From a bacterium (GTDB lineage Bacteria > Desulfobacterota > Desulfocorpusculales > Desulfocorpusculum): DNA of 64,000 nt. The stretch covers positions 128,989 through 192,988 of the forward strand of contig JBBFLE010000001.1 of the NCBI GenBank assembly GCA_037481695.1. The letters run 5' to 3'. How positions within the stretch are numbered: position 1 is the stretch's first letter; the number at the start of each line of letters is the position of its first letter. The translations under genes and the position numbers were made by a program. Below the pieces are notes generated by a model. The model had not been told where the DNA came from, did not search any database, and saw nothing but the letters and a program-made list of their open reading frames with translations. Below, piece after piece: positions 1 through 64,000 of this stretch.

Positions 1-1
1 C

Positions 2-1132
2 TCTAGGCTAAAGCGCGCAGGCCTCATCATACTGGGCAAGACCAATACCCCGGAGTTGGGAATCCTGCCCACCACAGAGCCCAGACTCTTCGGCCCCACC
101 AAAAATCCCTGGGATCCAACCCGAACCCCTGGTGGCTCCAGCGGCGGTTCGGCAGCTGCCGTGGCATCCAGAATGGTGCCCATGGCCCACGGCAATGACG
201 GTGGAGGCTCCATTCGCATCCCAGCATCCTGCTGCGGGCTCTTTGGCCTGAAGCCCACCAGAGCCAGAAACCCCCTGGGCCCCAACTTCGGCGACCTGAT
301 GGGGGGGCTAGTGGTGGAGCACGCCTTGACCCTCTCTGTGAGGGATAGTGCCGCACTTCTGGATGCCACAAGTGGCCCGGATGTGGGGGACCCCTACTGG
401 GCCCCACCCAACCCCAGACCTTTTCTGCATGATGTGGGAGCTGATCCTGGCAGGCTAAAGATCGGATTCACCACAAGAACGCCTGGAGGCCATCTGGTTC
501 ACCCGGACTGCCTGGCAGCAGTCATGGATGCTGCAAGACTCTGTGAGGAGCTGGGACACGTGGTGGAGGAAGCGTCTCCCACACTGGATGCAGAACTCAC
601 CAATGGAGCCTTCATGGTGGTATGGTCCTCAGGGTGCGCTTCCACCCTGGAGGGCATTGCCAGGCTAACCGGCAGGCAGCCATCCCCAGAGCATGTGGAG
701 CCCACCACCTGGAGCCTTTACGAGATAGGAAAGAATCAAAGTGCTGCCAATTACCTCCTGGCAGTCCAGCTTCTCCAGAGCATGTCCAGGAAAGTGGCCC
801 AGTTCTTCCAGAAGTTCGACCTGTGGCTCACTCCCACCCTTTTTGAACCTCCTCTCCCCCTGGGAAGCTTTGAGCCTTCCAAACAGGATCCCCTGCTGGC
901 ACTTCGCAAAGCAGCCCAGTTTGTGCCTTTCACCCCCATCTGCAACATGACCGGTCAACCGGCCATGTCCGTGCCCCTTTACTGGAACGCCCAAGGCCAC
1001 CCCATAGGAACTCACTTCGTGGCCCGCTTCGGCGAGGAATCCACTCTCTTTCGGCTGGGAGCTCAGCTGGAAGCAGCCAGGCCATGGATAAATAAAAGAC
1101 CGCCACTTAGCTTTCCCTCTCCTTGTCCATGA
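2..1132 (+). CDS. Amidase family protein (5' partial, continues upstream of the window)
   Basis: Open frame runs from position 2; contains GKTNTPE and [11 protein letters not shown] amidase-signature motifs; listed ORF 56..1132 starts at an internal TTG. Confidence 0.8.
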
Positions 1133-3389
1133 GGGCGGCCAGCACCCGTTCTGGGGTCATGGGCAATTCCTTCATGCGTACGCCCACCGCATCATATATG
1201 GCATTGGCTATGGCAGGTGCAGTGGGCACGCAACCAGGCTCCCCTATGCCCTTGGCCCCAAATGGGCCGAACTGATCCATGGTTTCAACTATGCAAGTCT
1301 CGATGGGTATGGCGTCCTTGGCTGTCAGGATCTTGTAGTCTCTGAAATTGGGGTTCATGACCTCGCCCTTGTCCAGTATCAGCTGCTCTGTGAGAGCGTA
1401 CCCCAGGCCCATGAGGGCACCACCATAAACCTGCCCTTCCAGGAGCATGGGGTTTATGGCCTTTCCAACATCATGGGCAGCCACGTACTGGAGCACCTTC
1501 ACCTTGCCCGTCTCTCTGTCCACCTTCACTCTGACCCCATGGGCCCCGAAGGTGTAGGTCATGGAGAGATTACCCCTGAAGGTCTTGTCCAGGTTCTCAT
1601 TGGCAGGATCGTAGAAGAACTCAGCCATCAGCATCTGACCCGAAGGGCTGAAGTGCGCCTTACGCAGTAGTTTTCCCAGTTCCAAGCGTTTTTCTGGCTC
1701 ATGGATGCTGAAAACCTCTCTTTCTCGAAGGCCCAGGCCCTCCTGGGGCTCTCCCATCTGGCGCGAGGCTATCTCCAGGATCCTCTCCTTGAGCTTTCTG
1801 GCAGCCCCCAGGGCCGAGTTACAGGCCACAAAGGTGGTGCGGCTGGCATGAGCCCCCACATCCCAAGGGCAGACATCCGTGTCCGTATGGATCACCCTCA
1901 CATCCTCAACCTGTACCCCCAGCTCTTCGGCCACCACCTGTGCTATGACCGTATCTGCACCCTGGCCCATGTCCGTGGCGCCAGTGAAGACATCCACCTT
2001 TCCATAGTCATCCATCTTGATCATGGTGCCGCAACCATCTGACTTGTAGACCCTGGCTCCGCCTCCCACATGTATGAGACAAGCCATCCCAAGCCCCTCG
2101 TCCTTGGCTTTGGGCTTATTCCAACCCAACCTCTCCCGAACCTGCTCGATGCACTCCCTGAGTCCGCAGGTCGTTATCCTGAAATCCTGCGGAGTCGTGT
2201 CCCCTGGCTGGTTGGCGTTGAGAATGCGAAACTCCACCCTGTCGATCCCGGCTACCTCAGCCAGTCTGTCCATGGAGCTCTCGATGGCGAAGGTGGCCTG
2301 GGGATTCCCGTATCCCCTCATGGCCTGGGAATAGGTGTTGTTGGTATAAACACACTTGGCCTCATAGCGCACGTTTGGAACCCTGTAAAGGGAGGAGATG
2401 GGCATCATCATGACCGAAGGAGTCGTTGCTCCCCAGGAGGTGTACGCACCGTTGTCCAGGATCATGGCCACGTCCCTGAAAAGGAGCCTTCCTTCCTCGT
2501 CGCAGCCCTGGGAAATGTTTATGATGGCAGGTTGACGGCCAGAGGTGGCTATGAACTCCTCCTTGCGGTCAAAGAGGATCCGCACGGGCTTCCCGGTGGC
2601 CCTGGCAAGCAGGATTGCAATGTACTCGTACGCATAGGTGTCTAACTTGCTACCGAATGCCCCACCTATACACGCCTTTATGACCCTGACCCTCTTACCC
2701 TTCAATCCCATGGCCTCCAGGGCCTCCATGTAGTCTTTCTGGGCAAGGGATGGGATCTGGGTATTGCTGTACATGGTTAGGTTATGGGAGGCGTCGAACA
2801 TGGCGATACAGCCACTGGTGGCCATGCAGCAATGGGTGACCCAGGTGACCCTGAAGCTGTCCTCCACCACGAAACGTGACCTCTTCCTGCCTTCCTCCAC
2901 GTCCCCCAGATGCATCTTCCAGGGCAGCCGAAGCAGGTTGGTGCGGTGTTCCTCATGCACCAGTGGTGCTCCCTCTGCCATGGCCTCTTCGGGATTGAAC
3001 ACAGCAGGCAGGGCCTCGTACTGCACCTCTATGAGCTCCAGGGCTTCCTCTGCCACATCCGGGTCTATGGCGGCCACCGCAGCCACCTCATCCCTGTAAG
3101 AGCGCACCTTGCCCTTCTTGAGGGGGGTGTTATCCTTGTAAAAACCGAACTTTAATGGGGGTATATCCTCGCCGGTCAGCACGGCCTTCACACCCGGCAG
3201 TCTCTTGGCCTTGGATACATCCACATGGACTATCCTGGCGTGGGGATACCTGCTGTAGAGTATCCTGCCGTGGAGCATGCCCGGGACCTTCACATCATGG
3301 ATGTATAGGGCCTTCCCAGTTGCCTTGTCCACAGCATCCAGCTTGGGGATGGGTTTACCCACGGTGCACAGTTGCTCGGGGTGCATCAC
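1107..3389 (-). CDS. Xanthine dehydrogenase-family molybdopterin-binding (large) subunit, operon 1
   Basis: 760 aa; aldehyde oxidase/xanthine dehydrogenase a/b hammerhead and Mo-cofactor domains; 4-nt overlap with the upstream FeS subunit. Confidence 0.85.
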
Positions 3390-3892
3390 TCACTCCTCCT
3401 GGCTATGGCTTCCACGGGCCTGTTGCTCCACTGTCCGGCTGCAGCCTCTATGGCCCTGAAGATCTGGATGTATCCCGTGCATCGGCAAAGATTCCCTGCC
3501 AGGGCATGGCGAATCTCCTCCTGGGTGGGGCTGGGATTCTCGTCCAAGAGGGCCTTGGCTGACATGATCATCCCTGGGGTGCAAAACCCGCACTGTATTG
3601 CCCCATGCTCCACGAAGGCTTTCTGAAGGGGATGAAGCGTCCCATCCGGGGCTGCTAGCCCCTCTATGGTTAGCACCTCCTTGCCATCCACCTCAACGGC
3701 AAAATACAGACATGAGTTCACCGCCTTGCCGTTCACTATGACTGTGCAGGCCCCGCACTCGCCACTTCCACAACCCTCCTTGGTGCCAGTGAGCCCCAGC
3801 TCCTCTCTCAGCAGGTGCAGCAGGCTCCAGTGATCCTCCACCTCCAGCTCCTGTACCTCACCGTTCAGAAGAAAAGAAATGCGTCTTGCCAT
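3386..3892 (-). CDS. (2Fe-2S)-binding small subunit of molybdenum hydroxylase (CoxS/HcrC-like)
   Basis: CGSGECGACTV and QCGFCTPG...CRCTGY motifs; start taken at MARRISF (ATG 3892) after a GGAGG site; alternative start at 3940. Confidence 0.8.
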   Translation of the reverse strand: MARRISFLLNGEVQELEVEDHWSLLHLLREELGLTGTKEGCGSGECGACTVIVNGKAVNSCLYFAVEVDGKEVLTIEGLAAPDGTLHPLQKAFVEHGAIQCGFCTPGMIMSAKALLDENPSPTQEEIRHALAGNLCRCTGYIQIFRAIEAAAGQWSNRPVEAIARRSE

Positions 3893-3970
3893 CCTGCCTC
3901 CATGACCGGGAAACGCCGCATTGGCAATCACGGCCCCCAACTTCTGGATCCCATGCCTGGGCCCTTGCCA

Positions 3971-4879
3971 TCAACCAAGGGCCTTGATTCTCTCCAGGCA
4001 CCTCATGCCCATTCGCTTGACCAGCACCCTGACCATCTCCCTCCTGTACCAGGCAGCCCCACGCACGCTGTCCCTTACACGGGACTCTTCTGCTGCTATT
4101 TTGCCTGCCTCCTCCAGCACGGCCTCGCTCAGCTCTTTTCCCTCCAAAAAGGCCTCGGCCTGCCAGGCCCTCATGGGTGTGGGAGCCGCCACCCCAAGCC
4201 CTATGCGGGCCTTGGTGCAATGGCGCATCTGCTCATCTAAGCTCAACAGCACTCCTACTCCCAGAAGTGGAAGCTCCATGGCCTCCCGTCTTCCGAACTT
4301 GATATATGCGCTTCCGGTTCGAGGAGGCTGGGGGGGCAGGAGTATCTCGGTCAGGATCTCCCCCCTGTCCAGCACGGTTTGTCCCGGCCCCACAAAGAAG
4401 TGGAGCAATTCCATCTCCCTGGAGCCCTTGGGGCCCTGTATCTTCACCCTGGCATCCAGGGTGACAAGGGGAATGGCCCCGTCCGCAGAAGGCACTGCAT
4501 TGACCAGGTTTCCCCCTATGGTGGCTACATTCCTGATCTGCACCGAGCCTATGTTGGATACAGCATCATGCAGTATGGGATAGCTCCATCGGATGGCCCG
4601 AGAGGTCTCTATCATCCGGTGGGTGACCAAGGCTCCCAAAATGCAATGGCCGTTTCCCCCTTGATTTAGTTCTATGCGGTCCATGGAGGGTATGTGTTTG
4701 AGAGACACCAAATACTCGGGGCGAATCTTTCCCTCCTTGAGCTTCACCAGCAGATCGGTTCCGCCTGCTACGTACCTGGCCTTCTCCCCATACGACTCCA
4801 TGAGGGAAATGGCCTCATCCAGGCTCTTTGGTATCACATAGGAAAATCTCCTCATGCACACCTCCGTAACAGCCCCCAT
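3971..4879 (-). CDS. FAD-binding subunit of molybdenum hydroxylase (CoxM-like), without Cys-rich insertion
   Basis: 302 aa; AGGTDL FAD-binding motif; CO dehydrogenase flavoprotein C-terminal region. Confidence 0.8.
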   Translation of the reverse strand: MGAVTEVCMRRFSYVIPKSLDEAISLMESYGEKARYVAGGTDLLVKLKEGKIRPEYLVSLKHIPSMDRIELNQGGNGHCILGALVTHRMIETSRAIRWSYPILHDAVSNIGSVQIRNVATIGGNLVNAVPSADGAIPLVTLDARVKIQGPKGSREMELLHFFVGPGQTVLDRGEILTEILLPPQPPRTGSAYIKFGRREAMELPLLGVGVLLSLDEQMRHCTKARIGLGVAAPTPMRAWQAEAFLEGKELSEAVLEEAGKIAAEESRVRDSVRGAAWYRREMVRVLVKRMGMRCLERIKALG

Positions 4880-4948
4880 CCAGCGACCTTACCAGTGAGC
4901 AGCTCTTGACAAGCCCGAACCCTTTGGCCCACTTGCCCAGATCTCCCA

Positions 4949-6241
4949 TCAAATGGGCCTGTTGTCGAAGATCCGCTTGGACTTGCGTTCTGACCTTGGC
5001 AAAGAACCGTAATCCACGACCTCCACCGTGGCGCTCACCAGTAGTCTCCTCTTTATCTCACCCTCTATCCTGGTTTTGATCTGCCCCACGTCCGACAAAG
5101 GCAACTCAGGCGCCCTTTCCACCCTTATGGTCATGTAATCCCTTCCGTCTGCCTTCCGCTCCAGGATCACCTGGTACTCGCTTCCTATTTCCGGAACCTC
5201 GGAAAGGATCTGATCTATCTGACCGGGATAGATGTTCACGGCCCTGAATATTATCATGTCGTCGGAACGCCCCAGTATCCTGTCGTGTCTGGGCAGGATG
5301 GACCCGCACTTGCAAAGGCCTGGGACCGCTTTGGTGAGATCCCTGGTGCGATATCGGATCAGGGGTGCCGCTTCCTTGCAAAGTGTTGTGACCACCATCT
5401 CCCCGATCTCCCCTTCTGGAACTGGCTGCAGGGTCATGGGATCCAGGATCTCCAGGATGTAGTAGTCAGCCCAGTAGTGGATTCCTTCATGGCATTGACA
5501 CTCAAGCCCAGTGCCCGGGCCGTAGAGTTCTGTCATGCCCGGAATGTCAAACATCTCCTCAAGCCCCATGAGCTCTGCAATGCGCCTTCTCATGGATTCG
5601 CTGCTTCTCTCGGAGCCGTAGATTAGCTTCCTGAGGGCTATCTTGTCCCTCAGGCCCCTCCTTTGGATTTCCTCTGCCATGAGAAGGGCCATGGAGGCCG
5701 TGCAGCACATGACAGTGGACTGAAGATCCACCAGAAACTCGCATTGCATGTCTATGTTGCCGGGCCCCACCGGGATGGCCATGGCCCCGAAACGCTCGCA
5801 GCCAAGCTGGAAGCCCACCCCCGCAGTCCATATGCCGTAGCCCACAGCGATTTGCACTCTGTCTTCTGGGCTTAGGCCTGCCATCTCATAGCAGCGTGCA
5901 AAGAAGTGGATCCAGTCCTCCAGGTCTTTGCTGGTATAGGCCAGAATCTTGCGCTTCCCGGTGGTGCCTGAGGAGGCGTGGATCCTCACCACCTCCGATA
6001 GGGGCACGCTCAGCAAAGGAAAGGGATAGCCTTCCCTCAAGTCATGGGCCGTGGTGAAAGGCAGCTTGCGGATATCCTCCAGAGTTTGGATATCTTGGGG
6101 CCTTACCCCAGCTCTGTCCAATCTCTCCCTATAGAAGGAGGATCCATTGTAGGCGTGGGCCACAGTCCACTTGAGTCCCTTCAACTGGTGTTCCCTAAGC
6201 TCCTCCTGGCTCCTGAACGTAGGCATGAAACTCTGGGGCAT
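4949..6241 (-). CDS. Phenylacetate-CoA ligase family (PaaK-like aryl-CoA ligase)
   Basis: PaaK/F390-synthetase N-terminus and adenylation motif IHASSGTTGKRK; start placed at MPQSFMPTF (ATG 6241) with GGAGG upstream; the ORF itself extends to 6328. Confidence 0.8.
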   Translation of the reverse strand: MPQSFMPTFRSQEELREHQLKGLKWTVAHAYNGSSFYRERLDRAGVRPQDIQTLEDIRKLPFTTAHDLREGYPFPLLSVPLSEVVRIHASSGTTGKRKILAYTSKDLEDWIHFFARCYEMAGLSPEDRVQIAVGYGIWTAGVGFQLGCERFGAMAIPVGPGNIDMQCEFLVDLQSTVMCCTASMALLMAEEIQRRGLRDKIALRKLIYGSERSSESMRRRIAELMGLEEMFDIPGMTELYGPGTGLECQCHEGIHYWADYYILEILDPMTLQPVPEGEIGEMVVTTLCKEAAPLIRYRTRDLTKAVPGLCKCGSILPRHDRILGRSDDMIIFRAVNIYPGQIDQILSEVPEIGSEYQVILERKADGRDYMTIRVERAPELPLSDVGQIKTRIEGEIKRRLLVSATVEVVDYGSLPRSERKSKRIFDNRPI

Positions 6242-6297
6242 TCCCGCACCCTCCATTGCCGGGCTAGTGAGATTTACCCTTGGCCTGCTGGGTTGGC

Positions 6298-6313
6298 TCT
6301 GTATACAATGTTT
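6298..6313. promoter_or_regulatory. Second copy of the TGTATACAATGT motif in the divergent promoter between the aryl-CoA ligase/Mo-hydroxylase operon 1 and the hydantoinase operon
   Basis: Read directly. Confidence 0.5.
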
Positions 6314-6447
6314 TGATAATATAGGCAAGCCTAAACTGGATGGTCAAGCAGTAGTGGAGCCGGGGCCTTGTACTGGTCAGGGCCTGGAGGTTCAGGTCCT
6401 GCCCTTGGTTTTTTTCAACAGCAAGAGTCTCGGGAAGGAGGTGGATC

Positions 6448-8547
6448 TTGAAAGATGCATCCTACAGGCTGGGATGCGACATAGGCGGGACTTTTACGGA
6501 TTTTGTCCTGGTAAACGACACCACAGGCCAGCTTCATGTTTACAAGTGTCTTACCACCCCACAGGATCCCTCGGACGCAATTGAAACCGGGATCAGGGCC
6601 CTCATGGATTCTGCGCCCGGGTACGTGGGAAACCTTCATGAGGTGGTGCACGGAACCACGCTGGTCATAAACGCCATCTTGGAGCGCAAGGGCGCCAAGA
6701 CAGGCCTTGTGACCACACGGGGCTTCAGGGATGTCCTGGAGTTGGGTAGGGAAGTTCGCTATGACGCTTATGACATATTTGCCGAGTACCCGGCCCCTCT
6801 GGTGCCCAGGCCCCTCAGGATGGAAGTGGATGAGCGCATAAGCAGCTCTGGTAAGGTTTTGAAGCCTTTGAATCCACAAGAAGCACGCCAGGTGCTGCAA
6901 AAGCTCTTGGAAATGAACATAGAGTCCCTGGCAGTTTGTCTCATCAACTCCTTTGAAAACCCTCTCCACGAGAAACAGATCCAGGAAGTGCTCAGGGATC
7001 TCAGTCCTGATCTGCCTCTTTCAGTTTCCTATGAGGTGCTACCCCAGATCAGGGAGTACGAGCGCACCAGCACCACAGTCACCAATGCTTATGTCAAGCC
7101 CATAACAGGTCGTTACCTGGGACGACTAGAGGAAAGGCTAAAGAAACTGGGGATTCCAGGCAGGCTCTACATCATGCTTTCCAGCGGAGGCATCACCTCT
7201 GCCCAGGTGGCCAGGGAATTCCCGGTCAGGATCATAGAGTCGGGTCCCACGGCGGCGGTGATCGCTTCGCAGTTCTACGGAAGGATGTTTGGAATCCGCA
7301 ATCTCTTCTGCTTTGACATGGGCGGCACAACGGCCAAGAGCTGCCTGATACAAGAGGGTGAGGCTGGCTTGGTCTCCACCTTTGAGGTAGGGCGAGTCCA
7401 GCGCTTCAAGAAGGGTAGCGGTCTGCCTATCCAGGTTCCTGTGGTGGACCTCATGGAGATCGGGGCTGGAGGTGGGAGCATAGCCAGAATAAGTCGCCTG
7501 GGCACACTCCAGGTGGGGCCCGAGAGCGCAGGGGCGGATCCAGGCCCAGTCTGCTATGGGCTCGGGGGCAAGGAGCCCACGGTCACGGATGCAGACCTGG
7601 TATTGGGATACCTTAACGCGGATTATTTTCTGGGAGGGACCATGCCTTTGGATCTCCAAGGCGCACAGGAGGCCATCAGGGAGAAGCTGGCCAAGCCCCT
7701 GGGAGTCTCCCTCACCCAAGCAGCGTACGGGATCCATGACCTCATAAACGAGGTCATGGGAGCTGCAGCCAAGACCCACATAGCAGAAAAAGGGGGTAAT
7801 CCCAGGCTGGTGACCATGGTGGCCTTCGGGGGGGCCGGGCCTGTGCATGCCTATGGGTTGGCCAGGAAAATAGGGGCCCCAAAAGTGCTTGTGCCTCTCA
7901 TGCCTGGAGTGGGCTCAGCCCTGGGATTCTTCACCGCCCCCATTGCCTTTGATGTGGCCAGGAGCCACAAGGTGAAATTAGAAGATGCTGATTTCCATGG
8001 CATCGAATCCCTTTTCCTGGAGCTGGAGTCAGAGGCTGCCTCTGCCATAGGAGCCCAGAGGAGCACAGAAGGCATCAGCTTCCAGCGATCCATAGACATG
8101 AGGTTCGTGGGACAGGGCTCAGAGACTAATCTGGGCATAGACAGAAGGCCTTTTTTCCAGTTCTCCCAAGGGGAGATCCGAAAACTCTTCGACGACACCT
8201 ACAGCCTGCTTTACGGTCGCACCTACCCTGAGACACCGGTGGAGATGGTGACCTTCAAGGTAAGGGCCAGACTCCCTGACCGGCCCTTTAACCTTCCACA
8301 CCTGCAACGGGGTCCAGGTGACCTGGAGGCAGCACTCAAGGGTCAAAGAATGGCCTTTTCCATGATCAGAAAGGAGTTCATCCCCTTCAAGGTTTACGAC
8401 CGTTACAGGCTGCCGGCAGGGGCAATCTTGGAAGGTCCTGCAATAATCGAAGAGAAGGAATCCACCATCGTCATGGGCGAGGATGCCAGGGCCAGGGTTG
8501 ACCAGCATGGTTTCGTGTGGATGGAACTGCTTGGGGAGGAATGCTGA
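6448..8547 (+). CDS. Hydantoinase/oxoprolinase family protein, A subunit (HyuA-like)
   Basis: 699 aa; N-terminal GCDIGGTFTDFV motif; TTG start with GGAGG 6 nt upstream. Confidence 0.85.
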   Translation: MKDASYRLGCDIGGTFTDFVLVNDTTGQLHVYKCLTTPQDPSDAIETGIRALMDSAPGYVGNLHEVVHGTTLVINAILERKGAKTGLVTTRGFRDVLELGREVRYDAYDIFAEYPAPLVPRPLRMEVDERISSSGKVLKPLNPQEARQVLQKLLEMNIESLAVCLINSFENPLHEKQIQEVLRDLSPDLPLSVSYEVLPQIREYERTSTTVTNAYVKPITGRYLGRLEERLKKLGIPGRLYIMLSSGGITSAQVAREFPVRIIESGPTAAVIASQFYGRMFGIRNLFCFDMGGTTAKSCLIQEGEAGLVSTFEVGRVQRFKKGSGLPIQVPVVDLMEIGAGGGSIARISRLGTLQVGPESAGADPGPVCYGLGGKEPTVTDADLVLGYLNADYFLGGTMPLDLQGAQEAIREKLAKPLGVSLTQAAYGIHDLINEVMGAAAKTHIAEKGGNPRLVTMVAFGGAGPVHAYGLARKIGAPKVLVPLMPGVGSALGFFTAPIAFDVARSHKVKLEDADFHGIESLFLELESEAASAIGAQRSTEGISFQRSIDMRFVGQGSETNLGIDRRPFFQFSQGEIRKLFDDTYSLLYGRTYPETPVEMVTFKVRARLPDRPFNLPHLQRGPGDLEAALKGQRMAFSMIRKEFIPFKVYDRYRLPAGAILEGPAIIEEKESTIVMGEDARARVDQHGFVWMELLGEEC

Positions 8548-8572
8548 GCAAAGGTGGTCAGGAGAAACAATC

Positions 8573-10306
8573 ATGACAAGAAGCTTTGATCCCATTCACC
8601 TGGAGATCCTGTGGCGGAGGCTGATTTCCATAGTGGATGAAGCCGACGCCTCGGTGGCGCGAACGGCCTTTTCCAGCTTGCTTCGAGACGCACATGACTA
8701 CACCTGCATGTTCACAGACAGCCATGGCCGCGAGCTGGCCCAAGGAACCCTTTGCACCCCTGGGCAGGCAGGGGCCATGGCCCTGGGTGTCAAGAAGATA
8801 GTGCAATCTCTGGATCCTGGAGAGCTGAGCCCTGGGGATGTGTTCATAGTCAATGATCCATGGCTTCTGGCAGGGCATCTCAACGACATCTGCGTGCTCA
8901 GCCCCATATTCAAGGGCAAGAGGCTGGTGGCCTTCACTGCATGCGTTTTTCATCACTCAGACATAGGCGGCCGCATTTCCTCGGACAACCACCAGGTATA
9001 CGAAGAGGGTTTGTTCATCCCCCTGGTGAAACTCTATGACAGGGGCAGGTTAAACAGCTCCGTGATGGAGCTCATACGCTGGAATGTGAGGACCCCGGAT
9101 GAGGTCACGGGAGACATCCGATCACAGGTGGCAGCCAACCATGTGTGTGGGCAAAAGATCCTGGAGATGATGGAAGATGAAGGGCTGGAGAGCCTGGATG
9201 AACTGGCCGAGGAGATCATAAGCAGAACCGAGGGTTCCATGAGGCAGGCCATTTCAAGGGTGCCTGACGGCATATACTCTCACCAGGGGATCATAGAGGG
9301 GGCCGGGAATCGGTCTGACATAACCATCCAGCTCACCGTGAAGGTGGAAGGAAGCCAGGTCCTGGTGGACTTCGCCGGTACATCTCCCCAGGTGGACTGG
9401 GGGGGGAATGTGGTCTACAACTTCACCTACGCGTATGTTTTCATGGCCATCAAGAGCGCATGTGACCCGGACATCCCCATCAACGAAGGTGCCATAAGGC
9501 CTGTGGCTATGACCGCCCCCGAAGGCTCTGTGGTCAACTGTCGCTTCCCGGCCGCAGTGGCTGCCAGGATGCAGGTGGGTCATTTCATGACCGAGATGGT
9601 CTACAGAGCCTTGGCCCCAGCCATTCCAGACAGGATTCTGGCTGGAAGCGGAGGCACACCCGCCCAGACCAACATATTCCACGGCAGGAGGCGCAACGGG
9701 ACCCCCTGGTTGACCATGATCATCAGAGGGGGGGGCATGGGAGCCAGTCTTCTTCGGGATGGTCACCACTGCGCCATATTCCCGGCCAATGGAGCCAACA
9801 CCCCTGTGGAGATCTTCGAGAGCGACACTCCTTTGCTGGTGGAAGCCAGAGAACTTCTCCCCGATTCTGGAGGACCGGGGAAGACCAGGGGAGGGCTGGG
9901 AAGGCGCTTTGTGGTCAGGGTGCCTGATACTGAGGACGGGCCCGAAGGCCAGGTGACCATAGCGGTGCAGGCAGGTCGCTTCCGCTATCCCCCTGAGGGC
10001 CTCTTCGGGGGAAAACCCGGGGCATGCGCCCGATTCTTGATCAATGGTAAGCCAGGAGATCCCAGCGGACTTACCCGTTGCCAAGCCGGAGATGTCATAG
10101 AGTTCCAAAGCGCCGGGGGAGGAGGATTCGGGGACCCTCTGGAGCGGGATCCAGAAGCTGTGCTCAGGGATGTCCAGATGGGGTACGTCACCGTGGAGGG
10201 GGCCAGGAGGGATTACGCAGTGATCATTGATCCCAAAAGCTTGAAGCTGGATCTGGAAGGGACCAAAGAGCTCAGAAATCAGCTCAAGGGCCCGGCCACC
10301 CACTGA
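8573..10306 (+). CDS. Hydantoinase B/oxoprolinase family protein (HyuB-like)
   Basis: Start at MTRSFDPIHLEILWRR after AGGAGA; typical HyuB N-terminus; the long ORF begins earlier, inside the hyuA 3' end. Confidence 0.85.
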   Translation: MTRSFDPIHLEILWRRLISIVDEADASVARTAFSSLLRDAHDYTCMFTDSHGRELAQGTLCTPGQAGAMALGVKKIVQSLDPGELSPGDVFIVNDPWLLAGHLNDICVLSPIFKGKRLVAFTACVFHHSDIGGRISSDNHQVYEEGLFIPLVKLYDRGRLNSSVMELIRWNVRTPDEVTGDIRSQVAANHVCGQKILEMMEDEGLESLDELAEEIISRTEGSMRQAISRVPDGIYSHQGIIEGAGNRSDITIQLTVKVEGSQVLVDFAGTSPQVDWGGNVVYNFTYAYVFMAIKSACDPDIPINEGAIRPVAMTAPEGSVVNCRFPAAVAARMQVGHFMTEMVYRALAPAIPDRILAGSGGTPAQTNIFHGRRRNGTPWLTMIIRGGGMGASLLRDGHHCAIFPANGANTPVEIFESDTPLLVEARELLPDSGGPGKTRGGLGRRFVVRVPDTEDGPEGQVTIAVQAGRFRYPPEGLFGGKPGACARFLINGKPGDPSGLTRCQAGDVIEFQSAGGGGFGDPLERDPEAVLRDVQMGYVTVEGARRDYAVIIDPKSLKLDLEGTKELRNQLKGPATH

Positions 10307-10373
10307 AACCCAGCCAGGCTGGAGCACATTTCCCCCAAATTGTTTTGAGGCCAAGAAAGGAGTCTTCTGGAAA

Positions 10374-11195
10374 ATGATCCTTGTGGACAAGCAGAAATGC
10401 AAGCAGGACAAGATATGTGTGGCTGAGTGCCCCATGGGCATAATCAGAATGGAGCAAGCACAGGAAGGTTACCCCGCCATGGTTCCAGGAGGAGAGAAGG
10501 TTTGTCTTGTATGCGGCCACTGCGTGGCCGTGTGCCCCCATGGGGCCATGACCCATGAACTGGTTCCCCTGGAGGAGTGCCCCCCTTGGAGGCAGCAACT
10601 GGCTCTTGATCTGGACAGGGCCATTCAGTTCCTTCGCTCCAGGAGGTCCGTGAGAGTTTTCAAGGATAAGGAAGTGGAAAAGCAGAAAATAGAAAAACTC
10701 CTGGAAATTGCAGCCCACGCTCCCACGGGTGGAAACACCCAGAGCGTCCAGTGGACGGTTTTCACTGACAGAGAAAAGATCAGAGAGCTGGCCTCCATCA
10801 CAGTGGATTGGATTCGAAAGCTGGTGGAAGGAGGGCCCAAGCCAGGTGTCCCCGCTTACATGCCCCTCATAGTGGCCGGATGGGATGCGGGCAAAGACAC
10901 GGTGCTGCGTGGGGCACCTGTGGTTCTAATAGCATCCTGTCCTCAGGAGAATCCCAATGGAATGGTGGATCTTACTTTGGCGCTTTCTTACCTGGAGCTG
11001 GCGGCTCTCCCCATGGGGCTTGGCACATGCTGGGCCGGTCTAATGCAAAGGGCTCTCATGTTTTGGGAACCCCTCAAGGAGGCTGTGGCTCTGCCCAAAG
11101 GCCACACCAATCACTATCCCATGATGCTGGGCTATCCCAAGTTCAGGTACCACAGGCTTCCCAAGAGAAAGCCTCCTGTGGTCAACTGGAGATGA
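10374..11195 (+). CDS. 4Fe-4S ferredoxin domain fused to nitroreductase family protein
   Basis: Two CxxCxxCxxxCP motifs in the N-terminus followed by a nitroreductase-like domain. Confidence 0.75.
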   Translation: MILVDKQKCKQDKICVAECPMGIIRMEQAQEGYPAMVPGGEKVCLVCGHCVAVCPHGAMTHELVPLEECPPWRQQLALDLDRAIQFLRSRRSVRVFKDKEVEKQKIEKLLEIAAHAPTGGNTQSVQWTVFTDREKIRELASITVDWIRKLVEGGPKPGVPAYMPLIVAGWDAGKDTVLRGAPVVLIASCPQENPNGMVDLTLALSYLELAALPMGLGTCWAGLMQRALMFWEPLKEAVALPKGHTNHYPMMLGYPKFRYHRLPKRKPPVVNWR

Positions 11196-11204
11196 GAACT
11201 GATC

Positions 11205-12719
11205 TCAGTTGGATTTGAAAGGCTCGATTGGCTCCTCTTCACCCCAGCCCCCTCCCAGGGCCTTGTAAAGAGCCACAAGCTGCACGCAGCTATTACGAAC
11301 ACTCTGGATGAGCTCATCCTCGGAGCCGTAAAGAGCCCTTTGGGCCTGAAGCACGTTTAGAAAATCCGTCTGGCCTTCTACATAGAGTTTCAGGGCCAGA
11401 TCAACTGCCTTGCGATTGGCTTCCACCGCTTCTTCAATGGCCCTCCTGTGTTCCTGCTCCCTGGCTGCTGCCACCAGAGCATCCTCCACCTCCTTGAGGG
11501 CCTGAAGCACCGTCTGTCTGTAGGAAATTAGAGTCTGCTCCTGGATGGCTTCCCTTTGCGCTATTTCTGCCCTGACCCGGCCTGTCTCCAACAGCCTCCA
11601 GCTCAGCCCAGGACCGAAGGACCAGATCCGGTTCACCCAGCTGAACCAGTTGGCAGCATCGCTTGCCTGGAAACTCACAGAGCCTGTGATGGTGAACTTG
11701 GGGAAAAGCTCTGCCACAGCCACCCCCACCCTGGCCGTGGCCGCATGGAGCTCTGCCTCTGCCCTGCGGATGTCAGGCCTTCGCCTGAGCAACTCCGAAG
11801 GCACCCCCAGGGGTGCCTGTGGGGGATCTTGGGGTAATCCCCCGGGTTGGGAAAGCTCTTCCAAGAGGGCTCCAGGTTCCTGGCCCAGAAGGAGGCTCAG
11901 AGCATAGATCCTCTGTCTCTCTGAGGCCTTGAGCACCGGGATCTGAGCTTCTGTGGTTGCTGCCTGGGCCCTGGCATTGGCCACATCCAGGGCCCCTGCA
12001 AAACCAGCCTCGAACCTCTTTTTGGTGATCTGCGCTGTATGCAACTGGGCCTCCAGGTTCTTGGCAGCCACCGTGATCCTCTCCTGAACAGCCCTAAGCT
12101 CCCAATACTGCCTGGCCACCTCTGCTGCCAGGCTCACCAGCACATCCCGCCTGTTCTCGATGGCAACCTGGACCTCTGCTCCTGCGGCCTCCAGTCCCCG
12201 ACGGATCCCTCCAAAGAGGTCCAGTTCCCAGGCTGCATCAAAGCCCGCTTCATAGTGATCTGAGATCAGCCCCTCTGTTCGGCCCCCTCCCCCCGGTCCT
12301 GTAGGCACGGTCACAGGAGTGCGGGTTCTCCTGAAATCAACGGAGCCTGCCACCTTGGGCCCAAGGGAACCTGCGGCCGCTGCCCTGAGGGCCCTGGCCT
12401 GAGCTATGCGCGTCTCGGCCACCTTCAGATCCAGGTTTGATTCCACGGCCCGCTCCACAAGGGAACTCAGCAGTGGATCCTGGAAGATTTCCCACCAGCG
12501 GGCCAGCTCTTTCTGGCCCTTTTCCCATGAGGCAGCACCAATAGCCAGGGGGGATGCCTCAATCCACCCCTGGGGAAGGCTCATTTCTGGTTTCTTGAAA
12601 TCAGGACCCACAGCACATCCCTGAATCAGCCAGGAAAAGACCGTTGCCGCTACAATGATCCGTAGAGCCCCAAGCACCCCTCGGGGCCTTCGGGCACATC
12701 TCATGAGCTCAATGGCCAT
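11205..12719 (-). CDS. Efflux transporter outer-membrane lipoprotein, NodT/TolC family
   Basis: Lipobox LIQGC; two repeated outer-membrane efflux domains. Confidence 0.8.
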   Translation of the reverse strand: MAIELMRCARRPRGVLGALRIIVAATVFSWLIQGCAVGPDFKKPEMSLPQGWIEASPLAIGAASWEKGQKELARWWEIFQDPLLSSLVERAVESNLDLKVAETRIAQARALRAAAAGSLGPKVAGSVDFRRTRTPVTVPTGPGGGGRTEGLISDHYEAGFDAAWELDLFGGIRRGLEAAGAEVQVAIENRRDVLVSLAAEVARQYWELRAVQERITVAAKNLEAQLHTAQITKKRFEAGFAGALDVANARAQAATTEAQIPVLKASERQRIYALSLLLGQEPGALLEELSQPGGLPQDPPQAPLGVPSELLRRRPDIRRAEAELHAATARVGVAVAELFPKFTITGSVSFQASDAANWFSWVNRIWSFGPGLSWRLLETGRVRAEIAQREAIQEQTLISYRQTVLQALKEVEDALVAAAREQEHRRAIEEAVEANRKAVDLALKLYVEGQTDFLNVLQAQRALYGSEDELIQSVRNSCVQLVALYKALGGGWGEEEPIEPFKSN

Positions 12720-12726
12720 GTCACCC

Positions 12727-14088
12727 TCACTCGTACCTCAGGGCCTCTATGGGATCCAACCTGGATGCCTTCCAGGCCGGATAGAACCCAAACACAATGC
12801 CCACGCTGGCAGAGACCGCCACAGCAGCCGCCACGGCCTCTGGAGAAGACTCCACGGGCCAGCGAAGCGTAAGCCACACCAGATAAGAGCCTCCCTGTCC
12901 GGCCAGTATGCCGAGGGCTCCGCCCGCCAGACACAACACCACTGCCTCTACCAGAAACTGCTGCAGCACATCCCTGGCCCTTGCCCCCACTGCCATGCGA
13001 AGCCCTATCTCACGGGTTCGCTCGGTCACCGAGACCAGCATTATGTTCATGATCCCCACCCCGCCAACCACAAGCGATATCATGGCCACCCAAAGCAACA
13101 GATTGGTCATCAGGGATGTGGTAGAGGCAAAGGTGCGGGTCACCTCGGTCATGTCCCTGATGTTGAAATCATCCGGCTCCCCTGGCCTTATCCTGTGCCT
13201 TTCCCTGAGCAACGCCTGCACCTGTTCTATGGCAGAGGGGATCTCCTCTGCGCTTTTGGCAGCCACCAGTATCTGATCTATGTTGGCGAAGCGCACTGGC
13301 ATGGGCTGGGCCGCGGCCTGAGCCTCGGACCTTTCCGGATACAGCTGCACGCCCGAAGATGGATAGAGCCTGCTCATGGTGCTGCCCGTGGTACTGCTGG
13401 TGCTCTGGTTGGCGCTCTGGAGGCTGGATCCTGTGACCCTGTACTTGATGGTAGTCCATGGAGCAAGAAGGATGTCGTCTTGGTCCATGCCCATCATGTT
13501 GGCCCCCTTGGAACTCAACACTCCAACCACTCTGAAGGATACGTTCTTTACCCTGATCTCCTTGCCCACGGGCGACTCTCCTCCGAAGAGTTCCCTCACC
13601 AAGGTTTGGCCCAAAAGACAGACCTTGGATCCATTGAGCACATCCCTTTCGGTGAAGGGCTCTCCTTCTGCCAGCTCTGTCCACTCGCGCACATCCAGAA
13701 AGGCTGGGGTTGTACCATACATCACTGCCGGCACCCAGTTGCGGTTTCCGTAAACCACCTGGGTTCGTGCCCTCACCACAGGGGCCACGTTCCTCACTGC
13801 TGGGCAATCCCTGAGTATGGCCTCTGCATCCTCAGCAGTAAGGGTCACCACGCTCCCAGCCCCGAAGCTCACCCCTCCGCTGGCTGCAGTGCCCGGAAAG
13901 ATCAACAAGACATTGGCACCCATGCTGGCTATGGTCCTCTTGATGGCCGATGAGGAGCCGACTCCTATCTCCATCATGGCTATCACAGCCCCCACGCCTA
14001 TGACTATGCCCAAGGTGGTAAGCAGCGCCCTCATGGGATTCCTTCTCAGGGAGCGCAGGGCTGTCTTCACTGTTCTATAGATGGTCAC
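12727..14088 (-). CDS. ABC transporter permease, MacB/FtsX family
   Basis: N-terminal TM helix, large periplasmic domain, C-terminal FtsX-type 3-TM bundle. Confidence 0.8.
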   Translation of the reverse strand: MTIYRTVKTALRSLRRNPMRALLTTLGIVIGVGAVIAMMEIGVGSSSAIKRTIASMGANVLLIFPGTAASGGVSFGAGSVVTLTAEDAEAILRDCPAVRNVAPVVRARTQVVYGNRNWVPAVMYGTTPAFLDVREWTELAEGEPFTERDVLNGSKVCLLGQTLVRELFGGESPVGKEIRVKNVSFRVVGVLSSKGANMMGMDQDDILLAPWTTIKYRVTGSSLQSANQSTSSTTGSTMSRLYPSSGVQLYPERSEAQAAAQPMPVRFANIDQILVAAKSAEEIPSAIEQVQALLRERHRIRPGEPDDFNIRDMTEVTRTFASTTSLMTNLLLWVAMISLVVGGVGIMNIMLVSVTERTREIGLRMAVGARARDVLQQFLVEAVVLCLAGGALGILAGQGGSYLVWLTLRWPVESSPEAVAAAVAVSASVGIVFGFYPAWKASRLDPIEALRYE

Positions 14089-14100
14089 GGCATGCCTCCC

Positions 14101-14835
14101 CTAACTGGATCCATGGAACTCATGAGCCACAGGTGGCTCTTTTTGAATGCGTCCGTCGTGGATGTGAATTATGCGCCTGGCGTGTCCTGCCACATGTGGA
14201 TCGTGGGTCACCAGCACCACCGTGACCCCTTCTTGCCTGTTCAGCTCCTCAAAGAGGCTCAGCACCTCTTCGCTGGTGGCAGAATCCAGATTTCCTGTGG
14301 GCTCATCGGCCAGAAGAAGTGGAGGTCTGTTTACGAGAGCCCGGGCTATGGCCACTCTTTGCTGTTGGCCTCCCGAGAGTTGAGATGGCTCATGATGCAG
14401 TCTCTGTGCCAGCCCCACCCTGGCCAACACCTCCCTGGCCCTCCTCCTGGCCTCGCGCTCCGAGAGCTGACCCGCTGTATATGATAGGGGCATGGCCACA
14501 TTATCCAGGGCGCTGGTGCGGGGAAGAAGATTGAAATTCTGGAACACGAATCCTATTTTTTTGTTCCTCACCATGGCCCTTTGGTCCGCGGTCATACTGG
14601 ATACCTCCTCGCCGTCCAGCCAGTAACGGCCGCTTGTGGGCCTGTCCAGGCAACCAAGGATGTTCATGAGGGTTGTCTTGCCAGAGCCCGAAGCCCCCAT
14701 TATGGCTGCAAACTCCCCCCTGGCCACCTCCAGTGACACATCCCTTAGCACCTGCACTTCCACCTCTCCCATGCGATAGTTCTTGCACACCGATACGAGT
14801 CTGATGAGAGGCCCCCCTTGCTCCTGGCTTTCCAA
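14101..14835 (-). CDS. ABC transporter ATP-binding protein (MacB/LolD-type)
   Basis: Walker A GASGSGKTT, signature LSGGQQQRVAIARAL, Walker B LLLADEPTGNLD. Confidence 0.85.
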   Translation of the reverse strand: MESQEQGGPLIRLVSVCKNYRMGEVEVQVLRDVSLEVARGEFAAIMGASGSGKTTLMNILGCLDRPTSGRYWLDGEEVSSMTADQRAMVRNKKIGFVFQNFNLLPRTSALDNVAMPLSYTAGQLSEREARRRAREVLARVGLAQRLHHEPSQLSGGQQQRVAIARALVNRPPLLLADEPTGNLDSATSEEVLSLFEELNRQEGVTVVLVTHDPHVAGHARRIIHIHDGRIQKEPPVAHEFHGSS

Positions 14836-14849
14836 GTTCTCCCTCCTGC

Positions 14850-16187
14850 TCAGCGCATGCCTCTGCCAGCTCCCGGCGTCACTTGAGGAGTGAAGGGAGT
14901 CACGCTGCCGGCTGCTTGCCTGGGGGCTGCCTGCTGCCCCACCACCACCTCCAGACCCTCCTTGAGGTTTTCTCCCTGAACCTCGGTGCGCAACCCATCA
15001 CTCAGGCCAACCAAGACCCTCAGGGGCTGCAACTTGGAACCATCCCCCACCACCCAGAGAATCCCTTGGTTGGGACCCGATACCTGCACAGGCTTGCCTC
15101 CGGTGTCAGATCCAGCCCTCCTGCTCTCCCTGGATGAGTCTGCTCTGGAGTACTGGCCTGGCTGGGGTCTCCATTTGAGGGCCGAGTTGGGCACCAGCAA
15201 TACGCCCTTTTTCTCCTCCAGATGGAAACTCACATTGGCAGATAGGTAGGGTAAAAGCTTACCGCTGGAGTTGTCCGTCAACACCTCCACGGTGTACGTC
15301 ACCACGTTCTGGGTCATGGAAGCATTCAGACGTATTTTTCCCACCTCTCCCCTGAAGGTCTCTCCGGGAAAAGCATCCACGGTGAAGCTCACAGGCTGCC
15401 CCGGTCTTATCCTGCCTATGTCCGCCTCGTTCACGGCCACCCAAACCTGCATTCGTCTGAGATCCTTGGCTATGAGAAAAAGGCTTGGAGCGTTGAGGCT
15501 GGCCACCACTGTCTGTCCTATGTTCACCCTGCGATCTATTATCACGCCCTTCACAGGTGAACGGATGGTGCAGTAACTTAGGTTTCTCCTGGCCCTCTGT
15601 AAGGTGGCCTCTGCCTGGGCCACCCCGGCCCTGGCCTGGGCTACTGCAGCCTTGCCCACAGCCAGGTTGGCTGCTGCCACCTCATAAGCCGATTGGTAAG
15701 AGTCATAGCTGGCCTGGGAAAGAGCCTCGGATGGCCCCAGCCTCTGAGCTCGCTTCCAATCCCTCTCGGCTTGCTGGAGTTTGGCCTTCAACTGCTCCAG
15801 ATCGGCCTCGGCCTTCTGAAGCGAGGCCCTCGCAGACTGTAGCTGAGCCTCAGCCTGTGCCACCTCGGCTGCATACAGGGAGTCGTCTATGCGGGCCAGG
15901 ACAGTACCCTCCTCCACCAGGGAGCCATAGTCCACGGGCCTGCCAGCAGAGTCTGTCCCGAAAGAGACTATCTGACCAGCCACCTGGGCACCCACGTCCA
16001 CCACCTCCTCTGGTTCCACAGTGCCGGTGGCGCTGATGGTGACCATGATGTCTCCCTTCTCCACCTTGGCTGTCCTGAAGGAGGCCGCATCAGGCTTGGT
16101 CTCCTGACCCCTGAGATATACCCATCCTCCCAAGCCAAGACCAAGGAGGAAAAGCGCTCCCATGCCCATCTTTGTGATTCTTCTCAT
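14850..16187 (-). CDS. Efflux periplasmic adaptor subunit (MacA/HlyD family)
   Basis: Signal-anchor, long Ala/Gln-rich coiled coil, beta-barrel domains; first gene of a MacA-ATPase-permease-OMP operon. Confidence 0.8.
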   Translation of the reverse strand: MRRITKMGMGALFLLGLGLGGWVYLRGQETKPDAASFRTAKVEKGDIMVTISATGTVEPEEVVDVGAQVAGQIVSFGTDSAGRPVDYGSLVEEGTVLARIDDSLYAAEVAQAEAQLQSARASLQKAEADLEQLKAKLQQAERDWKRAQRLGPSEALSQASYDSYQSAYEVAAANLAVGKAAVAQARAGVAQAEATLQRARRNLSYCTIRSPVKGVIIDRRVNIGQTVVASLNAPSLFLIAKDLRRMQVWVAVNEADIGRIRPGQPVSFTVDAFPGETFRGEVGKIRLNASMTQNVVTYTVEVLTDNSSGKLLPYLSANVSFHLEEKKGVLLVPNSALKWRPQPGQYSRADSSRESRRAGSDTGGKPVQVSGPNQGILWVVGDGSKLQPLRVLVGLSDGLRTEVQGENLKEGLEVVVGQQAAPRQAAGSVTPFTPQVTPGAGRGMR

Positions 16188-16424
16188 TGCGAAATCCTCT
16201 TTGGGGCCTCAAAAATCTTCACTTTCTTCCCATAAAGCAAGGGCGATGCCAGAGAACTCCTGAGTTGCAACCTGCTCCTGCCCCCAGAAGGAAGAGCCTT
16301 GGCTCTGAGCCCATACGCAAGGCCCCTTCTCTCCCAGGGCTGGCCTGTTGGAAATCCCTTGAGCAGTCCACCCGCCTCGACAATTTTGGCGCCATTTCGA
16401 CACAAACGTCGAGAGGGAGGTCTC

Positions 16425-17660
16425 TTATCCTGAGTGTCTGGGACTGTCCAGCCTTCCTATGACCAAGAAGGCTGCCATGCCTCCAATCCCCAGGGAGCAG
16501 AAGGCCCAGCCCCAGGTCTCATAGGGGATCTGGCCCTGGGGATTTGTCAGGTCCAGTACGGCTCCGAAGACAAGGGGGGCCACCGCTCCTGCACCAAAGC
16601 CCAGCAGTGAGCGAAGTCCCAGTGCTGCTCCAAGATAAGAGGGTCTCACGCTCTCGGTGAGGGCTGCTGATAGCACCGGAGAGTCCCCGAGGGAGGAAAA
16701 TGCGTACAAGCCTCCCAACGCCATCACCATTGCCAGGGGCAACCCCACGGTCCAGCCAAAGCAAAAGGAACAGGCTGCGCTCACCCCGGCCATGGCCAGC
16801 ATGACCTGCTTTCTACCCAATCTGTCCGAGAGGGCTCCCATGGAAAAGGAGGCCACAAGCCCCATGATGTGAAAAAGCGAGGTCACCCTGGCACCTGAGC
16901 CTGCGGCCGTCATCTCCTCTGCCCCACCAACGGCCAGGCAGGCTGCCAGAAATGCCGGGGTCCAGGACCACATTCCCTGCAATTCCCAGTTGTGAAAAGT
17001 ATAACCCCAAATCAGGAGCATGGCACGCCTGTTGCGTAGAACCTCCCTGGTGAATCTATCTCCTTGCTGGCGGCCGGCAGCCTCAACACTTGTTTTTCTC
17101 AAGGTGAGAAGTGCCATGGCCCAGCCCACCAGAGGACCAGAGCATGTCACCAGAAAAGAAAGTCTGTAACCACCCAGGGGAATCAAAAGACCGCTCAAAG
17201 CCAGCGACAGGGCGTATCCGCAAGAGGTGCTTGCTATGAAGGCCCCCACCGCCATCCCTCTACTGCTGGGGGCGAACTGATCCGCTATGATCATGACCCC
17301 GGTGGTGTAGCTCCCGCCCAGGGCCAGGCCCACGATGGTATAAAGCAATAGCGCAGAGTAAAAACCCCCTGCCAAGATGGCGAAACCCAGGGCGCAGATG
17401 CCTCCAGCAAGGAGAGACAAAAGGTAAACTTTCTTGGGACTCACCCTGTCCGCCAGGCTGGAGCATGCCACAAGCGAGACCGCATAACCGATCTGAAAGC
17501 CGCTGGATACGGCGCCTGCCTGGGCTCCGGACATTCCCCACTCCCTCTGGAGTAGGGGTATGGCTGCAGGGTAGCTCATAAAGACAAGACCGTTGAACAC
17601 GCGCGAGACGCAAATCCCTGCCAGCCAAAGATCAAACCCTGTTCTGTGGCCACCAGCCAT
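16425..17660 (-). CDS. MFS transporter
   Basis: 411 aa, about 12 predicted TM helices, MFS-type loop motifs. Confidence 0.75.
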   Translation of the reverse strand: MAGGHRTGFDLWLAGICVSRVFNGLVFMSYPAAIPLLQREWGMSGAQAGAVSSGFQIGYAVSLVACSSLADRVSPKKVYLLSLLAGGICALGFAILAGGFYSALLLYTIVGLALGGSYTTGVMIIADQFAPSSRGMAVGAFIASTSCGYALSLALSGLLIPLGGYRLSFLVTCSGPLVGWAMALLTLRKTSVEAAGRQQGDRFTREVLRNRRAMLLIWGYTFHNWELQGMWSWTPAFLAACLAVGGAEEMTAAGSGARVTSLFHIMGLVASFSMGALSDRLGRKQVMLAMAGVSAACSFCFGWTVGLPLAMVMALGGLYAFSSLGDSPVLSAALTESVRPSYLGAALGLRSLLGFGAGAVAPLVFGAVLDLTNPQGQIPYETWGWAFCSLGIGGMAAFLVIGRLDSPRHSG

Positions 17661-18001
17661 GGCAGCTTATCCCCCCATGGAAACAGCCCAGGCTTTTGCG
17701 CCTGAGGACTATCGCAGGCTCAAAGCCTATCATGCCAAGGCCAAATTTGCCCAGAGGCAAGCTTCCAAACAGGGCACAGTCAATGATCTTGTGTGGACAA
17801 AAGGAGCCCCCTTAGGAGCTTGGGCCCGGATCCTGGTGGGAGATGAGCTCCTTGGGCATTCATCTGACCCATGCGGGTCCTGAATCATGACCTGAGGGCA
17901 TGTTCTTAGCCTCAGATCCCATGTGCCAGGGGTGTGAGGCCGGCTTCTTCACCCATCCTGGGAAAGACTGCGGCCTGGGCAAGAGCTCCAGCTTCCCGTG
18001 C

Positions 18002-18559
18002 TCATTGGGCTCCCAGCTCCTTGAGCCTGCCTGGCACCCCCCAGGAGATGAGCAGTTCACTGACACATGGAGGCACCATGTGTTGCCATGGCTTCCCCAT
18101 GGCCATGCGCTTTCTCACATCAGTTGCGCTCAGGCCTTTCTGGCTGGGCTCTCTGACCCAAAGGATCTGTGTTCTGAGGCCGAGCGCCTGGAATTTCTCC
18201 AGCTTTCTCCTTCCCCAATCGTCATATATGGTGAGGAAGAAAACAGCATCCAATGGCACATAGTACCTGTAGAGCTGGGGCAGGTTGACGGGAAATGGAA
18301 CCACGGAAAACTCCTCGTGAGAGATACCTGCCTCGGTCAAACTTCTTTTTACAAGCACATAGCGCTCAAAGTACGTAAGGGGGTTGGCCTGCGGTTTGCT
18401 TCTGTTGGGGTCGGCTGGATCATCTCTGGTGAGAAAAGGATCCGGATTTGTTATGCCCACCACCAGATGGCCGCAATGTTTCTTGCCGGTCAGAAGGTAC
18501 CTCAGGTGATCGTTGTGGAGCACCTGAAATCTGCCGTGGATCACACCGATCTCATTCAT
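18002..18559 (-). CDS. Cytidylyl/adenylyltransferase-like nucleotidyltransferase (HxGH class)
   Basis: GVIHGRFQVLHNDH motif (nucleotidyltransferase alpha/beta phosphodiesterase superfamily); start at MNEIGV; overlaps the upstream CDP-alcohol transferase gene by 8 nt. Confidence 0.6.
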   Translation of the reverse strand: MNEIGVIHGRFQVLHNDHLRYLLTGKKHCGHLVVGITNPDPFLTRDDPADPNRSKPQANPLTYFERYVLVKRSLTEAGISHEEFSVVPFPVNLPQLYRYYVPLDAVFFLTIYDDWGRRKLEKFQALGLRTQILWVREPSQKGLSATDVRKRMAMGKPWQHMVPPCVSELLISWGVPGRLKELGAQ

Positions 18560-19205
18560 GGGCCTTATCCTCTGTGCATTGCCTGTAAGCCCGCAATATC
18601 CTCCCAAGCACGAGGCCATTGGTGTGCAGAGCCAGATAGATCATGGCCACAGCCGGCGCCTCGGCCCAAAAGGCACCGGCTAGCCCGCAAAGGGCAATGA
18701 CAGAGTTCCTCGTCCCCTTGCTTGCCAGGGTGGGTTTGCCCATGGAGAGGCCAAGCACCTCGGCCCTGGCCGTGGTGTAGCTTACCAACCCCGTGCCAGC
18801 CAGCGCCATAAATCCCATGGTGAGCCAGGCCCACAGGGGCAGGAAAAGGGAAAGACGGACCAGATACACGGTCAGGCCCATGACAATGGCCCCGTCTGCA
18901 TAACGATCCATGATGGAATCCAAAAATGCCCCTGCCCGGCTCTCCCTTTTTGTCAGCCTGGCATATTGGCCGTCCACCCCATCCAAGACCTGGGAGGTCA
19001 AGGTGAGCACCCCGGCCAGCCAGGCCATCCCCAGTGCAAAGCAAGCCCCTGCTGCCACGCCCAGGAGCGACCCCGCCAGGGTGATCATCCACGGCCTGAC
19101 CCACGGGATGAGCTGGATCCGCTGGGTCAGATGTGAGCTCAGGTGAAGCTTGATCCACCTGAGCACGAAACGGTCCGTGGGCTTTGTCTGCCAGGAGGTG
19201 GTCAT
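18552..19205 (-). CDS. CDP-alcohol phosphatidyltransferase family protein
   Basis: DGVDGQYAR-x8-G-x3-D-x3-D signature; multi-TM. Confidence 0.7.
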   Translation of the reverse strand: MTTSWQTKPTDRFVLRWIKLHLSSHLTQRIQLIPWVRPWMITLAGSLLGVAAGACFALGMAWLAGVLTLTSQVLDGVDGQYARLTKRESRAGAFLDSIMDRYADGAIVMGLTVYLVRLSLFLPLWAWLTMGFMALAGTGLVSYTTARAEVLGLSMGKPTLASKGTRNSVIALCGLAGAFWAEAPAVAMIYLALHTNGLVLGRILRAYRQCTEDKAHE

Positions 19206-19414
19206 CTGGGTCAGGAATCCCTTTTTTTGAGACCGTCTCTAGTTTAGCAATGGGCCTGCTATCCAGCAATGCGTGCCAAGCCAAGAAGGTTTGTGGCTAC
19301 CCAACTCACACTGCTGCCCCCTTTTTATATCCCAACTCTGGCACTTCCTGGCAGGGTGGGTTTGGTGAGGGCTTCATTTCTCTGTACCGGGCATTCAAGG
19401 TTTTTCCCTTTGGC

Positions 19415-19497
19415 TGGTGCCAGGCACCATATCTTGAGAAACTACAATGCTGGTTTAATGATATTGAGATGTTGCATGAGCATTGGTGCCAGGCACC
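19415..19497. repeat. Two identical perfect 15-bp palindromes TGGTGCCAGGCACCA (19415-19429 and 19483-19497), 68 bp apart, in a lower-GC intergenic region
   Basis: Read directly from the sequence. Confidence 0.6.
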
Positions 19498-19528
19498 AGG
19501 TATTTAAAAGGGGTATCGCCCAAACCAA

Positions 19529-20163
19529 ATGTACAAGATAATTACACCGGGTGGGGCTGAGTGGTATCCGCCAAAAGGAAGGTGCTGGAAAAATGTAGAG
19601 GAAGTCTATCTCCAGCTTGTTAGGGAAGGCAGAATGTGGTTTGGCCAAGATGGCATGGGTATACCGAGGGGGAAAGCCTATTTATCAGAGTATCAGGATA
19701 ATGCGGTATGGTCTGGTCATGGTGGACAAACAAGGAAGTGGGTCATAACCAAGAGGCACGGAAGGAGGTAATTGCGCTTTTCGGGGATCCTCACGCACTC
19801 ATGACTTCTAAGCCTGAAAGGCTAATAAAGCGGATAGTCCTTACAGGTTCTGAGAGCAGATCAATCGTCTTCGACTATTTCTCCGGCTGTGGCACTACGG
19901 GCCATGCGTTGATCAACCTCAACCGCCAGGGAGGCGCTATCTGGTCTATGGCGGCCTCAGGCGCGAGGGTCAGCACGTCTTGGTTATCTAGGGCGAAACC
20001 GCGGGCTGGATGGAGGCACTCTACCAGGGCGACCGCGACTTTGTGGCCGAACACAAACTCACTGAAGGCGCGGACTTGATCTACGTCAACGGCGATTCTT
20101 TCATCCCCGGCGCGCGAGCGCTGGAGAGCGTGTTCAAGGCAAAAATGTTTGCGGAGGCTTTAT
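19529..20163 (+). pseudogene. Frameshifted remnant of a type III R-M Mod-like N4/N6 DNA methyltransferase (C-terminal part only)
   Basis: Adjacent ORFs in different frames encode the conserved C-terminal block of PF01555-type methylases (KPERLIKRIV...IVFDYFSGCGTTGHA) and a tail ending at 20163; N-terminal domains absent. Confidence 0.55.
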
Positions 20164-20479
20164 GAGTACGTCCGTAAAAATCCCCATCCCTCACCAGGCC
20201 ATTGCAGACTTTTGCCGCCGTTGGGGTATCGTGGAACTCTCCCTGTTCGGTTCCGTGCTGCGGGAGGATTTTCGACCCGATAGCGACGTGGATGTGCTGG
20301 TTTGCTTTGCGCCAAATGTGTCCTGGGGATTTCAGGAGTGGCTCCAAATGGCCCAGGAACTAGAGCAAATCCTGGGCCGCAAAGTGGACCTAGTGGAACG
20401 CCGCCAGGTCGAACAGAGCAAGAACTACATTCGCCGCAAACACATCCTGGACCATTTGGAGACGGTCTATGTGGCGTGA
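20162..20479 (+). CDS. Nucleotidyltransferase (MNT-type antitoxin)
   Basis: [18 protein letters not shown] (GS-x-D-x-D minimal NTase motif); 105 aa; overlaps the HEPN partner. Confidence 0.8.
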
Positions 20480-20810
20480 CGCAGCTTACCTCCTGGATAT
20501 GCTGATCGCGGCCCGCGATGCCCTAGAGTTCAGCCGCGACCTCACCTGGGAGCAATTTCAAGAGAGTTCCCTGCATCAGCATGCGATTGCCAAAGCCCTG
20601 GAAAATATCGGCGAAGCCGCGCGCAAAATCTCGGCAGAGACTCGCGCTGCACATCCCGAGATCCCGTGGGCGCAGGTCATCGCCCTGCGAAACCGGATTG
20701 CCCATGACTACTTCCACCTGAACCTGGCCGGAATATGGGACATCATCCAGCGCGAAGTTCCTGAGTTGATCGCCTTGATTGAACCGCTTGTGCCGTCGGA
20801 GGAGCCATGA
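20469..20810 (+). CDS. HepT-like HEPN toxin (DUF86)
   Basis: RNRIAHDY R-x4-HxY HEPN motif; 113 aa; 11-nt overlap with MNT. Confidence 0.8.
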
Positions 20811-20899
20811 GAACCACTCCCAATACCAAACGCCGGCTATCCCCACCTGCTCAGGCTAGCAACAACGCCAGTGAGGAATACACCCCCGGCTGGAACACC

Positions 20900-21220
20900 G
20901 GCTCGCTCTCTTGGCCTGGCTCAACAGCCAGCTCGGCTACTCAAGCAACCGCGAACTGCTGGAGGACATGAAGCAGGCCGACGAGGGCTTTGACGCTTCC
21001 GGGCGCAGTCACATCTACCATCGGCTCCTCTCGCGCGGCAGCAAGGTGCGAATCCCCCGAGGACCTGGCGCGTTACGATGACAACATCCGCGCGCACCTG
21101 GCGGCCATCAACGCCCGCCGTAGCCAGCCCATCACCCTGCTCTACTTCCAGTACCTGGCCTTCCTCTACACCGAAATCGTCCTTGCACCTAGATTTCATC
21201 TTTCACCGCCACCCAGCTGA
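20900..21220 (+). pseudogene. Frameshifted fragment of an unidentified gene (two adjacent frames: ...WLNSQLGYSSNRELLEDMKQADEGFDASGRSHIYHRLL... / ...DDNIRAHLAAINARRSQPITLLYFQYLAFLYTEIVL)
   Basis: Short ORFs without start or RBS lying between HepT and the DUF499 gene; family not recognised. Confidence 0.25.
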
Positions 21221-24200
21221 AGCTCTTCCTTTACCTTCTTCAGGATCTTGTTGGCCTCCTTAGCCGCCTCCGGCGGTGGGATTGTCTTTCCGTCTCCCAT
21301 CTCAATGCGAACAAAAAATCGGAACGGCGTATTCGCCTTGGCCTTAAGCTTCAGCAGGTCAGGAATAGCATCGCCCAGTTCCTGGATTTCAGAAGGCTCG
21401 AGCTCAGCACTCGCCATCAACACATTGGAAGGGGGTGGGGGTGGGGGCGGAGGCGGGACATCCAGCGGCACCTTGAGCTTTACAGACTGGGCCCCCGGGA
21501 AGTCGCAGGGCCAAGGACCGGATGCCTGGTCCAGCACGAGGAAGCGCGCCTGGAGAGCAGCCGTGATCACATCCCGAACGGTCTTCCACGGGAGCGTCTT
21601 ACCTGCTTTGACGGACAAGGCCGTAGCAACGGAAAGGGCCGAAGCCACACCATCTTTCCAAGCCGCCGGCAGGTTCTCCGGAAGAATCTCCGCAGCAGCG
21701 ATCACGGCTGGCGGCGGGCAGAGTTTCGACGTGGCGTTCAAGACGCCCGCCGGGATCGGCTCGCCCAGGATACTGGCTGGCCCCGAGAGCAGCCACAGCG
21801 CCCCGCTCTCAACGGCAAGGCCGATGGCCTTCTCCACCACTGCCTGCCCGGCCTTCGGAATCCGCATCGGCTCTTGGTAGCCTTCGCGTTCCACCTGCAC
21901 GACGGTCGAACCGCTGAAGTAACGGGTCACTGCGTCAACCGTGATCTCATCGGCAGACCACAGGCCCGGCAAATGTTTGGGTGCCAGGAGTGCAGGGGAA
22001 ATCTCCCCAAGCTCGGCGGCCTCCGGAAGGACGAGCTCAAGCGCCGGATCGTTCATCGCGTTCTCATCCGGCCTGGACATCCACCACGTCCGCACCGAGC
22101 CGTCGGGCCGGGTCAGCCGAAGCACGAAGGTTCCCCCCTCGCACCCGTTTGCAAGCGTGTCAAGGATGGCGCTGGAGCGAAGCATCTTCGGCAGATGCGG
22201 CAACTGCGCAAAGGCACCCGCCAGGTCCTTGACCCGCCGCGAGGTCTCGCCTGAGCGCCAGAGGTTATAAGGGCCATCGGGGAGAAGAGCCTCGGCCGTG
22301 ATGGCGGTATCCTGCACGCGCGACCGCTTATCGCTCTTGATGATGTTGAAGTGCGGGTCCTCCGTGACGGTGATCTTGAAGGCCTGCACTTCATCCTTCT
22401 CCGAGACAGTCACCACGATGCAATACGCCTGTTTGACCGCTTCGGGAATACGGGCTTTGGCCTTCTCGATGTTGATCTGGAGAGTCTCGGCCCGGGCGGG
22501 ATCGACGTTGCCGTCCTTTTGTTGCTTCTTGATCTCCTCGCGCACCTGCTCCCAGCCCAGGTAGTCGCGGGCCCTGGCCATTGCCAGCTCGAGGCCGTCG
22601 CGTGAGGGCACAAGCAGGATCACCGCGTTCCGGTAAACCCTCGGACGATCCGGCCCTGTTGTCTCGTCGATGAATCGCTTCGCCTCGGGGCTGGGCTTTC
22701 CTGATTCCGAAGCGGCGCCCGGACCCAAGACGGCGTAATGGAACGCGCCGTCATCTTCGATGTCCTTGGGCCGTGCGGGGAGCGTGTGGACACGAGCCCC
22801 CGCCGCGGAAGCGTTGGCCGTGAGAGCCTTAGTCTTGCTGATATCGTCCAGGAGTCTTGCCCGGACGACGTCCTCGGGGATATTCTTGGCGGCGATGGCA
22901 TGCATCTGCGTGAGATTGGGTCGGTTGCCCAGCCGCCACGTTGCGGGCAGTTGGCCTTCGGCCACGGCGGCGTAGAGGTCGTCGAGCCAGTAGCTCTCCT
23001 GCGCCCATCGGGCCAAGCCCTTTTGCAGCTCGATCTTGTCAGGCCTGGTAGAACCCAGAAGAACCAGGAGGTCCCGCGTTCTGGCCGTCTGACCGATAGG
23101 CTGGGAGTGAAGAAACGTCGCCACAACGGCCTGCTCTATCTCCCGGAACTTGAGACCGACCGATTCGTCCTGGATCCGTATCGCTTGGGCGAACTCGCTA
23201 TTCAGGATGCCGGTCCAGGCCTGCTTCTTCCCTTCCCACTCCTCGGTGTCGGCGACGGCGACCATCTCACGCAGCGACTCGGACAAGCCCTCGAAGCCGG
23301 GCGGGGAAAGGAACACAGCGGGCCCGATGAGCGGGCTCATGTCCCATTTTTCGGCTTGCCGGAGCGCCAAGGCGAACGTCCGCAGCACCCCGCGGGTTCG
23401 CTGGAACCGAGCGAGCTGCGTCCACTTGGAGTAAAGCACCTCGGTGAGATCGGGGTGGAATGGATAGCTCTTCAGGAACCGCTCCTCCGCCTCCGCACCC
23501 TGCTTGGCCGTCTGCTCGTCGACCCCCTGGATGCCTTTGAGGGCCGCCACCACGTGCTGGCGGAAAGATTCCCGATCCTTGAGCGACTCCGTCGTGAAGA
23601 ACCGTCGGCGCAGTACTTCGGCGATATCCTCCTTGACCACCGGTTCCACCGCTTCTTCGCGTTGCCGCTGGAAGATGTCATAGAGCTCGGCCTGGATCTC
23701 GCGGCCAAGCGTGTCGCTTTTACGCGGGTCTGTCGCCAGGAGCGACGCCACGAGGCAGCAGCGGTCCACCTTGGCCACGGCCTGCGTCAGGTACTGGAAG
23801 AAATTCACGAGCCGGGACCGCCACTCGGGATCCTGGGCGACCTTCTCGCGGGCGTACATCAAGACCTCGTCGACGAGGATCAAGGTCCCAAGCCCGTCCC
23901 TGGCTGGGAGTTCCAGGAGCTCCGCCAGGAGGTTCTCGGCGGGGGCCGAATCGCGTTCTTCCGCCTTGCCGTCGGCGTGCAGAAGCTTGAGTCCTTCATC
24001 GCCCGCGATCTGGTAGGCCAGGATGCTCCAGGGCTGCTTCAGGGTGCGCACCTTTCCCGCGGGGGAAGCGATTTCCATGCCCTTCTCGACGTCCAGCTTG
24101 TCGAAGCACAGCCCCGCCACGCGGCACTTGGGAGGCTTCTGGCCGATGGCCTGGACAAATTCCGCAACGGACGGAAGATTGGGCAGCTTGTCGGGATCGG

Positions 24201-24510
24201 TAACGAGGTGGCGAAGCGTGATCAGGGTATGGGTCTTGCCGCCCCCATAGGTGAGTTCCAACTGGCGGACGGCCTTGTCGTTCTTCCCGGCCAGCCGCAA
24301 AACCACGTCGCGCACGAGCTGGCGCAGGTTGTAGGTCGGGAAGGTAAGGGCGAAAAACTCCTCGGGCTTCTCGTAGATCGGGCGCTTGCCACGCTGCATC
24401 AGGACCTCGTAGAGGTCGGCGGCGAACATATGAAGCGGGAGTTCGCCGGAGCGCAGGTCCTCTCGCAGATTGACCACCTCGTGCCACGGCTTCCAAGGTA
24501 GCTTGGCCAT
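21196..24510 (-). CDS. DUF499 (BrxC/PglY-like) AAA+ ATPase, with a C-terminal poly-Pro linker plus ~80-aa tail
   Basis: MAKLPWKPWHEVVNLREDLRSGELPLHMFAADLYEV... plus TYGGGKTHTLITL P-loop is the canonical DUF499 N-terminus; start taken at the internal ATG 24510 (the ORF extends to 24606). Confidence 0.8.
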   Translation of the reverse strand: MAKLPWKPWHEVVNLREDLRSGELPLHMFAADLYEVLMQRGKRPIYEKPEEFFALTFPTYNLRQLVRDVVLRLAGKNDKAVRQLELTYGGGKTHTLITLRHLVTDPDKLPNLPSVAEFVQAIGQKPPKCRVAGLCFDKLDVEKGMEIASPAGKVRTLKQPWSILAYQIAGDEGLKLLHADGKAEERDSAPAENLLAELLELPARDGLGTLILVDEVLMYAREKVAQDPEWRSRLVNFFQYLTQAVAKVDRCCLVASLLATDPRKSDTLGREIQAELYDIFQRQREEAVEPVVKEDIAEVLRRRFFTTESLKDRESFRQHVVAALKGIQGVDEQTAKQGAEAEERFLKSYPFHPDLTEVLYSKWTQLARFQRTRGVLRTFALALRQAEKWDMSPLIGPAVFLSPPGFEGLSESLREMVAVADTEEWEGKKQAWTGILNSEFAQAIRIQDESVGLKFREIEQAVVATFLHSQPIGQTARTRDLLVLLGSTRPDKIELQKGLARWAQESYWLDDLYAAVAEGQLPATWRLGNRPNLTQMHAIAAKNIPEDVVRARLLDDISKTKALTANASAAGARVHTLPARPKDIEDDGAFHYAVLGPGAASESGKPSPEAKRFIDETTGPDRPRVYRNAVILLVPSRDGLELAMARARDYLGWEQVREEIKKQQKDGNVDPARAETLQINIEKAKARIPEAVKQAYCIVVTVSEKDEVQAFKITVTEDPHFNIIKSDKRSRVQDTAITAEALLPDGPYNLWRSGETSRRVKDLAGAFAQLPHLPKMLRSSAILDTLANGCEGGTFVLRLTRPDGSVRTWWMSRPDENAMNDPALELVLPEAAELGEISPALLAPKHLPGLWSADEITVDAVTRYFSGSTVVQVEREGYQEPMRIPKAGQAVVEKAIGLAVESGALWLLSGPASILGEPIPAGVLNATSKLCPPPAVIAAAEILPENLPAAWKDGVASALSVATALSVKAGKTLPWKTVRDVITAALQARFLVLDQASGPWPCDFPGAQSVKLKVPLDVPPPPPPPPPSNVLMASAELEPSEIQELGDAIPDLLKLKAKANTPFRFFVRIEMGDGKTIPPPEAAKEANKILKKVKEELQLGGGER
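21431..21457. repeat. G-tract GGGGGTGGGGGTGGGGGCGGAGGCGGG (C-strand encodes P9 in the DUF499 protein); potential G-quadruplex / slippage-prone hexamer repeat
   Basis: Read directly from the sequence. Confidence 0.7.
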
Positions 24511-24511
24511 G

Positions 24512-24889
24512 TCAATCCCCCTCTCGATCCGGTTGATATTCCCGAATGCGGTTGCGCTCGACGATCCAGAGCTTGCCTTTGATATCGTTCTGAGCAAGCC
24601 CTTCAATCAACGTACGGCAGCACGCCCAGAGGTCTTGGTCGGTCGGCTTGTGCGGAAGGCGTAAGACGGCGATGCCGCTGTATTCCCAAGGAGGGAAAAG
24701 GAAGGGATTGCTGAAGTCCAGGTCGAGCGTGACTAGACACCTACCCTCTGCCCGACAGGCGGTGATGAGCACGCGATCGCTGGCGGAGCAGAGGTTTTGC
24801 TGCGGAACGGTGGCGACGTCATGGCCCGCGGATCGGAACAGGCGTGCACCCCGTTCACCCAAGTTCTCATCGAGCTTGAGCTTCATCAT
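24512..24889 (-). CDS. DUF5615 (PIN-like, Mut7-C fold) putative toxin
   Basis: MMKLKLDENLGERGARLFRSAGHDVATV...DLDFS pattern typical of DUF5615; start at internal ATG 24889/24886. Confidence 0.65.
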   Translation of the reverse strand: MMKLKLDENLGERGARLFRSAGHDVATVPQQNLCSASDRVLITACRAEGRCLVTLDLDFSNPFLFPPWEYSGIAVLRLPHKPTDQDLWACCRTLIEGLAQNDIKGKLWIVERNRIREYQPDREGD

Positions 24890-25131
24890 TGATTCGCCGC
24901 CGGCAGCTCGACATATCGTTCGCGCGACATTTCGGCCCCATACGCAATGCAAGCTCGGATGTCGTCGTCGTCGATACCAGGGTAATTCTCGCGGATCTGA
25001 TCGAACGTCCAGCCGCTGGCCAGCAAATCCAAGATCAGCGACACCCAGATTCGGTGTCCCCGAATACAGGGCTTGCCGAAGCAAATATTCGGATCGATGG
25101 AGATGCGCTTCAACAGGTCTTCTCGGTTCAT
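24886..25131 (-). CDS. DUF433 putative antitoxin
   Basis: FGKPCIRGHRIWVSLILDLLASGWTFDQIRENYPGIDDDDIRACIAYGAE matches the DUF433 consensus; 4-nt overlaps on both sides. Confidence 0.7.
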   Translation of the reverse strand: MNREDLLKRISIDPNICFGKPCIRGHRIWVSLILDLLASGWTFDQIRENYPGIDDDDIRACIAYGAEMSRERYVELPAANQ

Positions 25132-28100
25132 GGACGATCCTCCTTGTTTGACGGAGTATCGGTGTCGTCGCCAAAAGTCAAGCCCAGCTGGCGATTTTCC
25201 TTCACCGCGCCCCTGGCCTGGACGTGGTTGCTCAGGGATTCGAGCAGGGAGCGCTCTTCGCTTCCGTGGGGCGAAAGCTCGATGAGCGACTGGAGGAGCC
25301 GCTTGAAAAGTTCTTGCCGGCGCAGTCCGTTGCCGTCGAGGTACTCGTCCACCTTGGCAAGATCGCCGGCCTTCCAGAGATGCATCAGGCGGTGCACGCG
25401 GTCGATGAGAGGGATCGGTTTCCCGGCCGGCGCCTCATAGCCAAGTGAACGTCTCTTACGCTGCGCCCACGTCTTGAGCTTCACCTTGCTCCCGGATTCC
25501 TCGAAAGTAGTAGCCGCGTCCTCGCCGCTTTCTTCCTCTTCTATCTCATCATCATCTTCAAGCGACGAGACGTCGCTTCTACTATAGCCGATGATGTCCC
25601 ACGTGTCGGCCAGCTCCTTGTCGGAGAGGCCACACGAGATCGCGTAGAGGATGCACGCGCCCGCCGGGGCTTCCTCGAGGCCGAAGTCGTGACGATGCAG
25701 AAGGTAGTAGGCGGTTGGATCGTCGAGAGTAGACGCGTCGTCTCGACGCGTATCTTCATGTTCGCTTCCACTCAGCACTCGGCCGACCACGAACTCCACG
25801 ACCATCCGCCGCACGTGGGCGAGGAACTCGCTCACCGTCATCAGGCCCGGCTCATTGGCCTTCTTGACCACGGGGTGCTTGCTGTAGGCCTCGAGCGCCG
25901 GACCCGTTGCCGCCCACACGAAGTCCGGCCCACGGATGCCCGCGTCCCAGAATTCGCGGAGCTTGGCGCGGATATTCCGACGCATCTCTTCCAGAACCTG
26001 GTTGTCCCAGCCGGGCTTCGAAAGTAGAAGCGGCGTCCCGCCGCTTTCATCCACGCGACGAGACGTCGCGTCTACGAACGTAGAAGCGGCGTCCTCGCCG
26101 CTTGAGATTACGCGATGAGACGTCGCGTCTACTCGCTTCTTGCAGACCAGCCAAACGGAGGAGGCGAGAGCAGAAGACGCCTTTGCACGCATCCTGGTGT
26201 TCATCTCCGTCTGGATGGGCCAGCTGCCGTCGACGACGAAACCCGATCGAACGAGTGCCGACACGAGGGCTTCCCATGCATCAGGCTGCTTGTTGGCGAA
26301 AACAACAACCATCTTGCCATCCGGTTTCAGTGCGTTCCTGCACGCCTGAAACGCACGCGCCATTCCCTCCTCATAAACGGCCTTCGACTTGGCCTTGTCG
26401 CCTCCGTGACGACTTGCGTCATCGATGAGTTCCCCGTCGTTTCTCTCGTGATTCCACTTGGGCGAAAGGGGGTCTCGAAATGCCCTGTCCAGGTCCAGAG
26501 AAAGACCGTTCAGCGAGCGCTTCAGCCATAGATAGAAAAAATCCATCAGATCCGAGTACGGAATCGCATCGTAGTAGGGCGGGTCCGTCACCACGGCGTC
26601 GTACTGGCCGGAACTGATCTCGAGGGCAGATCGGTTCTCCGCCACGGGCGCCTCGGCATCCGTCGAAGCGAGTAAAGCATGGTCGATACAGAGCGACACC
26701 CAGTTGAGCTGGGCGCAATACGCCGCGCCGACGACATTGATGACTGCCACCTCGGCGAAGTCCCACGTAATCGGCAAAGCGAAGCGAGTAAAGGTATTCC
26801 CGACAAACTCGCCGGAAATAACCCATCGGCAAGTCGTTGAATTGTAGTCTGCAACCTTGTCGTTGAGTATGGCTAGGTAACCTATGACAGCCTCACGCCA
26901 TTCCGACGGATAGCCAAACCGCAACATCTCAGTTGCCGCCTCCCTCGTCCACTTCACGAACGTCCCCAGCGCCAGAAGCTGGCGGGGGGTGAAGAGATCC
27001 CTCCATCGCGTGAAGCCGTAGCCGTCTACGGAAAAAGCTCGGCTTGCTCCGATTCCTCCCCTGGGAGTCGGCTCCACGGGCAACCCGAACGGAATCTGCG
27101 CGAAGAGGTCGGGCAATGCCTTCTCTGCCTGACCCGCTTTCTCTATTTCCTCTCGCTCCGGCAGCCGGTACTCCTTGCCGTCTTGTCCTTCCACGACCAC
27201 GGCGGTCATGACCGAGCCGAGACGCCCGGCCCGACCCTCCAGTCGAATGTCCTCCATCGTCATGATCGTGCCGCAGCAGGGGCACTTGGCGCCAGAGCGC
27301 GACATCGTTCCCGCCCCGAGGCGCTTGTCGTGCTCGCGGCGCTGCGCTGCGTTCCCGCCTTTTACGGGAACGTTTGTCTCGATTCCAAAGACCACAGTAG
27401 ACGCGACGTCCCGTCGCGTTGGGGCGGCACTGTCTTCCGGCTTGCCCTTGGGATTATTCCGAATGTATTGCCTGACTCGTTCCATTTGAGCAGGGCTTCT
27501 AATAATGTGGTCAAAGGATTCTTTCTGCCATACGGTTCCGCTGCGCCCCAGTTTCCTGTTGATCTCGTGCGCCGTGTAGGACTTCCATGAATGAAGGATC
27601 TCGGACAGTTCATGCCCAGCCAGGGGGGTCACCAAAGCATGGACATGGTTGGGCATCACCACATGTTCATCGAGAAGGTAGCGTTCTCCATCAAAGTGCC
27701 GCAGAGCACTTTCGACAAGTGCCTTGATTTCTGGTTTGGCAAGGATGCATTCGCCGTAACCGGCGTCTAGCCATTCCTGAAAACGTTGGGGAAAAAGTTG
27801 ATAATACTCGCGACGTGTCTTTTCGTCGTGAGGTTCAGGATGTTTCTCCTGCCACGCCTTGCGTTCCTCTTCCCATTGCAGCAACTTCTCTTGAGGCATG
27901 GAATCTGCTAGACGGAAGGTCACGAAATAGGTTGCACCGTCCTGGCGCCAATGGGGAAGGTTGCCGGAAAGGTTGCCAATGGGGGCTTCAGGATCGAAGT
28001 AATGCAGAAGCGCCGTCTCGACGCTTCTCGCACGCGGCGAGGACGCCGCGTCTACTATTACTTGCATCGTGAGGAGCACGCGCTTTTTTTCCTTCTTGCA

Positions 28101-29138
28101 CAGCCAGCGGGTCTTGAGGAGCGGGATCGTCGCGCGGCAGTTCTTGCAGGTCACCGTGCGCGCCCAGAGGTAGGCGACCGTCGGCTTCGCCACCCATCGG
28201 GGATTGCGTTTGTCTGCCAGGTACTCCGCGCTGAACTGGGCATTCAGCCGGTCAATGTCCGGCTTCCCATCTTCCTTGAGGGGAACCAGGCGCGTGGGCT
28301 GCTTCTCGTAAGGTAGACGCGACGTCCCGTCGCATAGAAAGCGGCGGGACGCCACTTCTACCGGCTCGAACTCGGCGTAGGTCGGGTAGAACCTGGCAAG
28401 TTCCCGTCGGGCGCGGTCGAGAACCCACTGGCCCCACGCTCGGACGTGCCAGGCGAGGTCTGCTTCCAAAGGAGACGCGACGTCCCGTTGCATGGCCTGT
28501 TTAAAAAGCGACAAGACGTCGCTTCTACACCGCGGGTGCGCCTTGTAAAAGGCCTTCATGAACTCCTCGTTCTCGAGGATGAAGTCCGGCAGAGGATGGG
28601 TCTTCCCGGCCAGCTTCTGCGGATATTCGAGCGTGCATTTGAGGATGAACCAGGCGACCGGGTTGATGTCCACGGCCGTCACCTCGCACCCGAGGCGCAT
28701 GGCCTCCAGCGGGATCGCACCGCCGCCCGCGAAGGGGTCCAGCACTTTGGGTGGGCGCCCTCCGTAGGCCTTGCGGATCTCCTGCCGGAACCACTCCAGC
28801 AGCTCCTTGTTCTCGGTCTCCCGGCCCCAGTGCAGAATGCCTCCCTCGGTGGCTTCCTTCTCACGCTCGACGACCCGCCCGCCGGGCATCTTCTTGCGCT
28901 CGATCTTTTTCACTACTTTGCCACCGATTTTCTCGCAGAGCTTCTGGCGTGCTTCGGGCGTTCCGGGATCAGGCAGGAGCGTGGCGATGAGGGCGGCCCG
29001 GCACGCGGCCAGCGGCCGCCGCGCTGGCCAGATGTGGAGCGTCGAGATGTGCCCATGCCGCACGTTCTTCTCGTGGACGGAGTCCAGAGAAGCCTGCTTC
29101 AGCGGGAAGGCATGCTCGATCAGGCGAGATTTGTCCAT
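25128..29138 (-). CDS. DUF1156-family N6-adenine DNA methyltransferase (1336 aa) carrying an in-frame Y1/RAYT transposase domain and multiple in-frame REP-derived segments
   Basis: Canonical DUF1156 N-terminus (EHAFPLKQASL...HIWPARRPLAACRAAL); FxGxG motif (VLDPFAGGGAIP); Zn-ribbon KCPCCGT; catalytic DPPYYD motif; AGGA RBS 6 nt before ATG 29138. Confidence 0.85.
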   Translation of the reverse strand: MDKSRLIEHAFPLKQASLDSVHEKNVRHGHISTLHIWPARRPLAACRAALIATLLPDPGTPEARQKLCEKIGGKVVKKIERKKMPGGRVVEREKEATEGGILHWGRETENKELLEWFRQEIRKAYGGRPPKVLDPFAGGGAIPLEAMRLGCEVTAVDINPVAWFILKCTLEYPQKLAGKTHPLPDFILENEEFMKAFYKAHPRCRSDVLSLFKQAMQRDVASPLEADLAWHVRAWGQWVLDRARRELARFYPTYAEFEPVEVASRRFLCDGTSRLPYEKQPTRLVPLKEDGKPDIDRLNAQFSAEYLADKRNPRWVAKPTVAYLWARTVTCKNCRATIPLLKTRWLCKKEKKRVLLTMQVIVDAASSPRARSVETALLHYFDPEAPIGNLSGNLPHWRQDGATYFVTFRLADSMPQEKLLQWEEERKAWQEKHPEPHDEKTRREYYQLFPQRFQEWLDAGYGECILAKPEIKALVESALRHFDGERYLLDEHVVMPNHVHALVTPLAGHELSEILHSWKSYTAHEINRKLGRSGTVWQKESFDHIIRSPAQMERVRQYIRNNPKGKPEDSAAPTRRDVASTVVFGIETNVPVKGGNAAQRREHDKRLGAGTMSRSGAKCPCCGTIMTMEDIRLEGRAGRLGSVMTAVVVEGQDGKEYRLPEREEIEKAGQAEKALPDLFAQIPFGLPVEPTPRGGIGASRAFSVDGYGFTRWRDLFTPRQLLALGTFVKWTREAATEMLRFGYPSEWREAVIGYLAILNDKVADYNSTTCRWVISGEFVGNTFTRFALPITWDFAEVAVINVVGAAYCAQLNWVSLCIDHALLASTDAEAPVAENRSALEISSGQYDAVVTDPPYYDAIPYSDLMDFFYLWLKRSLNGLSLDLDRAFRDPLSPKWNHERNDGELIDDASRHGGDKAKSKAVYEEGMARAFQACRNALKPDGKMVVVFANKQPDAWEALVSALVRSGFVVDGSWPIQTEMNTRMRAKASSALASSVWLVCKKRVDATSHRVISSGEDAASTFVDATSRRVDESGGTPLLLSKPGWDNQVLEEMRRNIRAKLREFWDAGIRGPDFVWAATGPALEAYSKHPVVKKANEPGLMTVSEFLAHVRRMVVEFVVGRVLSGSEHEDTRRDDASTLDDPTAYYLLHRHDFGLEEAPAGACILYAISCGLSDKELADTWDIIGYSRSDVSSLEDDDEIEEEESGEDAATTFEESGSKVKLKTWAQRKRRSLGYEAPAGKPIPLIDRVHRLMHLWKAGDLAKVDEYLDGNGLRRQELFKRLLQSLIELSPHGSEERSLLESLSNHVQARGAVKENRQLGLTFGDDTDTPSNKEDRP
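25509..25583. repeat. REP doublet (REPIN-like) with expanded acidic spacer, in frame in the methyltransferase (encodes SRSDVSSLEDDDEIEEEESGEDAATTF)
   Basis: GTAGTAGCCGCGtccTCGCCGCT ... AGCGACGagaCGTCGCTTCTAC. Confidence 0.6.
25729..25751. repeat. Solo REP hairpin GTAG-ACGCGTCG-tct-CGACGCGT (encodes TRRDDAST)
   Basis: Perfect 8-bp stem preceded by GTAG. Confidence 0.65.
26024..26132. repeat. Two tandem REP doublets (REPINs, 52-53 bp each, period 56 bp): GTAGAAGCGGCG-tcc-CGCCGCTT/spacer/ACGCGA(C/T)G-aga-CGTCGCGTCTAC; in frame, encodes VDATSHRVISSGEDAASTFVDATSRRVDESGG
   Basis: Read directly; the two REPs in each doublet are inverted (GTAG ... CTAC). Confidence 0.75.
27397..27419. repeat. REP hairpin GTAG-ACGCGACG-tcc-CGTCGCGT immediately 3' of the RAYT domain (encodes TRRDVAST)
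   Basis: Read directly; orientation inverted relative to the REP on the other side of the RAYT. Confidence 0.7.
27425..27965 (-). mobile_element. IS200-like Y1 transposase / REP-associated tyrosine transposase (RAYT) domain, embedded in frame in the methyltransferase
   Basis: LPHWRQDGATYFVTFRL..., HuH motif MPNHVHALV, ...GTVWQKESFDHIIRS..., RQYIRNNP (catalytic Tyr region); no own start codon; flanked by inverted REPs at 28005-28055 and 27397-27419. Confidence 0.75.
28005..28055. repeat. Degenerate REP plus REP (CGCGGCG-agga-CGCCGCG-TCTAC) immediately 5' of the RAYT domain (encodes IVDAASSPRARSVETALL)
   Basis: Read directly. Confidence 0.6.
28313..28362. repeat. REP doublet GTAGACGCGACG-tcc-CGTCGCA/tagaa/AGCGGCG-gga-CGCCACTTCTAC in the N-terminal half of the methyltransferase
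   Basis: Read directly. Confidence 0.6.
28471..28528. repeat. Degenerate REP doublet (GGAGACGCGACG-tcc-CGTTGCA ... AGCGAC-aag-ACGTCGCTTCTAC) in the N-terminal half of the methyltransferase
   Basis: Read directly. Confidence 0.5.
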
Positions 29139-29162
29139 GCATCATCCTCGCGTGCCTACTTG

Positions 29163-29663
29163 TTAGGGTCTGCCGTCCACTTCAGACATCCTGATGGCAT
29201 CGTGTCCTATAGGGAACACATATGCTGCCGCGTGCCAATCTCTATTGGGATCGCCGCCCATCAGCAGAAGTACCGGTTCGGGACACCTCATCGCATTATT
29301 GGTGGCAAATGACTTCATTTGTTCATGGTCTATTTCGCTAGGGATAGGGGCGGCCAAAGGATGGTAATGCCACTCGCCAAGGTAATACTGTTTCCGACGC
29401 CAGAGACGGTTCAAGAACGCCTGGAGACCTCGCACGCCGCGGTTGAAAAATACTCTGCCTCGTCTGGAATCTGCCGGAGGTCCAGACACATCGGTTACGA
29501 TAGCCCAATCGTGCTTGTCAGTATAGTAACCAACGAGAATTCCCCCTGTCTCCATATGCCTTGATGCCTTACAGAATGCGATTATCTTGTCCATTGTCAT
29601 TCCTTGCACAGACAGTCCAAACCGCGCATCAGGCGTTCTAAACTCAAGGGTTCTCATGTTCAT
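29163..29663 (-). CDS. cap3: CBASS Cap3-like JAB/JAMM isopeptidase
   Basis: E...HYHPLAAPIPSEID = HxH-x7-S-x2-D JAMM motif; 166 aa; directly downstream of the E1/E2 gene. Confidence 0.75.
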   Translation of the reverse strand: MNMRTLEFRTPDARFGLSVQGMTMDKIIAFCKASRHMETGGILVGYYTDKHDWAIVTDVSGPPADSRRGRVFFNRGVRGLQAFLNRLWRRKQYYLGEWHYHPLAAPIPSEIDHEQMKSFATNNAMRCPEPVLLLMGGDPNRDWHAAAYVFPIGHDAIRMSEVDGRP

Positions 29664-29665
29664 TA

Positions 29666-31555
29666 CTATTGGACCAATTTGATTCCCGGTGGGAACTCAT
29701 CCTTCTGCTCCTGTTCAAACACGCACAATCGAGGAGAACGTGGAGGATTAGTCATCCATGAATCAATGCATTTCACGGCGATGGAACTCAACAACCAGAT
29801 ATCATCCGAGCGAGCGGGAAAGACGGGGTGCCAGCATCCGAGCCCTTCGGGGGGCAACTCGAATCCCTTGTGCTCTTTCAACTCTTTGTCGAGCCACGGG
29901 GTCAGCATGGCCGAGAAATCATGATGGGGGAACCTCTCGCCACATGCCCCGAATAAAAATAACCGTCGGGCTTGAAGACCTGTCGAGATACTCACAAACA
30001 GTTTGTTGCCCTCCCAAGGAAAGGTGCTCAATCGGAAAGCAGCACGGTCATCACCAGTACAGTCGATGACGATAGTGCACTCCGCCATTTTCCGTTGCTC
30101 AACCTCAGTGGTGTTGTGCACGTATCGTCTGACCCCCTCGGCGGTAACGTGAGGAGAGATGCTGTTCAATCGGGCCGCCAACGACTCTGCTTTTGGTGTC
30201 TGTATCTCTTGGATGGAGAGCGTGTGACGACACAAGTTGCCCACTTCAAGGATGTCTCCGTCTACCACAACTATTCTCTGACAGCCTTCGCGAACGAGTA
30301 TCTCAGCCACCGAGGATCCTATAGCCCCAGCGCCAACTATCAGAACCTTGGCACCCGTTAGTGAAGATGATGCTCGGCCTCTTGTCCGTATCTGTTGCTC
30401 CGACCAGTTCCTTGAGATGATCCAGTCAATGCTGCTGCTATCCGAAAGAACGGTACGGGCGTCGTTCATTGCGAAGTTTCCCTCCTTGGGGCGAAAGCCT
30501 TTCACCTTGCCATGTGTAAGCACAGGCAGCTGGAGTGCCTGCCAGTGGTACATCGCGGGTTCGCCCCCAATGGTAGTTGGTATGGGGAAGCCGACAAGTA
30601 GAATGTGCCGTTTGCCGTCACGAAAGTCTCGAGCAAGGTCGAAGAACAGAGGATTGAAGTCAACGCCCTGTTCCTTCATTGCTGCTCGCAGTTCGCCGAA
30701 GGTTGCGGGGGCTTGCCAAGGGTGGATCACCGGTATACGAGGTAGGCGGATCCACATCGCGGAGAGTTTGCGCGCAGTCCCATGCCTTAACAAGGCTCCG
30801 TACTCCACTTCCCGAATGGTTTTTCCTCGTGCATTTGAGAAGGTGGTGACGGCATACCACGCGTTGACGCCATCAGGTTGAACCACGGTGGCAACCCCAC
30901 ATACCTCGACCGTCTCTTCCTGCCAGAACCGAAAGGAGTCCTCGTCTTCGATGAAGCCTAGTGTAGTGTGTGATCGTCGCGGAAAGTCTGGCAATTCGAA
31001 CGGTTCGCCCACCTCGGCTACTCGACCTGCTGCCGCAGCCTCTAACCACTCCTTAGCTCGCATTACGTGCCACCGCAACCGCTCTTCAGGCGAGGTGGGT
31101 TCGATATCGTAGGCCCGCCGCCCCGCGTAGCGCAGCGATGTCCGGACGCATATCTTCCCCTCTCGCCACGGGACATCAGGATTCCCCTCAGCGTTGTGTG
31201 ACTGATGGGGAAATGTGTGTTTGATCCCCCCGTCTTTGGCAGGATACAGTTCAATATCGCCCCATGGATAGTCGTCATCTGCAACGATGAACCACACCGA
31301 CTTGGCAGGAATGAGACCGGCAGGCTTTACCGTCAAACGACATCGCAGCGCCCATTTCTTGAATAGCTCATTCCACACCCAGTCTTCCAACAGTTCGCAG
31401 AAAGGGAGTCCATCCAGCGCTCGTCGTGCTCGCAACAAACTATCTGGTGGTTGGAATTTCATATTGTCAAGCAAAGCGTCCGCCTCCGATGATGGAGACA
31501 TTCTTCCTTGGCGTATACCCACCCGGCTTGTCGGGCGACTCACCGTTACCGTCAT
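29666..31555 (-). CDS. cap2: CBASS Cap2-like E2/E1 fusion (ubiquitin-conjugation-like)
   Basis: C-terminal ThiF/E1 Rossmann KVLIVGAGAIGSSVAEIL...VVVDGDILEVGNLCRH; N-terminal E2-like half; start ambiguous (ATG 31555, 31501 or 31462; the ORF runs to TTG 31591), overlapping the CD-NTase 3' end. Confidence 0.7.
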   Translation of the reverse strand: MTVTVSRPTSRVGIRQGRMSPSSEADALLDNMKFQPPDSLLRARRALDGLPFCELLEDWVWNELFKKWALRCRLTVKPAGLIPAKSVWFIVADDDYPWGDIELYPAKDGGIKHTFPHQSHNAEGNPDVPWREGKICVRTSLRYAGRRAYDIEPTSPEERLRWHVMRAKEWLEAAAAGRVAEVGEPFELPDFPRRSHTTLGFIEDEDSFRFWQEETVEVCGVATVVQPDGVNAWYAVTTFSNARGKTIREVEYGALLRHGTARKLSAMWIRLPRIPVIHPWQAPATFGELRAAMKEQGVDFNPLFFDLARDFRDGKRHILLVGFPIPTTIGGEPAMYHWQALQLPVLTHGKVKGFRPKEGNFAMNDARTVLSDSSSIDWIISRNWSEQQIRTRGRASSSLTGAKVLIVGAGAIGSSVAEILVREGCQRIVVVDGDILEVGNLCRHTLSIQEIQTPKAESLAARLNSISPHVTAEGVRRYVHNTTEVEQRKMAECTIVIDCTGDDRAAFRLSTFPWEGNKLFVSISTGLQARRLFLFGACGERFPHHDFSAMLTPWLDKELKEHKGFELPPEGLGCWHPVFPARSDDIWLLSSIAVKCIDSWMTNPPRSPRLCVFEQEQKDEFPPGIKLVQ

Positions 31556-32603
31556 CCTTCTTTGCCGGTGGGTCCGGGAACCGGTCACCAAAGAGCTGTC
31601 GCCACAGAATCACGCTCTCGTGCAGGTCTTCTTCGTTGTATGCTCGGCGGGCTAACTCGGCTGCCTCCGTGATGTGCTCGTGGAAGGCGACGAAGTCATC
31701 GGGAGACACTCGCCCTAATACATTGTGCTCTGGAACACCATGGTCAGGAACCCTTGGTGTTCGTTTCTGCTCAACATCTGTGCGGTATACGTCGCGAATG
31801 CCTTCGAGGGCTGAGACCACACCAGCGGCGACGGATTGAATACCATCCGCGCAGTTTATGCAGCAAAGGTGCTCTAGGGGATAGCTCTTGGGGTACTTTG
31901 GCTCCCGGCGTTGCGTGGTTCGCCACCATTTCAGGCACTTCACAACGTCGAGGTAGTAGCCATTGCATGCTGCATTCTTTCTTTGCGTTGCTTCAATCTG
32001 AGCCAATGGATGTGTCTTGTGCCATTCCTGTGCTTCTCGGTCAGGAATCCAGAGGGGCTCGTTTCGCCATTGTTCATCCCCCGCCTTCTCCAATATCGCG
32101 CCTAGCGATTTGCCAGACCGCCACGACAGGCTGAGCCTCCAGTCACGAGCTTCTTCCAGTGTTTGGTCGGTTGAGACGCTCGCAGACTTGACGAGCTGTT
32201 TCAGCGCCTCGCTAGGTGCGGATGTCGGCACGAGGTCCAGTTGGACATAAGATAGTTCAATGCCCCACGAGCGGCCTTGCGGCTTGTACTTGCCCTTGTA
32301 GTGCTTCTCCAAGAAGGGCCTGAAGCGTTCCAAGGCCTCACGAGGTGTGATCTTGTTTCGGTCGAGATTCGTTACGATGATAATGTCGACATCGGATTTC
32401 CTCCGGTCTTCGAACGGTCTGATCGCCGTGGAGCGCCTATAGCTGCCCTGAAGGAAGGTCGCCACAACGATGTCCTTCAAATCTTCGTCCTTGAGGAGCC
32501 GGTCCCTGAGTGTGCTGTGCCCGTTCTTACAATCCTGGACTTGGCTCTCCGTGATCCTGATGTTCCTCAAGAAATCGATGAAGTACGATGGTACATTACT
32601 CAT
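31467..32603 (-). CDS. CD-NTase (cGAS/DncV-like nucleotidyltransferase) of a type II CBASS
   Basis: GSYRRSTAIRPFEDRRKSDVDIIIV (GS...[DE]h[DE] NTase active-site motif); 378 aa; C-terminus ...IIGGGRFA; ATGA start/stop overlap with the effector gene. Confidence 0.75.
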   Translation of the reverse strand: MSNVPSYFIDFLRNIRITESQVQDCKNGHSTLRDRLLKDEDLKDIVVATFLQGSYRRSTAIRPFEDRRKSDVDIIIVTNLDRNKITPREALERFRPFLEKHYKGKYKPQGRSWGIELSYVQLDLVPTSAPSEALKQLVKSASVSTDQTLEEARDWRLSLSWRSGKSLGAILEKAGDEQWRNEPLWIPDREAQEWHKTHPLAQIEATQRKNAACNGYYLDVVKCLKWWRTTQRREPKYPKSYPLEHLCCINCADGIQSVAAGVVSALEGIRDVYRTDVEQKRTPRVPDHGVPEHNVLGRVSPDDFVAFHEHITEAAELARRAYNEEDLHESVILWRQLFGDRFPDPPAKKDDGNGESPDKPGGYTPRKNVSIIGGGRFA

Positions 32604-34171
32604 TCCATGTCCCCCTTATGTTTTCCACGCGTTCCAAAACTCGAGCCGCAACTAATAGGGACGCTGATAGACTGATAATATGCAGCACCGCCTGCATCGA
32701 GATCATGCTCGTACAGCACCAGCTTGCCGAGAACGTGCGCCAACCGCCCAAGCAGGAACATTATGCCGTTGGGGGCCGCGAAGAACACGTGCAATACGCC
32801 GCCTTGTCCGCCGCACAACTCCCTGACGGTGGCAACGAGACACTCGGCCAAGAGATGGGCATGAGTTCCATCCTTAACCGATGAGGGGCCTGCAGACGGG
32901 AGGAGGAAGTGAACGATGCTCCCGGCTGTCTTGACGTTCAGTCTCACGTACTTCAAGACGTCCTTCTCGATGTTATGTGTGGCGCTGATTGCAAGGACCG
33001 TATCCGTGGTGTTCGCCGGTTCCAGTTTGATAACGCTCACATCCCATTTCGGGTAGTGTTTCTCGATTTCGGGCGAAACGTGTGCTTTTCTCCATATATG
33101 CCGCCCTGCAAGGCTGTCCTGCACGGGCACGATGTCCACGCCAGATTTTGGGTTCAGCGCCCATCCCGCAATGAATGCGATGCTACCGTGCGTCTGGAGG
33201 CGGATATGGAATGAGCGCGAAGGCTTCACATTCACATCGAGAAAGCGAATCACCGCAGGGGCTATGATCTCATTCCACGTATTGGGTACTCTTGGAAACC
33301 GCCCGTTGAAATGGCGAAGCAGGCAGAGTGTCGCGTCGGTTTCGTCTTCAAGGTTCTCGGCATACCGCCAGAAGCTGCGGATGCCGATCCTTGTGGCATC
33401 AGGCTCTTCAATCGCCCGCCCCGCCCAGAGAGCACATTCGCGGGAGAGTTTTTCAAGGGAATCTCTTGTAAGAACTCTGTCTCCTCTTTCAATTAGTTTT
33501 CGCCCAAGATCATCGTACGGGTTTATGGGGTTGCCCGGCTGGACCGGAACGAGCCCTACCAAACGGAGGCGAAGATTTAGGTCTTCGCCCAATTTTTCCA
33601 ATGTCGGCCCCTGATGCACGCGAACAAGGCGCAGCAAACGCTGCAGTTCCTCGTCTGACCGGAGGCCTAAATGTCTCTTCCACGCCTCACGCACTTTCCC
33701 CATCCTCGACTTAGGGCCGCCTCGAGACAACACATCCCATCGCAGGCTTCCGTCGGTCAGGCTGTGAAATGCGCCCATCTCGTTGTCGGGATGGACCTGC
33801 CACGGTGAAAAGATGTTGAACCGACAGTTACAGCCTTTTGATGCGCATTTGCGTTGCGCGTTCAAAAGTCGTTGCAGAATGGATACTGAGTTGGCGTTCA
33901 CAAACGAGGGATCCATCATGTTTTGCCATGTGAAGGCCCCGTTGCTTTTAACGTGAAACTTGACTTGGTAGAAATCTGCGTGAATGGACTCACCCGCATC
34001 GGAATAGCCGCTATAACGGACCACCACGTCGTCCAGAGATTTTGCCTCATCGCTCTCAATCTCCACGCTTACAACTTTCGTCTTGTCCTCGAGCAGACGG
34101 CATGCCTGCAACCAGAAGAAACGTATCTGATAGTCGTCGCCCTGAAGCCGTGCTGCAACTGCTCTAGCCAT
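32600..34171 (-). CDS. cap4: Cap4-like CBASS effector: N-terminal DUF4297/REase-fold nuclease plus C-terminal SAVED domain
   Basis: Start at MARAVAARLQGDDYQIRFFW (GGAGG upstream; 2-nt gap after the helicase stop); D...QVK nuclease motif; C-terminus ...LHVFFAAPNGIMFLLGRL typical of SAVED. Confidence 0.6.
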   Translation of the reverse strand: MARAVAARLQGDDYQIRFFWLQACRLLEDKTKVVSVEIESDEAKSLDDVVVRYSGYSDAGESIHADFYQVKFHVKSNGAFTWQNMMDPSFVNANSVSILQRLLNAQRKCASKGCNCRFNIFSPWQVHPDNEMGAFHSLTDGSLRWDVLSRGGPKSRMGKVREAWKRHLGLRSDEELQRLLRLVRVHQGPTLEKLGEDLNLRLRLVGLVPVQPGNPINPYDDLGRKLIERGDRVLTRDSLEKLSRECALWAGRAIEEPDATRIGIRSFWRYAENLEDETDATLCLLRHFNGRFPRVPNTWNEIIAPAVIRFLDVNVKPSRSFHIRLQTHGSIAFIAGWALNPKSGVDIVPVQDSLAGRHIWRKAHVSPEIEKHYPKWDVSVIKLEPANTTDTVLAISATHNIEKDVLKYVRLNVKTAGSIVHFLLPSAGPSSVKDGTHAHLLAECLVATVRELCGGQGGVLHVFFAAPNGIMFLLGRLAHVLGKLVLYEHDLDAGGAAYYQSISVPISCGSSFGTRGKHKGDME

Positions 34172-34173
34172 AT

Positions 34174-37100
34174 TCAGCTCTCCTCCGCCTCCATGATCTG
34201 CCTTGCGCTGATCAGAACGCTCCCCTTGGCCCGGGCGAGCAGGCTCCCGAAGGGGTCCTGGACGCGCACGAGGCGTGGGTTCGAGGTGGCGCAGTCGTAG
34301 ACTACGTAGAGCCAGTAGTCCTGCCGCATGTTGCAGGCCCTGGCCCATTCATTGGCGGACACCTCGATGTCGCCGGTGCCGGCCCGGCCCTTGACCTCGA
34401 TGGCGCGTTTCTCGAAAGTAGAAGGGGCGTCCTCGCCGCTTGAAGTTACGCGACGAGACGTCGCGTCTACAGAGCGGATGGAAAGCAGGTCAAAGCCAGG
34501 GTTCTCCGGCAACCCTGCCGCACGCGCCAGCTCCGGAGTATGCACGTCCAGAACCTTCGCTCCTGCGGCTTCCTCGAAGGCCCGGGCGATTCTCATGGCG
34601 GCCAATTCCACGTTGATGTCGTGCTCCTTGATGTCTCTCGGATCAGAGGATGGCACAACCAGGGCGTGCGCGACGAAGGTAATTGGGCCAGGCGCGACCA
34701 GCTCGGGTTCTCGACGCAGCACCGCCAGGGCGTTCGATCTGCGTTGGGCAAGCTGTCTCTGCTGGCGCTTTACTTCCTCCAGCGCATCCATGGCTTTTCG
34801 GTTTCCCTTGCGAGCCTTTTCCGCGTGCCTGGTGCGGGCGGCCGCAAGTTCGGCCTCCCGGAAGTCGAAGCCGCGGCGAAGGAAGCTCTCACGCTCCGGC
34901 AGCGTGTCCAACAACCTCTTTCTGCGCTCCAATGCCATTTGGCGCGCCACTTGTTCCAGGAGAAACGCTTTCGCCTGTTCCTTCATCTTGCCGGCCTCAA
35001 CCGCCAATCGCTGCGCAGCAGGCGGGAGGCCATGACCACCTTTCAAGAGGAGGAGGTGTTCGACCGGGCAGAGCGCCACGTCGGCGTCATCGTACTGCCT
35101 CAGCCCCACCAGCCGGCATTCGAGCGTCTCTTCCTCGGTGAGTTCGGTCAGTTCCGCGTCGGGTTTTCGGATCACCGACAAGAGCGCCATGTGGAAGAGA
35201 TACGGCCTATCGGTCATGGGGTCGACGAAGACGGCGCCCCTTTGGCCTGCGTCCGCGAGGCGTTCGGAAATCAGGGCGCGGAATCGCTCGAAGACGGGCT
35301 CGCCTGGATGAAGCCAGATCACCTCTTTCGGATCTGTAGGTCTGGACACTGTCAGTTTCTCGCGGGACTTCTCCGGATAGAACTCCAGCGCGGACAAGAG
35401 CGGGTCCATCGCCCCCGTTCGCTTGGGGCGCAGGGAGAACACGCCTCCAGGATCCCCCTCGATTTCCAGACCCAAGAGCGGCGCCGCCTGCTCGATGTAC
35501 TGGCGGACGTAGCCCGGCAACAACCGGAAATACACCTCCCGCTCGAGGTTCTCTCGAAGCCGCGGGAGTTGCCTGGCGACATCTCCGCCCGAGCCGTAAA
35601 GGGACCGTTCGCGGGCGGCCAGGGCCTCCAATTGCTCCTTGGTCAGGCGGCCATCCAGTTCACGCGCCACCTCGTCGGGGTCTTCGATGACCGCAAGCTC
35701 CATGTACTTCCTGATGGAAACCCCCTGGAATATCCGCCCGATGCAATCGAAGACCTTGTCAGAGTTTAGCTCCTTCCGAATTTTCTCCATCTTGTCGAGA
35801 AGCGTCTTGAGCACCCGGCCTTCCCGGGTGGACGGCGCCACAAGGTTCAGGATGATGACCGGATCGTGCTTTTGCAGGTAGCGATGGATGCGCCCCATCC
35901 GCTGTTCGAGGCGCGCCGGGTTCCACGGCACGTCGTAGTTGATCATGATCCAGCAGAACTGGAGGTTGATCCCCTCGCCCGCCGCGTCCGTGCATACCAG
36001 AAACCGTGCGCCGCCCTCATGAGACGCCTTGCGGAAGCGCTCCACTTCTTCTTCACGCTGGGTAAAGTGCATGCCGCCGTGGATCTGGGCCACCTGCCCC
36101 GTGTAGCCCATCCCGATGAGGCGCTTGACCAAGAAGTCCAGCGTGTCCCGGTGCTCCGTGAACACGATGAACTTCTCGTCACCGAATTTAGGGTCGGTCA
36201 GGATTTCCCTAAGCTTCTCGAACTTGGACTCCTGGCCTAGGTCGTAGACCTGCCTCGCCAACGCGAGCAACTTTTGGACCTGCTCCCGTTCGGCCAACAG
36301 ATCCGCCAGCGAAGCGGCGACCACCCCCTGGAGCAACTTGTCCTCGGCAAGCTCGTTTTCCTCGCGACCTTCCGCCGGGCTTTCATCATCAGCGGTCTTG
36401 TTATCGAGGACGTCGTCTGTCTCATGGATGCGTTGCTGCAGGGTCACGAGCTGCTCGACGTTCAGTTCGCCGTCCTGCACGGCCTCAATGAGTCCTTCGA
36501 GCTTTTCAATCCGGCGCTCGAAGGATCGCAGGAGCGCCCAAGTTGAGCTGGCCAGCCTCCGCTGGAACACGCCCATGGCCAGCCGCGCTGCCTCCCGGTT
36601 CAGGAGCTTCGCCTTATTGTAGACGAACCGAAGGTAGTCTGTGGTCTCGTCGTATAGGGTCTGTTCGCTGATCGGGCCCTGGGATAGTTCATAGCCGAGC
36701 GTGTCTGAGATCCGCTTCGGGAAAAGAGGCCTGCCGTCGAGGTAGACCATCTCCTCCTTGGTGCGGCGAATGAAATGGCTCGCGCGGTGTTCCGCCGGGA
36801 ACTCGTTGAACGCTTCCGGAGTGGACAGCACGTCGGGTTCAAGGAGCCGCCACAGCGCGTAGTAGGGGTAGTCCTTGCCCATGTGGGGCGTGGCGGTGAG
36901 CAAGAGGAGATGATGGGCGCACCAGCCCAGACTCCATTGATCATCGAGATCGCGCACTCCCGCCAGGGCCTCCGCCAAGCAGTAGCGGTCTGTCTTGCGC
37001 ACCCGCATGTCGTTGCCGCGATCTGCGGACAGTTTGTGTGCCTCGTCAAAGACGACGAGATCGTAGGGGATGACATCGGGTTCCTTGAGGCGGGCAAAGA

Positions 37101-37791
37101 CCCTGGGGCTGGAGAGCGTGTCCAAGCTGACGATGATCCGGTCGCTGTCATCGCCTTTGAACGGGTTGTCGTTACGGGCGTCTGATCCGCTCACGATTCG
37201 GAAGACCAGGTTGAAAAGCGTCGCCAGTTCATGCCGCCAGTTTCCGACTAGCCCCGCCGGGGTGACGATCAGGACTCGACGCAGGAGCCGTCGGGAGAGC
37301 ATCTCGCGGAGGTAGAGCCCGGTCATGATCGTCTTCCCCGCGCCGGCATCGTCGGCCAAGAGGAAGCGGAGCCGGGCTTGCTTGAGCATGTGCTCGTAGA
37401 CGGCGATGCGCTGGTGAGGCAGCGGATCGATGCAGGAGATCTCGGTGGCAAAGGCGGGATTCATGAGGTGGCCGAAGGAAAGCCGTTCACCCTCGGCCAG
37501 CACCTTCACAATCTCGGGCGGGGCGGTGAAGTCCAGTATCGGTGGTGCGCCCCCGTAGGAGTGTTGCTCCGGCTCGGCGACCTTGCTTCGAGTGTCCAGT
37601 TCCGCCTCCAGCTGTCGTAGGCGGGCCCAGCAGATTTTCGATGGCTTGACCTTGCCGTTCTCCCAACGATTTACGGTAGGAAATGATACGCCGACCGCCT
37701 CAGCGAGCGCGACCTGGGTCAGTCCTAAGCGTGCCCGCAAGGCTTTTATCCTGCGAGGGTAATCGTCTCCTGGCGTTGAAGTCATAGCCAT
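34174..37791 (-). CDS. XRE-family HTH fused to SNF2/COG0553 helicase with C-terminal DUF3883-like domain
   Basis: LGLTQVALAEAVGVSFPTVNRWENG HTH; DDAGAGKT (motif I), VVFDEAHKL (II), LLLTATP (III), QRMGRIHRYLQ (VI); C-terminal EVKGRAGTGDIEVSANEW...YWLYVV; start at MAMTST. Confidence 0.8.
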   Translation of the reverse strand: MAMTSTPGDDYPRRIKALRARLGLTQVALAEAVGVSFPTVNRWENGKVKPSKICWARLRQLEAELDTRSKVAEPEQHSYGGAPPILDFTAPPEIVKVLAEGERLSFGHLMNPAFATEISCIDPLPHQRIAVYEHMLKQARLRFLLADDAGAGKTIMTGLYLREMLSRRLLRRVLIVTPAGLVGNWRHELATLFNLVFRIVSGSDARNDNPFKGDDSDRIIVSLDTLSSPRVFARLKEPDVIPYDLVVFDEAHKLSADRGNDMRVRKTDRYCLAEALAGVRDLDDQWSLGWCAHHLLLLTATPHMGKDYPYYALWRLLEPDVLSTPEAFNEFPAEHRASHFIRRTKEEMVYLDGRPLFPKRISDTLGYELSQGPISEQTLYDETTDYLRFVYNKAKLLNREAARLAMGVFQRRLASSTWALLRSFERRIEKLEGLIEAVQDGELNVEQLVTLQQRIHETDDVLDNKTADDESPAEGREENELAEDKLLQGVVAASLADLLAEREQVQKLLALARQVYDLGQESKFEKLREILTDPKFGDEKFIVFTEHRDTLDFLVKRLIGMGYTGQVAQIHGGMHFTQREEEVERFRKASHEGGARFLVCTDAAGEGINLQFCWIMINYDVPWNPARLEQRMGRIHRYLQKHDPVIILNLVAPSTREGRVLKTLLDKMEKIRKELNSDKVFDCIGRIFQGVSIRKYMELAVIEDPDEVARELDGRLTKEQLEALAARERSLYGSGGDVARQLPRLRENLEREVYFRLLPGYVRQYIEQAAPLLGLEIEGDPGGVFSLRPKRTGAMDPLLSALEFYPEKSREKLTVSRPTDPKEVIWLHPGEPVFERFRALISERLADAGQRGAVFVDPMTDRPYLFHMALLSVIRKPDAELTELTEEETLECRLVGLRQYDDADVALCPVEHLLLLKGGHGLPPAAQRLAVEAGKMKEQAKAFLLEQVARQMALERRKRLLDTLPERESFLRRGFDFREAELAAARTRHAEKARKGNRKAMDALEEVKRQQRQLAQRRSNALAVLRREPELVAPGPITFVAHALVVPSSDPRDIKEHDINVELAAMRIARAFEEAAGAKVLDVHTPELARAAGLPENPGFDLLSIRSVDATSRRVTSSGEDAPSTFEKRAIEVKGRAGTGDIEVSANEWARACNMRQDYWLYVVYDCATSNPRLVRVQDPFGSLLARAKGSVLISARQIMEAEES
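34418..34470. repeat. REP doublet (REPIN) in frame in the helicase, between the helicase core and the DUF3883-like domain (encodes SVDATSRRVTSSGEDAPSTF)
   Basis: GTAGAAGGGGCG-tcct-CGCCGCTT/gaagtt/ACGCGACG-aga-CGTCGCGTCTAC; same family as the copies in the methyltransferase. Confidence 0.75.
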
Positions 37792-37823
37792 GGTATTCTC
37801 ATCGCCGAGTGACAATATAAAAA

Positions 37824-37852
37824 ATTATATCATATGCAATAGTGAGTGTCAA
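37824..37852 (-). promoter_or_regulatory. Consensus sigma70 promoter TTGACA-N17-TATAAT driving the helicase/CBASS/MTase/ATPase gene string
   Basis: Minus-strand reading TTGACActcactattgcatatgaTATAAT, about 30 nt upstream of the helicase start; AT-rich with ATATAA/TTATAT inverted repeat. Confidence 0.55.
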
Positions 37853-38149
37853 ACTATCACACGATGGGAGGCATTTGCGCTGTTAAGGTTTTGGGAGGCC
37901 TGGTCAATGCGCGGAGAGGTTTGCACGGCGGGTTGGGGCCGGCAGATGTCACAGCTGGAGGCCCAAAAGCTTTTGCTACAGGCTCACTTTGGCGCTCTGA
38001 GCATTTTCACTCCTGGTTTCAAAAACACCACCCCCCGCTGCTTCTCGATCTGCCTCCCACCTTGCAACAACTACGCTGCCTTGCGTGACTTGGGGCTCCA
38101 AACCAAAGAACGCATTTGCTCCTTACGATTGCTCTCGACCACCCCTACC

Positions 38150-38526
38150 GCTGTCAGCTTTCATGGAAATGACCCACTTTGAGGGATGGTTTTTCACGGA
38201 TATGAGCCACGTGGTTTTCATCTGATTGACCCACCCGTGGGGAGTGGAGAAGTAGTGGGTGGCATGCCCATGGCACATGGGAGAGCCCTTTGTGTCCATA
38301 CCTAAAGCCCCACTTGTTGCTGCTAAATGACTTGGCTTTGAAGGACTTTAGCCTCCAGCAAGCCCAGGACATCTATGATCTCATTGATGAACGAAGCCGA
38401 GCAGGCTCCGTGATGGTGGCCTCCCACCGAGCCCCCCAGGACTGGTACCCGTTTTTTCCCAACCCGGTATTGGCCGAGGGGGTCCTACATCGCGAAAACC
38501 CCCTGGGTCATATGCGTGAAAAGTGA
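38150..38526 (+). pseudogene. istB: Remnant of an IS21-family istB helper ATPase gene (C-terminal part intact, upstream part decayed/frameshifted; no istA)
   Basis: PHLLLLNDLALKDFSLQQAQDIYDLIDERSRAGSVMVASHRAPQDWYPFFPNPVLAEGVLHR aligns to the IstB C-terminal block (LLILDE...LF.LI..RYE.GS.I.TSN....W...F.D...A.A.LDRL.H); upstream LIDPPVGSGE resembles a degraded Walker A. Confidence 0.55.
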
Positions 38527-38542
38527 AAGCTGTATGGCGCTC

Positions 38543-39190
38543 TTAGGGCTTCTCTGGCCTTTGTTGCTTCACGGATAAGGCTCTTTGCTGCTTCTGGTAG
38601 GAATACAATTCCGAATATGAGACAATCGCTCGGCCCCTATATTGCTCATACTCTTTGATGAATGTTTGAGTGTCATCGTATGGACCGGCAATGTATCCCG
38701 GGCGCTTGGAATCAGCAAAGAAATACTTCTTGCCATCTCGTCTGAAGCTGACAAGCCAGTGCAACCGAAACGTACTGCCATTGATCTGAATGGGATCGAA
38801 CTCAATCATCAGATACTTGGGGTCTGTAGTGGGATCAATTCGTCTGAGGGTCTCAACTGCAAACCGTGACAGGTCAATGCAAGCACCAGCCTTACTCTCG
38901 AAGAACTCGGGTGGACTGAAGACTGGAGGCGTATGATTCTTCGCTTTCTGGGTCTCAGAGAGCTTCATTGCTCGTGTCCTGTCATAAGAGAAGTTGGCAG
39001 CAATCCACCCATTGATATCTTCCGGTGTCTTCCACGTCTGTAAAGCCTTCTCATAAGAGTCAGCCACCTTGAACTGCACAGTTGAATCGCGTGGATACTC
39101 CGGCTCATCCGAGGAAAGTGTTGCAGCATGAGAAGCGCTGGCACCACCAGGTAGAATGCAAAAAACTAAGAACATGATCACCTTGTACAT
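38543..39190 (-). CDS. Secreted hypothetical protein, possibly a transglutaminase-like cysteine peptidase
   Basis: Signal peptide MYKVIMFLVFCILPGGASA; GACIDLSRFAVETLRR...HWLV...FAD (Cys-His-Asp arrangement); lower-GC DNA. Confidence 0.35.
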   Translation of the reverse strand: MYKVIMFLVFCILPGGASASHAATLSSDEPEYPRDSTVQFKVADSYEKALQTWKTPEDINGWIAANFSYDRTRAMKLSETQKAKNHTPPVFSPPEFFESKAGACIDLSRFAVETLRRIDPTTDPKYLMIEFDPIQINGSTFRLHWLVSFRRDGKKYFFADSKRPGYIAGPYDDTQTFIKEYEQYRGRAIVSYSELYSYQKQQRALSVKQQRPEKP

Positions 39191-39450
39191 TTGCTTCCTC
39201 GCCTAAGCCGGAACGGTTCAGCTCAGCGCTGAGGGCGCGTGGGGCGCGACATCATCCGCTGGAGCGGCTGGTTATGTGACGCGGGAGCTTCCGCGCTTGA
39301 ACTGCTTTGTTCTTCAAAGGGTGAGCTGGACACAATGGATGTCGGCGCTCCTGAAACAGGATTGTTATTCCGAAGAATTTGTCCTGACGCCCCGGGGCAA
39401 AGACATCTATCCCGGTACTTGGACTCGTGATCTCTGCTTACCCCCAATAC

Positions 39451-39774
39451 TCATTTTGTGGTTATTCGTTTACTCTTGTCCCATATTGTGCCCATCCATC
39501 CGGATATATATCCGTTGTCTCCACATCTGGGACACGCCCAACGGATTGTATTGTATTCATCCTGCAGAATACGCGATAAAATGATCCCCGGACATTTCTT
39601 GTGTCCTGGCCGACGACGACACGAAACAGGATGACGGGTACCTGTTGTGAATTCAATGATACTCCCGAGGTACCTCGCAAGCCTTTCCGCCGGTCCTGGC
39701 AGGTCAGGGGGGAATGATCCGTCATCAGCAAGAAAATGTCGAATATCAGTGACCCAAGTATCTCCCATGTTCAT
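39451..39774 (-). CDS. Hypothetical protein (possible fragment; CxxC...CPRC Zn-binding-like)
   Basis: ORF only; low-GC flank; no recognised family. Confidence 0.2.
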   Translation of the reverse strand: MNMGDTWVTDIRHFLADDGSFPPDLPGPAERLARYLGSIIEFTTGTRHPVSCRRRPGHKKCPGIILSRILQDEYNTIRWACPRCGDNGYISGWMGTIWDKSKRITTK

Positions 39775-40076
39775 TCCTTCTTAGCCGCATAACGCCGGCG
39801 TTCAGCGAACTCGGGATGGGAGCCGCAAGGCCCGAAGGGGCCCAGGTGCAGCCCCTATCCATCCGATGGCTTTTCTTTCTGCAGCAAACAGCTAGCCCCT
39901 GGGAAGCACTTCGCCTTTGAGCGGCGCGTTTACTCGCGGCTCAAAGTGAAGTTGGGCCTCAGGGCTAGCCATGGGCTCCAAGGAGTGATTGGCCAATATA
40001 TTCAACGCGAAGGCCCGCATTTCTTGCAGCCACAAATCCCTTACTGGGGGATGTTATAAAGAGGTCAGCCCCCCAC

Positions 40077-40406
40077 TCAAGAGCACATGCAACATGGAGA
40101 GCATCCATGGTGCGTAATTTGTTTTTTTTCTAGCAGTCTTATGGAACGTGAGACCACCGAAGGAGTTATCTGTAGAACCGTTGCATCACTGACATCTTTT
40201 AGCAGTTGTTTCTTTACGGATAGATAATCAGAAAGGCTCAGACTATGTTCCCTTAGCCTCCTATTGAGGCCGGAGGTAATTTCGGGCACCAAAACAACAC
40301 AAAAAGCCAACTCGTCAGCATTCTTCAGGAAACTTTCCAGTTCCTTGCTGCCAATCTCTTGCACATACCTTTTGGCAAACGATGATGAATCGACTGCAAG
40401 TTTCAT
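40077..40406 (-). pseudogene. PIN-domain (VapC-like) N-terminal fragment
   Basis: MKLAVDSSSFAKRYVQEIGS...VVLVPEITSGLNRR resembles the first half of a PIN domain; C-terminal half missing; AT-rich surroundings. Confidence 0.3.
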
Positions 40407-40904
40407 GGAGTAATCTCACGCTCCTCTAAGATAACCGAGGACAAATCGCGCCCCGGAATTCGAAGGCGGATTCCTGGCTGCTTCCATGCTGGGAGCCCAA
40501 GGGTTTGTCAGAAAATGGAATTACTTCTGCAACCGGCTTTCCGCGCCTGAGAATAATAATCGTCTCTCCACGCTCTACCTCGGTATTGAATCCGAAGTCC
40601 TCTTACGGAAATCTGTGAATGCAACAGTTTTCATTTTTTGCCTCCCTATATGTACAGCTAAGCGTACATGATGGGCAGCAGCTTGCCAAGGTTCAATTTA
40701 TGGCCAAAGTGCTCTTTAGCGGGCGCAGCTTTTTGCACTGCGCTGCATGAGATTGTGGGCTCCTTAGTAGGCAGGTAATGGGCCTTTTATTACCCTGTCC
40801 CCCCTCTGAAGGGGTTGGTACTTTCTTGACAAAGACCCCCTTTTGCCAGCTGGGGGGAGGGATGATGACGCATCTCTTTCCAATGACACCAAGGCCTTGG
40901 AGTT

Positions 40905-42536
40905 TTAGAAGATGCTTGGCTCCTGCCACTCGCCGAACACTTCCCTGAAAACTCCTGTCATCTCGCCCACCGTGGCGTAGGCCTTGCAGCATTCCACCAA
41001 GACTGGCATCACATTTTGGCCGGCCCGGGCCGTAGATTCCAGTTCCTTGAGAAGCCGGGTGACCTCCCTGTTGTGTCTCTCCCTTCTTACTTGTTGGAGG
41101 GCTGCTATCTGTTTCTCGGCCCAGCTCTCGTCATACTCGTGGAGCTCCACTTCCTGTAGGGTGTCCCCCTCCGTGTACTTGTTCACCCCCACCTTGACTA
41201 TCTCTCCTGACTGGATCCCCTTCTCGAACTCATATGCCTGCCTGGCCACCTCCCTTTGGATGTAACCTGTGGCCACTGCCTGGACCATTCCTCCCAGCTC
41301 GTCCACCCGCTTCATCTCTTGGAGGATCTTCTCCTCCATCTGTTTGGTGAGGCTCTCTATGAAATAGGATCCGGCCAGGGGATCCACTGTGTCGCGAAGC
41401 CCCACCTCTTCCATGATAATCTCCAATGTTCTCAAGGAAAGCAGGGCTGCTCTTGCCGTGGGTATGGTGTAGGCCTCGTCATAGGAACAAAGCGCCGTGG
41501 TCTGGGCACCTGAGAGGGCAGCTGCCAGGCCGTAGAATGCCCCTCTAATGATATTGTTCTCGGGCTGCTCCTTGGTCAGACCGGAGCCCCCTCCCCCGAA
41601 GAGACCCCTGAGGAACAGGTTCTTTTTCTCCTTGACATCCCAGCGCTCCCTGAGATTTCTGGCCCAGAGCTTTCTTGCTGCCCTGAACTTGGCCACCTGC
41701 TCCCACAGGTTTCCAAACACGTTAAGATTAAAGGAAAAACGCCCCACGAAATCGTCGGGCCTCAGTCCCCGGTTCACTAGCTCCTGGATGTAGGCATTGG
41801 CAATCTGAAAGGCATAGGCTATTTCCTGCACCGGGGTGGCCCCAGACTCCCTGATGTGATAGCCGCATATGCTTACCGGGTTGCACTGGGGAAGCTCCTT
41901 GGCCGCGTAAGCAATGCAATCCCCCACAAGTCTCACAGCAGGCTCCACAGGAAAGATCCAGGCTCCTCTGCCGATCATTTCCTTGAGTATGTCATTTTGG
42001 GGTGTGGCGCTTATGCGCTCCTTGGCAAAGCCGAACTTCTCCGCCACGGCCTGATACATGGCCAGCATCACCGTGGCTATGGCATTTATGGTAAGGCCCG
42101 TGCCTATGCGGTCCAATTGAATGCCCTGGAAGGCAATCTCGAAATCCCTCAAAGAGTCCACTGCCATTCCCACCCGACCCACTTCGCCCTCTGCCCTTGG
42201 GTCATCGGAATCCAAGCCCATTTGGGTGGGCAGGTCAAAGGCCACGTTCAGGCCTGTCTGCCCTTGTGATATCATCCACTTGAACCTCTGGTTGGTCTCC
42301 TCGGGAGTTCCGAATCCCGTGTACTGGCGTGTGGTCCAAGCACGGCTCCTGTATCCAAGGGGATGTATGCCCCTGGTGAAGGGATACTCGCCAGGATCTC
42401 CCAGGTCCTTCTCGTAATCAAAGCCCACCTCTTCCAGATCTTTAGGACCGTAAACGGGCTTCACCTTTATGCCCGACTGGTAGATCACCTCCTGGATAGC
42501 GTCTTTCGGGTCTCTTATGTATCTTGCCACTCCCAT
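40905..42536 (-). CDS. Acyl-CoA (methylmalonyl-CoA-type) mutase, large substrate-binding subunit without B12 domain
   Basis: 543 aa; ...TRQYTGFGTPEETNQRFKWMISQGQTGLNVAFDLPTQMGLDSD typical of MCM/ICM TIM-barrel domain. Confidence 0.85.
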   Translation of the reverse strand: MGVARYIRDPKDAIQEVIYQSGIKVKPVYGPKDLEEVGFDYEKDLGDPGEYPFTRGIHPLGYRSRAWTTRQYTGFGTPEETNQRFKWMISQGQTGLNVAFDLPTQMGLDSDDPRAEGEVGRVGMAVDSLRDFEIAFQGIQLDRIGTGLTINAIATVMLAMYQAVAEKFGFAKERISATPQNDILKEMIGRGAWIFPVEPAVRLVGDCIAYAAKELPQCNPVSICGYHIRESGATPVQEIAYAFQIANAYIQELVNRGLRPDDFVGRFSFNLNVFGNLWEQVAKFRAARKLWARNLRERWDVKEKKNLFLRGLFGGGGSGLTKEQPENNIIRGAFYGLAAALSGAQTTALCSYDEAYTIPTARAALLSLRTLEIIMEEVGLRDTVDPLAGSYFIESLTKQMEEKILQEMKRVDELGGMVQAVATGYIQREVARQAYEFEKGIQSGEIVKVGVNKYTEGDTLQEVELHEYDESWAEKQIAALQQVRRERHNREVTRLLKELESTARAGQNVMPVLVECCKAYATVGEMTGVFREVFGEWQEPSIF

Positions 42537-42537
42537 C

Positions 42538-42960
42538 TCACGCCTCCCTTCTGGCAGCCACCAGCCTGTTGATCCCTTCGACTATCTCCCTGAAGGGCGT
42601 TCCCCCGGGAAATACACCCTTGACGCCCATCTGGGTCAAGACCGGGATGTCCTTCTTGGGAATCACCCCTCCCACCACCACATCCACATCCTCAAGCCCC
42701 TCTTGTCTTAGCCTCTCCATGAGCTTGCGGCAAATGGGCACATGGGCCCCAGACATTATGGAAAGCCCTATGACATCTACGGACTCCTGCATCGCAGCCC
42801 TCATGATCTGCTCAATGCTTTGGTGAAGTCCTGTGTACACCACTTCCATACCTGCATCCCTGAGAGCCAGTGCCACCACCTTGGCCCCCCGGTCGTGGCC
42901 GTCAAGTCCAGGTTTGGCTATGAGCACCTTTGTCTTTCTCTCCATCACCAGCCTCCCCAC
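42538..42960 (-). CDS. Cobalamin-binding subunit of the split acyl-CoA mutase
   Basis: KVLIAKPGLDGHDRGAKVVALALRDAGMEV (DxHxxG B12-binding motif). Confidence 0.85.
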   Translation of the reverse strand: MGRLVMERKTKVLIAKPGLDGHDRGAKVVALALRDAGMEVVYTGLHQSIEQIMRAAMQESVDVIGLSIMSGAHVPICRKLMERLRQEGLEDVDVVVGGVIPKKDIPVLTQMGVKGVFPGGTPFREIVEGINRLVAARREA

Positions 42961-43078
42961 CCAGGCCTCCCTCTTGGCTCCAGGGACCAGCGCCCAAGGC
43001 GCCCGGCCCTGCTAAGGCCGCGGATTCCTCCCAAAGATTCTGGGTTTAGTCGAGCAAGCCTGGCTGAATCCTTACCTT

Positions 43079-43780
43079 TCAAACAGATATTGCTCCACGC
43101 CTCATCTCCTTGAGCACCACACCCATACCCCTGAGAATATGTTGCCTTACGATCCTCTCCACGGCTTTTTCGTCACCCTTGGCCATGGCTCTCATCATGC
43201 GCTCATGATCCCTCAGGGAAGTGCGGGGCATGGAGCCACGGGACAGAATGACCCTCCTGAAGCGATAAAAATGATCCCTCAGTTCCTGAATCATCTTGTA
43301 AAGCCGCTGGCTCCCGCTTGCCCTGTATAGCCTGTCGTGAAACTCGGTGTTGAGGGAGATGATCTCCTCTACCTGCCCTTTTTCCATTGCCACACGAGAC
43401 TTCTGGATGATTCCCTCCAGTTGGGCCATCAGTTCCTCGTCTTTGCGTCTTGTGGCCAAAACAGCAGCATAGCTCTCCAGGACGCTCCTTATGCCGAAAA
43501 TCTCCTCTATATCTTGGGCCGCGATGCGCCTGACCTCATAGCCACCGTACCTTAGTTTCTCCAGAAGCTCCTCCTGCCTGAGCTTCTGGAGAGCCTCCCT
43601 CACAGGGGTGCGGCTGGCCCCCAGCACAGAGGCCAGTCTCTCCTCCACGAACCTTTCTCCAGCAGGTATCTCCCCCCTGAGGATGCCCCTTCTCAAGGTG
43701 TCGTAAATGGAGTGGCTGAGGCCCCTTTTGCCCTTACGTCTTGAGCTCCTGGCTCTTTGAGCACCTCCCAGGTCATCCAA
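43079..43780 (-). CDS. GntR-family (FadR/FCD subfamily) transcriptional regulator
   Basis: HTH ...IYDTLRRGILRGEIPAGERFVEERLASVLGASRTPVREAL plus FCD C-terminal domain; start uncertain (ORF extends to 43897 but overlaps fixX; TTG 43780 proposed). Confidence 0.6.
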   Translation of the reverse strand: MDDLGGAQRARSSRRKGKRGLSHSIYDTLRRGILRGEIPAGERFVEERLASVLGASRTPVREALQKLRQEELLEKLRYGGYEVRRIAAQDIEEIFGIRSVLESYAAVLATRRKDEELMAQLEGIIQKSRVAMEKGQVEEIISLNTEFHDRLYRASGSQRLYKMIQELRDHFYRFRRVILSRGSMPRTSLRDHERMMRAMAKGDEKAVERIVRQHILRGMGVVLKEMRRGAISV

Positions 43781-44051
43781 ACCTGTACTGGACACCGCGC
43801 CCTCCTTTGGGATAGCTCCAGGAGATGGCTCCCGGCCGGCAGGCCACGAGGCAGGTCCCGCACTCCAGGCAGCCCGCATACTCCACCCGGATTTCATCCT
43901 GCCCGGGCTCGTAACTGTATAGCTCTGCAGGGCAAACCCTCAGACAATATCTGACCTTGCAAACCGACCTGCAAATACGGTTGTCCACAAGGATATGACT
44001 CTTTTCATCCACCTTGAACACATCAAGGGCGAGTTTCTCTTCTGTTTTCAT
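43773..44051 (-). CDS. fixX: FixX-type ferredoxin-like protein
   Basis: 92 aa; CLECGTCLVAC cluster motif; immediately follows fixC. Confidence 0.75.
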   Translation of the reverse strand: MKTEEKLALDVFKVDEKSHILVDNRICRSVCKVRYCLRVCPAELYSYEPGQDEIRVEYAGCLECGTCLVACRPGAISWSYPKGGRGVQYRFG

Positions 44052-44060
44052 GGCGACCTT

Positions 44061-45344
44061 TCAGATTTTTCTCATGTCCCACAGATCCTTGAGCCAGCCT
44101 GAAATGCCAGGGCCATGACTCATGGATCTTTTGATTGTCTTGAGATAGCCTTCCTTCTGCCCAGGACCCACTGCAAAGAGCCCCCCCAGAGCCTCGCAGA
44201 TGAGTTCGGGATACTTAGTATAAAGCCTCTTTTTGGAAAGAAGACTCTCCACTGGGGCGAATCTCTCTAGGTCCTTCATGACAAAACTATTTTTCAGCAT
44301 CTCCAGGTACGAGCCCAGGCAGGAAGCGCTGAAGTCTTTTCGCTGCCAGGCCTGGATCACTGCCTGGGAGGCAAAGTATCCCGAGGCCATGGCCATGTCC
44401 ATGCCCCTGACCGTGAGCCCCATGTTCAGGGAAAAACCAGCTGCATCTCCCACTATCAGATAACCGTCACCCACAAGATCCCTGGGAGGCAGCCTCCTGG
44501 CCTCAGGTATCATGTGGGCCCCGTATTCCACAAGCCTGCCTCCTTCCAGAAGACAGGCTATCTCTTCCCTTGCCTTGAAACTCTCCAGAAGCTCGTGGGG
44601 ACGCACCTCGGTCTGCATCAGGTCCTCCAATCGCAGGACCAGCCCCAGAGAGACGCTGTCAATGTTGGTGTAAAGAAACCCGCCTCCTGCCACACCAGAG
44701 GTGAGCCATCCCACAAAGAGATGTGCCACACCCTGCCCCTCTCCCACCCCAAATCTGGCCTGAATTGCCTCCACCGGAAGCTGGATCACCTCTTTCAGTG
44801 CTGTGGCCGCCTCCTTGGGCAGCGGAGGGGAGTGCATTCCCACCTCCTTGGAAAGCAGCCCCAACACCCCTTCTGCCAGGATCACCACCTTGGCCCGAAT
44901 CTCTTCCCCATCAGAGCGGATTCCCACCACCCGGCCCCCTTCCTTGAGAAGAGAGTCCACTTTCTTCTGCGGCACCACAAAGCCCCCGGCCTGAGCCACC
45001 CTTTCTGAAAGATGAGAGTCCAGGCGGGCCCTAAGAACAGTCTTGCTTTCATATTGGGGCTGCCCCAGTACATCGTGCCTTAGGCTCAAGGTGGAGGATC
45101 CCTGCCTGCCCATTACCGAGATCTTCTCCACCACAACCTTTCTTTCCAGGCAAAGACCCTCCAGTAGCTCGTCCACAAGCCCCCTGAGTGGGCCCAGATA
45201 GAGCCTTCCTCCGCTTAGGTTCTTGCTGCCGGCCACATCTCCCCTCTCCAGCACAAGCACCCCCAGGCCGGCCTTGGAAGCATAATAGGCGGCTGTGAGG
45301 CCAGAAAGACCGGCGCCCACCACCACCAGATCCAGCTCTTCCAT
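44061..45344 (-). CDS. fixC: FixC-type FAD-dependent ETF:quinone oxidoreductase
   Basis: LDLVVVGAGLSGLTAAYYASKAGLGVLVLERG dinucleotide fold; start at MEELDL with GGGGGAGAA RBS. Confidence 0.8.
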   Translation of the reverse strand: MEELDLVVVGAGLSGLTAAYYASKAGLGVLVLERGDVAGSKNLSGGRLYLGPLRGLVDELLEGLCLERKVVVEKISVMGRQGSSTLSLRHDVLGQPQYESKTVLRARLDSHLSERVAQAGGFVVPQKKVDSLLKEGGRVVGIRSDGEEIRAKVVILAEGVLGLLSKEVGMHSPPLPKEAATALKEVIQLPVEAIQARFGVGEGQGVAHLFVGWLTSGVAGGGFLYTNIDSVSLGLVLRLEDLMQTEVRPHELLESFKAREEIACLLEGGRLVEYGAHMIPEARRLPPRDLVGDGYLIVGDAAGFSLNMGLTVRGMDMAMASGYFASQAVIQAWQRKDFSASCLGSYLEMLKNSFVMKDLERFAPVESLLSKKRLYTKYPELICEALGGLFAVGPGQKEGYLKTIKRSMSHGPGISGWLKDLWDMRKI

Positions 45345-45537
45345 GGAATTCTCCCCCAAAAGGCTCTCTGTGCTCTCCTCACAAAAGGCATGCAATTGGA
45401 GCCAGATTCAAAAATGGCCCATACTTCACCAAAAAAACCCTCAACCAGCACCAGCCAAGAGATGAGCTCAGTTCTATCCCTGTCTTTTGCCTTTGCCCAT
45501 GGCCCGGCCAGTTTCCCCCACAAGGCCCTTGAGAGGA

Positions 45538-46512
45538 TCATGCCTCCTTCTTGAGCTCACTTATCAAGGCAGGGAGCAGCTCATGTAAATCCTCCACCAC
45601 TGCGTAATCAGCGTGCTGAAAGATCAAAGCATTGGGATCCCTGTTGACCGCCACCACCACCCTGGAGCTGTCCATGCCCATGATGTGGTGAATGGCACCC
45701 GAGATCCCGAAAGCCATGTACAGGTCCGGGGAGACCGTCTTGCCGCTCTTGCCCACCTGCTGAGAAGCAGGTCTCCAGCCGCTGTCCACCACGGAGCGGC
45801 TGGCCCCCACCGCTCCACCCAAGAGCTGTGCCAGCTCCTCCAGCATTGCAAAACTCTCGGGACCTCCCATGCCCCTTCCCCCTGCCACCACCACGGCAGC
45901 CTCCGTAAGTTCGGGGCCCGAATCGGATTCCTGAACAGCCCCCAGGAGTTCCACAGGCCCTGTGAGCTCCTCAACACTTATTCTTTCTATCTTGGCGCAT
46001 CGGTTGGCCTCCCTCCTGGAAAAGGCCCTGGGCCTCACTGCCAGCAGGTACGGAGGCGGCCCGCTGGACTCCAGTTCCACCAGGAATCTACCACCGTGGA
46101 TGGGTCTTCTGACCAGGAGCCTCCCCCCTTCCTGGAGCTCTAGGCCCGTGACCTCGGAGACCATGCTCACCGAGAGACTCACTGCAAGGCCAGGCATCCA
46201 TTGCATGCTTCTGAAGGTGCAAGGAGCCATCAAGACAAATGGCGACCACTCCCGGCAAAGCCTCTCCAGGGCCTGGATGTAGGGCAAGGCCTCAGGCTGG
46301 GCAGCCCCTTGTGTTTCCAAGACCATGATCACGTCCGGGCTCCCCTGGATCCTTTGGGCCGCCTCAGCAGCCTTGGAGCCTGCCACCAGGGCCACCAGGG
46401 GCCTTGCGCTCTTGTCAGCCAGATCCCTGGCCTTGCCCAACAACTCGTGGACAACAACCCGCTCCACGCCCTCCCAGTGCTCAACCCAAACCCATATGCT
46501 GTCTTTCTCCAT
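45538..46512 (-). CDS. fixB: Electron transfer flavoprotein alpha subunit (FixB/EtfA)
   Basis: C-terminal FAD-binding ...DLYMAFGISGAIHHIMGM... ETF-alpha signature. Confidence 0.85.
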   Translation of the reverse strand: MEKDSIWVWVEHWEGVERVVVHELLGKARDLADKSARPLVALVAGSKAAEAAQRIQGSPDVIMVLETQGAAQPEALPYIQALERLCREWSPFVLMAPCTFRSMQWMPGLAVSLSVSMVSEVTGLELQEGGRLLVRRPIHGGRFLVELESSGPPPYLLAVRPRAFSRREANRCAKIERISVEELTGPVELLGAVQESDSGPELTEAAVVVAGGRGMGGPESFAMLEELAQLLGGAVGASRSVVDSGWRPASQQVGKSGKTVSPDLYMAFGISGAIHHIMGMDSSRVVVAVNRDPNALIFQHADYAVVEDLHELLPALISELKKEA

Positions 46513-46537
46513 GGGATCCTCTCGGTCTCTTTACTGC

Positions 46538-47311
46538 TCAGAGAACCTTGGCCTCCTCTTTTAGAAGCCTTATGAGCTCTTTGGCCTTGGAACTTGCGTC
46601 TTGGCCCTGTACCAGGCGCACCGGAGGTCTGCCTGCAGGCTGTGCAAACCCTCGCAGAACCCATCTGGAGCGCGGGATGCCATCTTCAGCCGGGCTCACC
46701 TTCTCAGGCTGCAGACGCATGCCCTTCATGACCCCCTGGATGGTGGGTACCCTGGGCTCGGCCAGACCCTTTTGGGCCGATACCAAAGCAGGCAGATTGC
46801 AACGCACCTTGTCCCTGGCTCCCCCCAGGTCCCTTATCACCTCAATGGCCTGACCGTCTTGTTGGATTTCCAATGAGAGAGCAGGACCCAAATATGGAAT
46901 GCCCAAGAAACCCGCCACCATGGGGCCCACCTGAGCTGCCTCATCGTCTGTTGCCTTTCTTCCGCACAGGATCAGATCAAATTGTTCCTTGCGAAGAGCC
47001 TGGGCCAGCAACCAGGAGACCTCCATGGCATCCCTCCAGGACAGCTCGGGTCCCTCCAGATGCAAAGCCCTTTCAGCTCCCATGGCCACAGCCTTCCTCA
47101 GGCCCTCCAGGGCAGGCTTGCCTCCGTAGCTAAGGGCCGTGACCGTGGCTGAGTTCATCTTTTCCTTGATTCTCAAGGCCTGCTCCACTGCTATGGCATC
47201 AAAGAAATTTAACTCCCACTTCTCTTCCATGCGAAGCCCCGAGCCGCCTTCCAAGAGCTCTATACGAGCTTCGGCATCCGGAACTGTTTTCACCAGAACA
47301 AATACTCTCAT
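46538..47311 (-). CDS. fixA: Electron transfer flavoprotein beta subunit (FixA/EtfB)
   Basis: MRVFVLVKTVPD... ETF-beta N-terminus; 257 aa. Confidence 0.85.
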   Translation of the reverse strand: MRVFVLVKTVPDAEARIELLEGGSGLRMEEKWELNFFDAIAVEQALRIKEKMNSATVTALSYGGKPALEGLRKAVAMGAERALHLEGPELSWRDAMEVSWLLAQALRKEQFDLILCGRKATDDEAAQVGPMVAGFLGIPYLGPALSLEIQQDGQAIEVIRDLGGARDKVRCNLPALVSAQKGLAEPRVPTIQGVMKGMRLQPEKVSPAEDGIPRSRWVLRGFAQPAGRPPVRLVQGQDASSKAKELIRLLKEEAKVL

Positions 47312-47431
47312 CAGCCCTCTCCGCTACCTCTGGTTTGATTCAGCATCACCCCATGGCTCATTTGCTTTGCCTCTATGTTTCTTCTCTTGCGGCCAGCCCT
47401 TGAAACAGCCCTGGCCTCAGTGAGCGGCTCT

Positions 47432-48580
47432 TCAGAGCTTCCCCAGGATCTGCCTGCCCAGGAAGTCTTTTAAGATCTCGTGGGTACCCCCTCCGTAGAG
47501 CAAGAACCTCGCATCCCTGAAATGCCGCTGGGGAGCATACTCCTGGGCAAAACCGTTGGCTCCGTAGATCCGGGTCACCTCGTCCACCACCTTAAGGCAA
47601 ACCTCTGTGGCGAACATCTTGGCCATGGCCGCTTCGTTTCTGCTGTCCAGGGCTTGATCCATCCTCCATGCAGCATAATGCACCATGAGCCTAGCTGCCT
47701 GGATCTCTGTGGCCATCTCCGCTATCTTGGCTCGTATGAGCTGGTAGGTGCCGATGGGATTACCGAAAGCCACGCGCTTGCGGGCGTACTGAAGCCCCTC
47801 ATGGAAGGCTGCTCTGGATATTCCCAGAGCCATGGCACCGGTCATGGCGCGCACCTCGTTTAGGATCTCCCCCAGATAGACCATGCCCTTTCCCAACTCA
47901 TGTCCCAAGAAATTCTCCCCGGGTATGCGCACCCCGTCGAAGACCAGCTCTCCTGTGATGGTACCCCTGCAACCCAGCTTGTGGATCACCTGGCCTGGAG
48001 AGAAGCCTGGGCTGCCCTTTTCCACCAAGAAGAAGTTCAGCCCTTTCATGCCAGCCCCTGGCTCTGTGGTGGCCAGCACCGTGGCGAAGTCGCATATGGG
48101 CCCGTTGGTTATCCACATCTTGGTGCCCTGAATGACCCAGCCATCGCCTTCTCTGAAGGCCGTGGTGCGTGTAGCAGCCAGATCCGAACCAGACTGATCC
48201 TCGGTGAAACAGATGGTGGCTATCTTCTCACCTCTGATGGCAGGCAAAAGGCAACGCTCCTTTATGCTGGGGCTTCCGAACTTGTAAAGGAAATGGGTTC
48301 CCATGAGCGCGTTCATGATCACCGACTGGGCAAAGCCCACCGAGCCTCTGGTAAGCTCTTCGTAGAATATCATGCAGCTTACCTTGTCTGCGTTCATTCC
48401 CCCCAGCTCCTCTGGGTACCTCAAACCCAGGTATCCAAGCCCGGCGAACTCCTTCCAAAGCTGCCATGGAAACTGGTCTTTCTCGTCTATCTCCTGTGCT
48501 GCTGGAACCACCATCTTGTCCACGGCCTCGGCCACGGCCTTCTGGAAGAACTCCTGCTCTTCGGTGAGTCGGAAGTCCAT
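47432..48580 (-). CDS. Acyl-CoA dehydrogenase
   Basis: ACAD N-terminal, middle and C-terminal domains; start at MDFRLTEEQ after AAGGAGG. Confidence 0.85.
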   Translation of the reverse strand: MDFRLTEEQEFFQKAVAEAVDKMVVPAAQEIDEKDQFPWQLWKEFAGLGYLGLRYPEELGGMNADKVSCMIFYEELTRGSVGFAQSVIMNALMGTHFLYKFGSPSIKERCLLPAIRGEKIATICFTEDQSGSDLAATRTTAFREGDGWVIQGTKMWITNGPICDFATVLATTEPGAGMKGLNFFLVEKGSPGFSPGQVIHKLGCRGTITGELVFDGVRIPGENFLGHELGKGMVYLGEILNEVRAMTGAMALGISRAAFHEGLQYARKRVAFGNPIGTYQLIRAKIAEMATEIQAARLMVHYAAWRMDQALDSRNEAAMAKMFATEVCLKVVDEVTRIYGANGFAQEYAPQRHFRDARFLLYGGGTHEILKDFLGRQILGKL

Positions 48581-48656
48581 TGCTCCTCCTTGACTGTTCA
48601 TGGCGCCCAATCATCCATGCAGCCTCCTTGAGACTGCCTGGCATTGAGCTCCTTTC

Positions 48657-49853
48657 TCAAATCACCCCCATGCTCTTGAGTGCCTGCAACTCCTCACTGG
48701 ACATCCCGAGCCGCTGTCCATAGTAAAGCTCGTTGTGTTCCCCGAATCGGGGTGGGAAGCTGAGCATGCCCTGGTTCTGGCACAAGAACTGGGTACTGTA
48801 AGGCGCAGGCGCCAGCAGGATCTCCACTCCTGTGCGAGGATCCCTGGACCTAAGAAGCCTTTGCTTCACCAGGGGGTCCTCCAGAACCTCCTGGATGGAC
48901 TGGATCTTGGAAACCGGGACCGTTATGCTCTTGAACATCTCTATGACCTCTTGGGTGCCAAGGCCCTTGAAGATCTCAGCCAGACGACGGTTAAGCCTTT
49001 CCACGTCTTTTATCCTGCCCTCGTTTTTCTCGTACGCGGGGTCCTTGAGCCCCTTGAAGGGTTCCAGTTCTGTCATGGATGCCCACTGCCTGTCATTGCC
49101 CACAGCTATGTACACGAATCCATCTCTGGTCTCAAAAACCGAAACCGGAGCAAAGAACTCATGGGTGTTGCCCCTTCTGCTTATGTGGCGGCCGAATGAG
49201 CCGGTGAGCGTTATGGGGACCGTGAGCCAGGACACTGTGCTTTCGAACATGGAGAGATCTATGCGGGAGCCTCTGCCCGTCTGGGCCCTCAGAAACAGGG
49301 CCTTCATTATTAGGCCGTAGCCGTGCTCGCTGGCCCCCATGTCCGGAAGAGGAATGCCCAGCACCTGGGGAAAGCCGTCGGGCTCCCCTGTCAGCTCCAT
49401 GAGCCCTCCCCTGGCCTGCAGGATGGGATCGTAGGCTGCCTCGTTGGAATCTGGCCCGAATCCGGTTACTCCAAACCAGATGATGTCTTCCTTGATGGAG
49501 CGAAGCCTCTGGTAATCTATCCCCAGTTTTGAGTAATTCCTGGGTAGCTGGTTGGTGGCAAAGATGTCTATCTGGAGCTCTCTGATGAGCCTCTCCAGAA
49601 GATCCTGACCTTCCTTTGTGCCCAGGTTCAAAGTTATGGCCTTCTTGCCCGCGTTGATACACAGGTAGTAGGTGTTCATGCGCTCCTCGCCGAGCCTGTT
49701 CTCACCCACCAGCCTGTTGGGATCCCCGTACACCGGGTGTTCCACCCGGATCACTTCAGCACCCTCCATGGCCAGCCTGTAAGTAAGGTAAGGCAAGACC
49801 GTTGCCTGCTCCAGGGATAGCACCTTTATGTTTTCCAGTGTCTCCATGGCCAT
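48657..49853 (-). CDS. Family III CoA-transferase (CaiB/BaiF/BbsEF-like)
   Basis: MAMETLENIKVLSLEQATVLPYLTYRLAMEGAEVIRVEHP...GDPNR; start ATG 49853 after AGGGAG (the long ORF upstream has no RBS). Confidence 0.8.
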   Translation of the reverse strand: MAMETLENIKVLSLEQATVLPYLTYRLAMEGAEVIRVEHPVYGDPNRLVGENRLGEERMNTYYLCINAGKKAITLNLGTKEGQDLLERLIRELQIDIFATNQLPRNYSKLGIDYQRLRSIKEDIIWFGVTGFGPDSNEAAYDPILQARGGLMELTGEPDGFPQVLGIPLPDMGASEHGYGLIMKALFLRAQTGRGSRIDLSMFESTVSWLTVPITLTGSFGRHISRRGNTHEFFAPVSVFETRDGFVYIAVGNDRQWASMTELEPFKGLKDPAYEKNEGRIKDVERLNRRLAEIFKGLGTQEVIEMFKSITVPVSKIQSIQEVLEDPLVKQRLLRSRDPRTGVEILLAPAPYSTQFLCQNQGMLSFPPRFGEHNELYYGQRLGMSSEELQALKSMGVI

Positions 49854-49977
49854 CTCCCTCTTTACGGGTATTTCTCCCCATGAATCATGGGCTCCTTCCC
49901 AAGGAAAAGGACCCCTGACTCCAAGACCCTCCTTCGGCAAAACAGGTGATTCAAGACCCTTGACTATGCACCATTGA

Positions 49978-49990
49978 CTTTGTATACAAT
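49978..49990. promoter_or_regulatory. Palindromic candidate operator TTTGTATACAATG (TTGTATACAA perfect 10-bp palindrome) in the divergent promoter between the CoA-transferase operon and Mo-hydroxylase operon 2
   Basis: Same TGTATACAATGT 12-mer at 6299-6310 and TGTATACAA at 56694-56702, all intergenic. Confidence 0.5.
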
Positions 49991-50117
49991 GTCCGAACGG
50001 CCGGATTATAGGTTGCTCTTGGCACAGTGTCAACGGTCTCCTCTGGCCAAGGAATAGGTTTTTTTTTGAACCAAATGTGAGAGTTTCAGGAACCATGGCA
50101 AAAAATAGGGGGGAATC

Positions 50118-51140
50118 GTGAGGCTTCCCAGATTCAATTACCTTGAACCCAGGGACCTCAAAGAGGCCTTGGAGATGAGGGCTCTGTATGGAGCCCAAAG
50201 CGCTGTGCTGGCAGGTGGTACGGATCTGCTGGTCAGGATGAAGCAACGTTTGATGAAGCCATCCTTCCTCATAAGCCTCAAGAATCTCCGAGAGCTGGAG
50301 GGGATCCGGCTGGAGAACCAGGAGATGGTGATAGGTGCCAGAACCCCCATCAGGGAGGTGGTGAGATCCCCTTTGGTGCAATCCCACTTTCCTGCTCTGA
50401 TGGAAGCAATGCAAGCCGTGGGAGCTTACACCATACAGCACGTGCGAGGTACCATCGGGGGCAATCTCTGTCAGGACACAAGATGCCTTTTCTACAATCA
50501 GTCGGCATTTTGGCGCTCTGGAAGACAGGCCTGTCACAAGGCGGGCGGCAAGATCTGCTATGCCAGGGAGGGCTCGGACAGGTGCAGATCCACAAACCAG
50601 TCAGATGGTGCCACGGCCTTGATGGCATTGCAGGCAAAGGTGGTCCTCAGAAGTACCCAGGGGTTGAGGGTTCTGGGCCTGGAGGAGTTCTTCACCATGA
50701 AGGGCGAGGCCCCTTTGGACTTGGCACCCAACGAGATCCTGACAGAAATCAGGCTCCCTCTGGGCCCCTCCCAGGCAAGTAGTGCTTACGAAAGAATCTC
50801 CTATCGCTCGGCCATCGACTTTCCGGTGGCCTCTGCAGCAGCATGGATACGTAGCCAGAAGAGAACCATAGAGAAAGCTCGCATAGCGGTGGGGTGCATG
50901 GGAAATGCTCCTTTGTTGATTCTGCAGGCAGGAGAACATCTGGAAGGAAGATCTCTGGAAGACAAGCAGGCCCTGGCCAAGGCTGCCCGGGTGGCTATGG
51001 ATCAGGCTTCTGCCTTTGCAGTGGACAACGTGGGCTCCACTGTTGAGTATAGGGTAGAGATGGTCTGTGTGCTGGTGAAAAGAGCACTTGGCAGGGCCTC
51101 GGTCCGCGCTTTGGAGGCCAGCAAGGAGGAGGGTTCATGA
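50118..51140 (+). CDS. FAD-binding subunit of molybdenum hydroxylase with ~40-aa Cys-rich insertion (4-hydroxybenzoyl-CoA reductase HcrB-like)
   Basis: 340 aa versus 302 aa for the paralogue; insertion GGNLCQDTRCLFYNQSAFWRSGRQACHKAGGKICYAREGSDRC after the TIGGNL motif; GTG start. Confidence 0.75.
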   Translation: MRLPRFNYLEPRDLKEALEMRALYGAQSAVLAGGTDLLVRMKQRLMKPSFLISLKNLRELEGIRLENQEMVIGARTPIREVVRSPLVQSHFPALMEAMQAVGAYTIQHVRGTIGGNLCQDTRCLFYNQSAFWRSGRQACHKAGGKICYAREGSDRCRSTNQSDGATALMALQAKVVLRSTQGLRVLGLEEFFTMKGEAPLDLAPNEILTEIRLPLGPSQASSAYERISYRSAIDFPVASAAAWIRSQKRTIEKARIAVGCMGNAPLLILQAGEHLEGRSLEDKQALAKAARVAMDQASAFAVDNVGSTVEYRVEMVCVLVKRALGRASVRALEASKEEGS

Positions 51141-51652
51141 GTCGGGTACCCCTCAAGCTAAGGGTAAATGGTGAAGATATGGAACTACTGGTGGAACCCC
51201 ACTGGACCCTCTTGGAGGTTCTCAGGGAGGAGCTGGATCTCACTGGCACCAAGGAGGGGTGCGGGGAAGGGGTTTGTGGTTCATGTACGGTACTTCTGGA
51301 TGAAAAGCCGGTGAGGGCCTGCCTGACCCTTGCCCTGGAGGCCCAGGGCTCCAGCGTGACCACTGTGGAAGGTCTGGCTGGTGACAATGGCTTGGACCCG
51401 CTGCAGCAGTCTTTCGTGGATCACGGAGCTGTCCAATGCGGGTTTTGTACACCAGGAATGATAATGGCAGCCAAGGCCCTGCTACTGGAGAACCCCTGTC
51501 CCCAAGAGCAAGAGATCAGAAAGGCCATATCTGGAAACATCTGCAGATGCACGGGATATGCCAAAATAGTCAAAGCTATCGCAGCTGCGGCCTCAAGAGT
51601 AGGGCCCTCTTGGGAGAGCCCCCCAGCAGAAACATCTAAGGAGTCAGCATGA
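51137..51652 (+). CDS. (2Fe-2S)-binding subunit, operon 2
   Basis: CGEGVCGSCTV, QCGFCTPG, CRCTGY motifs; 4-nt overlaps on both sides. Confidence 0.85.
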   Translation: MSRVPLKLRVNGEDMELLVEPHWTLLEVLREELDLTGTKEGCGEGVCGSCTVLLDEKPVRACLTLALEAQGSSVTTVEGLAGDNGLDPLQQSFVDHGAVQCGFCTPGMIMAAKALLLENPCPQEQEIRKAISGNICRCTGYAKIVKAIAAAASRVGPSWESPPAETSKESA

Positions 51653-53940
51653 AGGACTATGCCATCATCGGCAAGCCAATGCCCAGGGTGGACACCCCGG
51701 CCAAGGTCACCGGGGAGGCCAAGTACACGGCGGATCTTAAGTTCCCCAGGATGCTGGTGGGCAAGGTGCTTCGAAGCCCTCTGGCCCATGCCAGGATACT
51801 TTCCATAGACGCATCCAGGGCTCTGGCGCTGCCGGGGGTCAAGGCAGTGGTGACAGGCCAGGATACCTTTGGCGAGAAGTGGGGGGTTTTCCGCTACACT
51901 CAGGACCAGTGTTTTCTGCCCATGGACAAGGTGCGCTACTTCGGGGAAGAGGTGGCTGCTGTGGCAGCAGTGGATGAGGACACGGCTCTGGAAGCCCTGG
52001 ATCTGATTCGGGTGGATTATGAAGAGCTTCCTGCCGTGTTTGATCCCCTTGAGGCAGTGGCGCCAGGGGCCCCCCTCATCCATGATAACTTCCCCCAGAA
52101 CATCAACATCCATGTGCGCATAGACGTGGGAGAGGTGGAGAAGGGATTCGCTGCCTCCCACCTGGTAAGGGAAGACACCTTCACTGCAGCCGAGGAGTCT
52201 TATTTCCAGGGAGAACCTTATGCAGTTGTTGCCAGGTTCGATCTGGAGGGGAATCTGGAGATCTGGATGCCCAATGCCGGACCCCACATGAAGGCCAAGC
52301 CTCTGTCCAATGCCCTGAGAATCCCTCTCCACAAGGTGCATGTGCGAAAGATAGCCATAGGCGGAGCATTTGGAGGCCGTTCGGAGATAAGCCCTGCTGA
52401 CTTCATATGTGCTCTTTTGGCCCAAAAGACCAGAAGGCCGGTCAAGATAGTGTACAGCAGGGAAGAAAACACAGTCTGCACCCGCCAAGGCCATTCCATG
52501 ATAGCCACCATCAAGACCGGAGTGGACAGCTCCGGAAGGGTTCTTGCCAGAGAGGTGACCTGTTACATGGACGGTGGGGCCTATAGCAGTACAGGGCCCA
52601 TAGCCACCAGCGTGCCTTTCCTTTGCATGGAACAGGCCTACAAGATGGAAAATGTTCGTTACAATGGCTTTCGCGTGTACACCAACAAGCCCATCCGCGG
52701 AATGATAAGAGTCCATGGAAGGGCCTTTGCGTGCGGAGTTGACACCCAACTGGACATGATAGCAGAGGAGCTGGGCTTGGATCCGGTGGATATCAGGCTT
52801 ATCAATGCCAGAGAGGCAGGAGAATATACCCCTACTCGTTCCTATGTTGCCAGCTGCGCCATGAAAGAGACCATAATTAAGGCAGCCGAGAAGGCCGGTT
52901 GGAAGCACAAAAGAGGAAAGCTTCCCAAGTGGAGGGGAATAGGAATAGGCTGCAACTCAGTGCAAACAGGATTTCCCATGGGCATCAGGGGGGGCTCTCA
53001 GGCCATAATCAAGTTCAACGAGGACGGAGGAGCTACGGTAATATCGGGTGTGGTGGACAATGGTCAGGGTAATGACAACATGCTCGTGCAGATAGCAGCC
53101 GAAGAACTGGGAATCAGGCCTGAGGACATCCAACTGGTCAATGCGGATACAGAGCTTACACCCATTGATCCCGGCGCCTATTCACAGGTCTCCACCTTCA
53201 TCGGGGGTCAGGCAGTTCGCCTTGCGGCCGCCAATGCCAGAGAGAAACTACTGGAGATCGCCTCCGAGATGCTGGAGGCCAGAGTTGAGGATCTGGTGGC
53301 CAGAGACCGAATGATCTTCGTGAAGGGCTCCCCCCAGAAAGGCCTGCCCATTCAGAAGGTCATCCGCACCGGGCTTTCCAAGGGGCGGGTGGTCACAGGA
53401 GAAGGTTCCTACTGGCCCAAGGTGGACCCCAAGAGAGAATGGGTTCAAAACCCCTATGGCCAGATGTGCGAGGCATTTTCATTTGGCACAACCATAGCCG
53501 AAGTGGAAGTGGACCCCGAAACAGGAAAGGTGAAGGTGCTAGATGTGGTGGCAGCCCAAGATGTGGGCTTTGCCTTGAACCCCCTGGTCCTGGAAGGACA
53601 GTTCGAGGGCTCCGTGGCCATGGGGGGGCAGGGGGGAATGCTCACCGAATATCACTTCTGGGACAAAGGGAGGGTCTTGAACCCCACCCAGTTGGAGTAC
53701 AAGGTTCCCATAGCTCAGGACATGCCAAGGATCCACTGCATAATAGTGGAATCCCACGACCCCAAGGGACCTTACGGGGCCAAGGAGGCAGGGATGTCCA
53801 TAGCCATGAGCGCAGCCCAGGCATACAGTGCCGCGGTTTGCAATGCCATTGGAGTCTATTTGAAAGACTATCCCTTGACCCCTGACAAGATCCTAAAGGC
53901 AATCAAGGAAAAGAAAGGCAATGTCAACAATGGGAGCTGA
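51649..53940 (+). CDS. Molybdopterin-binding large subunit, operon 2 (Hcr alpha-like)
   Basis: 763 aa; xanthine dehydrogenase-family Mo-binding domains; paralogue of 1107-3389. Confidence 0.85.
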   Translation: MKDYAIIGKPMPRVDTPAKVTGEAKYTADLKFPRMLVGKVLRSPLAHARILSIDASRALALPGVKAVVTGQDTFGEKWGVFRYTQDQCFLPMDKVRYFGEEVAAVAAVDEDTALEALDLIRVDYEELPAVFDPLEAVAPGAPLIHDNFPQNINIHVRIDVGEVEKGFAASHLVREDTFTAAEESYFQGEPYAVVARFDLEGNLEIWMPNAGPHMKAKPLSNALRIPLHKVHVRKIAIGGAFGGRSEISPADFICALLAQKTRRPVKIVYSREENTVCTRQGHSMIATIKTGVDSSGRVLAREVTCYMDGGAYSSTGPIATSVPFLCMEQAYKMENVRYNGFRVYTNKPIRGMIRVHGRAFACGVDTQLDMIAEELGLDPVDIRLINAREAGEYTPTRSYVASCAMKETIIKAAEKAGWKHKRGKLPKWRGIGIGCNSVQTGFPMGIRGGSQAIIKFNEDGGATVISGVVDNGQGNDNMLVQIAAEELGIRPEDIQLVNADTELTPIDPGAYSQVSTFIGGQAVRLAAANAREKLLEIASEMLEARVEDLVARDRMIFVKGSPQKGLPIQKVIRTGLSKGRVVTGEGSYWPKVDPKREWVQNPYGQMCEAFSFGTTIAEVEVDPETGKVKVLDVVAAQDVGFALNPLVLEGQFEGSVAMGGQGGMLTEYHFWDKGRVLNPTQLEYKVPIAQDMPRIHCIIVESHDPKGPYGAKEAGMSIAMSAAQAYSAAVCNAIGVYLKDYPLTPDKILKAIKEKKGNVNNGS

Positions 53941-54014
53941 CTTCTTAATATCATAAGCTGAGCCTATCTTGGCCTCACAGGCTTTGATCCGCGTGACTCA
54001 TCACACTGCTTAGG

Positions 54015-54036
54015 CTCGGGGAGTTCATCCCCCGAG
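54015..54036. terminator. GC-rich hairpin CTCGGGG-agttcatc-CCCCGAG between convergent operons (possible bidirectional terminator)
   Basis: 7-bp perfect stem; weak T-tract downstream on the plus strand. Confidence 0.3.
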
Positions 54037-54048
54037 CCCCGGCAGTCT

Positions 54049-55347
54049 TTACTCTCCGAACCTTTGGGCCACGTAGTCCAAGGCCTCTTCAATGGCTTGG
54101 GCTGCTTGCTCCAGGTCCTGCTCTGTGTGCCTGTAGCATATATAGGAGTGGTGATGGGGCGCCATGAACACGCCCCTTCTGATGAGCTGGGTGTAAAAAG
54201 CGTTTCGCTTCTCCCTGTGGGTGCCCCTGCTGTCCCTTTCAAAGGTGATGAAAAACATGGGGGCCACCCCCGAGAGTTCCGCCCCCACCGGATATCTGCC
54301 CATGAGTTCCCTTATCCTGCCCAGGAACTTCTCCCCCCTGGCCCAGATCTGCTCCAGGATCTTGTCTCTTTGGAGCACCTCGATGGTCTTTAAGGCAGCC
54401 ACGTACCCGTCGCTATTGGGGAAGAAGGTGGAAGATATAAAGAGCTTCTCTGCGGCAGCCATCATTATCTCTCTGTTGCCAGTGACCACGCTTATGGCGT
54501 AGCCATTGGCCATACCCTTGCCCAGCACAGCCAGATCCGGTTTGACTCCGTAGTATTGCTGGGCGCCCCCCAGAGCCAGTCTGAAGCCCGTGCGCACCTC
54601 GTCAAAGATCAGCACCGAGGAGTACCTGTGGGCCAGATCTCTGACCCCCTCCAAGAAGCCTGGCTTGGGTTCTTGCATCTTCTGATGAAGAGGATGGCCA
54701 AAAGGGGTCATGATGATGGCAGCAGTCTGTGCTCCATGTTCCCCCATAAGTCTCTCCAGGCCATCTAGGTCATTGTAGTGAAACTCATAGACATCTTCGT
54801 ACAGTTTCTGGGGTATCCCCCCCTTCATTTCAACACACCAGTCGTGCCAGCCATGGTATCCGCAGCGCATCACCTTTACTCTACCAGTGAATGCTCTGGC
54901 AATACGAATGGCTGCAGTTGTGGCATCCGAACCGGTTTTCAGAAAGATGCTCAACTCAGAGCAAGGCACTATTTCTGAGAGCTTCTGGGCCAGATCATTC
55001 TGGTACCTTTGGGTCAGGGAAAAGCAAAACCCCTTCTCCCTTATCTGGCGCGCCACTGCCTCATCCACTTCCTCTTCCCTGTAGCCCAGGATGATGGGGC
55101 CGTATCCACAAAGGAAATCTATGTATTCATTGCCGTCCACATCAGTGACCCGGCCTCCCTTGCCGTGATCCAGGAAAATGGGATACTCCCCTGGAATGAA
55201 GTCACCCGGTCTTCTGGCTCCCAAAACACCCCCGGGAACACAACTCTTTGCTTGCTGGAAAAGCTCCATACTCTTGCTAAGATTGAGCTTCTGGGCCTCT
55301 TTCATGGCTGACTCCATAAATTTCATTTGTCTTGGGCCAGGACCCAC
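54049..55347 (-). CDS. Class III aminotransferase (glutamate-1-semialdehyde 2,1-aminomutase-like)
   Basis: ...FLDHGKGGRVTDVDGNEYIDFLCGYGPIILGY... and PLP-lysine region; exact start uncertain (GTG 55347 or ATG 55326/55317). Confidence 0.8.
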   Translation of the reverse strand: MGPGPRQMKFMESAMKEAQKLNLSKSMELFQQAKSCVPGGVLGARRPGDFIPGEYPIFLDHGKGGRVTDVDGNEYIDFLCGYGPIILGYREEEVDEAVARQIREKGFCFSLTQRYQNDLAQKLSEIVPCSELSIFLKTGSDATTAAIRIARAFTGRVKVMRCGYHGWHDWCVEMKGGIPQKLYEDVYEFHYNDLDGLERLMGEHGAQTAAIIMTPFGHPLHQKMQEPKPGFLEGVRDLAHRYSSVLIFDEVRTGFRLALGGAQQYYGVKPDLAVLGKGMANGYAISVVTGNREIMMAAAEKLFISSTFFPNSDGYVAALKTIEVLQRDKILEQIWARGEKFLGRIRELMGRYPVGAELSGVAPMFFITFERDSRGTHREKRNAFYTQLIRRGVFMAPHHHSYICYRHTEQDLEQAAQAIEEALDYVAQRFGE

Positions 55348-55414
55348 CAGGAATAGCTTCGAAGGCCATTCTCAGGGATCCTGGTCCAAAAATAGCTTTT
55401 GTTTTCAGATGAGG

Positions 55415-56560
55415 CTATACCTCCAACATGGATGAAATGGTCTCCCTCAGATGAATCCTGGCCCCCCTCTTTATGAATTCGCCTAGGTATTTTCTGGCAT
55501 CTATACATCCTTCGGGTGCCAGGACTCCTCTTGCCTGTACCTCCCCTGCATGGAGCATCAAGGCCGCTATGGCAGCTGGCAGTCCTGTGCCGGCCGCTGT
55601 CCTCCCAACTATGTCCGCAGTGTATGTGACCTCTTTGCCTTGCCTTTCCCCCTTTACTATCACCTTCATGCCCGAAGCTTGGGGACCTTTCTCCCTGTTT
55701 TCGGGAATCTTGTTCCACATGCGAAGGGTCAGGTCATAGGGCACCACTTTGAGGCCATTTATATCAACAGGCTCTTTGCTCAGAAAGCCGGTTCGGTTCT
55801 GCTCCTTGATGAGCTGGTCCACCCAGGTGGGGATCAGTGCCCCCTTTATGATCACGTTTTTGACACCTGCGATATAGCGTGGAATGGTAAAAGGCTGAGG
55901 ATGTCCCACATAACTTATGAGACACTCCCCCAGTGGCTCCAAGAAGCGCACCGTTTCTTCGCCTGTGCCCCCAGGCACATGAACCAACTTCCCATCCAGA
56001 TATTGGGGCACCTCTCCGGTCACCATGTGAAGACTGTGGTCCCAGGCCGCACCCTGGCCCAAATCCGCTATGCTCACCACCCAATAGAGGTGTATCTCCT
56101 CGACTCTATCCAACTGATCGGCCAGGTACTTGGCAATCATGTTATTGGTGCCAGGATCTGAGCCCATTCCCGTCAGCACGGTGATGCCTGCTTTCTTGGC
56201 AGCCTCGTCTATGTCTGACTGAAAAAGAATTGCCGCAGCCTCGTAGTCGTCGCAGATATCTATGTAACTCACCCTGGCTTCCACAGCAGCCCTGGCCACC
56301 GCCACCGCTGTTTTGTAAAAGGGACCTGCACAGTTAATTACAACATCGGCCTCCCCCATGGCCTTGACTAGGGCCTCGTGATCAAACACATTGATCTTTT
56401 TTAGCTGCGCCTTGGGATTTTCTCTTAGCTTCTCATGCAACCTGGCTGGATCATCGTTGATATCCCCAAGCACAACCATGCTCACCTGATCCTGCTTCAC
56501 AAGGGTCCGGGCAGCCGCCTGGCCCATGTCCCCTGCTCCCCCAAGCACCAATGCTCTCAT
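55415..56560 (-). CDS. Saccharopine dehydrogenase NADP-binding family protein
   Basis: MRALVLGGAGDMGQAAARTL Rossmann N-terminus; 381 aa. Confidence 0.75.
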   Translation of the reverse strand: MRALVLGGAGDMGQAAARTLVKQDQVSMVVLGDINDDPARLHEKLRENPKAQLKKINVFDHEALVKAMGEADVVINCAGPFYKTAVAVARAAVEARVSYIDICDDYEAAAILFQSDIDEAAKKAGITVLTGMGSDPGTNNMIAKYLADQLDRVEEIHLYWVVSIADLGQGAAWDHSLHMVTGEVPQYLDGKLVHVPGGTGEETVRFLEPLGECLISYVGHPQPFTIPRYIAGVKNVIIKGALIPTWVDQLIKEQNRTGFLSKEPVDINGLKVVPYDLTLRMWNKIPENREKGPQASGMKVIVKGERQGKEVTYTADIVGRTAAGTGLPAAIAALMLHAGEVQARGVLAPEGCIDARKYLGEFIKRGARIHLRETISSMLEV

Positions 56561-56692
56561 GTTACCCCCTTGTGTGCTGAATTGCTCAGAGATAGCCAGC
56601 CCTAAGTAAGAGCCCTTTGCTCTCGAGCCAGCCTTTACAACAAGACTCTAGACCCCCGCCCTTGATGGAGGAATCCTCCCCAAGAATGAAAG

Positions 56693-56704
56693 TGTATACA
56701 AACT
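56693..56704. promoter_or_regulatory. Third copy (GTGTATACAAAC) ~130 bp upstream of the saccharopine dehydrogenase/aminotransferase operon
   Basis: Read directly. Confidence 0.4.
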
Positions 56705-57134
56705 CCCGTGAGCGGAATATAACCTGTACAGGGACTCAAGGTCAACAGAAAAGACCCCAGCCGCGGGATCTGAGTTCCAATGCTCATCATTCTCTCCAGG
56801 CTGAATCGGGCTTTAGTGTCACCCTTAGGCTTCTATTTTTGAGAGAACTTCGCTGGATCCCCTGCCCGAGCTTGAATATCAGGATGCTTAGAAAAGGGGA
56901 TTTGAAGGCATGGTCATCAAGCCATCCTTGGCAATGAGACTGGCCAGCCCACCTCACCTGGCAGGCCAGCTCCCCTTGGGTGTCTGAGCCCAGAAATGAT
57001 TTGAGCGGTGCTGGCTAAGCAGAAGGAAAACACCCACTTGCCTGGATCAATACCACGGGTCAAGCATCCCAGTGGCTTGCACCTTTGATTCTGCTCAAAA
57101 ACGTTAAGCCATGGCCCCCTCGCAGAGGAGCTTG

Positions 57135-57911
57135 TCACAAGTAAGGCTTGATCCAGGCCAGCCCTTCCTGCGTGTTTCCCAGGGGTTTGTATTCACAGCC
57201 GATCCAGCCCTGGTACCCCGCAGAGTCTATGGCCTTGAAGAGGTTATGGAAGTTGATCTCTCCTGTGCCAGGCTCATTTCTCCCCGGATTGTCGGCTATC
57301 TGTATGTGGGAGATTCTCCCTATGTTGGCTCTTATGGTCTTGATGAGATTGCCCTCCATGACCTGCATGTGATACACGTCGTACTGAAGGAACAGGTTGG
57401 GATGTCCCACCTCTTGGATGAGATCCAGGGCGTCTGCTGTATGAACCAGATAGAATCCCGGTACATCTTGGCTGTTTAGGGGCTCGATGAGAAGCCGTAT
57501 GTTGTGCTTTTCCAAAGCCTCTGCAGCGAACCTCAAGTTCTGGACCAGGGTTTCCCGAACCTTCTCGGGTGGCTCATGGGCCGGCTTCAATCCCACCAGG
57601 CAGTTGAGCTGCGAACAGCCAAGGGTCAGGGCGTATTCTAAGGCCTTTCCCACTCCATCTTGAAATTCCTTCTCCCTGCCCGGAATGCAGGCTATTCCCC
57701 TTTCTCCATGCTCCCAGTCGCCTGCAGGAAGATTGTGGAGAGCCTGTATGAGTCCACTGCCTTTGAGCTTCTCTGCCAGCATCTGCTTTTCCCAGGGGTA
57801 GGGAAACAGGTATTCCACTGCCTTGAAGCCTGCTTGGGCAGCCTTCTCGAATCTCTCAAGAAATCCGACTTCATTGAAAAGCATGGTTAAGTTGGCACAG
57901 AATCTAGGCAT
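57135..57911 (-). CDS. Hydroxypyruvate isomerase family (xylose isomerase-like TIM barrel)
   Basis: Start MPRFCANLTMLFNE...RFEKAAQAGFKAVEY after GGGAGG; the ORF extends further upstream without an RBS. Confidence 0.7.
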   Translation of the reverse strand: MPRFCANLTMLFNEVGFLERFEKAAQAGFKAVEYLFPYPWEKQMLAEKLKGSGLIQALHNLPAGDWEHGERGIACIPGREKEFQDGVGKALEYALTLGCSQLNCLVGLKPAHEPPEKVRETLVQNLRFAAEALEKHNIRLLIEPLNSQDVPGFYLVHTADALDLIQEVGHPNLFLQYDVYHMQVMEGNLIKTIRANIGRISHIQIADNPGRNEPGTGEINFHNLFKAIDSAGYQGWIGCEYKPLGNTQEGLAWIKPYL

Positions 57912-57951
57912 GAATCCCCTCCCTCCCATGATACCAATGCCTTGGAATCCA

Positions 57952-58713
57952 TCATGAGCCATATCTTTGGGCTATGGCCTTGAAGCCCGAGAGAAGCACG
58001 TTCACATCAAGGCTGCTCATCACAATTCTCAGCCCTCTCCCAAGCCAACGCTCGGTGAGCGGATCTGGTGCATGCATTCCGAATATCTTGCCATGGGCCT
58101 TGGCAGCATCAGCCACCTTGGAGATGGCCTGGTCCAACAGCTCCCCCAGCAGCTCCCCTGGGCATCCCATGGAGATGGCCAAATCATTGGGACCTATGAG
58201 AAGAGCATCCAAGCCCTCCACTGCGGCTATGGAGTCTATTTCCCTTATGGCCTGGGCCGTCTCTATCTGAGCTATGGTGATGATCTGCTCATTGGCCTCG
58301 GCCATGAAATGAACCGTGGATTCCGCTGCAATACTCTTGTATCCGGTGTGGGCGCCCACCCCTCCAAAACCCCTTGAGCCCAAAGGGGCAAACTTGGCCC
58401 AATGAACTAGGCGCCTGGCCTGCTCCACGGACTCCAGCATGGGGACCATCACCCCCGTGGCTCCCAGGTCTAAACATCTGGAAACATATGCTTTGGACAG
58501 CTCCGGAATCCTCACAAAGCAACCCAAGCCCACGCTACGGCCCACCTTGAAGACATTTTCCAGAGTCTCCAGGCTGAAGGGCCCATGTTCCAGATCCAGC
58601 ATTATGAAATCCAGGCCTGCATTGGCTGCCACCAGAGCCACTGCTGGATTCCCCACCATTCGCAACATGGTCCCCACCGCCCTCCCACCTTCCCTGAGCT
58701 TTCTCACTGCCAT
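57952..58713 (-). CDS. HpcH/HpaI-family 2-keto-3-deoxy-acid aldolase
   Basis: 253 aa; ...FIMLDLEHGPF...GATGVMVPMLESVEQA... characteristic of the HpcH/HpaI aldolase/citrate-lyase beta family. Confidence 0.8.
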   Translation of the reverse strand: MAVRKLREGGRAVGTMLRMVGNPAVALVAANAGLDFIMLDLEHGPFSLETLENVFKVGRSVGLGCFVRIPELSKAYVSRCLDLGATGVMVPMLESVEQARRLVHWAKFAPLGSRGFGGVGAHTGYKSIAAESTVHFMAEANEQIITIAQIETAQAIREIDSIAAVEGLDALLIGPNDLAISMGCPGELLGELLDQAISKVADAAKAHGKIFGMHAPDPLTERWLGRGLRIVMSSLDVNVLLSGFKAIAQRYGS

Positions 58714-59134
58714 AGCACTCCCCCTGAGTGTCTTTCTCCTGTCTCATGTTTGATGGGAAAATACATTGCCACCCGATTCCATGGAATTTGAGCAGACATT
58801 GTAGCCCTTTTCCCCCTTGCAGTGGGAGAGCAAACATGAGGCTTGGCCCTCCCTGCTTCAGTTCTTGTGTGATAACCTATCTCGGAGTACGCTCTTTGAG
58901 AAGTTAGGTTTGAGGCGCACCCGTTTCTCTGGACCCTTTGTTGTACCTTGGGGGCAGAAAGGGCCAGAGGTGACTGTGCATTGGAAGGTGAGCATATGGG
59001 GGCAGGGTTATAATTTCTTTGCCAAGCATGAGACTTCAAATGCAGGATCTTGAGGCTCACTTGTGGCCAAAGGTCCAGGCCCTTTTCAAGGCTGGGTAGA
59101 ACCTAGCCCCCTGGGTTCGTGAGAGGAATCTTGT

Positions 59135-60076
59135 ATGCAAGACAAACACCAGTCTTTTTCCTCCATAGAGAATCTCCTGGAGGCTCTGGAGGCCCACCAA
59201 TATGTTACAGACAGAGCCCTGGCCACAGTCATCTATCTGGCATACCACATGAAAAGGCCTCTTTTCCTGGAGGGCGAACCCGGAGTTGGCAAGACAGAGG
59301 TGGCCTTGGTGCTCTCAAGAATACTGAAGGCTCGTCTCATCCGCCTCCAATGTTATGAGGGTCTGGATGCAGCCTCGGCCCTTTACGAGTGGAACTATCC
59401 CAAGCAGTTGCTCAGGATACGCATGGAGGAGCAGTGCCGAAGGAGTCCTGATGAGATAGGACAGGTCATCTACACGGAGCAATACCTCATAAAGAGGCCC
59501 CTTCTGGAAGCCATCCAGAGCGCTGAAAAAAACTCTCCGGTGCTGCTCATAGACGAGTTGGACAGGGCAGATGAGGAGTTCGAGGCTTTTTTGTTGGAGA
59601 TTCTCTCGGATTTCCAAATATCCATCCCGGAAATAGGCACCCTCAAAGCCACCCACCGCCCCATGGTGGTGCTTACATCCAACCGTACCAGGGAAGTGCA
59701 CGAAGCCCTCAAGCGCAGGTGCCTTTACCACTGGATAGAGTATCCCGAGCCTGAGAAAGAGCTGCAGATACTGAGGGCCAGGGCGCCGGCAATAAACCAG
59801 ATCCTGGCAAATCAGGTGGTAGGATTCGTTAAGAGACTCAGGCAGGAGGATTTCATCAAGAAGCCTGGCATCTCAGAGACCCTGGACTGGGTGGAAGCGC
59901 TCGTGAAACTGAATAGAACCGTGTTGGATCCTCTCACAGTGGAGCAAACCTTAGGCTGCCTGCTCAAGTATCGGGAGGATATCCAGAGATTCCGTTCAGG
60001 CCTATGGTCTGACCCCATGGAAAGAGACAGGCTCCTGGGCTGCGAGGATTTCTCTCAAAAGGCCCACATCTCATGA
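59135..60076 (+). CDS. MoxR-type AAA+ ATPase (CoxD/CbbQ-like)
   Basis: Walker A GEPGVGKTEVA, Walker B LLIDELDRA; 313 aa. Confidence 0.8.
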   Translation: MQDKHQSFSSIENLLEALEAHQYVTDRALATVIYLAYHMKRPLFLEGEPGVGKTEVALVLSRILKARLIRLQCYEGLDAASALYEWNYPKQLLRIRMEEQCRRSPDEIGQVIYTEQYLIKRPLLEAIQSAEKNSPVLLIDELDRADEEFEAFLLEILSDFQISIPEIGTLKATHRPMVVLTSNRTREVHEALKRRCLYHWIEYPEPEKELQILRARAPAINQILANQVVGFVKRLRQEDFIKKPGISETLDWVEALVKLNRTVLDPLTVEQTLGCLLKYREDIQRFRSGLWSDPMERDRLLGCEDFSQKAHIS

Positions 60077-60266
60077 GGATCCTCTGTTGTTCAAGGAGGC
60101 TTTGGTGCCCCAGCCCCCAAGCCCCAGGATGTTTGGAGCCATCTGCCCAGAGCTTCTTCTGGGCCCAGCAGGAGAGAAACGGAGCTTTTGTTTTCTGCCA
60201 AAAGCATTTCATTGAGTTGGCCCATGCTTTGATAGAAACAAGGGCCTGCTCTCATGCCTTGGGAAA

Positions 60267-61421
60267 ATGGCCAAGTCAGAGCGAAGACAAATTTCCCACC
60301 AGAAGGATGTTCTTGAAAACCTGGCAGAGTTCTGCCGGCTTCTGCGCTCAGAAGGTATTGGGGTGGAGCTCTCCAGCCTTTTGGCTGCAGCCGAGGGTCT
60401 CCACTGGGTGGATTGGACCGATCCGGAATCCCTGAGATACACCCTTGGAGCCACCTTGACCCATATCAGGGAGGAGCTCTTCAAGTTCCAGGATCTATTT
60501 GAGCTTTTTTGGCTCAAGAGACTCCTGGCACCGGGCAAAGGGGCACCCCAGGCCGGACAAGATGGCGGGGTGGAGGATCTAATAGCTCAAGGCCAAACTC
60601 CAAAGCCAAGCCCAGATCAAGAAGCGGCTGAGCAAAGGCGAACTTCACTGCGCTACAGCCCTCACTCCCTTCAAAGACTCCCGGAACCTGCAATGGGAGG
60701 CTTCCAGATAGGCTCCTCCAGCGTACAGGCCTTGCGCAGGTTCCTGAGAACCCTTGTCTCCAGGCCTTCCAGAAGATGGGAAGCCTGTACCATGGGCTCG
60801 CGTTTTTCCTTCAGACGAACTCTGCGCAAGAGTCTTCAATATGGGGGGGACCTCATCTACCTGCAGCTCGTGGCCCAGCGGGCCAAAAGGCCACGAATAT
60901 TGCTTCTATGCGATGTGAGCGGCTCCATGGAAGAGAATTTCAGGTTGATCCTGGAGTTTGCCGCCTCCCTTGTGAGAATGGAAAGAAGTGCGGAGGTCTT
61001 CTTGTTTTCCACGGACATAGCCAGGGTTACCCTGCAGCTCAGGAGCATGCAACCCGAGGGCTTTGTGTCTCAGCTACCCCAACTCATGCCCCAGTGGGGA
61101 GCCGGCACTCGCATAGGACATTGTCTCAGAAGCCTTAGGCAGAAGATGGGAGCAAGACTGCTGACCCAGAGGCCTGTTTTGGCAATCTACAGTGACGGAT
61201 GGGATCAGGGAGAAATAGAATTGCTCAGAAGGGAGATGGAGTCACTGAAGAGGAAATGCAAAAGCATAATCTGGTTGAACCCCCTTGTGGGCAGCCCAGG
61301 ATATGAACCCACCTGTCAGGGCATGGCAGCAGCCCTTCCTTTCGTGGATCTGTTTCTGCCCCTGAGGCAAGTGGAGGATCTCCTGAGGTTAGGAAAAGAA
61401 GTAAGGAAGTTGGTCAAATAG
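60267..61421 (+). CDS. VWA-domain protein (CoxE-like partner of MoxR)
   Basis: MIDAS motif ILLLCDVSGSM; follows the MoxR gene. Confidence 0.75.
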   Translation: MAKSERRQISHQKDVLENLAEFCRLLRSEGIGVELSSLLAAAEGLHWVDWTDPESLRYTLGATLTHIREELFKFQDLFELFWLKRLLAPGKGAPQAGQDGGVEDLIAQGQTPKPSPDQEAAEQRRTSLRYSPHSLQRLPEPAMGGFQIGSSSVQALRRFLRTLVSRPSRRWEACTMGSRFSFRRTLRKSLQYGGDLIYLQLVAQRAKRPRILLLCDVSGSMEENFRLILEFAASLVRMERSAEVFLFSTDIARVTLQLRSMQPEGFVSQLPQLMPQWGAGTRIGHCLRSLRQKMGARLLTQRPVLAIYSDGWDQGEIELLRREMESLKRKCKSIIWLNPLVGSPGYEPTCQGMAAALPFVDLFLPLRQVEDLLRLGKEVRKLVK

Positions 61422-61506
61422 GGGGGCGGGAAACCAAATGCGGAACCATTTGACATTTACTCCCAAAAGTGGTTCTTTTATAGGCCGCTGATACCAGGCA
61501 AACACC

Positions 61507-61530
61507 AGGGACCTGACCTAGGTCCCTTTT
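61507..61530 (+). terminator. Intrinsic terminator-like hairpin GGGACCT-gacct-AGGTCCC followed by TTTT
   Basis: 7-bp GC-rich stem plus T-run, 85 nt after the VWA stop. Confidence 0.45.
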
Positions 61531-61555
61531 GGGCAATCCACCAGGAGGGGCAGCC

Positions 61556-62713
61556 ATGCAGTACGATCTCACAGATGAGCAGAAAATGCTGCGGGAAATG
61601 GTTCGAAGGTTGGCAAAGGAGAAGATAGAACCTGGGGCGCGGGAGAGGGATGAGAAGGCCGAGTGGGACTGGGGGGTGGTGGATATCCTGAGGGAGAACG
61701 GCCTGATGGGGGTTGACTTTCCAGAAAAATACGGCGGAGGTGGAGCAGGGCTTCTTTCCTTCTGTCTAGTGGTGGAGGAGCTCTCGAGGGTGGAGGCAGC
61801 AACAGGACTCGTGCCTGCAGACCAGGAGCTGGGCACCCTTCCCATATTGCTGGCAGCAAATGAGTCCCAGAAAGCCAAATATCTTCCTAAGCTCTCCACT
61901 GGCGAGCACCTGGCTGCATTCGCCTTGACCGAGTCGGTGGGCGGCTCGGACGTGGCGGGGCTTCGCACCAAGGCCGTCAAGAAGGGCGGCGATTATGTGC
62001 TCAATGGTGTCAAGACCTTTATCACCAACGGGGGAGTGGCCGATGTGGTCACGGTATACGCTCTGACAGATCCTTCCAAAGGAGGTCACAAAGGGGCCAG
62101 CGTTTTTATAGTGGAGAAGGGCACCCCAGGGTTTAAGGTGGGCAAGAAAGAGGACAAGATGGGCATCCGCTGGTCTGATACCAGCGAGCTCATTTTTGAA
62201 GACTGCGTTGTCCCGGCCGAAAACCTGCTGGCAGAAGAAGGGGTAGGCTTTCACATAATGATGAAGACCCTGGACTTCAGCAGACCGGGTGTGGCAGCCC
62301 AGGCCCTGGGCATTGCCCAAGGGGCTCTGGATTATGCTGTAGCCTATGCCAAGGAGAGGGTGGCCTTTGGCCAGCCCATCATAAAATTCCAAGGCATTGC
62401 ATTTAAGCTGGCCGACATGGCCGTGGCAGTGGAGGCCTCCCGCCATGTGCTTTACAAGACGGCTTCCCTGCTCCAGGAACAACCCAAGGACCTCTCAAGG
62501 CTCCCGGCAGAACTCATCCGCATGTCTTCCATAAGCAAGGTGCTCTGTGGGGACACGGCCATGCAGGTCACCACTGACGCAGTTCAGGTTTTGGGTGGAT
62601 ACGGCTACATAAAGGAATATCCTGTGGAGCGCTACATGCGAGATGCCAAGATCACCCAGATCTATGAAGGTACTCAGGAGATCCAGCGCTTGGTGATAGC
62701 CAACACCCTTTGA
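61556..62713 (+). CDS. Acyl-CoA dehydrogenase
   Basis: Start MQYDLTDEQ 8 nt after AGGAGG; ACAD domains; C-terminal ...IYEGTQEIQRLVIA. Confidence 0.85.
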   Translation: MQYDLTDEQKMLREMVRRLAKEKIEPGARERDEKAEWDWGVVDILRENGLMGVDFPEKYGGGGAGLLSFCLVVEELSRVEAATGLVPADQELGTLPILLAANESQKAKYLPKLSTGEHLAAFALTESVGGSDVAGLRTKAVKKGGDYVLNGVKTFITNGGVADVVTVYALTDPSKGGHKGASVFIVEKGTPGFKVGKKEDKMGIRWSDTSELIFEDCVVPAENLLAEEGVGFHIMMKTLDFSRPGVAAQALGIAQGALDYAVAYAKERVAFGQPIIKFQGIAFKLADMAVAVEASRHVLYKTASLLQEQPKDLSRLPAELIRMSSISKVLCGDTAMQVTTDAVQVLGGYGYIKEYPVERYMRDAKITQIYEGTQEIQRLVIANTL

Positions 62714-62781
62714 AGTCAGCCCGGACCAGGCCCAGGGGTGCACGAGTAAGTGACCGAGTTGGTGAATCCTAAGGTGTAGGC

Positions 62782-63534
62782 ATGCGAGAATTGGCAAGCT
62801 TGTTAGAGAAGGCAGCCCGGATGATCCGAAAGGCCAGGTCTGTGGTGGCTTTGACCGGGGCCGGGATCTCAGTGGAAAGCGGGATCCCGGCCTTCCGGGG
62901 AACCCAGGGCCTCTGGGAAAAGTACGATCCCATGCAGTACGCCCACATAGAGGCCCTGAGGGCCCATCCCGAAAGGGTATGGCAGATGCTCAGGGAGTTG
63001 CAAAGCATTGTGGAGAATGCCAGGCCCAATGCAGCCCATCTCAGTCTGGCCAGAATGGAGCAAATGGGCTTTCTCAAGGCCATCATCACCCAGAACATAG
63101 ATCACCTGCACCAGGACGCCGGCAGCAGGTACGTCATAGAGTTCCACGGCAGCGGGCACCGGCTGGCCTGCCTGAGCTGTGGCGAGAAGATGCCCAGACA
63201 CATGGCGGACCTGCGGCACATCCCTCCCAGGTGCATCTGTGGGGGAGTTTTGAAACCCGATGTGGTCTTCTTCGGAGAGCCCATTCCCTGGAGGGCCCTG
63301 ATCCAGGCCCAGGAGGAATCCAAGAATTGTGATGTGATGTTGGTTGTGGGAACCTCGGCAGTGGTGGCCCCTGCCTGCGACATGCCCTACCTGGCCAAGG
63401 AAAAGGGAGCCAAGATCATAGAGATCAACACAGAAGAGACCCCCCTCACCCACTCTGTGTCAGACATCTTTCTGGAAGGCTCTGCAGGAATGCTCCTGCC
63501 AAGATTGGTGGAGATTCTGGCGTCAATGCCCTAG
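62782..63534 (+). CDS. cobB: NAD-dependent protein deacylase (Sir2 family)
   Basis: GAGISVESGIPAFRG, Zn-binding CxxC...CxCGG, ...VVGTSAVV. Confidence 0.85.
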   Translation: MRELASLLEKAARMIRKARSVVALTGAGISVESGIPAFRGTQGLWEKYDPMQYAHIEALRAHPERVWQMLRELQSIVENARPNAAHLSLARMEQMGFLKAIITQNIDHLHQDAGSRYVIEFHGSGHRLACLSCGEKMPRHMADLRHIPPRCICGGVLKPDVVFFGEPIPWRALIQAQEESKNCDVMLVVGTSAVVAPACDMPYLAKEKGAKIIEINTEETPLTHSVSDIFLEGSAGMLLPRLVEILASMP

Positions 63535-63548
63535 CCTCTTTTCAAAGA

Positions 63549-64000
63549 TCACTTTTTTGGATCCGAGGGCTCATTTCCCGAGAGTCTGGGAATGAGCCCA
63601 AGGCTCATGCCCTCTGCCCAAAGAATCGGGATGCCCAAGAAAATTACAGGGAAAATGCATATGGCGTGAAGCACCAAAGCGAAACTCAGGGCACTGTCCT
63701 TATCCACTCCAAAAAAAAGAAGTGCCCCCATGGCCGCAAAATGGAAGGTACCCACAAATCCTGGGGCAGAAGGCACGCTCACACCAAAGCCCAAAGCCAC
63801 CAGCACAAACCAGGCAGTACTCCAAGGAAGATCCAATCTGAAGGTCTCCATGATCAGTATCACGATCAAGGCGCTTAGAACCCACAAGCCAAGAGTCCAA
63901 AAACACACCTCGCTCATGGCCTTAAGCCCACTGGGTAGCCTCAGGCCTTGGGCAAAGGAGAAGACGGCGCTGGCAAGCCTTGAGGCCATCTTGGGCCCTA
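63549..64000 (-). CDS. UPF0104/LPG-synthase-TM-like integral membrane protein (C-terminal part; gene continues past the window end)
   Basis: Hydrophobic; PGFVGTFHFAAMGALLFFGV resembles the PF03706 C-terminal motif. Confidence 0.45.
   Translation of the reverse strand, partial: GPKMASRLASAVFSFAQGLRLPSGLKAMSEVCFWTLGLWVLSALIVILIMETFRLDLPWSTAWFVLVALGFGVSVPSAPGFVGTFHFAAMGALLFFGVDKDSALSFALVLHAICIFPVIFLGIPILWAEGMSLGLIPRLSGNEPSDPKK

Follow-up and report, generated by a model that had tools for sequence, protein, structure and literature searches.

The four genes at positions 29163-34171 of the window (the whole 64-kb stretch of DNA analysed here) form an intact type II CBASS on the minus strand, comprising a Cap4-like nuclease-SAVED effector, a CdnD-like cyclase, Cap2 and Cap3. 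This is probably an ordinary CBASS carried as exchangeable cargo in a slot of an Hma operon, and free of REP sequences by default, since the REPs and their RAYT live almost exclusively in hmaB. The unusual feature of the locus is this REP-tagged, RAYT-bearing hmaB. Coordinates of all features are given in Table 1.

A type II CBASS within an Hma operon

The earlier note had named these genes a type II CBASS, which is borne out by PADLOC and Pfam matches to all four families, by PDB matches of the cyclase, Cap2 and the effector, and by the presence of each of the motifs it listed for the cyclase, Cap2, Cap3 and the effector. The effector matches the PADLOC endonuclease effector model (E=2e-154), Pfam SAVED over residues 307-503 (E=1.5e-24) and the Cap4 structure 7YIB (E=8e-73), and its translation carries DDVVV...YQVKFH. 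The cyclase matches the PADLOC cyclase model (E=1e-151) and Pfam SMODS (E=1e-27); its top PDB match, over residues 7-361, is the Enterobacter cloacae cyclic AMP-AMP-GMP synthase (7LJL, 7D48, 7TO3; E=1e-105), and QGSYRR...SDVDIIIV in its translation provides the GS...[DE]xD active site of a nucleotidyltransferase. Cap2 has a Pfam ThiF domain at residues 365-471 and resembles the Cap2 of 7TO3 (E=9e-101), with cysteine at both positions aligned to Ala109 and Ala548 of that E. cloacae chain, which we take to be the catalytic residues. The metal-binding motif of Cap3, read from the translation, is HYHPLAAPIPSEID (HxH-x7-S-x2-D).

Judged from sequence, the cassette is a complete and apparently functional type II CBASS of the E. 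cloacae CdnD/Cap2/Cap3/Cap4 kind, with which it shares the four protein families, conserved catalytic motifs and a nuclease-SAVED effector. It differs from the E. cloacae system in starting with the effector gene, in belonging to an uncultured bacterium, and in lying not on its own but within another defence operon, to which it is joined by gaps of 2 nt and 24 nt. By analogy with its homologues, the CdnD-like cyclase would respond to infection by making a cyclic oligonucleotide, probably a cyclic trinucleotide, with Cap2 priming the enzyme by conjugation of its C-terminus and Cap3 undoing that conjugation. The signal would act on the SAVED domain of Cap4, whose nuclease would then cut up DNA and bring about abortive infection.

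The flanks of the cassette form a single operon encoding an Hma system, a nature that the earlier note had missed. Hma systems are type-1 BREX-related (BR) systems (PMC12839542). All genes lie on the minus strand, in the order hmaA, CBASS, hmaB, a DUF433/DUF5615 pair and hmaC. HmaA was identified by PADLOC (E=1e-152) and by Pfam HTH_3, SNF2-rel_dom, Helicase_C and NOV_C; the gene call is of 1203 aa, starting at ATG 37791 or 37785. The PADLOC match of HmaB (E=6e-110) is split over two stretches, and the protein also matches DUF1156 (E=1e-17) and has intact DPFAGGG and DPPY methylase motifs. HmaC matches its PADLOC model (E=3e-72) and DUF499 (E=3e-21). The promoter-like site upstream of hmaA, with 12/12 hexamer matches, is the sole full consensus match within 20500-38600 and is likely the single promoter of the whole operon. 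No convincing candidate for an internal terminator was found in the operon, and the cap4 ATG lies 2 nt past the hmaA stop codon (TGA-AT-ATG). Transcription from this promoter probably takes in the CBASS together with the hma genes. The cassette would back up a restriction-like first line of defence with a second one based on abortive infection.

As in published Hma systems, the core consists of a helicase-nuclease, a DUF1156 methylase and a DUF499 ATPase, with same-strand "embedded" or "backup effector" defence genes in between. Such genes occur in 62.7% of 1,485 Hma systems in a survey that admitted no more than three between hma genes (Payne et al., bioRxiv 10.1101/2024.01.29.577857). Here both slots are filled and, unlike in the published systems, the cargo of one is a four-gene type II CBASS, the other holding the DUF433/DUF5615 pair. 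CBASS is mentioned neither in the text of bioRxiv 10.1101/2024.01.29.577857 nor in PMC12839542. The embedding of defence genes in Hma is already published, and CBASS as cargo is a new instance of it.

Table 1. Features of the Hma operon and its inserts, in window coordinates.
Feature	Position	Strand	Description
Promoter-like site	37824..37852	-	TTGACA-17-TATAAT with upstream TG; directly upstream of hmaA
hmaA	34174..37791	-	N-terminal HTH, SNF2-type helicase, C-terminal NOV_C/DUF3883 nuclease-like domain
REPIN in 3' part of hmaA	34418..34470		two inverted REP copies, in frame, encoding ...DATSRRVTSSGEDAPSTF...
cap4-like effector	32600..34171	-	N-terminal D...QxK endonuclease, C-terminal SAVED sensor
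CD-NTase, CdnD-like (clade D)	31467..32603	-	GS...DVD active-site motifs
cap2	29666..31462	-	E2-E1 fusion; PADLOC E1-E2 E=6e-208; possible alternative start 31474
cap3	29163..29663	-	JAB/JAMM isopeptidase; PADLOC JAB E=2e-49; Prok-JAB E=3e-11
hmaB	25128..29138	-	DUF1156 N6-adenine methyltransferase, 1336 aa
REPIN, hmaB site A	28471..28528		aa about 203-225; filled in window only
REPIN, hmaB site B	28313..28361		aa about 261-275; common to window, L009, L012
In-frame RAYT insert in hmaB	27396..28064	-	Y1 HUH transposase; core 27414-27986; REPs 28004-28055 and 27397-27419 at edges
Two adjacent REPINs, hmaB site D	26024..26132		aa about 1003-1036; also filled in L010, L012
Single REP, hmaB site E	25729..25751		aa about 1125-1137; common to window and L012
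REPIN, hmaB site F	25507..25582		aa about 1186-1213, acidic linker; common to window, L009, L012
Second cargo slot	24512..25131	-	between hmaB and hmaC; toxin-antitoxin-like pair
DUF433 protein	24886-25131	-	second cargo slot
DUF5615 PIN-like protein	24512-24889	-	second cargo slot
hmaC	21196..24510	-	DUF499 AAA+ ATPase; without REP

Probable exchange of cargo between Hma loci

The cassette occupies a variable cargo slot. Across 80 hmaB loci, hmaA and hmaB are separated by 8 nt to 7.7 kb, and hmaB and hmaC by -5 nt to 6.2 kb, with cargo that includes HEC-01A ATPases, AlbA_2/HATPase_c_4 genes, DUF1016 nucleases, HEC-09 NYN proteins, GajB-like helicases and a short pAgo. In most relatives the slot between hmaA and hmaB is filled by other cargo; the DUF433/DUF5615 pair of the second slot recurs there in loci L010 and L125. 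Three further loci (L003, L055 and L042) have a CBASS nested in Hma, and the CBASS-in-Hma junction is also present in REP-free relatives, which the earlier note had not recognised. The free-standing L005 and L007 resemble the window cassette as closely as embedded ones do, with 71.6% and 66.8% identity over the concatenated cassette compared with 68.3% and 65.6% for the embedded L003 and L055.

The lower GC that the earlier note saw in the cassette was confirmed against the flanking hma genes (GC 0.544 versus 0.616; GC3 0.606 versus 0.760). The local background of 33 ORFs has a GC of 0.567 +/- 0.025 and a GC3 of 0.653 +/- 0.050; the cassette deviates from it by no more than about 1 SD and the hma genes by about +2 SD, so that the departure from the local background lies with the hma genes rather than the cassette. 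The offset between cassette and hma genes is repeated in L003, and L055 and L042 also have a cassette with a GC below that of the rest of the locus. To judge by this lower GC of its own in every host, and by close relatives that are free-standing or sit in other Hma slots, the cassette is exchangeable foreign cargo.

A different reading is that Hma and CBASS make up one composite system in which the CBASS is a co-adapted module, the whole being inherited together. Such a unit would fit the strand and promoter common to all genes, a per-gene divergence between the window and L003 that is alike for hma and CBASS genes, and a junction that is the same in the window, L003 and L055 (cap4 ATG 2-4 nt past the hmaA stop) despite 65-68% cassette protein identity. 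However, a CBASS is present in only about 3% of the Hma loci analysed, embedded cassettes form no group separate from free-standing ones, scaffolds without a CBASS are nearer to that of the window than those of L003 or L055 are, and the GC offset between cassette and hma genes persists. We therefore consider joint inheritance unlikely, and favour exchangeable cargo.

Among about 15 RAYT-bearing Hma loci the window is the only one with a CBASS, and its nearest relatives with a RAYT in hmaB hold different cargo. Up to either edge of the slot, the hma sequence of the window remains of the REP-lineage type, and no recombination breakpoint was found near these edges. The Hma scaffold tree is star-like: a grouping of the window with RAYT-bearing loci has 35% bootstrap, and the RAYT-bearing L108 and L111 fall elsewhere. 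Inference of the order of events thus depends chiefly on the insertion sites that loci have in common. The window has REP sites B, C, E and F of hmaB in common with L009/L012, and the RAYT site in common with L009, L012, L013 and others. Most likely, to go by these sites, the REP/RAYT element was already present in hmaB when the CBASS took the place of earlier cargo in this scaffold. The earlier note had proposed insertion of the cassette into a pre-existing REP-colonised operon. Its view of the cassette as cargo stands and the order of events is probably right, but the absence of REPs, from which it argued, does not carry that conclusion.

Distribution of the REP sequences

In the REP consensus, GTAGACGCGACGTCYCGTCGCGT, a GTAG tag precedes an 8-bp stem with a 3-4 nt loop. 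The window, which covers 64 kb of a 641 kb contig, contains 16 copies, of which 14 lie in hmaB (25507-28528) and two in hmaA (34418-34470); 7 inverted pairs are formed. All are outside the cassette, as had been claimed. The hmaA REPIN, whose site is also filled in L098, is only 244 nt away. The proposed search for hairpin remnants was run with a weight matrix, on which real copies score 29-37 bits and the background reaches a maximum of about 11 bits. No REP copy, intact or degenerate, was detected in the cassette; its best score of 7.1 bits compares with 6.7 +/- 3.2 for Markov shuffles, 39% of which reach 7.1. The accompanying claim that the genes on both sides carry REPs is correct for hmaB and hmaA, but this is not a general property of the flanks, the copies being concentrated in hmaB. 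The rest of the window (about 47 kb outside the island) also lacks REPs, and the cassette is therefore not exceptional in being REP-free.

The same holds in related loci. Twelve RAYT-bearing loci have 57 REPs in hmaB, 6 in hmaA, one in slot 2 and none in hmaC (29 kb), in slot 1 (18 kb of other cargo) or in the surrounding chromosome (98 kb). Per kb, hmaB holds 1.24 REPs and the remaining sequence about 0.04, and the distribution has the same pattern in L122, L123 and L125. The exact REP 23-mer was found in only 33 metagenome stretches, 17 of them in Hma loci. At the rate outside hmaB, a 5 kb cassette is expected to hold 0.2-0.4 copies, with a probability of about 0.7-0.84 of holding none. Absence from the cassette is thus the default expectation, because the REP family and its RAYT reside almost only inside hmaB, and is therefore uninformative on timing or selection.

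It could be supposed that the cassette is REP-free since it arrived after the spread of REPs in the operon had largely stopped. The insertion sites that the window has in common with L009, L012 and L013 are old, among RAYT-bearing Hma loci it alone has a CBASS, and the cassette differs in composition from the hma genes, all of which would agree with a late arrival. Yet hmaC and the greater part of hmaA match hmaB in age, and their counts are 0 and 6 copies compared with 57 in hmaB. The other cargo is likewise free of REPs, including the AlbA_2 genes of L012 and L122 despite their long residence, and the expectation for the cassette is in any case below one copy. REP activity also persisted in the lineage, as seen from site A, which is filled in the window alone, and from the REPIN in hmaA. 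We consider this explanation improbable as the main cause. Still less probable, and indeed very unlikely, is that REPs do enter the CBASS genes and are then purged as inactivating or deregulating a toxic abortive-infection system. This is plausible in principle, given that CBASS proteins are compact enzymes with few long linkers, whereas the REP sites of hmaB lie in variable, gap-rich ones. However, REP insertion pressure beyond hmaB is too weak to require it, the cassette has no degenerate REP remnant, and unrelated cargo and hmaC are equally REP-free; we found no evidence for the purifying selection that the earlier note had offered as an alternative. Because REP activity went on, recency or selection may have a mild share in the emptiness of the cassette. 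Lastly, a chimeric join in the metagenome-assembled source contig can be set aside as the origin of the nesting, given that two independent assemblies from different runs agree on the arrangement (100% and 99.98% identity) and that the nesting recurs in the unrelated assemblies of L003/L004, L055 and L042.

A RAYT and its repeats within hmaB

Despite the inserted RAYT and seven REP sites, hmaB is one open frame. The RAYT insert, which matches Y1_Tnp (E=1e-7) at HmaB residues 488-562, is missing from the alignment of REP-free hmaB homologues of about 1080 aa, with a gap in L003. Its HUH (NHVH) and tyrosine (QYIRNNP; QYIxNNP) motifs are kept in 18 sequences with a dN/dS of 0.05-0.15, and its relatives are named RayT in their source annotations. 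The REP sites fall within variable, gap-rich linkers of hmaB; site B is occupied by another REP family in L011 and by a RAYT in L049. The chimeric ORF is intact in L009, L010, L012, L013 and L049, forms at least 21 protein clusters of 1267-1419 aa, and was found again in MAGs labelled as several phyla. We suggest that in hmaB only in-frame, stop-free insertions at permissive loops would survive, presumably because loss of the protective methylase is costly.

REPIN-RAYT systems are usually described as extragenic, genome-wide and vertically inherited, with one RAYT per genome. The elements of hmaB resemble them in the GTAG 5' tag, the GC-rich hairpin and mostly inverted pairs, and in a REP-flanked RAYT with conserved HUH and Tyr under purifying selection. 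Unlike in those systems, the repeats are not extragenic and the RAYT is not free-standing: the RAYT and 16/16 copies are in frame inside hmaB or hmaA, nearly all of them in the one gene hmaB, and the set moves with hmaB across MAGs labelled as different phyla. Intragenic repeats are known from the Rickettsia palindromic elements, short in-frame palindromes that add 20-30 residues and leave genes open (PMC3733652). Here too palindromic repeats are in frame and the gene is still open, but, unlike in Rickettsia, seven sites lie in one gene together with the transposase itself, and the same permissive sites of hmaB are used by two different REP families.

Tentatively, then, hmaB could host a resident REPIN-RAYT replicator, placed in frame at permissive loops, kept open by selection on the methylase (a gene costly to lose serving as a safe harbour) and moving horizontally between phyla as a passenger of the Hma island. 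In a stronger form of this idea, the REP/RAYT set may help to swap the hypervariable target-recognition segment or the neighbouring cargo cassettes, CBASS included.

As first stated, the finding matters little: a standard CdnD/Cap4 CBASS follows a published pattern of nesting and lacks REPs for a trivial reason. What it adds is that complete four-gene CBASS cassettes belong to the cargo swapped between Hma scaffolds, with stop-to-start gaps of 2-4 nt, and surveys limited to three embedded genes would overlook them. Moreover, a RAYT that is catalytically intact by its motifs, in frame with its repeats in a defence methylase gene, is an unusual arrangement. If confirmed, hmaB::RAYT would be a counter-example to the extragenic, vertically inherited view of REPIN-RAYT systems, and a tractable case for asking how such elements come by their insertion sites and persist there.

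The CBASS cassette and the Hma operon around it

Annotation by Pfam and PADLOC showed that four tightly packed ORFs fill the cassette. All of the motifs named in the earlier note could be read in the translations (GS...DVD, the JAMM motif HxH-x7-S-x2-D, D...QVK and the Rossmann GAGAIGS), and its call of a type II CBASS matches the Pfam and PADLOC models, the motifs and solved structures. The best solved-structure matches for the cyclase, Cap4 and Cap2 come from the Enterobacter cloacae system: the cyclase matched the cyclic AMP-AMP-GMP synthase CdnD (E=1e-105), the effector matched Cap4 (E=8e-73) and Cap2 matched E. cloacae Cap2 (E=9e-101), with a cysteine at each of the two positions where the deposited chain has alanine. 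Annotation, motifs and structure matches therefore identify the cassette as an intact clade-D/Cap4 type II CBASS, whose mechanism would, by analogy, be that of its E. cloacae homologues. The exact CD-NTase was also found in a second assembly from another sample (L002), which was rejected as a second context because it is the same strain and adds nothing new in context; it differs from the window only by two single-base homopolymer indels. One would frameshift cap4 and the other hmaB; they may be genuine inactivating variants or errors of assembly.

Features of the window and their coordinates
Feature	Window position	Strand	Description and support
CBASS cassette	29163-34171	minus	four ORFs
Nuclease-SAVED effector		minus	PADLOC endonuclease effector E=2e-154; SAVED E=1.5e-24
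CD-NTase		minus	PADLOC E=1e-151; SMODS
Cap2 E1-E2 fusion		minus	PADLOC E=6e-208; ThiF
Cap3 JAB protein		minus	PADLOC E=2e-49
HmaA			HTH, SNF2 helicase, NOV_C; PADLOC E=1e-152
HmaB	25128-29138		DUF1156 methyltransferase; PADLOC E=6e-110
RAYT within hmaB	27396-28064		aa 359-581
Hypervariable HmaB segment	~26650-27220		aa ~640-830
DUF433 + DUF5615 (PIN-like) pair	24512-25131		toxin-antitoxin-like; slot 2
HmaC			DUF499 ATPase; PADLOC E=3e-72
Promoter-like match	37824-37852	minus	sigma-70 consensus TTGACA-17-TATAAT, extended -10 (TG upstream); 12/12
Indel in L002, cap4	33593		A5 to A4
Indel in L002, hmaB	28964		C3 to C4
Inverted repeat	1431-1530 and 53502-53601		100 nt, 74% complementary

The cassette is preceded by hmaA and followed by hmaB, after which come the DUF433/DUF5615 pair and then hmaC. 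Only 2 nt separate the hmaA stop codon from the cap4 ATG, and 24 nt the cap3 stop codon from the start of hmaB. The promoter-like match adjoins the HTH-bearing hmaA upstream and is the sole 12/12 match in 18 kb, and a search of the operon for an internal terminator returned none that was convincing. Judged from the sequence, the flanks from hmaA to hmaC and the cassette would form one operon. The tight junctions, the sole consensus promoter and the want of a convincing terminator therefore place the CBASS inside the Hma system, which has been renamed type-1 BREX-related in a recent analysis (PMC12839542). The DUF433/DUF5615 pair also occupies the hmaB-hmaC gap (slot 2) of L010 and L125, and slot 2 of L003 holds an AlbA_2/HATPase_c_4 gene instead. 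A repeat finder also returned an inverted repeat whose arms lie 52 kb apart.

CBASS as a cargo of Hma loci

Payne and colleagues found that 62.7% of 1,485 Hma systems have genes embedded in them and that many of these genes are defence systems, in a survey limited to at most 3 genes between hma genes and with CBASS absent from the text (bioRxiv 10.1101/2024.01.29.577857). We compared 80 hmaB loci, taken from the genomes of many phyla and annotated by tblastn. Their hmaA-hmaB gap (slot 1) is between 8 nt and 7.7 kb long, and their hmaB-hmaC gap between -5 nt and 6.2 kb. Among the cargo are HEC-01A ABC ATPases, Schlafen-like AlbA_2/HATPase_c_4 proteins, DUF1016 nucleases, HEC-09 NYN, AAA_14/DUF4143, GajB-like helicases, a zeta-toxin-like kinase and a short pAgo. 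A full type II CBASS lies in slot 1 of three loci besides the window: L055 (a Verrucomicrobiota MAG), L042 (a Binatia MAG, in which the system is distant and has an extra gene) and L003 (a metagenome contig). L003 and L055 have the same layout as the window, with the cap4 ATG 2-4 nt after the hmaA stop codon. Moreover, the close CBASS relatives L005 and L007 are free-standing in unrelated contexts. Concatenated CBASS identity to the window is 71.6% for L005 and 66.8% for L007, and 68.3% and 65.6% for the embedded L003 and L055; a division into embedded and free-standing groups was rejected, since pairwise identities of 65-75% fail to split them. Nesting in Hma is a known pattern, and CBASS is a new cargo.

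The earlier note had also remarked on a lower GC in the cassette. This holds relative to the flanking hma genes (GC 0.544 vs 0.616; GC3 0.606 vs 0.760), but it is the hma genes that are the outliers against 33 background ORFs outside the island, that is, outside the Hma operon and its cargo (GC 0.567 +/- 0.025; GC3 0.653 +/- 0.050). In L003 the cassette is offset from the hma genes as in the window, in L055 and L042 its GC is below that of the rest of the locus, and the free-standing relatives have a GC of 0.56-0.57 within loci of 0.47-0.52. Therefore, the cassette keeps its own composition wherever it is placed, as expected of exchanged cargo.

REP distribution and the order of events

The REP is a GTAG-tagged hairpin with the consensus GTAGACGCGACGTCYCGTCGCGT. 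Of its 16 copies in the window, mostly inverted pairs, 14 lie in hmaB and 2 in the 3' part of hmaA. The cassette has none, just as the earlier note had said; nor do hmaC and the ~47 kb of the window outside the island. In a weight-matrix scan true copies scored 29-37 bits and all else at most 11 bits; degenerate remnants in the cassette, which the earlier note had set against its own reading, were sought in the same scan and none rose above chance, the best match (7.1 bits) being at shuffle expectation.

A census of 12 RAYT-bearing Hma loci, in which this Y1 HUH transposase lies inside hmaB, gave 57 REP copies in 46 kb of hmaB, 6 in 34 kb of hmaA and 1 in 12 kb of slot 2, and 0 in hmaC (29 kb), slot-1 cargo (23 kb) and outside the island (98 kb). 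Three further loci have the same pattern. At the non-hmaB rate, by our own arithmetic, 0.2-0.4 REPs are expected in a 5 kb cassette, with P(0) of 0.7-0.84, and the empty cassette looks significant only if the hmaB rate is borrowed. The absence of REPs, from which the earlier note had argued for an insertion into a REP-colonised operon or for selection against REPs, is therefore not valid evidence.

The same REP family is found inside hmaB of MAGs labelled Deltaproteobacteria, Syntrophaceae, Gemmatimonas and Nitrospiraceae, and a second GTAG family inside hmaB of two other MAGs. The exact REP 23-mer occurs in 33 metagenome stretches, 17 of them inside Hma loci; that the family is exclusive to Hma was rejected, as the other 16 have no hma gene. 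These non-Hma copies are ordinary solitary REPs, and Pfam searches with the ORFs carrying them matched only cyclopropane-fatty-acid synthase and 3-keto-disaccharide hydrolase, which is uninformative. One hmaB (L103, 4584-7742) carries three REP copies and no detectable RAYT; therefore, REPs can persist without a resident transposase.

Sites B, E and F in hmaB, as well as the RAYT site, are common to the window and L009 and/or L012; the RAYT site is found in L013 and other loci too. Site A and the hmaA REPIN (an inverted REP pair) are lineage-specific, though the hmaA site is common to L098. Apart from the window, CBASS is present in 0 of ~15 RAYT-bearing Hma loci; their slot 1 carries either AAA_14/DUF4143 or AlbA_2/HATPase_c_4, the latter sometimes accompanied by a ParA-like gene. 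Moreover, hmaA and hmaB of the window match the REP lineage all the way to the slot edges on either side. The most economical reading of these comparisons is that CBASS would have replaced an earlier cargo in a scaffold of hma genes already colonised by REPs. Sliding-window identity and segment-wise protein and nucleotide comparison against CBASS-bearing and RAYT-bearing scaffolds revealed no switch toward L003 or L055 and no crossover point at the hmaA 3' end or the hmaB 5' end. A neighbour-joining tree of the scaffold was star-like with weak deep support and served as a consistency check only. The REP-free, lower-GC type II CBASS of the earlier note is thus confirmed as an observation, and its proposed insertion gains comparative evidence for cargo status and order of events, though none from the missing REPs.

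The REP/RAYT element resident in hmaB

HmaB of the window is 1336 aa long as against ~1080 aa in REP-free homologues, the excess consisting of the in-frame RAYT and REP-coded peptides at six further sites. The catalytic motifs of the RAYT are intact, and the transposase and seven REP/REPIN sites are all in frame within the ORF. The chimeric ORF is also intact in L009, L010, L012, L013 and L049, and DUF1156 and Y1_Tnp are combined in 21 of the best 120 HmaB protein clusters (1267-1419 aa). In the RAYT core the HUH motif and the catalytic tyrosine are conserved, and the core is under purifying selection (dN/dS 0.05-0.15, with synonymous sites mostly saturated). Insertion sites lie in variable, gap-rich linkers and are used repeatedly: site B was struck by two REP families, and L049 has its RAYT at site B rather than site C. 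A single preferred frame for the REP-encoded peptides was rejected on reading the translations, in which several stop-free frames are used, so that the constraint is an open frame and not a particular peptide. We estimate that eight in-frame events would occur by chance with a probability of ~(1/3)^8, which points to selection for an intact methylase.

Some HmaB homologues have in-frame insertions of another sort (P0274, 1211 aa; L023, whose hmaB match spans 3.6 kb), such as a GIY-YIG nuclease domain (PF01541 with DUF1156). The gene may therefore accept mobile-element domains of several kinds. In a Latescibacterota MAG (L041, 10001-14212) the REPs in hmaB belong to a different family, only 96 aa of a RAYT are left and the reading frame ends after 490 aa; the chimera may be decaying here. 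The hypervariable HmaB segment, probably the target-recognition domain, has 31-50% identity to most relatives and 63-80% to L014 and L015, a pattern that would indicate that alleles have exchanged this segment in mosaic fashion.

This subfamily has a great many stand-alone RAYTs, some of them fused to type I restriction-modification subunits or bearing their names. Close stand-alone relatives of the RAYT (P0239, P0124, P0141, P0160 and others) carry the label 'type I restriction enzyme R subunit' in one source, and P0239 is a single ORF in which an HsdS C-terminus is joined to REP-coded peptides and a RAYT. There is a hint, then, that the subfamily often lies in or beside restriction-modification genes. 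Intragenic GTAG REPs have already been described (PMC3733652); in the literature searched we found no description of a RAYT with REPs resident in a defence methylase gene. The CBASS of the window is a standard kind of system in an already-known kind of nested arrangement, and the unusual feature of the locus is hmaB with its resident REP/RAYT element, rather than the cassette.

Follow-up and report, generated by a model that had tools for sequence, protein, structure and literature searches.

In-frame REPIN in the nuclease domain of HmaA, a probable passenger of a permissive loop

In the 64-kb window (the whole stretch of DNA analyzed here), the defence gene hmaA contains an inverted pair of REP units, a REPIN, that is translated in frame within the nuclease domain of the product, at a turn of a surface hairpin for which homologues use three residues. 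The preferred reading, with an estimated probability of about 0.78, is that the insert is a tolerated selfish passenger in a permissive loop and not a designed linker. The insert itself is a known type of event, as in-frame GTAG REP dimers have already been described; the more novel lead is a RAYT that lies in frame in defence genes.

The element and its repeat family

The REPIN insertion (34415..34473, minus strand) encodes S1115-F1134 of the 1213-aa translation of hmaA (S1105-F1124 of the protein P0001), that is, the 20-aa peptide SVDATSRRVTSSGEDAPSTF; the coding (minus) strand reads S-VDATSRRVTSSGEDAPST-F, from TCT + GTAGACGCGACGTCTCGTCGCGT + AACTTC + AAGCGGCGAGGACGCCCCTTCTAC + TTT. On the plus strand, 34418-34470 corresponds exactly to the doublet GTAGAAGGGGCGTCCTCGCCGCTT / GAAGTT / ACGCGACGAGACGTCGCGTCTAC. 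REP unit 1 (34448..34470, minus strand) consists of GTAG and an 8-bp stem, ACGCGACG/CGTCGCGT, closed by the loop TCT and read in the phase GTA-GAC, and unit 2 (34418..34441, plus strand, GTAGAAGGGGCGTCCTCGCCGCTT) is inverted relative to it. Both units are of the GTAG type (GTAG + ACGCGACG/TCT/CGTCGCGT and GTAG + AAGGGGCG/TCCT/CGCCGCTT), and as GTAG-tagged hairpins they form an inverted doublet of 23 + 6 + 24 nt. Two inverted units around a short spacer make up a REPIN, and the same architecture is found in two relatives (L127 and L128), with 23 + 10 + 23 nt in a third (L123).

With up to 3 mismatches allowed, the arms were matched in the window four times as a 26-mer and twice as a 28-mer, compared with 0 matches in 100 shuffles, and chance similarity was therefore rejected. 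A 58-nt stretch at the REPIN is 91% identical to 26075-26132, unit 1 shows 0 mismatches to the copy at 26053-26075, and the two arms show 0 and 1 mismatches to other copies. A profile built from 16 REP units and run over the 64 kb recovered the same 16 only (next match, E = 9.9), of which 14 lie in hmaB and 2 in hmaA, all of them intragenic and in frame. The sequence-only reading had described the 53-bp doublet at 34418-34470 as in frame and of the same family as the copies in another gene of the operon, with which coordinates, translation and repeat matches agree. The profile, which gives 14 + 2 units and no others, also bears out its further statement that copies are present in two genes and in none of the four CBASS genes between them. 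Both orientations and several codon phases are represented among the units, which thus encode different peptides, on which ground a repeated peptide motif was rejected: the likeness is at the level of DNA and not of peptide.

Outside the window, at least 154 exact copies of the REP occur in PVC, deltaproteobacterial and other MAGs, where they are depleted from long ORFs (10%, vs 42% of random positions). In 154 of the copies outside this genome the unit includes an A-rich extension at positions -3..-1, and the AAA at 34415-34417 probably belongs to the element as well. The hmaA REPIN folds better than its shuffles (z = -2.6 to -2.3), with modest stability, and had no match in a plasmid collection. 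A 40-aa REP-encoded peptide, which is too short a query for such a search, had 3 matches among 1.84 billion representative proteins, two of them WD-repeat noise and one (P0122) informative.

The insertion site in the nuclease domain

The host gene (34174..37785, minus strand; 1203 aa in public assemblies, with the ORF open from 37815) encodes an HTH-SNF2 helicase-NOV_C nuclease in an uninterrupted frame of 1213 codons (~3.6 kb), with all helicase and nuclease motifs intact. The product is matched by the PADLOC model for HmaA (E = 1.2e-152) and is 100% identical to P0001; HmaB (6e-110) and HmaC (3.4e-72) are matched as well, as are the NCBIfam anti-phage families DUF1156 and DUF499, and the hma genes are co-directional and tightly packed. 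At E <= 1e-20, 6,689 homologues of HmaA and 7,931 of HmaB were counted, with 8,000 candidates scored in each search. Judged by these matches, the host gene is HmaA, the predicted SNF2 helicase-nuclease of an Hma defence system. Its dN/dS relative to the nearest insertion-free homologue is 0.11.

The insertion is held by the NOV_C (DUF3883) PD-(D/E)xK nuclease domain (34267..34605, minus strand; Pfam PF13020, E = 8.5e-14, residues 1071-1183). Upstream of the insert lies the codon of the catalytic Asp (34489..34491, minus strand; GFD-LLS in beta-2, invariant D76 in alignment A1) and downstream of it the Glu-Val-Lys codons (34390..34398, minus strand; IEVKG in beta-3, invariant E107 and K109 in A1). 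Across 104 sequences D76, E107, K109 and E123 do not vary, as would be expected of a PD-(D/E)xK nuclease, which has another acidic residue in the helix after beta-3, and the Asp, Glu and Lys match D1084, E1104 and K1106 of Halomonas HmaA (PMC11232893). The element had been placed exactly at the junction between helicase and C-terminal domain, and was thought to split the helicase from a DUF3883-like domain; residues 1115-1134 instead fall inside NOV_C, between GFD and IEVKG, and what is split is beta-2 with its Asp from beta-3 with its Glu-x-Lys, within the nuclease domain. In an AF2 model of the domain (pLDDT 88.7) the PD-(D/E)xK strand order is kept, the strands 77-82 and 101-110 being of high confidence and the insert (82-101) at pLDDT 50-70. 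Foldseek searches of this model against the PDB gave weak matches (best E = 0.03), all of them PD-(D/E)xK nucleases; these included RecU/PrfA, SPARDA, PvuII and MspJI.

The insertion is defined by 119 homologues and a codon alignment. All 119 full-length homologues (72-85% identical) are without the REPIN and have only Pro-Gly-Asn at this position, so that 60 nt in the window stand against 9 nt in the homologues, a net gain of 17 aa. At the junction, the closest homologue (L001, 85% identical) reads CGG CCG GCC AAC GAG and the window CGC TCT-(53 nt)-TTTC GAG. Among 204 relatives, the stretch from GFDLLS to KRAIEVKG is 6 aa long in 180, and the insert sequence is found in none of these homologues except L127 and L128, which carry the same REP. 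A native interdomain linker was rejected, as homologues have a three-residue turn only; the earlier proposal of an insertion thus withstands comparison with homologues, which hold no equivalent native linker. An intein was likewise rejected, the 20-aa insert being far too short and without splicing blocks. A search with the C-terminal 180 aa, which returned fragments only and fed the loop statistics and the structure-model alignment, gave no close empty-site strain among those fragments, and the nearest insertion-free gene found is 15% diverged at the protein level. A metagenome scan for the REP end followed by EKRAIEVKG found one contig, of the L127 lineage. Assembly artefact was rejected because a 13.8-kb stretch of a Logan contig, possibly from the same sample, is 100% identical to 24174-38003, and is also disfavoured by the presence of the same REPIN in related lineages.

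Against the preferred reading, the event was not a clean addition of 53 nt: nine native bases are gone, and TCT and TTTC flank the element. Two further insertions of this REP family are likewise short of 3-5 native codons. Loss of native bases is not predicted by the peel-and-paste mechanism of IS200/IS605-type enzymes. A common target-site motif was considered and dropped, CG(N)-TCT preceding GTAG in two hmaA insertions and being absent in the third.

Source of the element and explanations for its persistence

The gene hmaB (25128..29138, minus strand) encodes a DUF1156 adenine methylase of 1336 aa and carries its 14 REP units in six clusters together with a RAYT, all in frame. The RAYT with its flanking REP units (27397..28055, minus strand) is matched by Pfam Y1_Tnp (E = 1.4e-7) and by NCBIfam REP_Tyr_transpos (E = 3e-20; 72.5 bits, just below the cut-off of 80), and has the HUH motif MPNHVHA and the Tyr motif SWKSYT. 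A REP doublet upstream and a single REP unit downstream mark it as the cognate RAYT. Some 21 diverged HmaB homologues, spread over several phyla, have such a RAYT domain, and three RAYT/REP types are represented among them; the domain is conserved to the same degree as the host protein (67-88% vs 66-74%). In another MAG a RAYT lies in a type I hsdR. Near-identical REP arms occur in diverged hosts and at differing sites, which points indirectly to mobilisation by the RAYT.

The REPIN would be a non-autonomous element, moved as single-stranded DNA by RAYT (HUH/Y1) transposases, which became fixed in the hmaA coding sequence and turned the Pro-Gly-Asn turn of beta-2/beta-3 into 20 residues. It probably came from the RAYT that is read in frame in hmaB, at a distance of 6.4 kb and amid 14 units of the same family; this RAYT is the likely mobilising enzyme. 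The insert may have persisted because its length preserves the frame and no stop codon occurs in the phase in which it is read. The position of the turn is at the tip of the hairpin, far from the catalytic Asp and Glu-x-Lys, and a floppy hydrophilic loop would therefore protrude there and leave the fold unbroken. The CBASS genes begin ~245 nt downstream of the hmaA REPIN, and their lack of REPs has a simpler reading, namely that the cassette is cargo and that the likely source transposase is in hmaB; this reading rests on the G+C contrast (55% in the cassette vs 60-64%), on the different cargo of a relative in which this REPIN occupies that junction too, and on the RAYT in hmaB.

The beta-2/beta-3 turn is the site of HmaA that is most often hit. 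In ~14 of 204 relatives (~7%) it holds other, unrelated in-frame insertions (PACASAHADR, SSSAKAMEDK, LPAAPGAAQAG, a 38-aa and a 16-aa insert), and the three turn inserts that were read as DNA (30, 30 and 114 nt) all fold as hairpins. L127 and L128 carry the same REPIN family at the same junction as tandem 54-nt (18-codon) units, with at least three doublets; L123 has the same REP family at another HmaA site (aa 799), and its hmaB also has this RAYT type. Between the window and L127, the REP arms are identical at 45 of 47 positions and the fourfold-degenerate sites of the flanks at 17 of 33 (P = 3e-11), which speaks against the element being no more than old neutral DNA; to judge from this alignment, either the junction was hit twice or the REP arms have been kept uniform. 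The spacer between the arms, unlike the arms, is not conserved. In other lineages this turn has been entered by five or more hairpin-forming elements that are unrelated to one another, and the sequence evidence therefore favours tolerance of the loop as the explanation. The sequence-only reading had called the pattern non-random and offered tolerance or function as its cause: its non-randomness stands and tolerance is favoured, whereas scans for promoters, terminators and Rfam families at the REPIN found nothing, and there is no evidence for a function of the insert.

That the insertion is an inactivating lesion, which crippled the nuclease and left the frame open only because the event is recent, with hmaA becoming a pseudogene, is unlikely. 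The arms, with 0 and 1 mismatches to other copies, do suggest youth, native codons are missing at the junction, and the insert stands between the catalytic Asp and Glu-x-Lys; against this, the helicase and nuclease motifs are all intact in an open 3.6-kb ORF, each of the seven separate insertion clusters in the two genes preserves the frame, as would rarely happen by chance alone, a diverged lineage keeps the site filled and the 3' coding part conserved, and the model retains both strands. With a passenger in a permissive loop, HmaA would still be active although the insert lies between its catalytic residues, and the insert would presumably be neutral.

An adaptive loop is a more doubtful proposition still: here the REPIN peptide or its copy number would modulate the nuclease, by gating of the active site, by escape from a phage inhibitor, or by a length switch through RAYT-mediated gain and loss of 54-nt units. 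The single doublet in the window, compared with at least three tandem 54-nt doublets at the same junction in L127 and L128, would fit such a role, as would arms far better conserved than neutral flank sites and a hairpin that bears the catalytic residues essential for defence in Halomonas HmaA. However, other lineages have this turn filled by unrelated elements that encode unrelated peptides, the turn is a bare three residues in 93% of relatives, and the insert peptide is of low model confidence and has no motif; moreover, it is as DNA that the arms are conserved, as recognition by a transposase requires, and the spacer is not. Least probable, and very improbable in itself, is a function at the nucleic-acid level, in which the hairpins act in mRNA or DNA (transcript stability, ribosome pausing, CBASS expression). 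REPs elsewhere are reported as RNA elements (PMC3733652), and the z of -2.3 to -2.6 points the same way; the hairpins are of modest stability, however, the scans gave neither a promoter-like nor a terminator-like site nor an Rfam match, and the many copies in hmaB show no regular placement with respect to the ends of genes.

If the insert is the tolerated passenger favoured here, the HmaA nuclease has room for at least 17 extra residues in its active-site hairpin, the beta-2/beta-3 hairpin is a naturally permissive place at which HmaA could be engineered or tagged, and annotators are warned that such segments are mobile DNA and not linkers. A wider reading is offered tentatively, at somewhat less than even odds: the hmaA REPIN may be one visible product of a RAYT-REPIN system with an undescribed lifestyle, in which the RAYT is an in-frame domain under purifying selection in mobile defence genes, travels with them across phyla, and has its REPINs settle preferentially and in frame in defence genes, namely those for HmaA, HmaB, HsdS, a DNA methylase and a type IIG enzyme. 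In those parts of the RAYT literature on which this comparison draws, RAYTs are presented as single-copy, vertically inherited, domesticated genes. If the wider reading is true, a RAYT in a phyla-wide defence methylase and REPINs in defence genes would constitute a horizontal vehicle for RAYT-REPIN systems, and the long-standing question of whether REPINs live with their hosts as parasites or as partners would become directly testable in a compact, clonable operon. There is less support for a further step, in which the nuclease hairpin would serve as a switch by gaining and losing 54-nt units.

Comparison with known systems

Inteins and homing-endonuclease insertions are similar in that selfish elements persist in conserved genes and the product is not destroyed. 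Inteins are marked by an N-terminal Cys/Ser, a C-terminal His-Asn followed by Cys/Ser/Thr, and a size of at least ~130 aa; the hmaA insert, unlike these, has no splicing domain or splice-junction residues, is 20 aa long, and stays in the protein. Rickettsia palindromic elements, at ~150 bp, with a conserved peptide and in reduced intracellular genomes, are unlike the hmaA REPIN in these respects, and we know of no dedicated transposase for them. They resemble it as palindromic mobile elements inserted in frame, in unrelated protein genes and in a fold-compatible manner (PMC10969869).

HmaA of Halomonas meridiana (Liu et al. 2024, PMC11232893) is of the same family and architecture, without the REP insert. 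Its NOV_C domain is a PD-(D/E)xK nickase in which defence depends on the D, the E-x-K and a further E downstream, and other defence genes are embedded at the hma locus, which is a hotspot for them (PMC11232893). The distance from Asp to Glu is 20 residues in Halomonas HmaA; in the present subfamily it is 14, and the insert raises it to 31.

REPIN-RAYT systems (Bertels & Rainey 2011, PMC3116915) share the inverted REP pair, the REP-flanked RAYT and the near-identical copies. In the portions of that paper and of later ones considered here, classical REPINs are extragenic and genome-wide, and the RAYT is single-copy, vertically inherited and free-standing; relative to that description, all copies in the 64 kb are intragenic and confined to two defence genes, and the RAYT is a domain of HmaB. 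There is a likeness in kind to the intragenic GTAG REPs (Di Nocera, De Gregorio & Rocco 2013, PMC3733652), which share the GTAG tag with a short palindrome and the inverted in-frame dimers. Such dimers encode 20-30 aa, and those authors argue for neutral insertion in flexible loops; many of the host proteins are DNA-handling enzymes and helicases, and PVC bacteria are rich in such REPs (PMC3733652). The hmaA REP is of a different sequence family, the Opitutus terrae peptides being unrelated and VDATS, DATSRR and GEDA being absent from the tables of that paper. It differs from those cases also in that the host is a mobile defence gene and the cognate RAYT lies in frame in the neighbouring gene.

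The REP doublet of hmaA and its neighbors

The doublet at 34418-34470 reads GTAGAAGGGGCGTCCTCGCCGCTT-GAAGTT-ACGCGACGAGACGTCGCGTCTAC on the plus strand and, on the coding minus strand, GTAGACGCGACGTCTCGTCGCGT-AACTTC-AAGCGGCGAGGACGCCCCTTCTAC; it lies inside the 1213-codon ORF (34174-37815) that contains hmaA and is translated as ...LLSIR-SVDATSRRVTSSGEDAPSTF-EKRAIEVKG... In each arm a GTAG tag precedes a hairpin whose stem has 8 bp and whose loop has 3-4 nt, and as single-stranded DNA the element is predicted to form two hairpins (-17.7 kcal/mol; z = -2.6 against shuffles). At no more than three mismatches its 26-mer has four matches in the window and its 28-mer two, vs 0 of 100 shuffles, and over 58 nt the region of the element shares 91% identity with 26075-26132. 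When the 64 kb were searched with an nhmmer profile of 16 REP units, the same 16 were recovered, 14 of them in ORF 25128-29138 and two in hmaA, the best match beyond them having E = 9.9; no unit lies elsewhere in the window. Sequence, translation, shuffle-tested matches and profile thus confirm the sequence-only reading that a repeat-family doublet is read in frame here and that the genes between hmaA and hmaB carry no copies. The 14 hmaB units form six clusters (25503-25586, 25725-25752, 26020-26134, 28000-28058, 28310-28362 and 28467-28529); every unit keeps the frame, and between them they cover both orientations and several codon phases.

Both host genes belong to Hma, named by Payne et al. 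(PMC8565338). PADLOC identifies the hmaA product (gene 34174-37785) as HmaA (1.2e-152), the 1336-aa ORF as HmaB, a DUF1156 adenine methylase (6e-110), and ORF 21196-24606 as HmaC, a DUF499 ATPase (3.4e-72); NCBIfam assignments are consistent with these calls, and the genes run in one direction, almost abutting. The hma locus acts as a hotspot in which further defence genes are embedded (Liu et al., PMC11232893). Here a complete type II CBASS (29163-34171; SAVED-endonuclease effector, CD-NTase, Cap2-like E1/E2, Cap3-like JAB) separates hmaA from hmaB, and a DUF433/PIN-like pair (24512-25174) lies between hmaB and hmaC. The CBASS cassette has a G+C content of 55% vs 60-64% in the Hma genes, and because relatives hold different cargo at matching positions (AAA_14/DUF4143, Cap15 CBASS, Schlafen/AlbA_2), its history is separate from, and probably later than, that of the Hma genes. 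Such a history offers a simpler reading of why REP units occur in two Hma genes and are missing from the CBASS genes.

Insertion into a hairpin turn of NOV_C

Pfam divides the hmaA product into HTH_3, SNF2-related, Helicase_C and, at residues 1071-1183, NOV_C (PF13020, formerly DUF3883). The element had been placed at the junction between helicase and C-terminal domain; it lies instead within NOV_C, with the invariant Asp (GFD) on one side and the invariant Glu-x-Lys (IEVKG) on the other. In Halomonas HmaA this domain is a PD-(D/E)xK nickase, and defence requires D1084 (beta-2), E1104 and K1106 (beta-3), and E1121 (Liu et al., PMC11232893); the Asp-to-Glu distance is 20 residues there, whereas it is 14 in the subfamily to which the window's HmaA belongs. 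Where R-SVDATSRRVTSSGEDAPSTF-E-KRAIEVKG stands in the window, the 119 nearest homologues of full length (72-85% identity), which come from MAGs of numerous phyla, show R-PGN-E-KRAIEVKG, so that PGN takes the place of the REPIN-encoded segment, and the stretch from GFDLLS to KRAIEVKG comprises six residues in 180 of 204 relatives. In the codon alignment the closest homologue, L001 (85%), has CGG CCG GCC AAC GAG vs CGC TCT-(53 nt)-TTTC GAG in the window; 60 nt replace 9 nt, which lengthens the gene by 51 nt (17 codons).

In an AlphaFold2 model covering the C-terminal 180 residues of HmaA (104-sequence alignment; mean pLDDT 88.7) the strands at 77-82 (FDLLSI) and 101-110 (FEKRAIEVKG) are retained, and the insert, at 82-101, falls within a stretch where block-mean pLDDT drops to 68-75; the weak Foldseek matches of this model are all PD-(D/E)xK nucleases (RecU/PrfA, SPARDA, PvuII, MspJI). 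Position between the catalytic motifs and preservation of both strands in the model show that the REPIN lengthens the turn of the beta-2/beta-3 hairpin, the end that is most distant from the catalytic residues.

Of all positions in the 120 closest full-length proteins, it is this turn that most frequently holds insertions resembling palindromic mobile elements, with 10 proteins carrying at least five different elements (~14 of 204 sequences when fragments are added). The inserts at this turn are PACASAHADR and PACADTAGR, SSSAKAMEDK and variants, FSAITIPPGK, LPAAPGAAQAG, and inserts of 38 and 16 aa; at the DNA level three of them measure 30, 30 and 114 nt, multiples of three, and all three form hairpins (down to -61 kcal/mol). 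Such a pattern is expected if insertions land widely and survive only in a tolerant loop, and the presence of unrelated hairpin-forming elements in the same turn of other lineages supports the loop tolerance that the sequence-only reading had offered. A second palindrome family, of ~30-33 nt with ends CCTGCC...GGCAGG, encodes LPAxxxAQAG in one frame and PACAxxAGR in another, and occurs in frame at ~9 different HmaA positions in different lineages (proteins P0011, P0013, P0016, P0026, P0033, P0040, P0060, P0071, P0113 and others; locus L125, 7542-7571).

The same REP family as in the window occupies other Hma genes. Two HmaA 3' ends, P0122 (locus L127, GCA_016873035.1) and L128 (a JGI metagenome), have a tandem REPIN array with the window's architecture (23 + 6 + 24 + 1 = 54 nt, 18 codons), and this array ends at the same junction, CTAC-TTTG-GAG AAA CGC; in this lineage a Schlafen/AlbA_2 protein instead of CBASS lies downstream of hmaA. 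Both public contigs start inside the array (L127 1-170, L128 1-110), so that assemblies break there, and the number of at least three copies is a lower bound, the contigs ending within the array. In P0117 (locus L123), whose hmaB also bears the RAYT described below, a doublet of the family lies at another HmaA site, aa 799, preceded by TCT and replacing four native codons (net +48 nt). Identity between the window and L127 is 83% in their common flank, where 17 of 33 fourfold-degenerate sites match; the REP arms match at 45 of 47 positions (P = 3e-11), and the 6-nt spacers are entirely different. The arms are therefore either younger than the host genes, having entered one junction more than once, or have been kept uniform. 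Transposase recognition would account for uniform arms; peptide function would not. Three insertions of the family (window 34471-34473 with 34414-34417; L123 12392-12460; window 26016-26140) each coincide with the loss of 3-5 native codons, and two of the three have CG(N)-TCT just before. IS200/IS605-type insertion does not predict this loss, and the reading favoured here accounts neither for it nor for the occupation of exactly the same junction in two diverged lineages.

A RAYT within hmaB and the wider REP family

A RAYT with flanking REPs (27397-28055, minus strand) lies in frame in hmaB (ORF 25128-29138) at residues ~360-580. The region matches Pfam Y1_Tnp (E = 1.4e-7) and the NCBIfam REP-associated tyrosine transposase (E = 3e-20; 72.5 bits, cut-off 80) and contains the motifs LPHW, MPNHVHA (HUH) and SWKSYT; a doublet of REPs lies upstream of it and a single unit downstream, all within the methylase reading frame. 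In about 21 of the best 120 HmaB homologues (54-71% identity; Syntrophaceae, Lentisphaeria and other MAGs) PF01797 is likewise part of the methylase polypeptide, at a nearly constant position, and JGI names some of them 'adenine-specific DNA methylase/REP element-mobilizing transposase RayT'. The HmaB RAYTs are of three types, and a separate GTAG REP family flanks each type. RAYTs of type a share 67-88% identity with that of the window and their methylase backbones 66-74%, with weak correlation (r = 0.36); the RAYT domain, as well conserved as its host protein, is therefore under purifying selection and has a history partly uncoupled from that of its host. In L125 (9229-13701; HmaB, 1490 aa) and P0157 a GIY-YIG nuclease domain, a further selfish-looking domain, lies in frame in HmaB, in the variable region that holds the REP doublet 28313-28361 in the window.

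REP-unit density declines with distance from the RAYT (0.3-0.5, 1.3-1.9 and 6.4 kb), with none in the other 56 kb, which fits local seeding. The RAYT is the probable driver, and may have moved the hmaA copy. In the searchable REPIN/RAYT, Hma, BREX-related and RAYT-plus-defence literature no RAYT in frame in a defence gene was found. In L089 (JAJZRU010000001.1, 'Proteobacteria bacterium SKS3.bin107'; around 5134 and 7265) a single ORF, whose N-terminal part lies beyond the end of the stretch examined, combines a RAYT of this type with the EcoEI_R_C domain of a type I restriction HsdR, with REP units even within the RAYT, and the adjoining HsdS has an in-frame REPIN in its central region.

A degenerate 23-mer scan of one genome per species found at least 120 loci, against a chance expectation that we estimate at ~1 match. 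Among the matches listed the hosts are Planctomycetota, Verrucomicrobiota, Kiritimatiellae, Lentisphaerae, deltaproteobacterial/Myxococcota, Acidobacteria and other MAGs, some of them with many copies per genome; extragenic doublets are 53 to 81 nt long, multiples of three or not, and copies are depleted from long ORFs (10% lie at least 150 codons deep in open frame vs 42% of random positions). In the listed copies GTAG is preceded on its 5' side by A-rich sequence, which assigns to the element the TTT that follows CTAC in hmaA. Of the few listed copies that fall in credible genes, almost all are in genes of defence: in frame in a type IIG Eco57I-like enzyme, directly ahead of its NPPY motif (L023, ~4983), in an N6_N4 DNA methylase (L094, ~3739), in another HmaB (L082, ~7012), and in the HsdS and the RAYT-HsdR ORF of L089. 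A further in-frame copy is in an unassigned protein with a PD-(D/E)xK-like C-terminus (L095, ~614). Because copies are few and the sampling was designed otherwise, this bias is a lead, short of a result.

Frame, function and precedents

That all seven insertion clusters keep the frame is a matter of survivorship, the host genes being under purifying selection (hmaA compared with L001 has dN/dS 0.11, dS 0.73). It does not stem from a special reading frame, as forward and reverse REP units each use two codon phases; only stop-containing phases are excluded with certainty. Scans at and near the hmaA REPIN found no Rfam family and nothing resembling a promoter or a terminator, and the encoded peptide is hydrophilic, of low model confidence and free of motifs; we therefore regard the REPIN as a tolerated selfish insertion, and function, which the sequence-only reading had named as one option, is unsupported. 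Smaller weight is given to an adaptive, length-variable loop, to an RNA-level role of the hairpins, and to a recent inactivating lesion.

Tolerated insertion has precedents. Di Nocera et al. (PMC3733652) described in-frame GTAG REP dimers that encode 20-30 aa, frequently within repair proteins and helicases and in abundance in a verrucomicrobium, and likewise propose neutral insertion into loops; the peptides they list come from families other than that of the hmaA REPIN. The classical example of in-frame elements is that of the Rickettsia palindromic elements. In-frame REP insertion of the hmaA kind is thus already described, and the insert points to the RAYT context, which is of higher interest than the insert itself.

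Follow-up and report, generated by a model that had tools for sequence, protein, structure and literature searches.

Few cases are known of how defence islands silence systems that are costly or toxic to their own cell and still function after jumps between distant hosts; these include BrxR, CapW or CapH-CapP, and the C proteins. C proteins are XRE-type dimers acting on palindromic boxes at the promoter of their own operon; they are free-standing (~80 aa), use paired C-boxes, and activate first and then repress. In M.SsoII and M.Ecl18kI, an N-terminal 434-repressor-like region of the enzyme itself occupies an operator at the promoter from which the enzyme is expressed and keeps RNA polymerase off it (PMC3978073, PMC2760811). 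Aca proteins are HTH repressors of a strong promoter (PMC13551039), and BrxR is cited in PMC12839542.

Hma systems (Payne 2021, PMC8565338) correspond to the type 1 BREX-related DUF499 systems (PMC12839542). Among hosts of embedded defence genes they are the best known. Embedding has been suggested to allow co-regulation (10.1101/2024.01.29.577857), and anti-phage activity has been demonstrated only for the HmaA of Halomonas, against T4 (PMC11232893). Here we describe an hmaA gene and its upstream region in a 64,000-nucleotide stretch of bacterial DNA (GCA_037481695.1, JBBFLE010000001.1:128989-192988; the window hereafter), and compare them with more than 100 related loci.

Gene content of the predicted Hma operon

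The array comprises nine genes over ~16.6-17 kb: hmaA, four type II CBASS genes, hmaB, a DUF433/DUF5615 pair, and hmaC (Table 1). HmaA, HmaB, and HmaC match the PADLOC models (E=1.1e-152 for HmaA), and the HmaA domains above the Pfam cut-off are SNF2-rel_dom, Helicase_C, and NOV_C. The SNF2 helicase carries its NOV_C nuclease at the C-terminus, HmaB and HmaC are encoded on the same strand, and a CD-NTase, Cap2, Cap3, and a SAVED-nuclease effector are all present. Gene content thus identifies the system as Hma, i.e., type 1 BREX-related, carrying a type II CBASS within it; both the order of the genes and the presence of other defence systems among them agree with the description in 10.1101/2024.01.29.577857. 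All eight gene junctions are ≤24 nt and four overlap; the effector ATG lies 2 nt past the hmaA stop, and the CD-NTase start overlaps the preceding stop (ATGA). The array contains no further strong promoter and no excess of terminators, and its nine genes are predicted to be co-transcribed. No dedicated regulator accompanies the embedded CBASS. Two of the hma genes carry in-frame insertions, a REP-like one inside the NOV_C domain of HmaA (34413-34470) and a Y1_Tnp (RAYT-like) insert with REP-like hairpins in hmaB. Remnants of IS elements are found upstream in the window.

Table 1. Features of the hmaA promoter region and of the downstream gene array, in window coordinates
Feature	Coordinates	Strand	Basis or remarks
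Auxiliary box ATCGTGTG (family consensus ATCGCGTG)	37858..37865	-	Conserved spacing from palindrome
-35 hexamer TTGACA	37847..37852	-	Sequence
Probable operator, 16-bp palindrome TATTGCA-TA-TGATATA	37826..37841	-	Unique in window; conserved, hmaA-exclusive
Extended -10 element TGATATAAT	37824..37832	-	Sequence; TG 37832-37831, TATAAT 37829-37824
Inverted repeat ATATAA-TTTT-TTATAT of the initial annotation	37815..37830	-	ATATAA 37830-37825, TTATAT 37820-37815, 4-nt gap
hmaA: HTH-Tudor-SNF2 helicase-NOV_C/PD-(D/E)XK nuclease, 1205 aa	34174..37791	-	PADLOC, Pfam, homologs
Cro/C1 (XRE)-type HTH, HmaA aa 10-71	37579..37764	-	Pfam, phmmer, AlphaFold2, Foldseek
Variable linker, aa 72 to ~90, between HTH and conserved ILDFTA start of helicase body	37522..37578	-	Low pLDDT, unconserved
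NOV_C (DUF3883) nuclease domain, HmaA aa 1063-1175	34267..34605	-	Pfam
CBASS effector, endonuclease-SAVED, Cap4-like	32600..34171	-	PADLOC Effector 4e-154, Pfam SAVED
CD-NTase (SMODS)	31467..32603	-	PADLOC Cyclase 1e-151, Pfam SMODS
Cap2-like E1-E2 fusion	29666..31462	-	PADLOC E1-E2 7e-208, Pfam ThiF
Cap3-like JAB peptidase	29163..29663	-	PADLOC JAB 2e-49, Pfam Prok-JAB
hmaB: DUF1156 N6-adenine methyltransferase, 1336 aa	25128..29138	-	PADLOC HmaB E=6e-110, Pfam DUF1156
DUF433-like small protein	24886..25131	-	Assigned by eye; start overlaps hmaB stop
DUF5615 / PIN-like protein	24512..24889	-	Pfam
hmaC: DUF499 ATPase, final gene of array	21196..24510	-	PADLOC HmaC E=3.4e-72, Pfam DUF499

A repressor-type HTH at the N-terminus of HmaA

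The N-terminus of HmaA matches Pfam HTH_3 (PF01381) over aa 15-51 (41.8 bits, cut-off 23) and also HTH_31 (35.2, cut-off 27), and phmmer aligns aa 13-52 with the 434 repressor, P22 c2, and dh434. In an AlphaFold2 model, aa 1-70 (pLDDT 81-96) form four helices, 11-22, 26-33, 37-44, and 52-71, the third of which (SFPTVNRW) is the recognition helix. Foldseek superimposes this model on 8tac, 4yba, 3jxb, 1y7y, and 9k3w with target-normalised TM scores of 0.64-0.76 and rmsd of 1.0-1.8 Å, and its top matches are C.Kpn2I, C.BclI, C.AhdI, P22 c2, the 434 repressor, HipB, and HigA, all of which we take to be autoregulatory DNA-binding dimers. By profile and predicted structure, the domain is a genuine Cro/C1 fold of the repressor type. 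The pLDDT falls below 50 from aa 72 and is also low in the truncated Tudor region; aa 63-85 are unconserved, which leaves a flexible linker of ~20-30 residues between the HTH and the helicase body. PF01381 is found in 118 of the 120 best homologs, and of the other two, one has its start called too late and one is cut off by the end of its contig. The 120 close homologs have a common architecture, with the HTH fused in all of them.

Promoter, palindrome, and auxiliary box upstream of hmaA

The promoter of hmaA agrees with the sigma-70 consensus at 12 of 12 positions, with a 17-nt spacer between TTGACA and TATAAT and, in addition, the TG of an extended -10 element. It is the sole 12/12 site on the minus strand of the 18-kb gene array scanned, and sites with no more than one mismatch number 2 in the window versus 0.06 expected from shuffles; the second of these (50033-50005) is unrelated to the hmaA promoter. 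The start codon of hmaA is likely ATG 37791, 32 nt downstream of the end of the -10 element, or 37785 as in the database protein P0001. Judging from the -10 spacing, transcription would start at ~37817, with which the listed ORF start (TTG 37815) coincides. The surrounding patch (37811-37866) has a GC content of 29%, versus 62% in the adjoining coding sequence. The initial annotation had reported a perfect TTGACA-N17-TATAAT promoter about 30 nt upstream, its location within an AT-rich patch, and a Cro/C1-type HTH of ~60 aa fused to the SNF2 helicase, and all three observations hold.

A 16-bp palindrome covers part of the promoter spacer, the TG of the extended -10 element, and four bases of the -10 hexamer. 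Its family form is TATAnCA-NN-TGnTATA, so that the right arm is itself an extended -10 element (TGnTATAAT). The copy in the window is imperfect, with a left arm (TATTGCA) that differs from the right and only 5 of 7 palindromic positions; it is the one match in 64 kb, where 0 are expected. Cro/C1 HTH dimers usually recognise targets of this size (16 bp, made up of 7-bp arms around a 2-bp centre). The initial annotation had instead drawn attention to an ATATAA/TTATAT inverted repeat, which is indeed present and spans the -10 element and the predicted transcription start. We rejected this repeat as the operator, the segment downstream of the -10 being unconserved in relatives; it is the palindrome that is conserved.

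An 8-bp box lies 5 nt upstream of the -35 element in the window, with its centre 28 bp from that of the palindrome. Of 75 loci, 61 have a box at this distance (28±1 bp), upstream in 45 and downstream with inverted orientation in 16. The spacing is therefore symmetric about the palindrome and not about the transcription start, and the box may even fall inside the 5′ UTR. Its sequence does not resemble the palindrome half-site, and conservation ends abruptly upstream of it.

Conservation across HTH-hmaA loci

Searches of GTDB species genomes yielded 247 stretches with relatives, from which 80 loci were kept; these represent no fewer than 14 phyla, and in almost every case the alignment begins within query aa 1-10. 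Wherever a locus is long enough to hold two or more hma genes, they share one strand and follow the order hmaA-hmaB-hmaC. Over 1.195 Mb of the relatives' loci, TATNNCANNTGNNATA has 56 exact matches, all of them at hmaA 5′ ends (~0.7 expected), and about 3 of 77 HTH-hmaA loci lack a palindrome over a distance of 200 nt. Scanning 241 million metagenome records motif-first recovered 35 sites in total, 33 of them 26-73 nt upstream of a sequence resembling the HTH-hmaA N-terminus; 32 are at intact or contig-truncated HTH-hmaA starts, and the remaining one of the 33 (L112) precedes a truncated hmaA remnant. The two sites outside this set are a disrupted remnant (L102) and a site with no gene (L104). 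The HmaA proteins of ~35% identity encoded by Thermus pVV8 and by a Rhodococcus plasmid lack the HTH, and their loci, which still carry the DUF1156 and DUF499 genes, lack the palindrome.

Perfect 12/12 promoters are rare in the family (3 of 75 loci), the usual form being TTGACA-N17-TATAtT. With the palindrome as an anchor, the promoter match is at least 9/12 in 66 and at least 10/12 in 47 of the 75 loci, the spacer is 17 nt in 51, and the -35 element matches at 5 or more of 6 bases in 54. On the mirror side of the palindrome, -35 matches in the same loci are at chance level only. The two arms are about equally conserved, and the flanks are without information. RNA polymerase alone is unlikely to explain this pattern, because it would not keep the spacer-side arm.

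The half-site also varies with the HTH. TATATCA-type half-sites are found in 22 of 24 loci with "SFP..NGK" in helix 3, compared with 3 of 51 with "SFA..NGQ" (Fisher 1e-13, with no correction for phylogeny). The A/P position aligns with Gln29 of the 434 repressor in the phmmer alignment extended by hand, which contacts bases in the 434 repressor-operator structure. Because the HTH and the operator are physically adjacent, common descent and linkage might account for the covariation, without any co-adaptation. In the HmaA of the window, the HTH and linker resemble one subgroup and the helicase body another, as expected from a module swap.

Proposed autoregulation and alternative explanations

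We propose that HTH-HmaA probably represses its own strong promoter and that this acts as one switch for the whole operon; the region 37866-37815 is likewise likely to be the single promoter-operator of the nine-gene array. Repression of the promoter by the fused HTH of the first protein had been suggested by the initial annotation, and the support that we can add is comparative: a conserved and exclusive palindrome and its covariation with helix 3. The fused HTH is the predicted binder of the palindrome, whose symmetry suggests a dimer, and binding would result in repression. Two HTHs, each on its flexible linker, would bind TATTGCA-TA-TGATATA, and bound HmaA and sigma-70 RNA polymerase would contend for the same bases, because the right arm of the palindrome is the extended -10. 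The outcome would be negative autoregulation of an intrinsically very strong promoter, and, since all downstream junctions are ≤24 nt, the same switch would set how much of HmaB, HmaC, and the embedded CBASS is made. Together, the promoter, its operator, and the repressor domain would constitute a self-contained cassette that moves with hmaA between phyla, and the island therefore most likely throttles its own expression wherever it has landed. A simple HTH-dimer model leaves the box unaccounted for; located 28 bp from the operator centre, it probably gives the bound complex a second contact. The searchable literature returned no binding, footprint, transcription-start, or expression data for any HTH-HmaA member.

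The HTH might instead be mainly a defence part that tethers or targets the helicase-nuclease or senses invader DNA, with the palindrome as no more than a resting place or as one target among many, and transcription control incidental. It is fused to the effector itself and not to a separate regulator, it is conserved as much as the catalytic core of HmaA, and numerous HTH modules in other BREX-related components have been assigned to substrate recognition (PMC12839542). However, across 1.2 Mb of loci the hmaA promoter holds the sole conserved site match, over the -10, and a general targeting domain needs no site exactly on its own extended -10. Distant HmaA also work without an HTH, as in the anti-T4 protein of Halomonas, which has none among its listed domains (PMC11232893). 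We regard this account as unlikely, and the targeting and autoregulatory roles are compatible rather than mutually exclusive. It is similarly improbable that the palindrome and/or the box is occupied by a different protein, for example a host factor or an HTH or winged-HTH domain of HmaB or HmaC, while the HmaA HTH has its target elsewhere. Several such domains are reported in HmaB and HmaC (PMC12839542), whose genes accompany the site in all sufficiently long loci, and the dissimilarity of box and half-site would fit a different binder. Against this, the HTH-less loci with DUF1156 and DUF499 genes lack the palindrome, and a host factor is implausible over at least 14 phyla. The half-site type, moreover, tracks the helix-3 residue of the HmaA HTH, and the palindrome has the size usual for a Cro/C1 HTH dimer.

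Two further readings deny that the palindrome is an operator, and we consider both highly improbable. If the conserved 60-bp block were the end of a mobile island or a recombination site, the abrupt stop of conservation upstream of the box, the IS remnants in the window, and the tRNA 3′ ends just upstream in two relatives (L054 and L071) would be readily understood. These two relatives, however, are loci in which the motif is absent or displaced, and no recombinase was found among the loci whose annotation was viewed. The block also keeps an exact promoter geometry (-35, 16-18 nt spacer, extended -10) aimed at hmaA, 26-73 nt from the start codon, and a box that occurs mirrored on either side, even within the 5′ UTR, is impossible for an element terminus. 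The palindrome could also be the by-product of two mirrored extended -10 elements in a promoter that is merely strong and constitutive or bidirectional; the right arm is TGnTATAnT, and its mirror image thus reads as an extended -10 on the opposite strand. Yet the mirror side has no -35 and no conserved gene, across phyla the mirrored arm is as well conserved as the functional one, HTH and palindrome covary, and the ±28-bp box positions have the palindrome, not the transcription start, as their centre of symmetry.

Autoregulation by the fused HTH would allow an extension that we advance tentatively and think rather doubtful, in which HmaA is both effector and sensor: it would hold the bipartite site until titrated off by invading DNA, whereupon the island and its cargo would be induced. 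With its HTH dimer bound to the palindrome and another surface contacting the ATCGCGTG box, the complex would keep a near-consensus, host-independent promoter shut, and the drawing of the helicase-nuclease to invader DNA would free the operator and induce the embedded CBASS as well. If so, HTH-HmaA would be a portable expression platform that responds to infection and serves embedded defence genes, which would account for the commonness of embedding in Hma.

Comparison with known regulatory systems

The HTH-hmaA loci offer a compact candidate answer to the silencing of mobile defence islands, with promoter, operator, and built-in repressor domain moving as one unit across at least 14 phyla. 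The cargo is translationally coupled to hmaA and would therefore be governed by the same switch, which makes the suggestion of co-regulation through embedding concrete. The paired variants, A/Q with TATAACA and P/K with TATATCA, may amount to a small specificity code, provided by nature, from which orthogonal repressor-promoter pairs could be drawn.

Relative to other Hma, the HTH-hmaA clade adds the HTH and a conserved promoter-operator. The closest likeness is to M.SsoII and M.Ecl18kI, also defence enzymes with an N-terminal HTH of ~70 aa on a flexible linker; HmaA combines such an HTH and linker with a predicted operator overlapping its own promoter, and the own-promoter logic would be shared. 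M.SsoII and M.Ecl18kI, however, are C5 methyltransferases of two-gene type II R-M systems whose operator also tunes the facing R promoter, whereas HmaA is a SNF2 helicase-nuclease heading nine genes, with its predicted operator on the extended -10 and an extra mirror-placed box. The closest solved folds to the HmaA HTH are the C proteins C.AhdI (1y7y), C.Kpn2I (4yba), and C.BclI (2b5a). Unlike them, the HmaA HTH is fused and its single palindrome lies on the -10, which suggests repression only, and no C-box sequence is present; with the fusion found in 120 close homologs, we rejected its classification as an R-M controller (C) protein. BrxR/WYL of BREX, CapW or CapH-CapP of CBASS, and phage Aca or Acr-Aca fusions place an HTH repressor on the strong promoter of an immune or counter-immune operon whose products are costly or toxic, as proposed here for HmaA, but they are separate proteins or fused to an inhibitor, often with a ligand- or damage-sensing domain. 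The CBASS embedded here appears to borrow the HmaA switch.

The N terminus of HmaA is a Cro/C1-type domain

The initial annotation had placed a Cro/C1-type helix-turn-helix (HTH) at the N terminus of the SNF2 helicase, and Pfam, phmmer, AlphaFold2, and Foldseek all bear this out. Residues 15 to 51 of the protein, identified as HmaA by PADLOC (E = 1e-152), match the Pfam domain HTH_3 with 41.8 bits against a cut-off of 23; the further Pfam domains are SNF2-rel_dom, ResIII, Helicase_C, and, at residues 1063 to 1175, NOV_C. Residues 13 to 52 align to the 434 and P22 c2 repressors (phmmer). The AlphaFold2 model of residues 1 to 70 contains helices at 11 to 22, 26 to 33, 37 to 44, and 52 to 71 (pLDDT, 81 to 96), and a low-confidence stretch begins at residue 72. 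The best solved-structure matches in Foldseek are the R-M controller proteins C.Kpn2I, C.BclI, and C.AhdI, P22 c2, the 434 repressor, and the antitoxins HipB and HigA. The HTH of HmaA is a bona fide Cro/C1 domain.

PF01381 is present in 118 of the 120 best database homologs of HmaA (71 to 100% identity); one exception has a late start call with HTH codons in frame upstream, and the other is ended by its contig. These two exceptions, P0110 and P0106, are artefacts. In a survey that took one genome per GTDB species, 247 stretches encoded relatives, and the 80 loci kept cover at least 14 phyla (including Desulfobacterota, Verrucomicrobiota, Planctomycetota, Bacillota, Bacteroidota, Nitrospirota, Acidobacteriota, and Elusimicrobiota) at 61 to 76% identity to the window HmaA, nearly all aligning from query residues 1 to 10. 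Judged from these sequences, the fusion of HTH and HmaA is a feature of the whole clade, which falls into a few 50%-identity clusters in an exhaustive representative search with residues 1 to 110; the matches were mostly multi-HTH repeat proteins and fragments. A search with the N-terminal 74 residues gave no evidence of free-standing versions of the HTH: it returned 13 short proteins on contigs of at most 2 kb, most likely truncated hmaA genes. No HTH figures in the published domain descriptions of HmaA and BR helicases.

Distant HmaA proteins (∼35% identity), encoded on Thermus thermophilus HB8 plasmid pVV8 and a Rhodococcus plasmid, lack a Pfam HTH at their N termini, and tblastn alignments starting within the HTH (query residue 3 or 23) on the Thermus and Rhodococcus plasmids were rejected as spurious extensions. 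On pVV8 (L081, 8860 to 8930), the HTH-less hmaA homolog is divergent from a Fic-DUF1156-HicAB-HTH-HTH-HEPN/DUF499 row that embeds two free-standing HTH genes, and the shared intergenic region carries two direct GTATCACAAGA repeats.

A conserved promoter and probable operator precede hmaA

The TTGACA-N17-TATAAT promoter proposed ahead of the helicase gene withstood scrutiny: it matches the consensus at 12 of 12 positions, has an extended −10, and lies 32 nt 5′ of the ATG. The AT-rich surroundings were also confirmed (29% GC, versus 62% in the adjoining coding sequence). Two promoter sites with at most one mismatch occur in the window, versus 0.06 expected.

Coordinates of hma locus genes and hmaA promoter elements in the window
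Feature	Position	Strand	Description
hmaA (gene 1)	37791 (ATG) to 34174 (stop)	minus	HmaA helicase-nuclease, 1205 aa
cap4-like (gene 2)		minus	SAVED-endonuclease effector
cdn (gene 3)		minus	CD-NTase
cap2-like (gene 4)		minus	E1-E2 fusion
cap3-like (gene 5)		minus	JAB peptidase
hmaB (gene 6)		minus	DUF1156 methyltransferase
DUF433-like and DUF5615 (PIN-like) (genes 7 and 8)	24512-25131	minus	small embedded pair between hmaB and hmaC
hmaC (gene 9)		minus	DUF499 ATPase
−35	37852-37847	minus	TTGACA
−10	37829-37824	minus	TATAAT, 17-nt spacer
TG of extended −10	37832-37831	minus	
Palindrome	37841-37826	minus	TATTGCA-TA-TGATATA
Box	37865-37858	minus	ATCGTGTG

Alignment of the 200 nt upstream of hmaA from 75 loci identified three conserved blocks and no further information content: the −35 TTGACA, a palindrome, and an 8-bp box, ATCGCGTG. 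The family palindrome spans 18 bp (ATATAaCAT|ATGtTATAT; 16-bp core, TATAnCA-NN-TGnTATA). Palindrome-anchored promoters match at least 9 of 12 consensus positions in 66 of the 75 loci and at least 10 of 12 in 47, with a 17-nt spacer in 51; three loci, the window among them, have a perfect 12/12 promoter. The ATATAA/TTATAT inverted repeat named in the initial annotation does exist, but it lies in a variable segment 3′ of the −10 and is not conserved in the relatives, and it was rejected as the operator.

The box lies at 28 ± 1 bp from the palindrome center in 61 of 75 loci. It is upstream, 5 nt before the −35, in 45 loci, the window among them, and downstream and inverted, at about +8 to +15 of the predicted transcript, in 16; one locus (L067) has it on both sides. 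This arrangement is mirror-symmetric about the palindrome and not about the predicted transcription start, a link between the box and whichever factor recognizes the palindrome. A repressive role is consistent with this too, as a site 3′ of the start would be of no use to an activator. As an 8-mer with sharp boundaries and unconserved flanks that does not resemble the half-site, the box was rejected as a third half-site. It was likewise rejected as a methylation target of HmaB, since it is invariant across loci in which HmaB is only 48 to 91% identical to the window's, and as the −35 of a divergent promoter, given its unfitting position. Candidates for reading it are another surface of HmaA and the HTH or winged-HTH domains that HmaB and HmaC are reported to have (PMC12839542).

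Several side observations concern the surrounding DNA. A second perfect TTGACA-N17-TATAAT (50005 to 50033, minus strand) precedes an ATG near 49846 by ∼160 nt and is followed by the near-palindrome ACATTGTATACAAAGT. This site has no connection with the Hma locus and fits the occurrence of consensus sigma-70-type promoters in the host chromosome. The 690 nt upstream of the hmaA promoter (37853 to 38542) hold no convincing gene, and a plus-strand open reading frame at 38290 to 38526 resembles, by eye, what is left of the C terminus of an IstB-type IS21 helper. A PIN-like open reading frame lies at 40077 to 40406. Scanning the window for Rfam families and tRNAs gave no matches. In two relatives (L054 and L071), tRNA 3′ ends lie immediately 5′ of hmaA, and the usual palindrome is missing in the former and shifted to −225 in the latter.

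The palindrome and the HTH occur and vary together

The best-supported reading, and a likely one, is negative autoregulation of the hmaA promoter. A plain promoter is a weaker explanation: the right arm of the palindrome is indeed an exact extended −10 (TGnTATAnT), but the left arm, which sits in the spacer, is conserved equally strongly, more than RNA polymerase alone would require. A bidirectional promoter is also weaker, as a −35 in mirror orientation to the palindrome occurs at chance level only across the 75 loci and the promoter is thus directed at hmaA alone. We likewise consider it less probable that the conserved block is the end of a mobile element. In 1.195 Mb of related loci, TATNNCANNTGNNATA occurs 56 times (∼0.7 in shuffles), always upstream of hmaA: 54 times at a distance of at most 200 nt and once each at 225 and 267 nt; the window has one occurrence, versus 0 expected. 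A gene-blind, motif-first query (ATCGCGTG-N16-TATANCANNTGNTATA) of 241 million metagenome records returned 35 matches, of which 33 lie 26 to 73 nt upstream of sequence resembling the N terminus of HTH-hmaA, and the remaining two are a disrupted remnant (L102) and a 1.1-kb contig with no gene (L104). The remnant (7333 to 7510) is a decayed locus with a stop after 28 hmaA codons, and one of the 33 (L112, 291 to 800) is a decayed, truncated hmaA (residues 3 to 131 only) followed by cargo genes and hmaB; in both, box, promoter, and palindrome are intact.

Binding of the palindrome by another protein, and an HTH whose role is targeting and for which the promoter site is incidental, are both weaker readings. 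Among loci whose HmaA has the helix 3 "VSFPTVNRWENGK", 22 of 24 contain one or more TATATCA-type half-sites, versus 3 of 51 with "VSFATVNRWENGQ" or another non-P variant (Fisher, 1e-13, inflated by common descent and by linkage, because HTH and operator adjoin in the DNA), and 11 loci carry the T variant in both arms. The A/P residue aligns, by manual extension of the phmmer alignment, with Gln29 of the 434 repressor, a base-contacting position. No such palindrome was found upstream of the two HTH-less HmaA loci on the Thermus and Rhodococcus plasmids. A segment-wise identity scan, itself not decisive, suggests that the window HTH and linker may have been replaced together by those of another subgroup.

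A probable Hma operon with an embedded CBASS

Gene identities (Pfam and PADLOC) assign the locus as an Hma system (Payne 2021, PMC8565338; renamed type 1 BREX-related in PMC12839542) in which the genes of a type II CBASS lie between hmaA and hmaB. The housekeeping genes on its flanks indicate that the host is an uncultured member of the Desulfobacterota (deltaproteobacterial). Such embedding is a common architecture of Hma systems (10.1101/2024.01.29.577857), and four other surveyed loci have CBASS in the same slot. The order hmaA, optional cargo, hmaB, optional cargo, hmaC, on one strand, holds in all loci whose length suffices to show more than one hma gene. In the window, all eight gene junctions are at most 24 nt, with overlapping start and stop codons in four; no further strong promoter was found on the minus strand of the gene array, and terminator-like hairpins along it show no excess over shuffles. 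The DUF433-like/DUF5615 pair has ATGA start/stop overlaps at both ends.

Nine copies of a REP-like hairpin, GTAG-ACGCGACG-nnn-CGTCGCGT, are confined to the coding sequences of hmaB (25546 to 28528) and hmaA (34413 to 34470), with none elsewhere in the 64 kb (0 expected); all nine keep the reading frame and encode VDATSRRVxSSGEDAxSTF. Inside hmaB they border an in-frame IS200-like Y1 transposase (RAYT-like) domain (27443 to 27940; residues ∼400 to 565), and the window HmaB with this insert has 1336 residues (most relatives, ∼1060 to 1090). The insert recurs at the same position, with 47 to 79% identity, in at least three other loci (L004/L083, L079, and L026), and separate RAYT-like open reading frames lie between hmaA and hmaB in L006, L008, L010, and L079.

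Probable autoregulation and its precedents

Under negative autoregulation, two fused HTH domains would bind the palindrome, in competition with sigma-70 for the extended −10, and so hold down a promoter that is intrinsically very strong and would drive all nine genes. The embedded CBASS has no regulator gene of its own, and the HmaA switch would thus govern it as well.

Hma systems, embedded cargo, and enzyme-fused autorepressors are already known. In the searchable literature, we found no description of an XRE-HTH clade among HmaA proteins, the conserved and portable promoter-operator cassette that goes with it, its paired HTH and half-site variants, or the mirror-placed box at hmaA. By fold, R-M controller proteins are nearest to the HmaA HTH, but unlike them it is not free-standing and is without paired C-boxes. 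The closest precedent is M.SsoII/M.Ecl18kI, whose N-terminal 434-repressor-like region, on a flexible linker, keeps RNA polymerase off the promoter of the methyltransferase itself (PMC3978073, PMC2760811).
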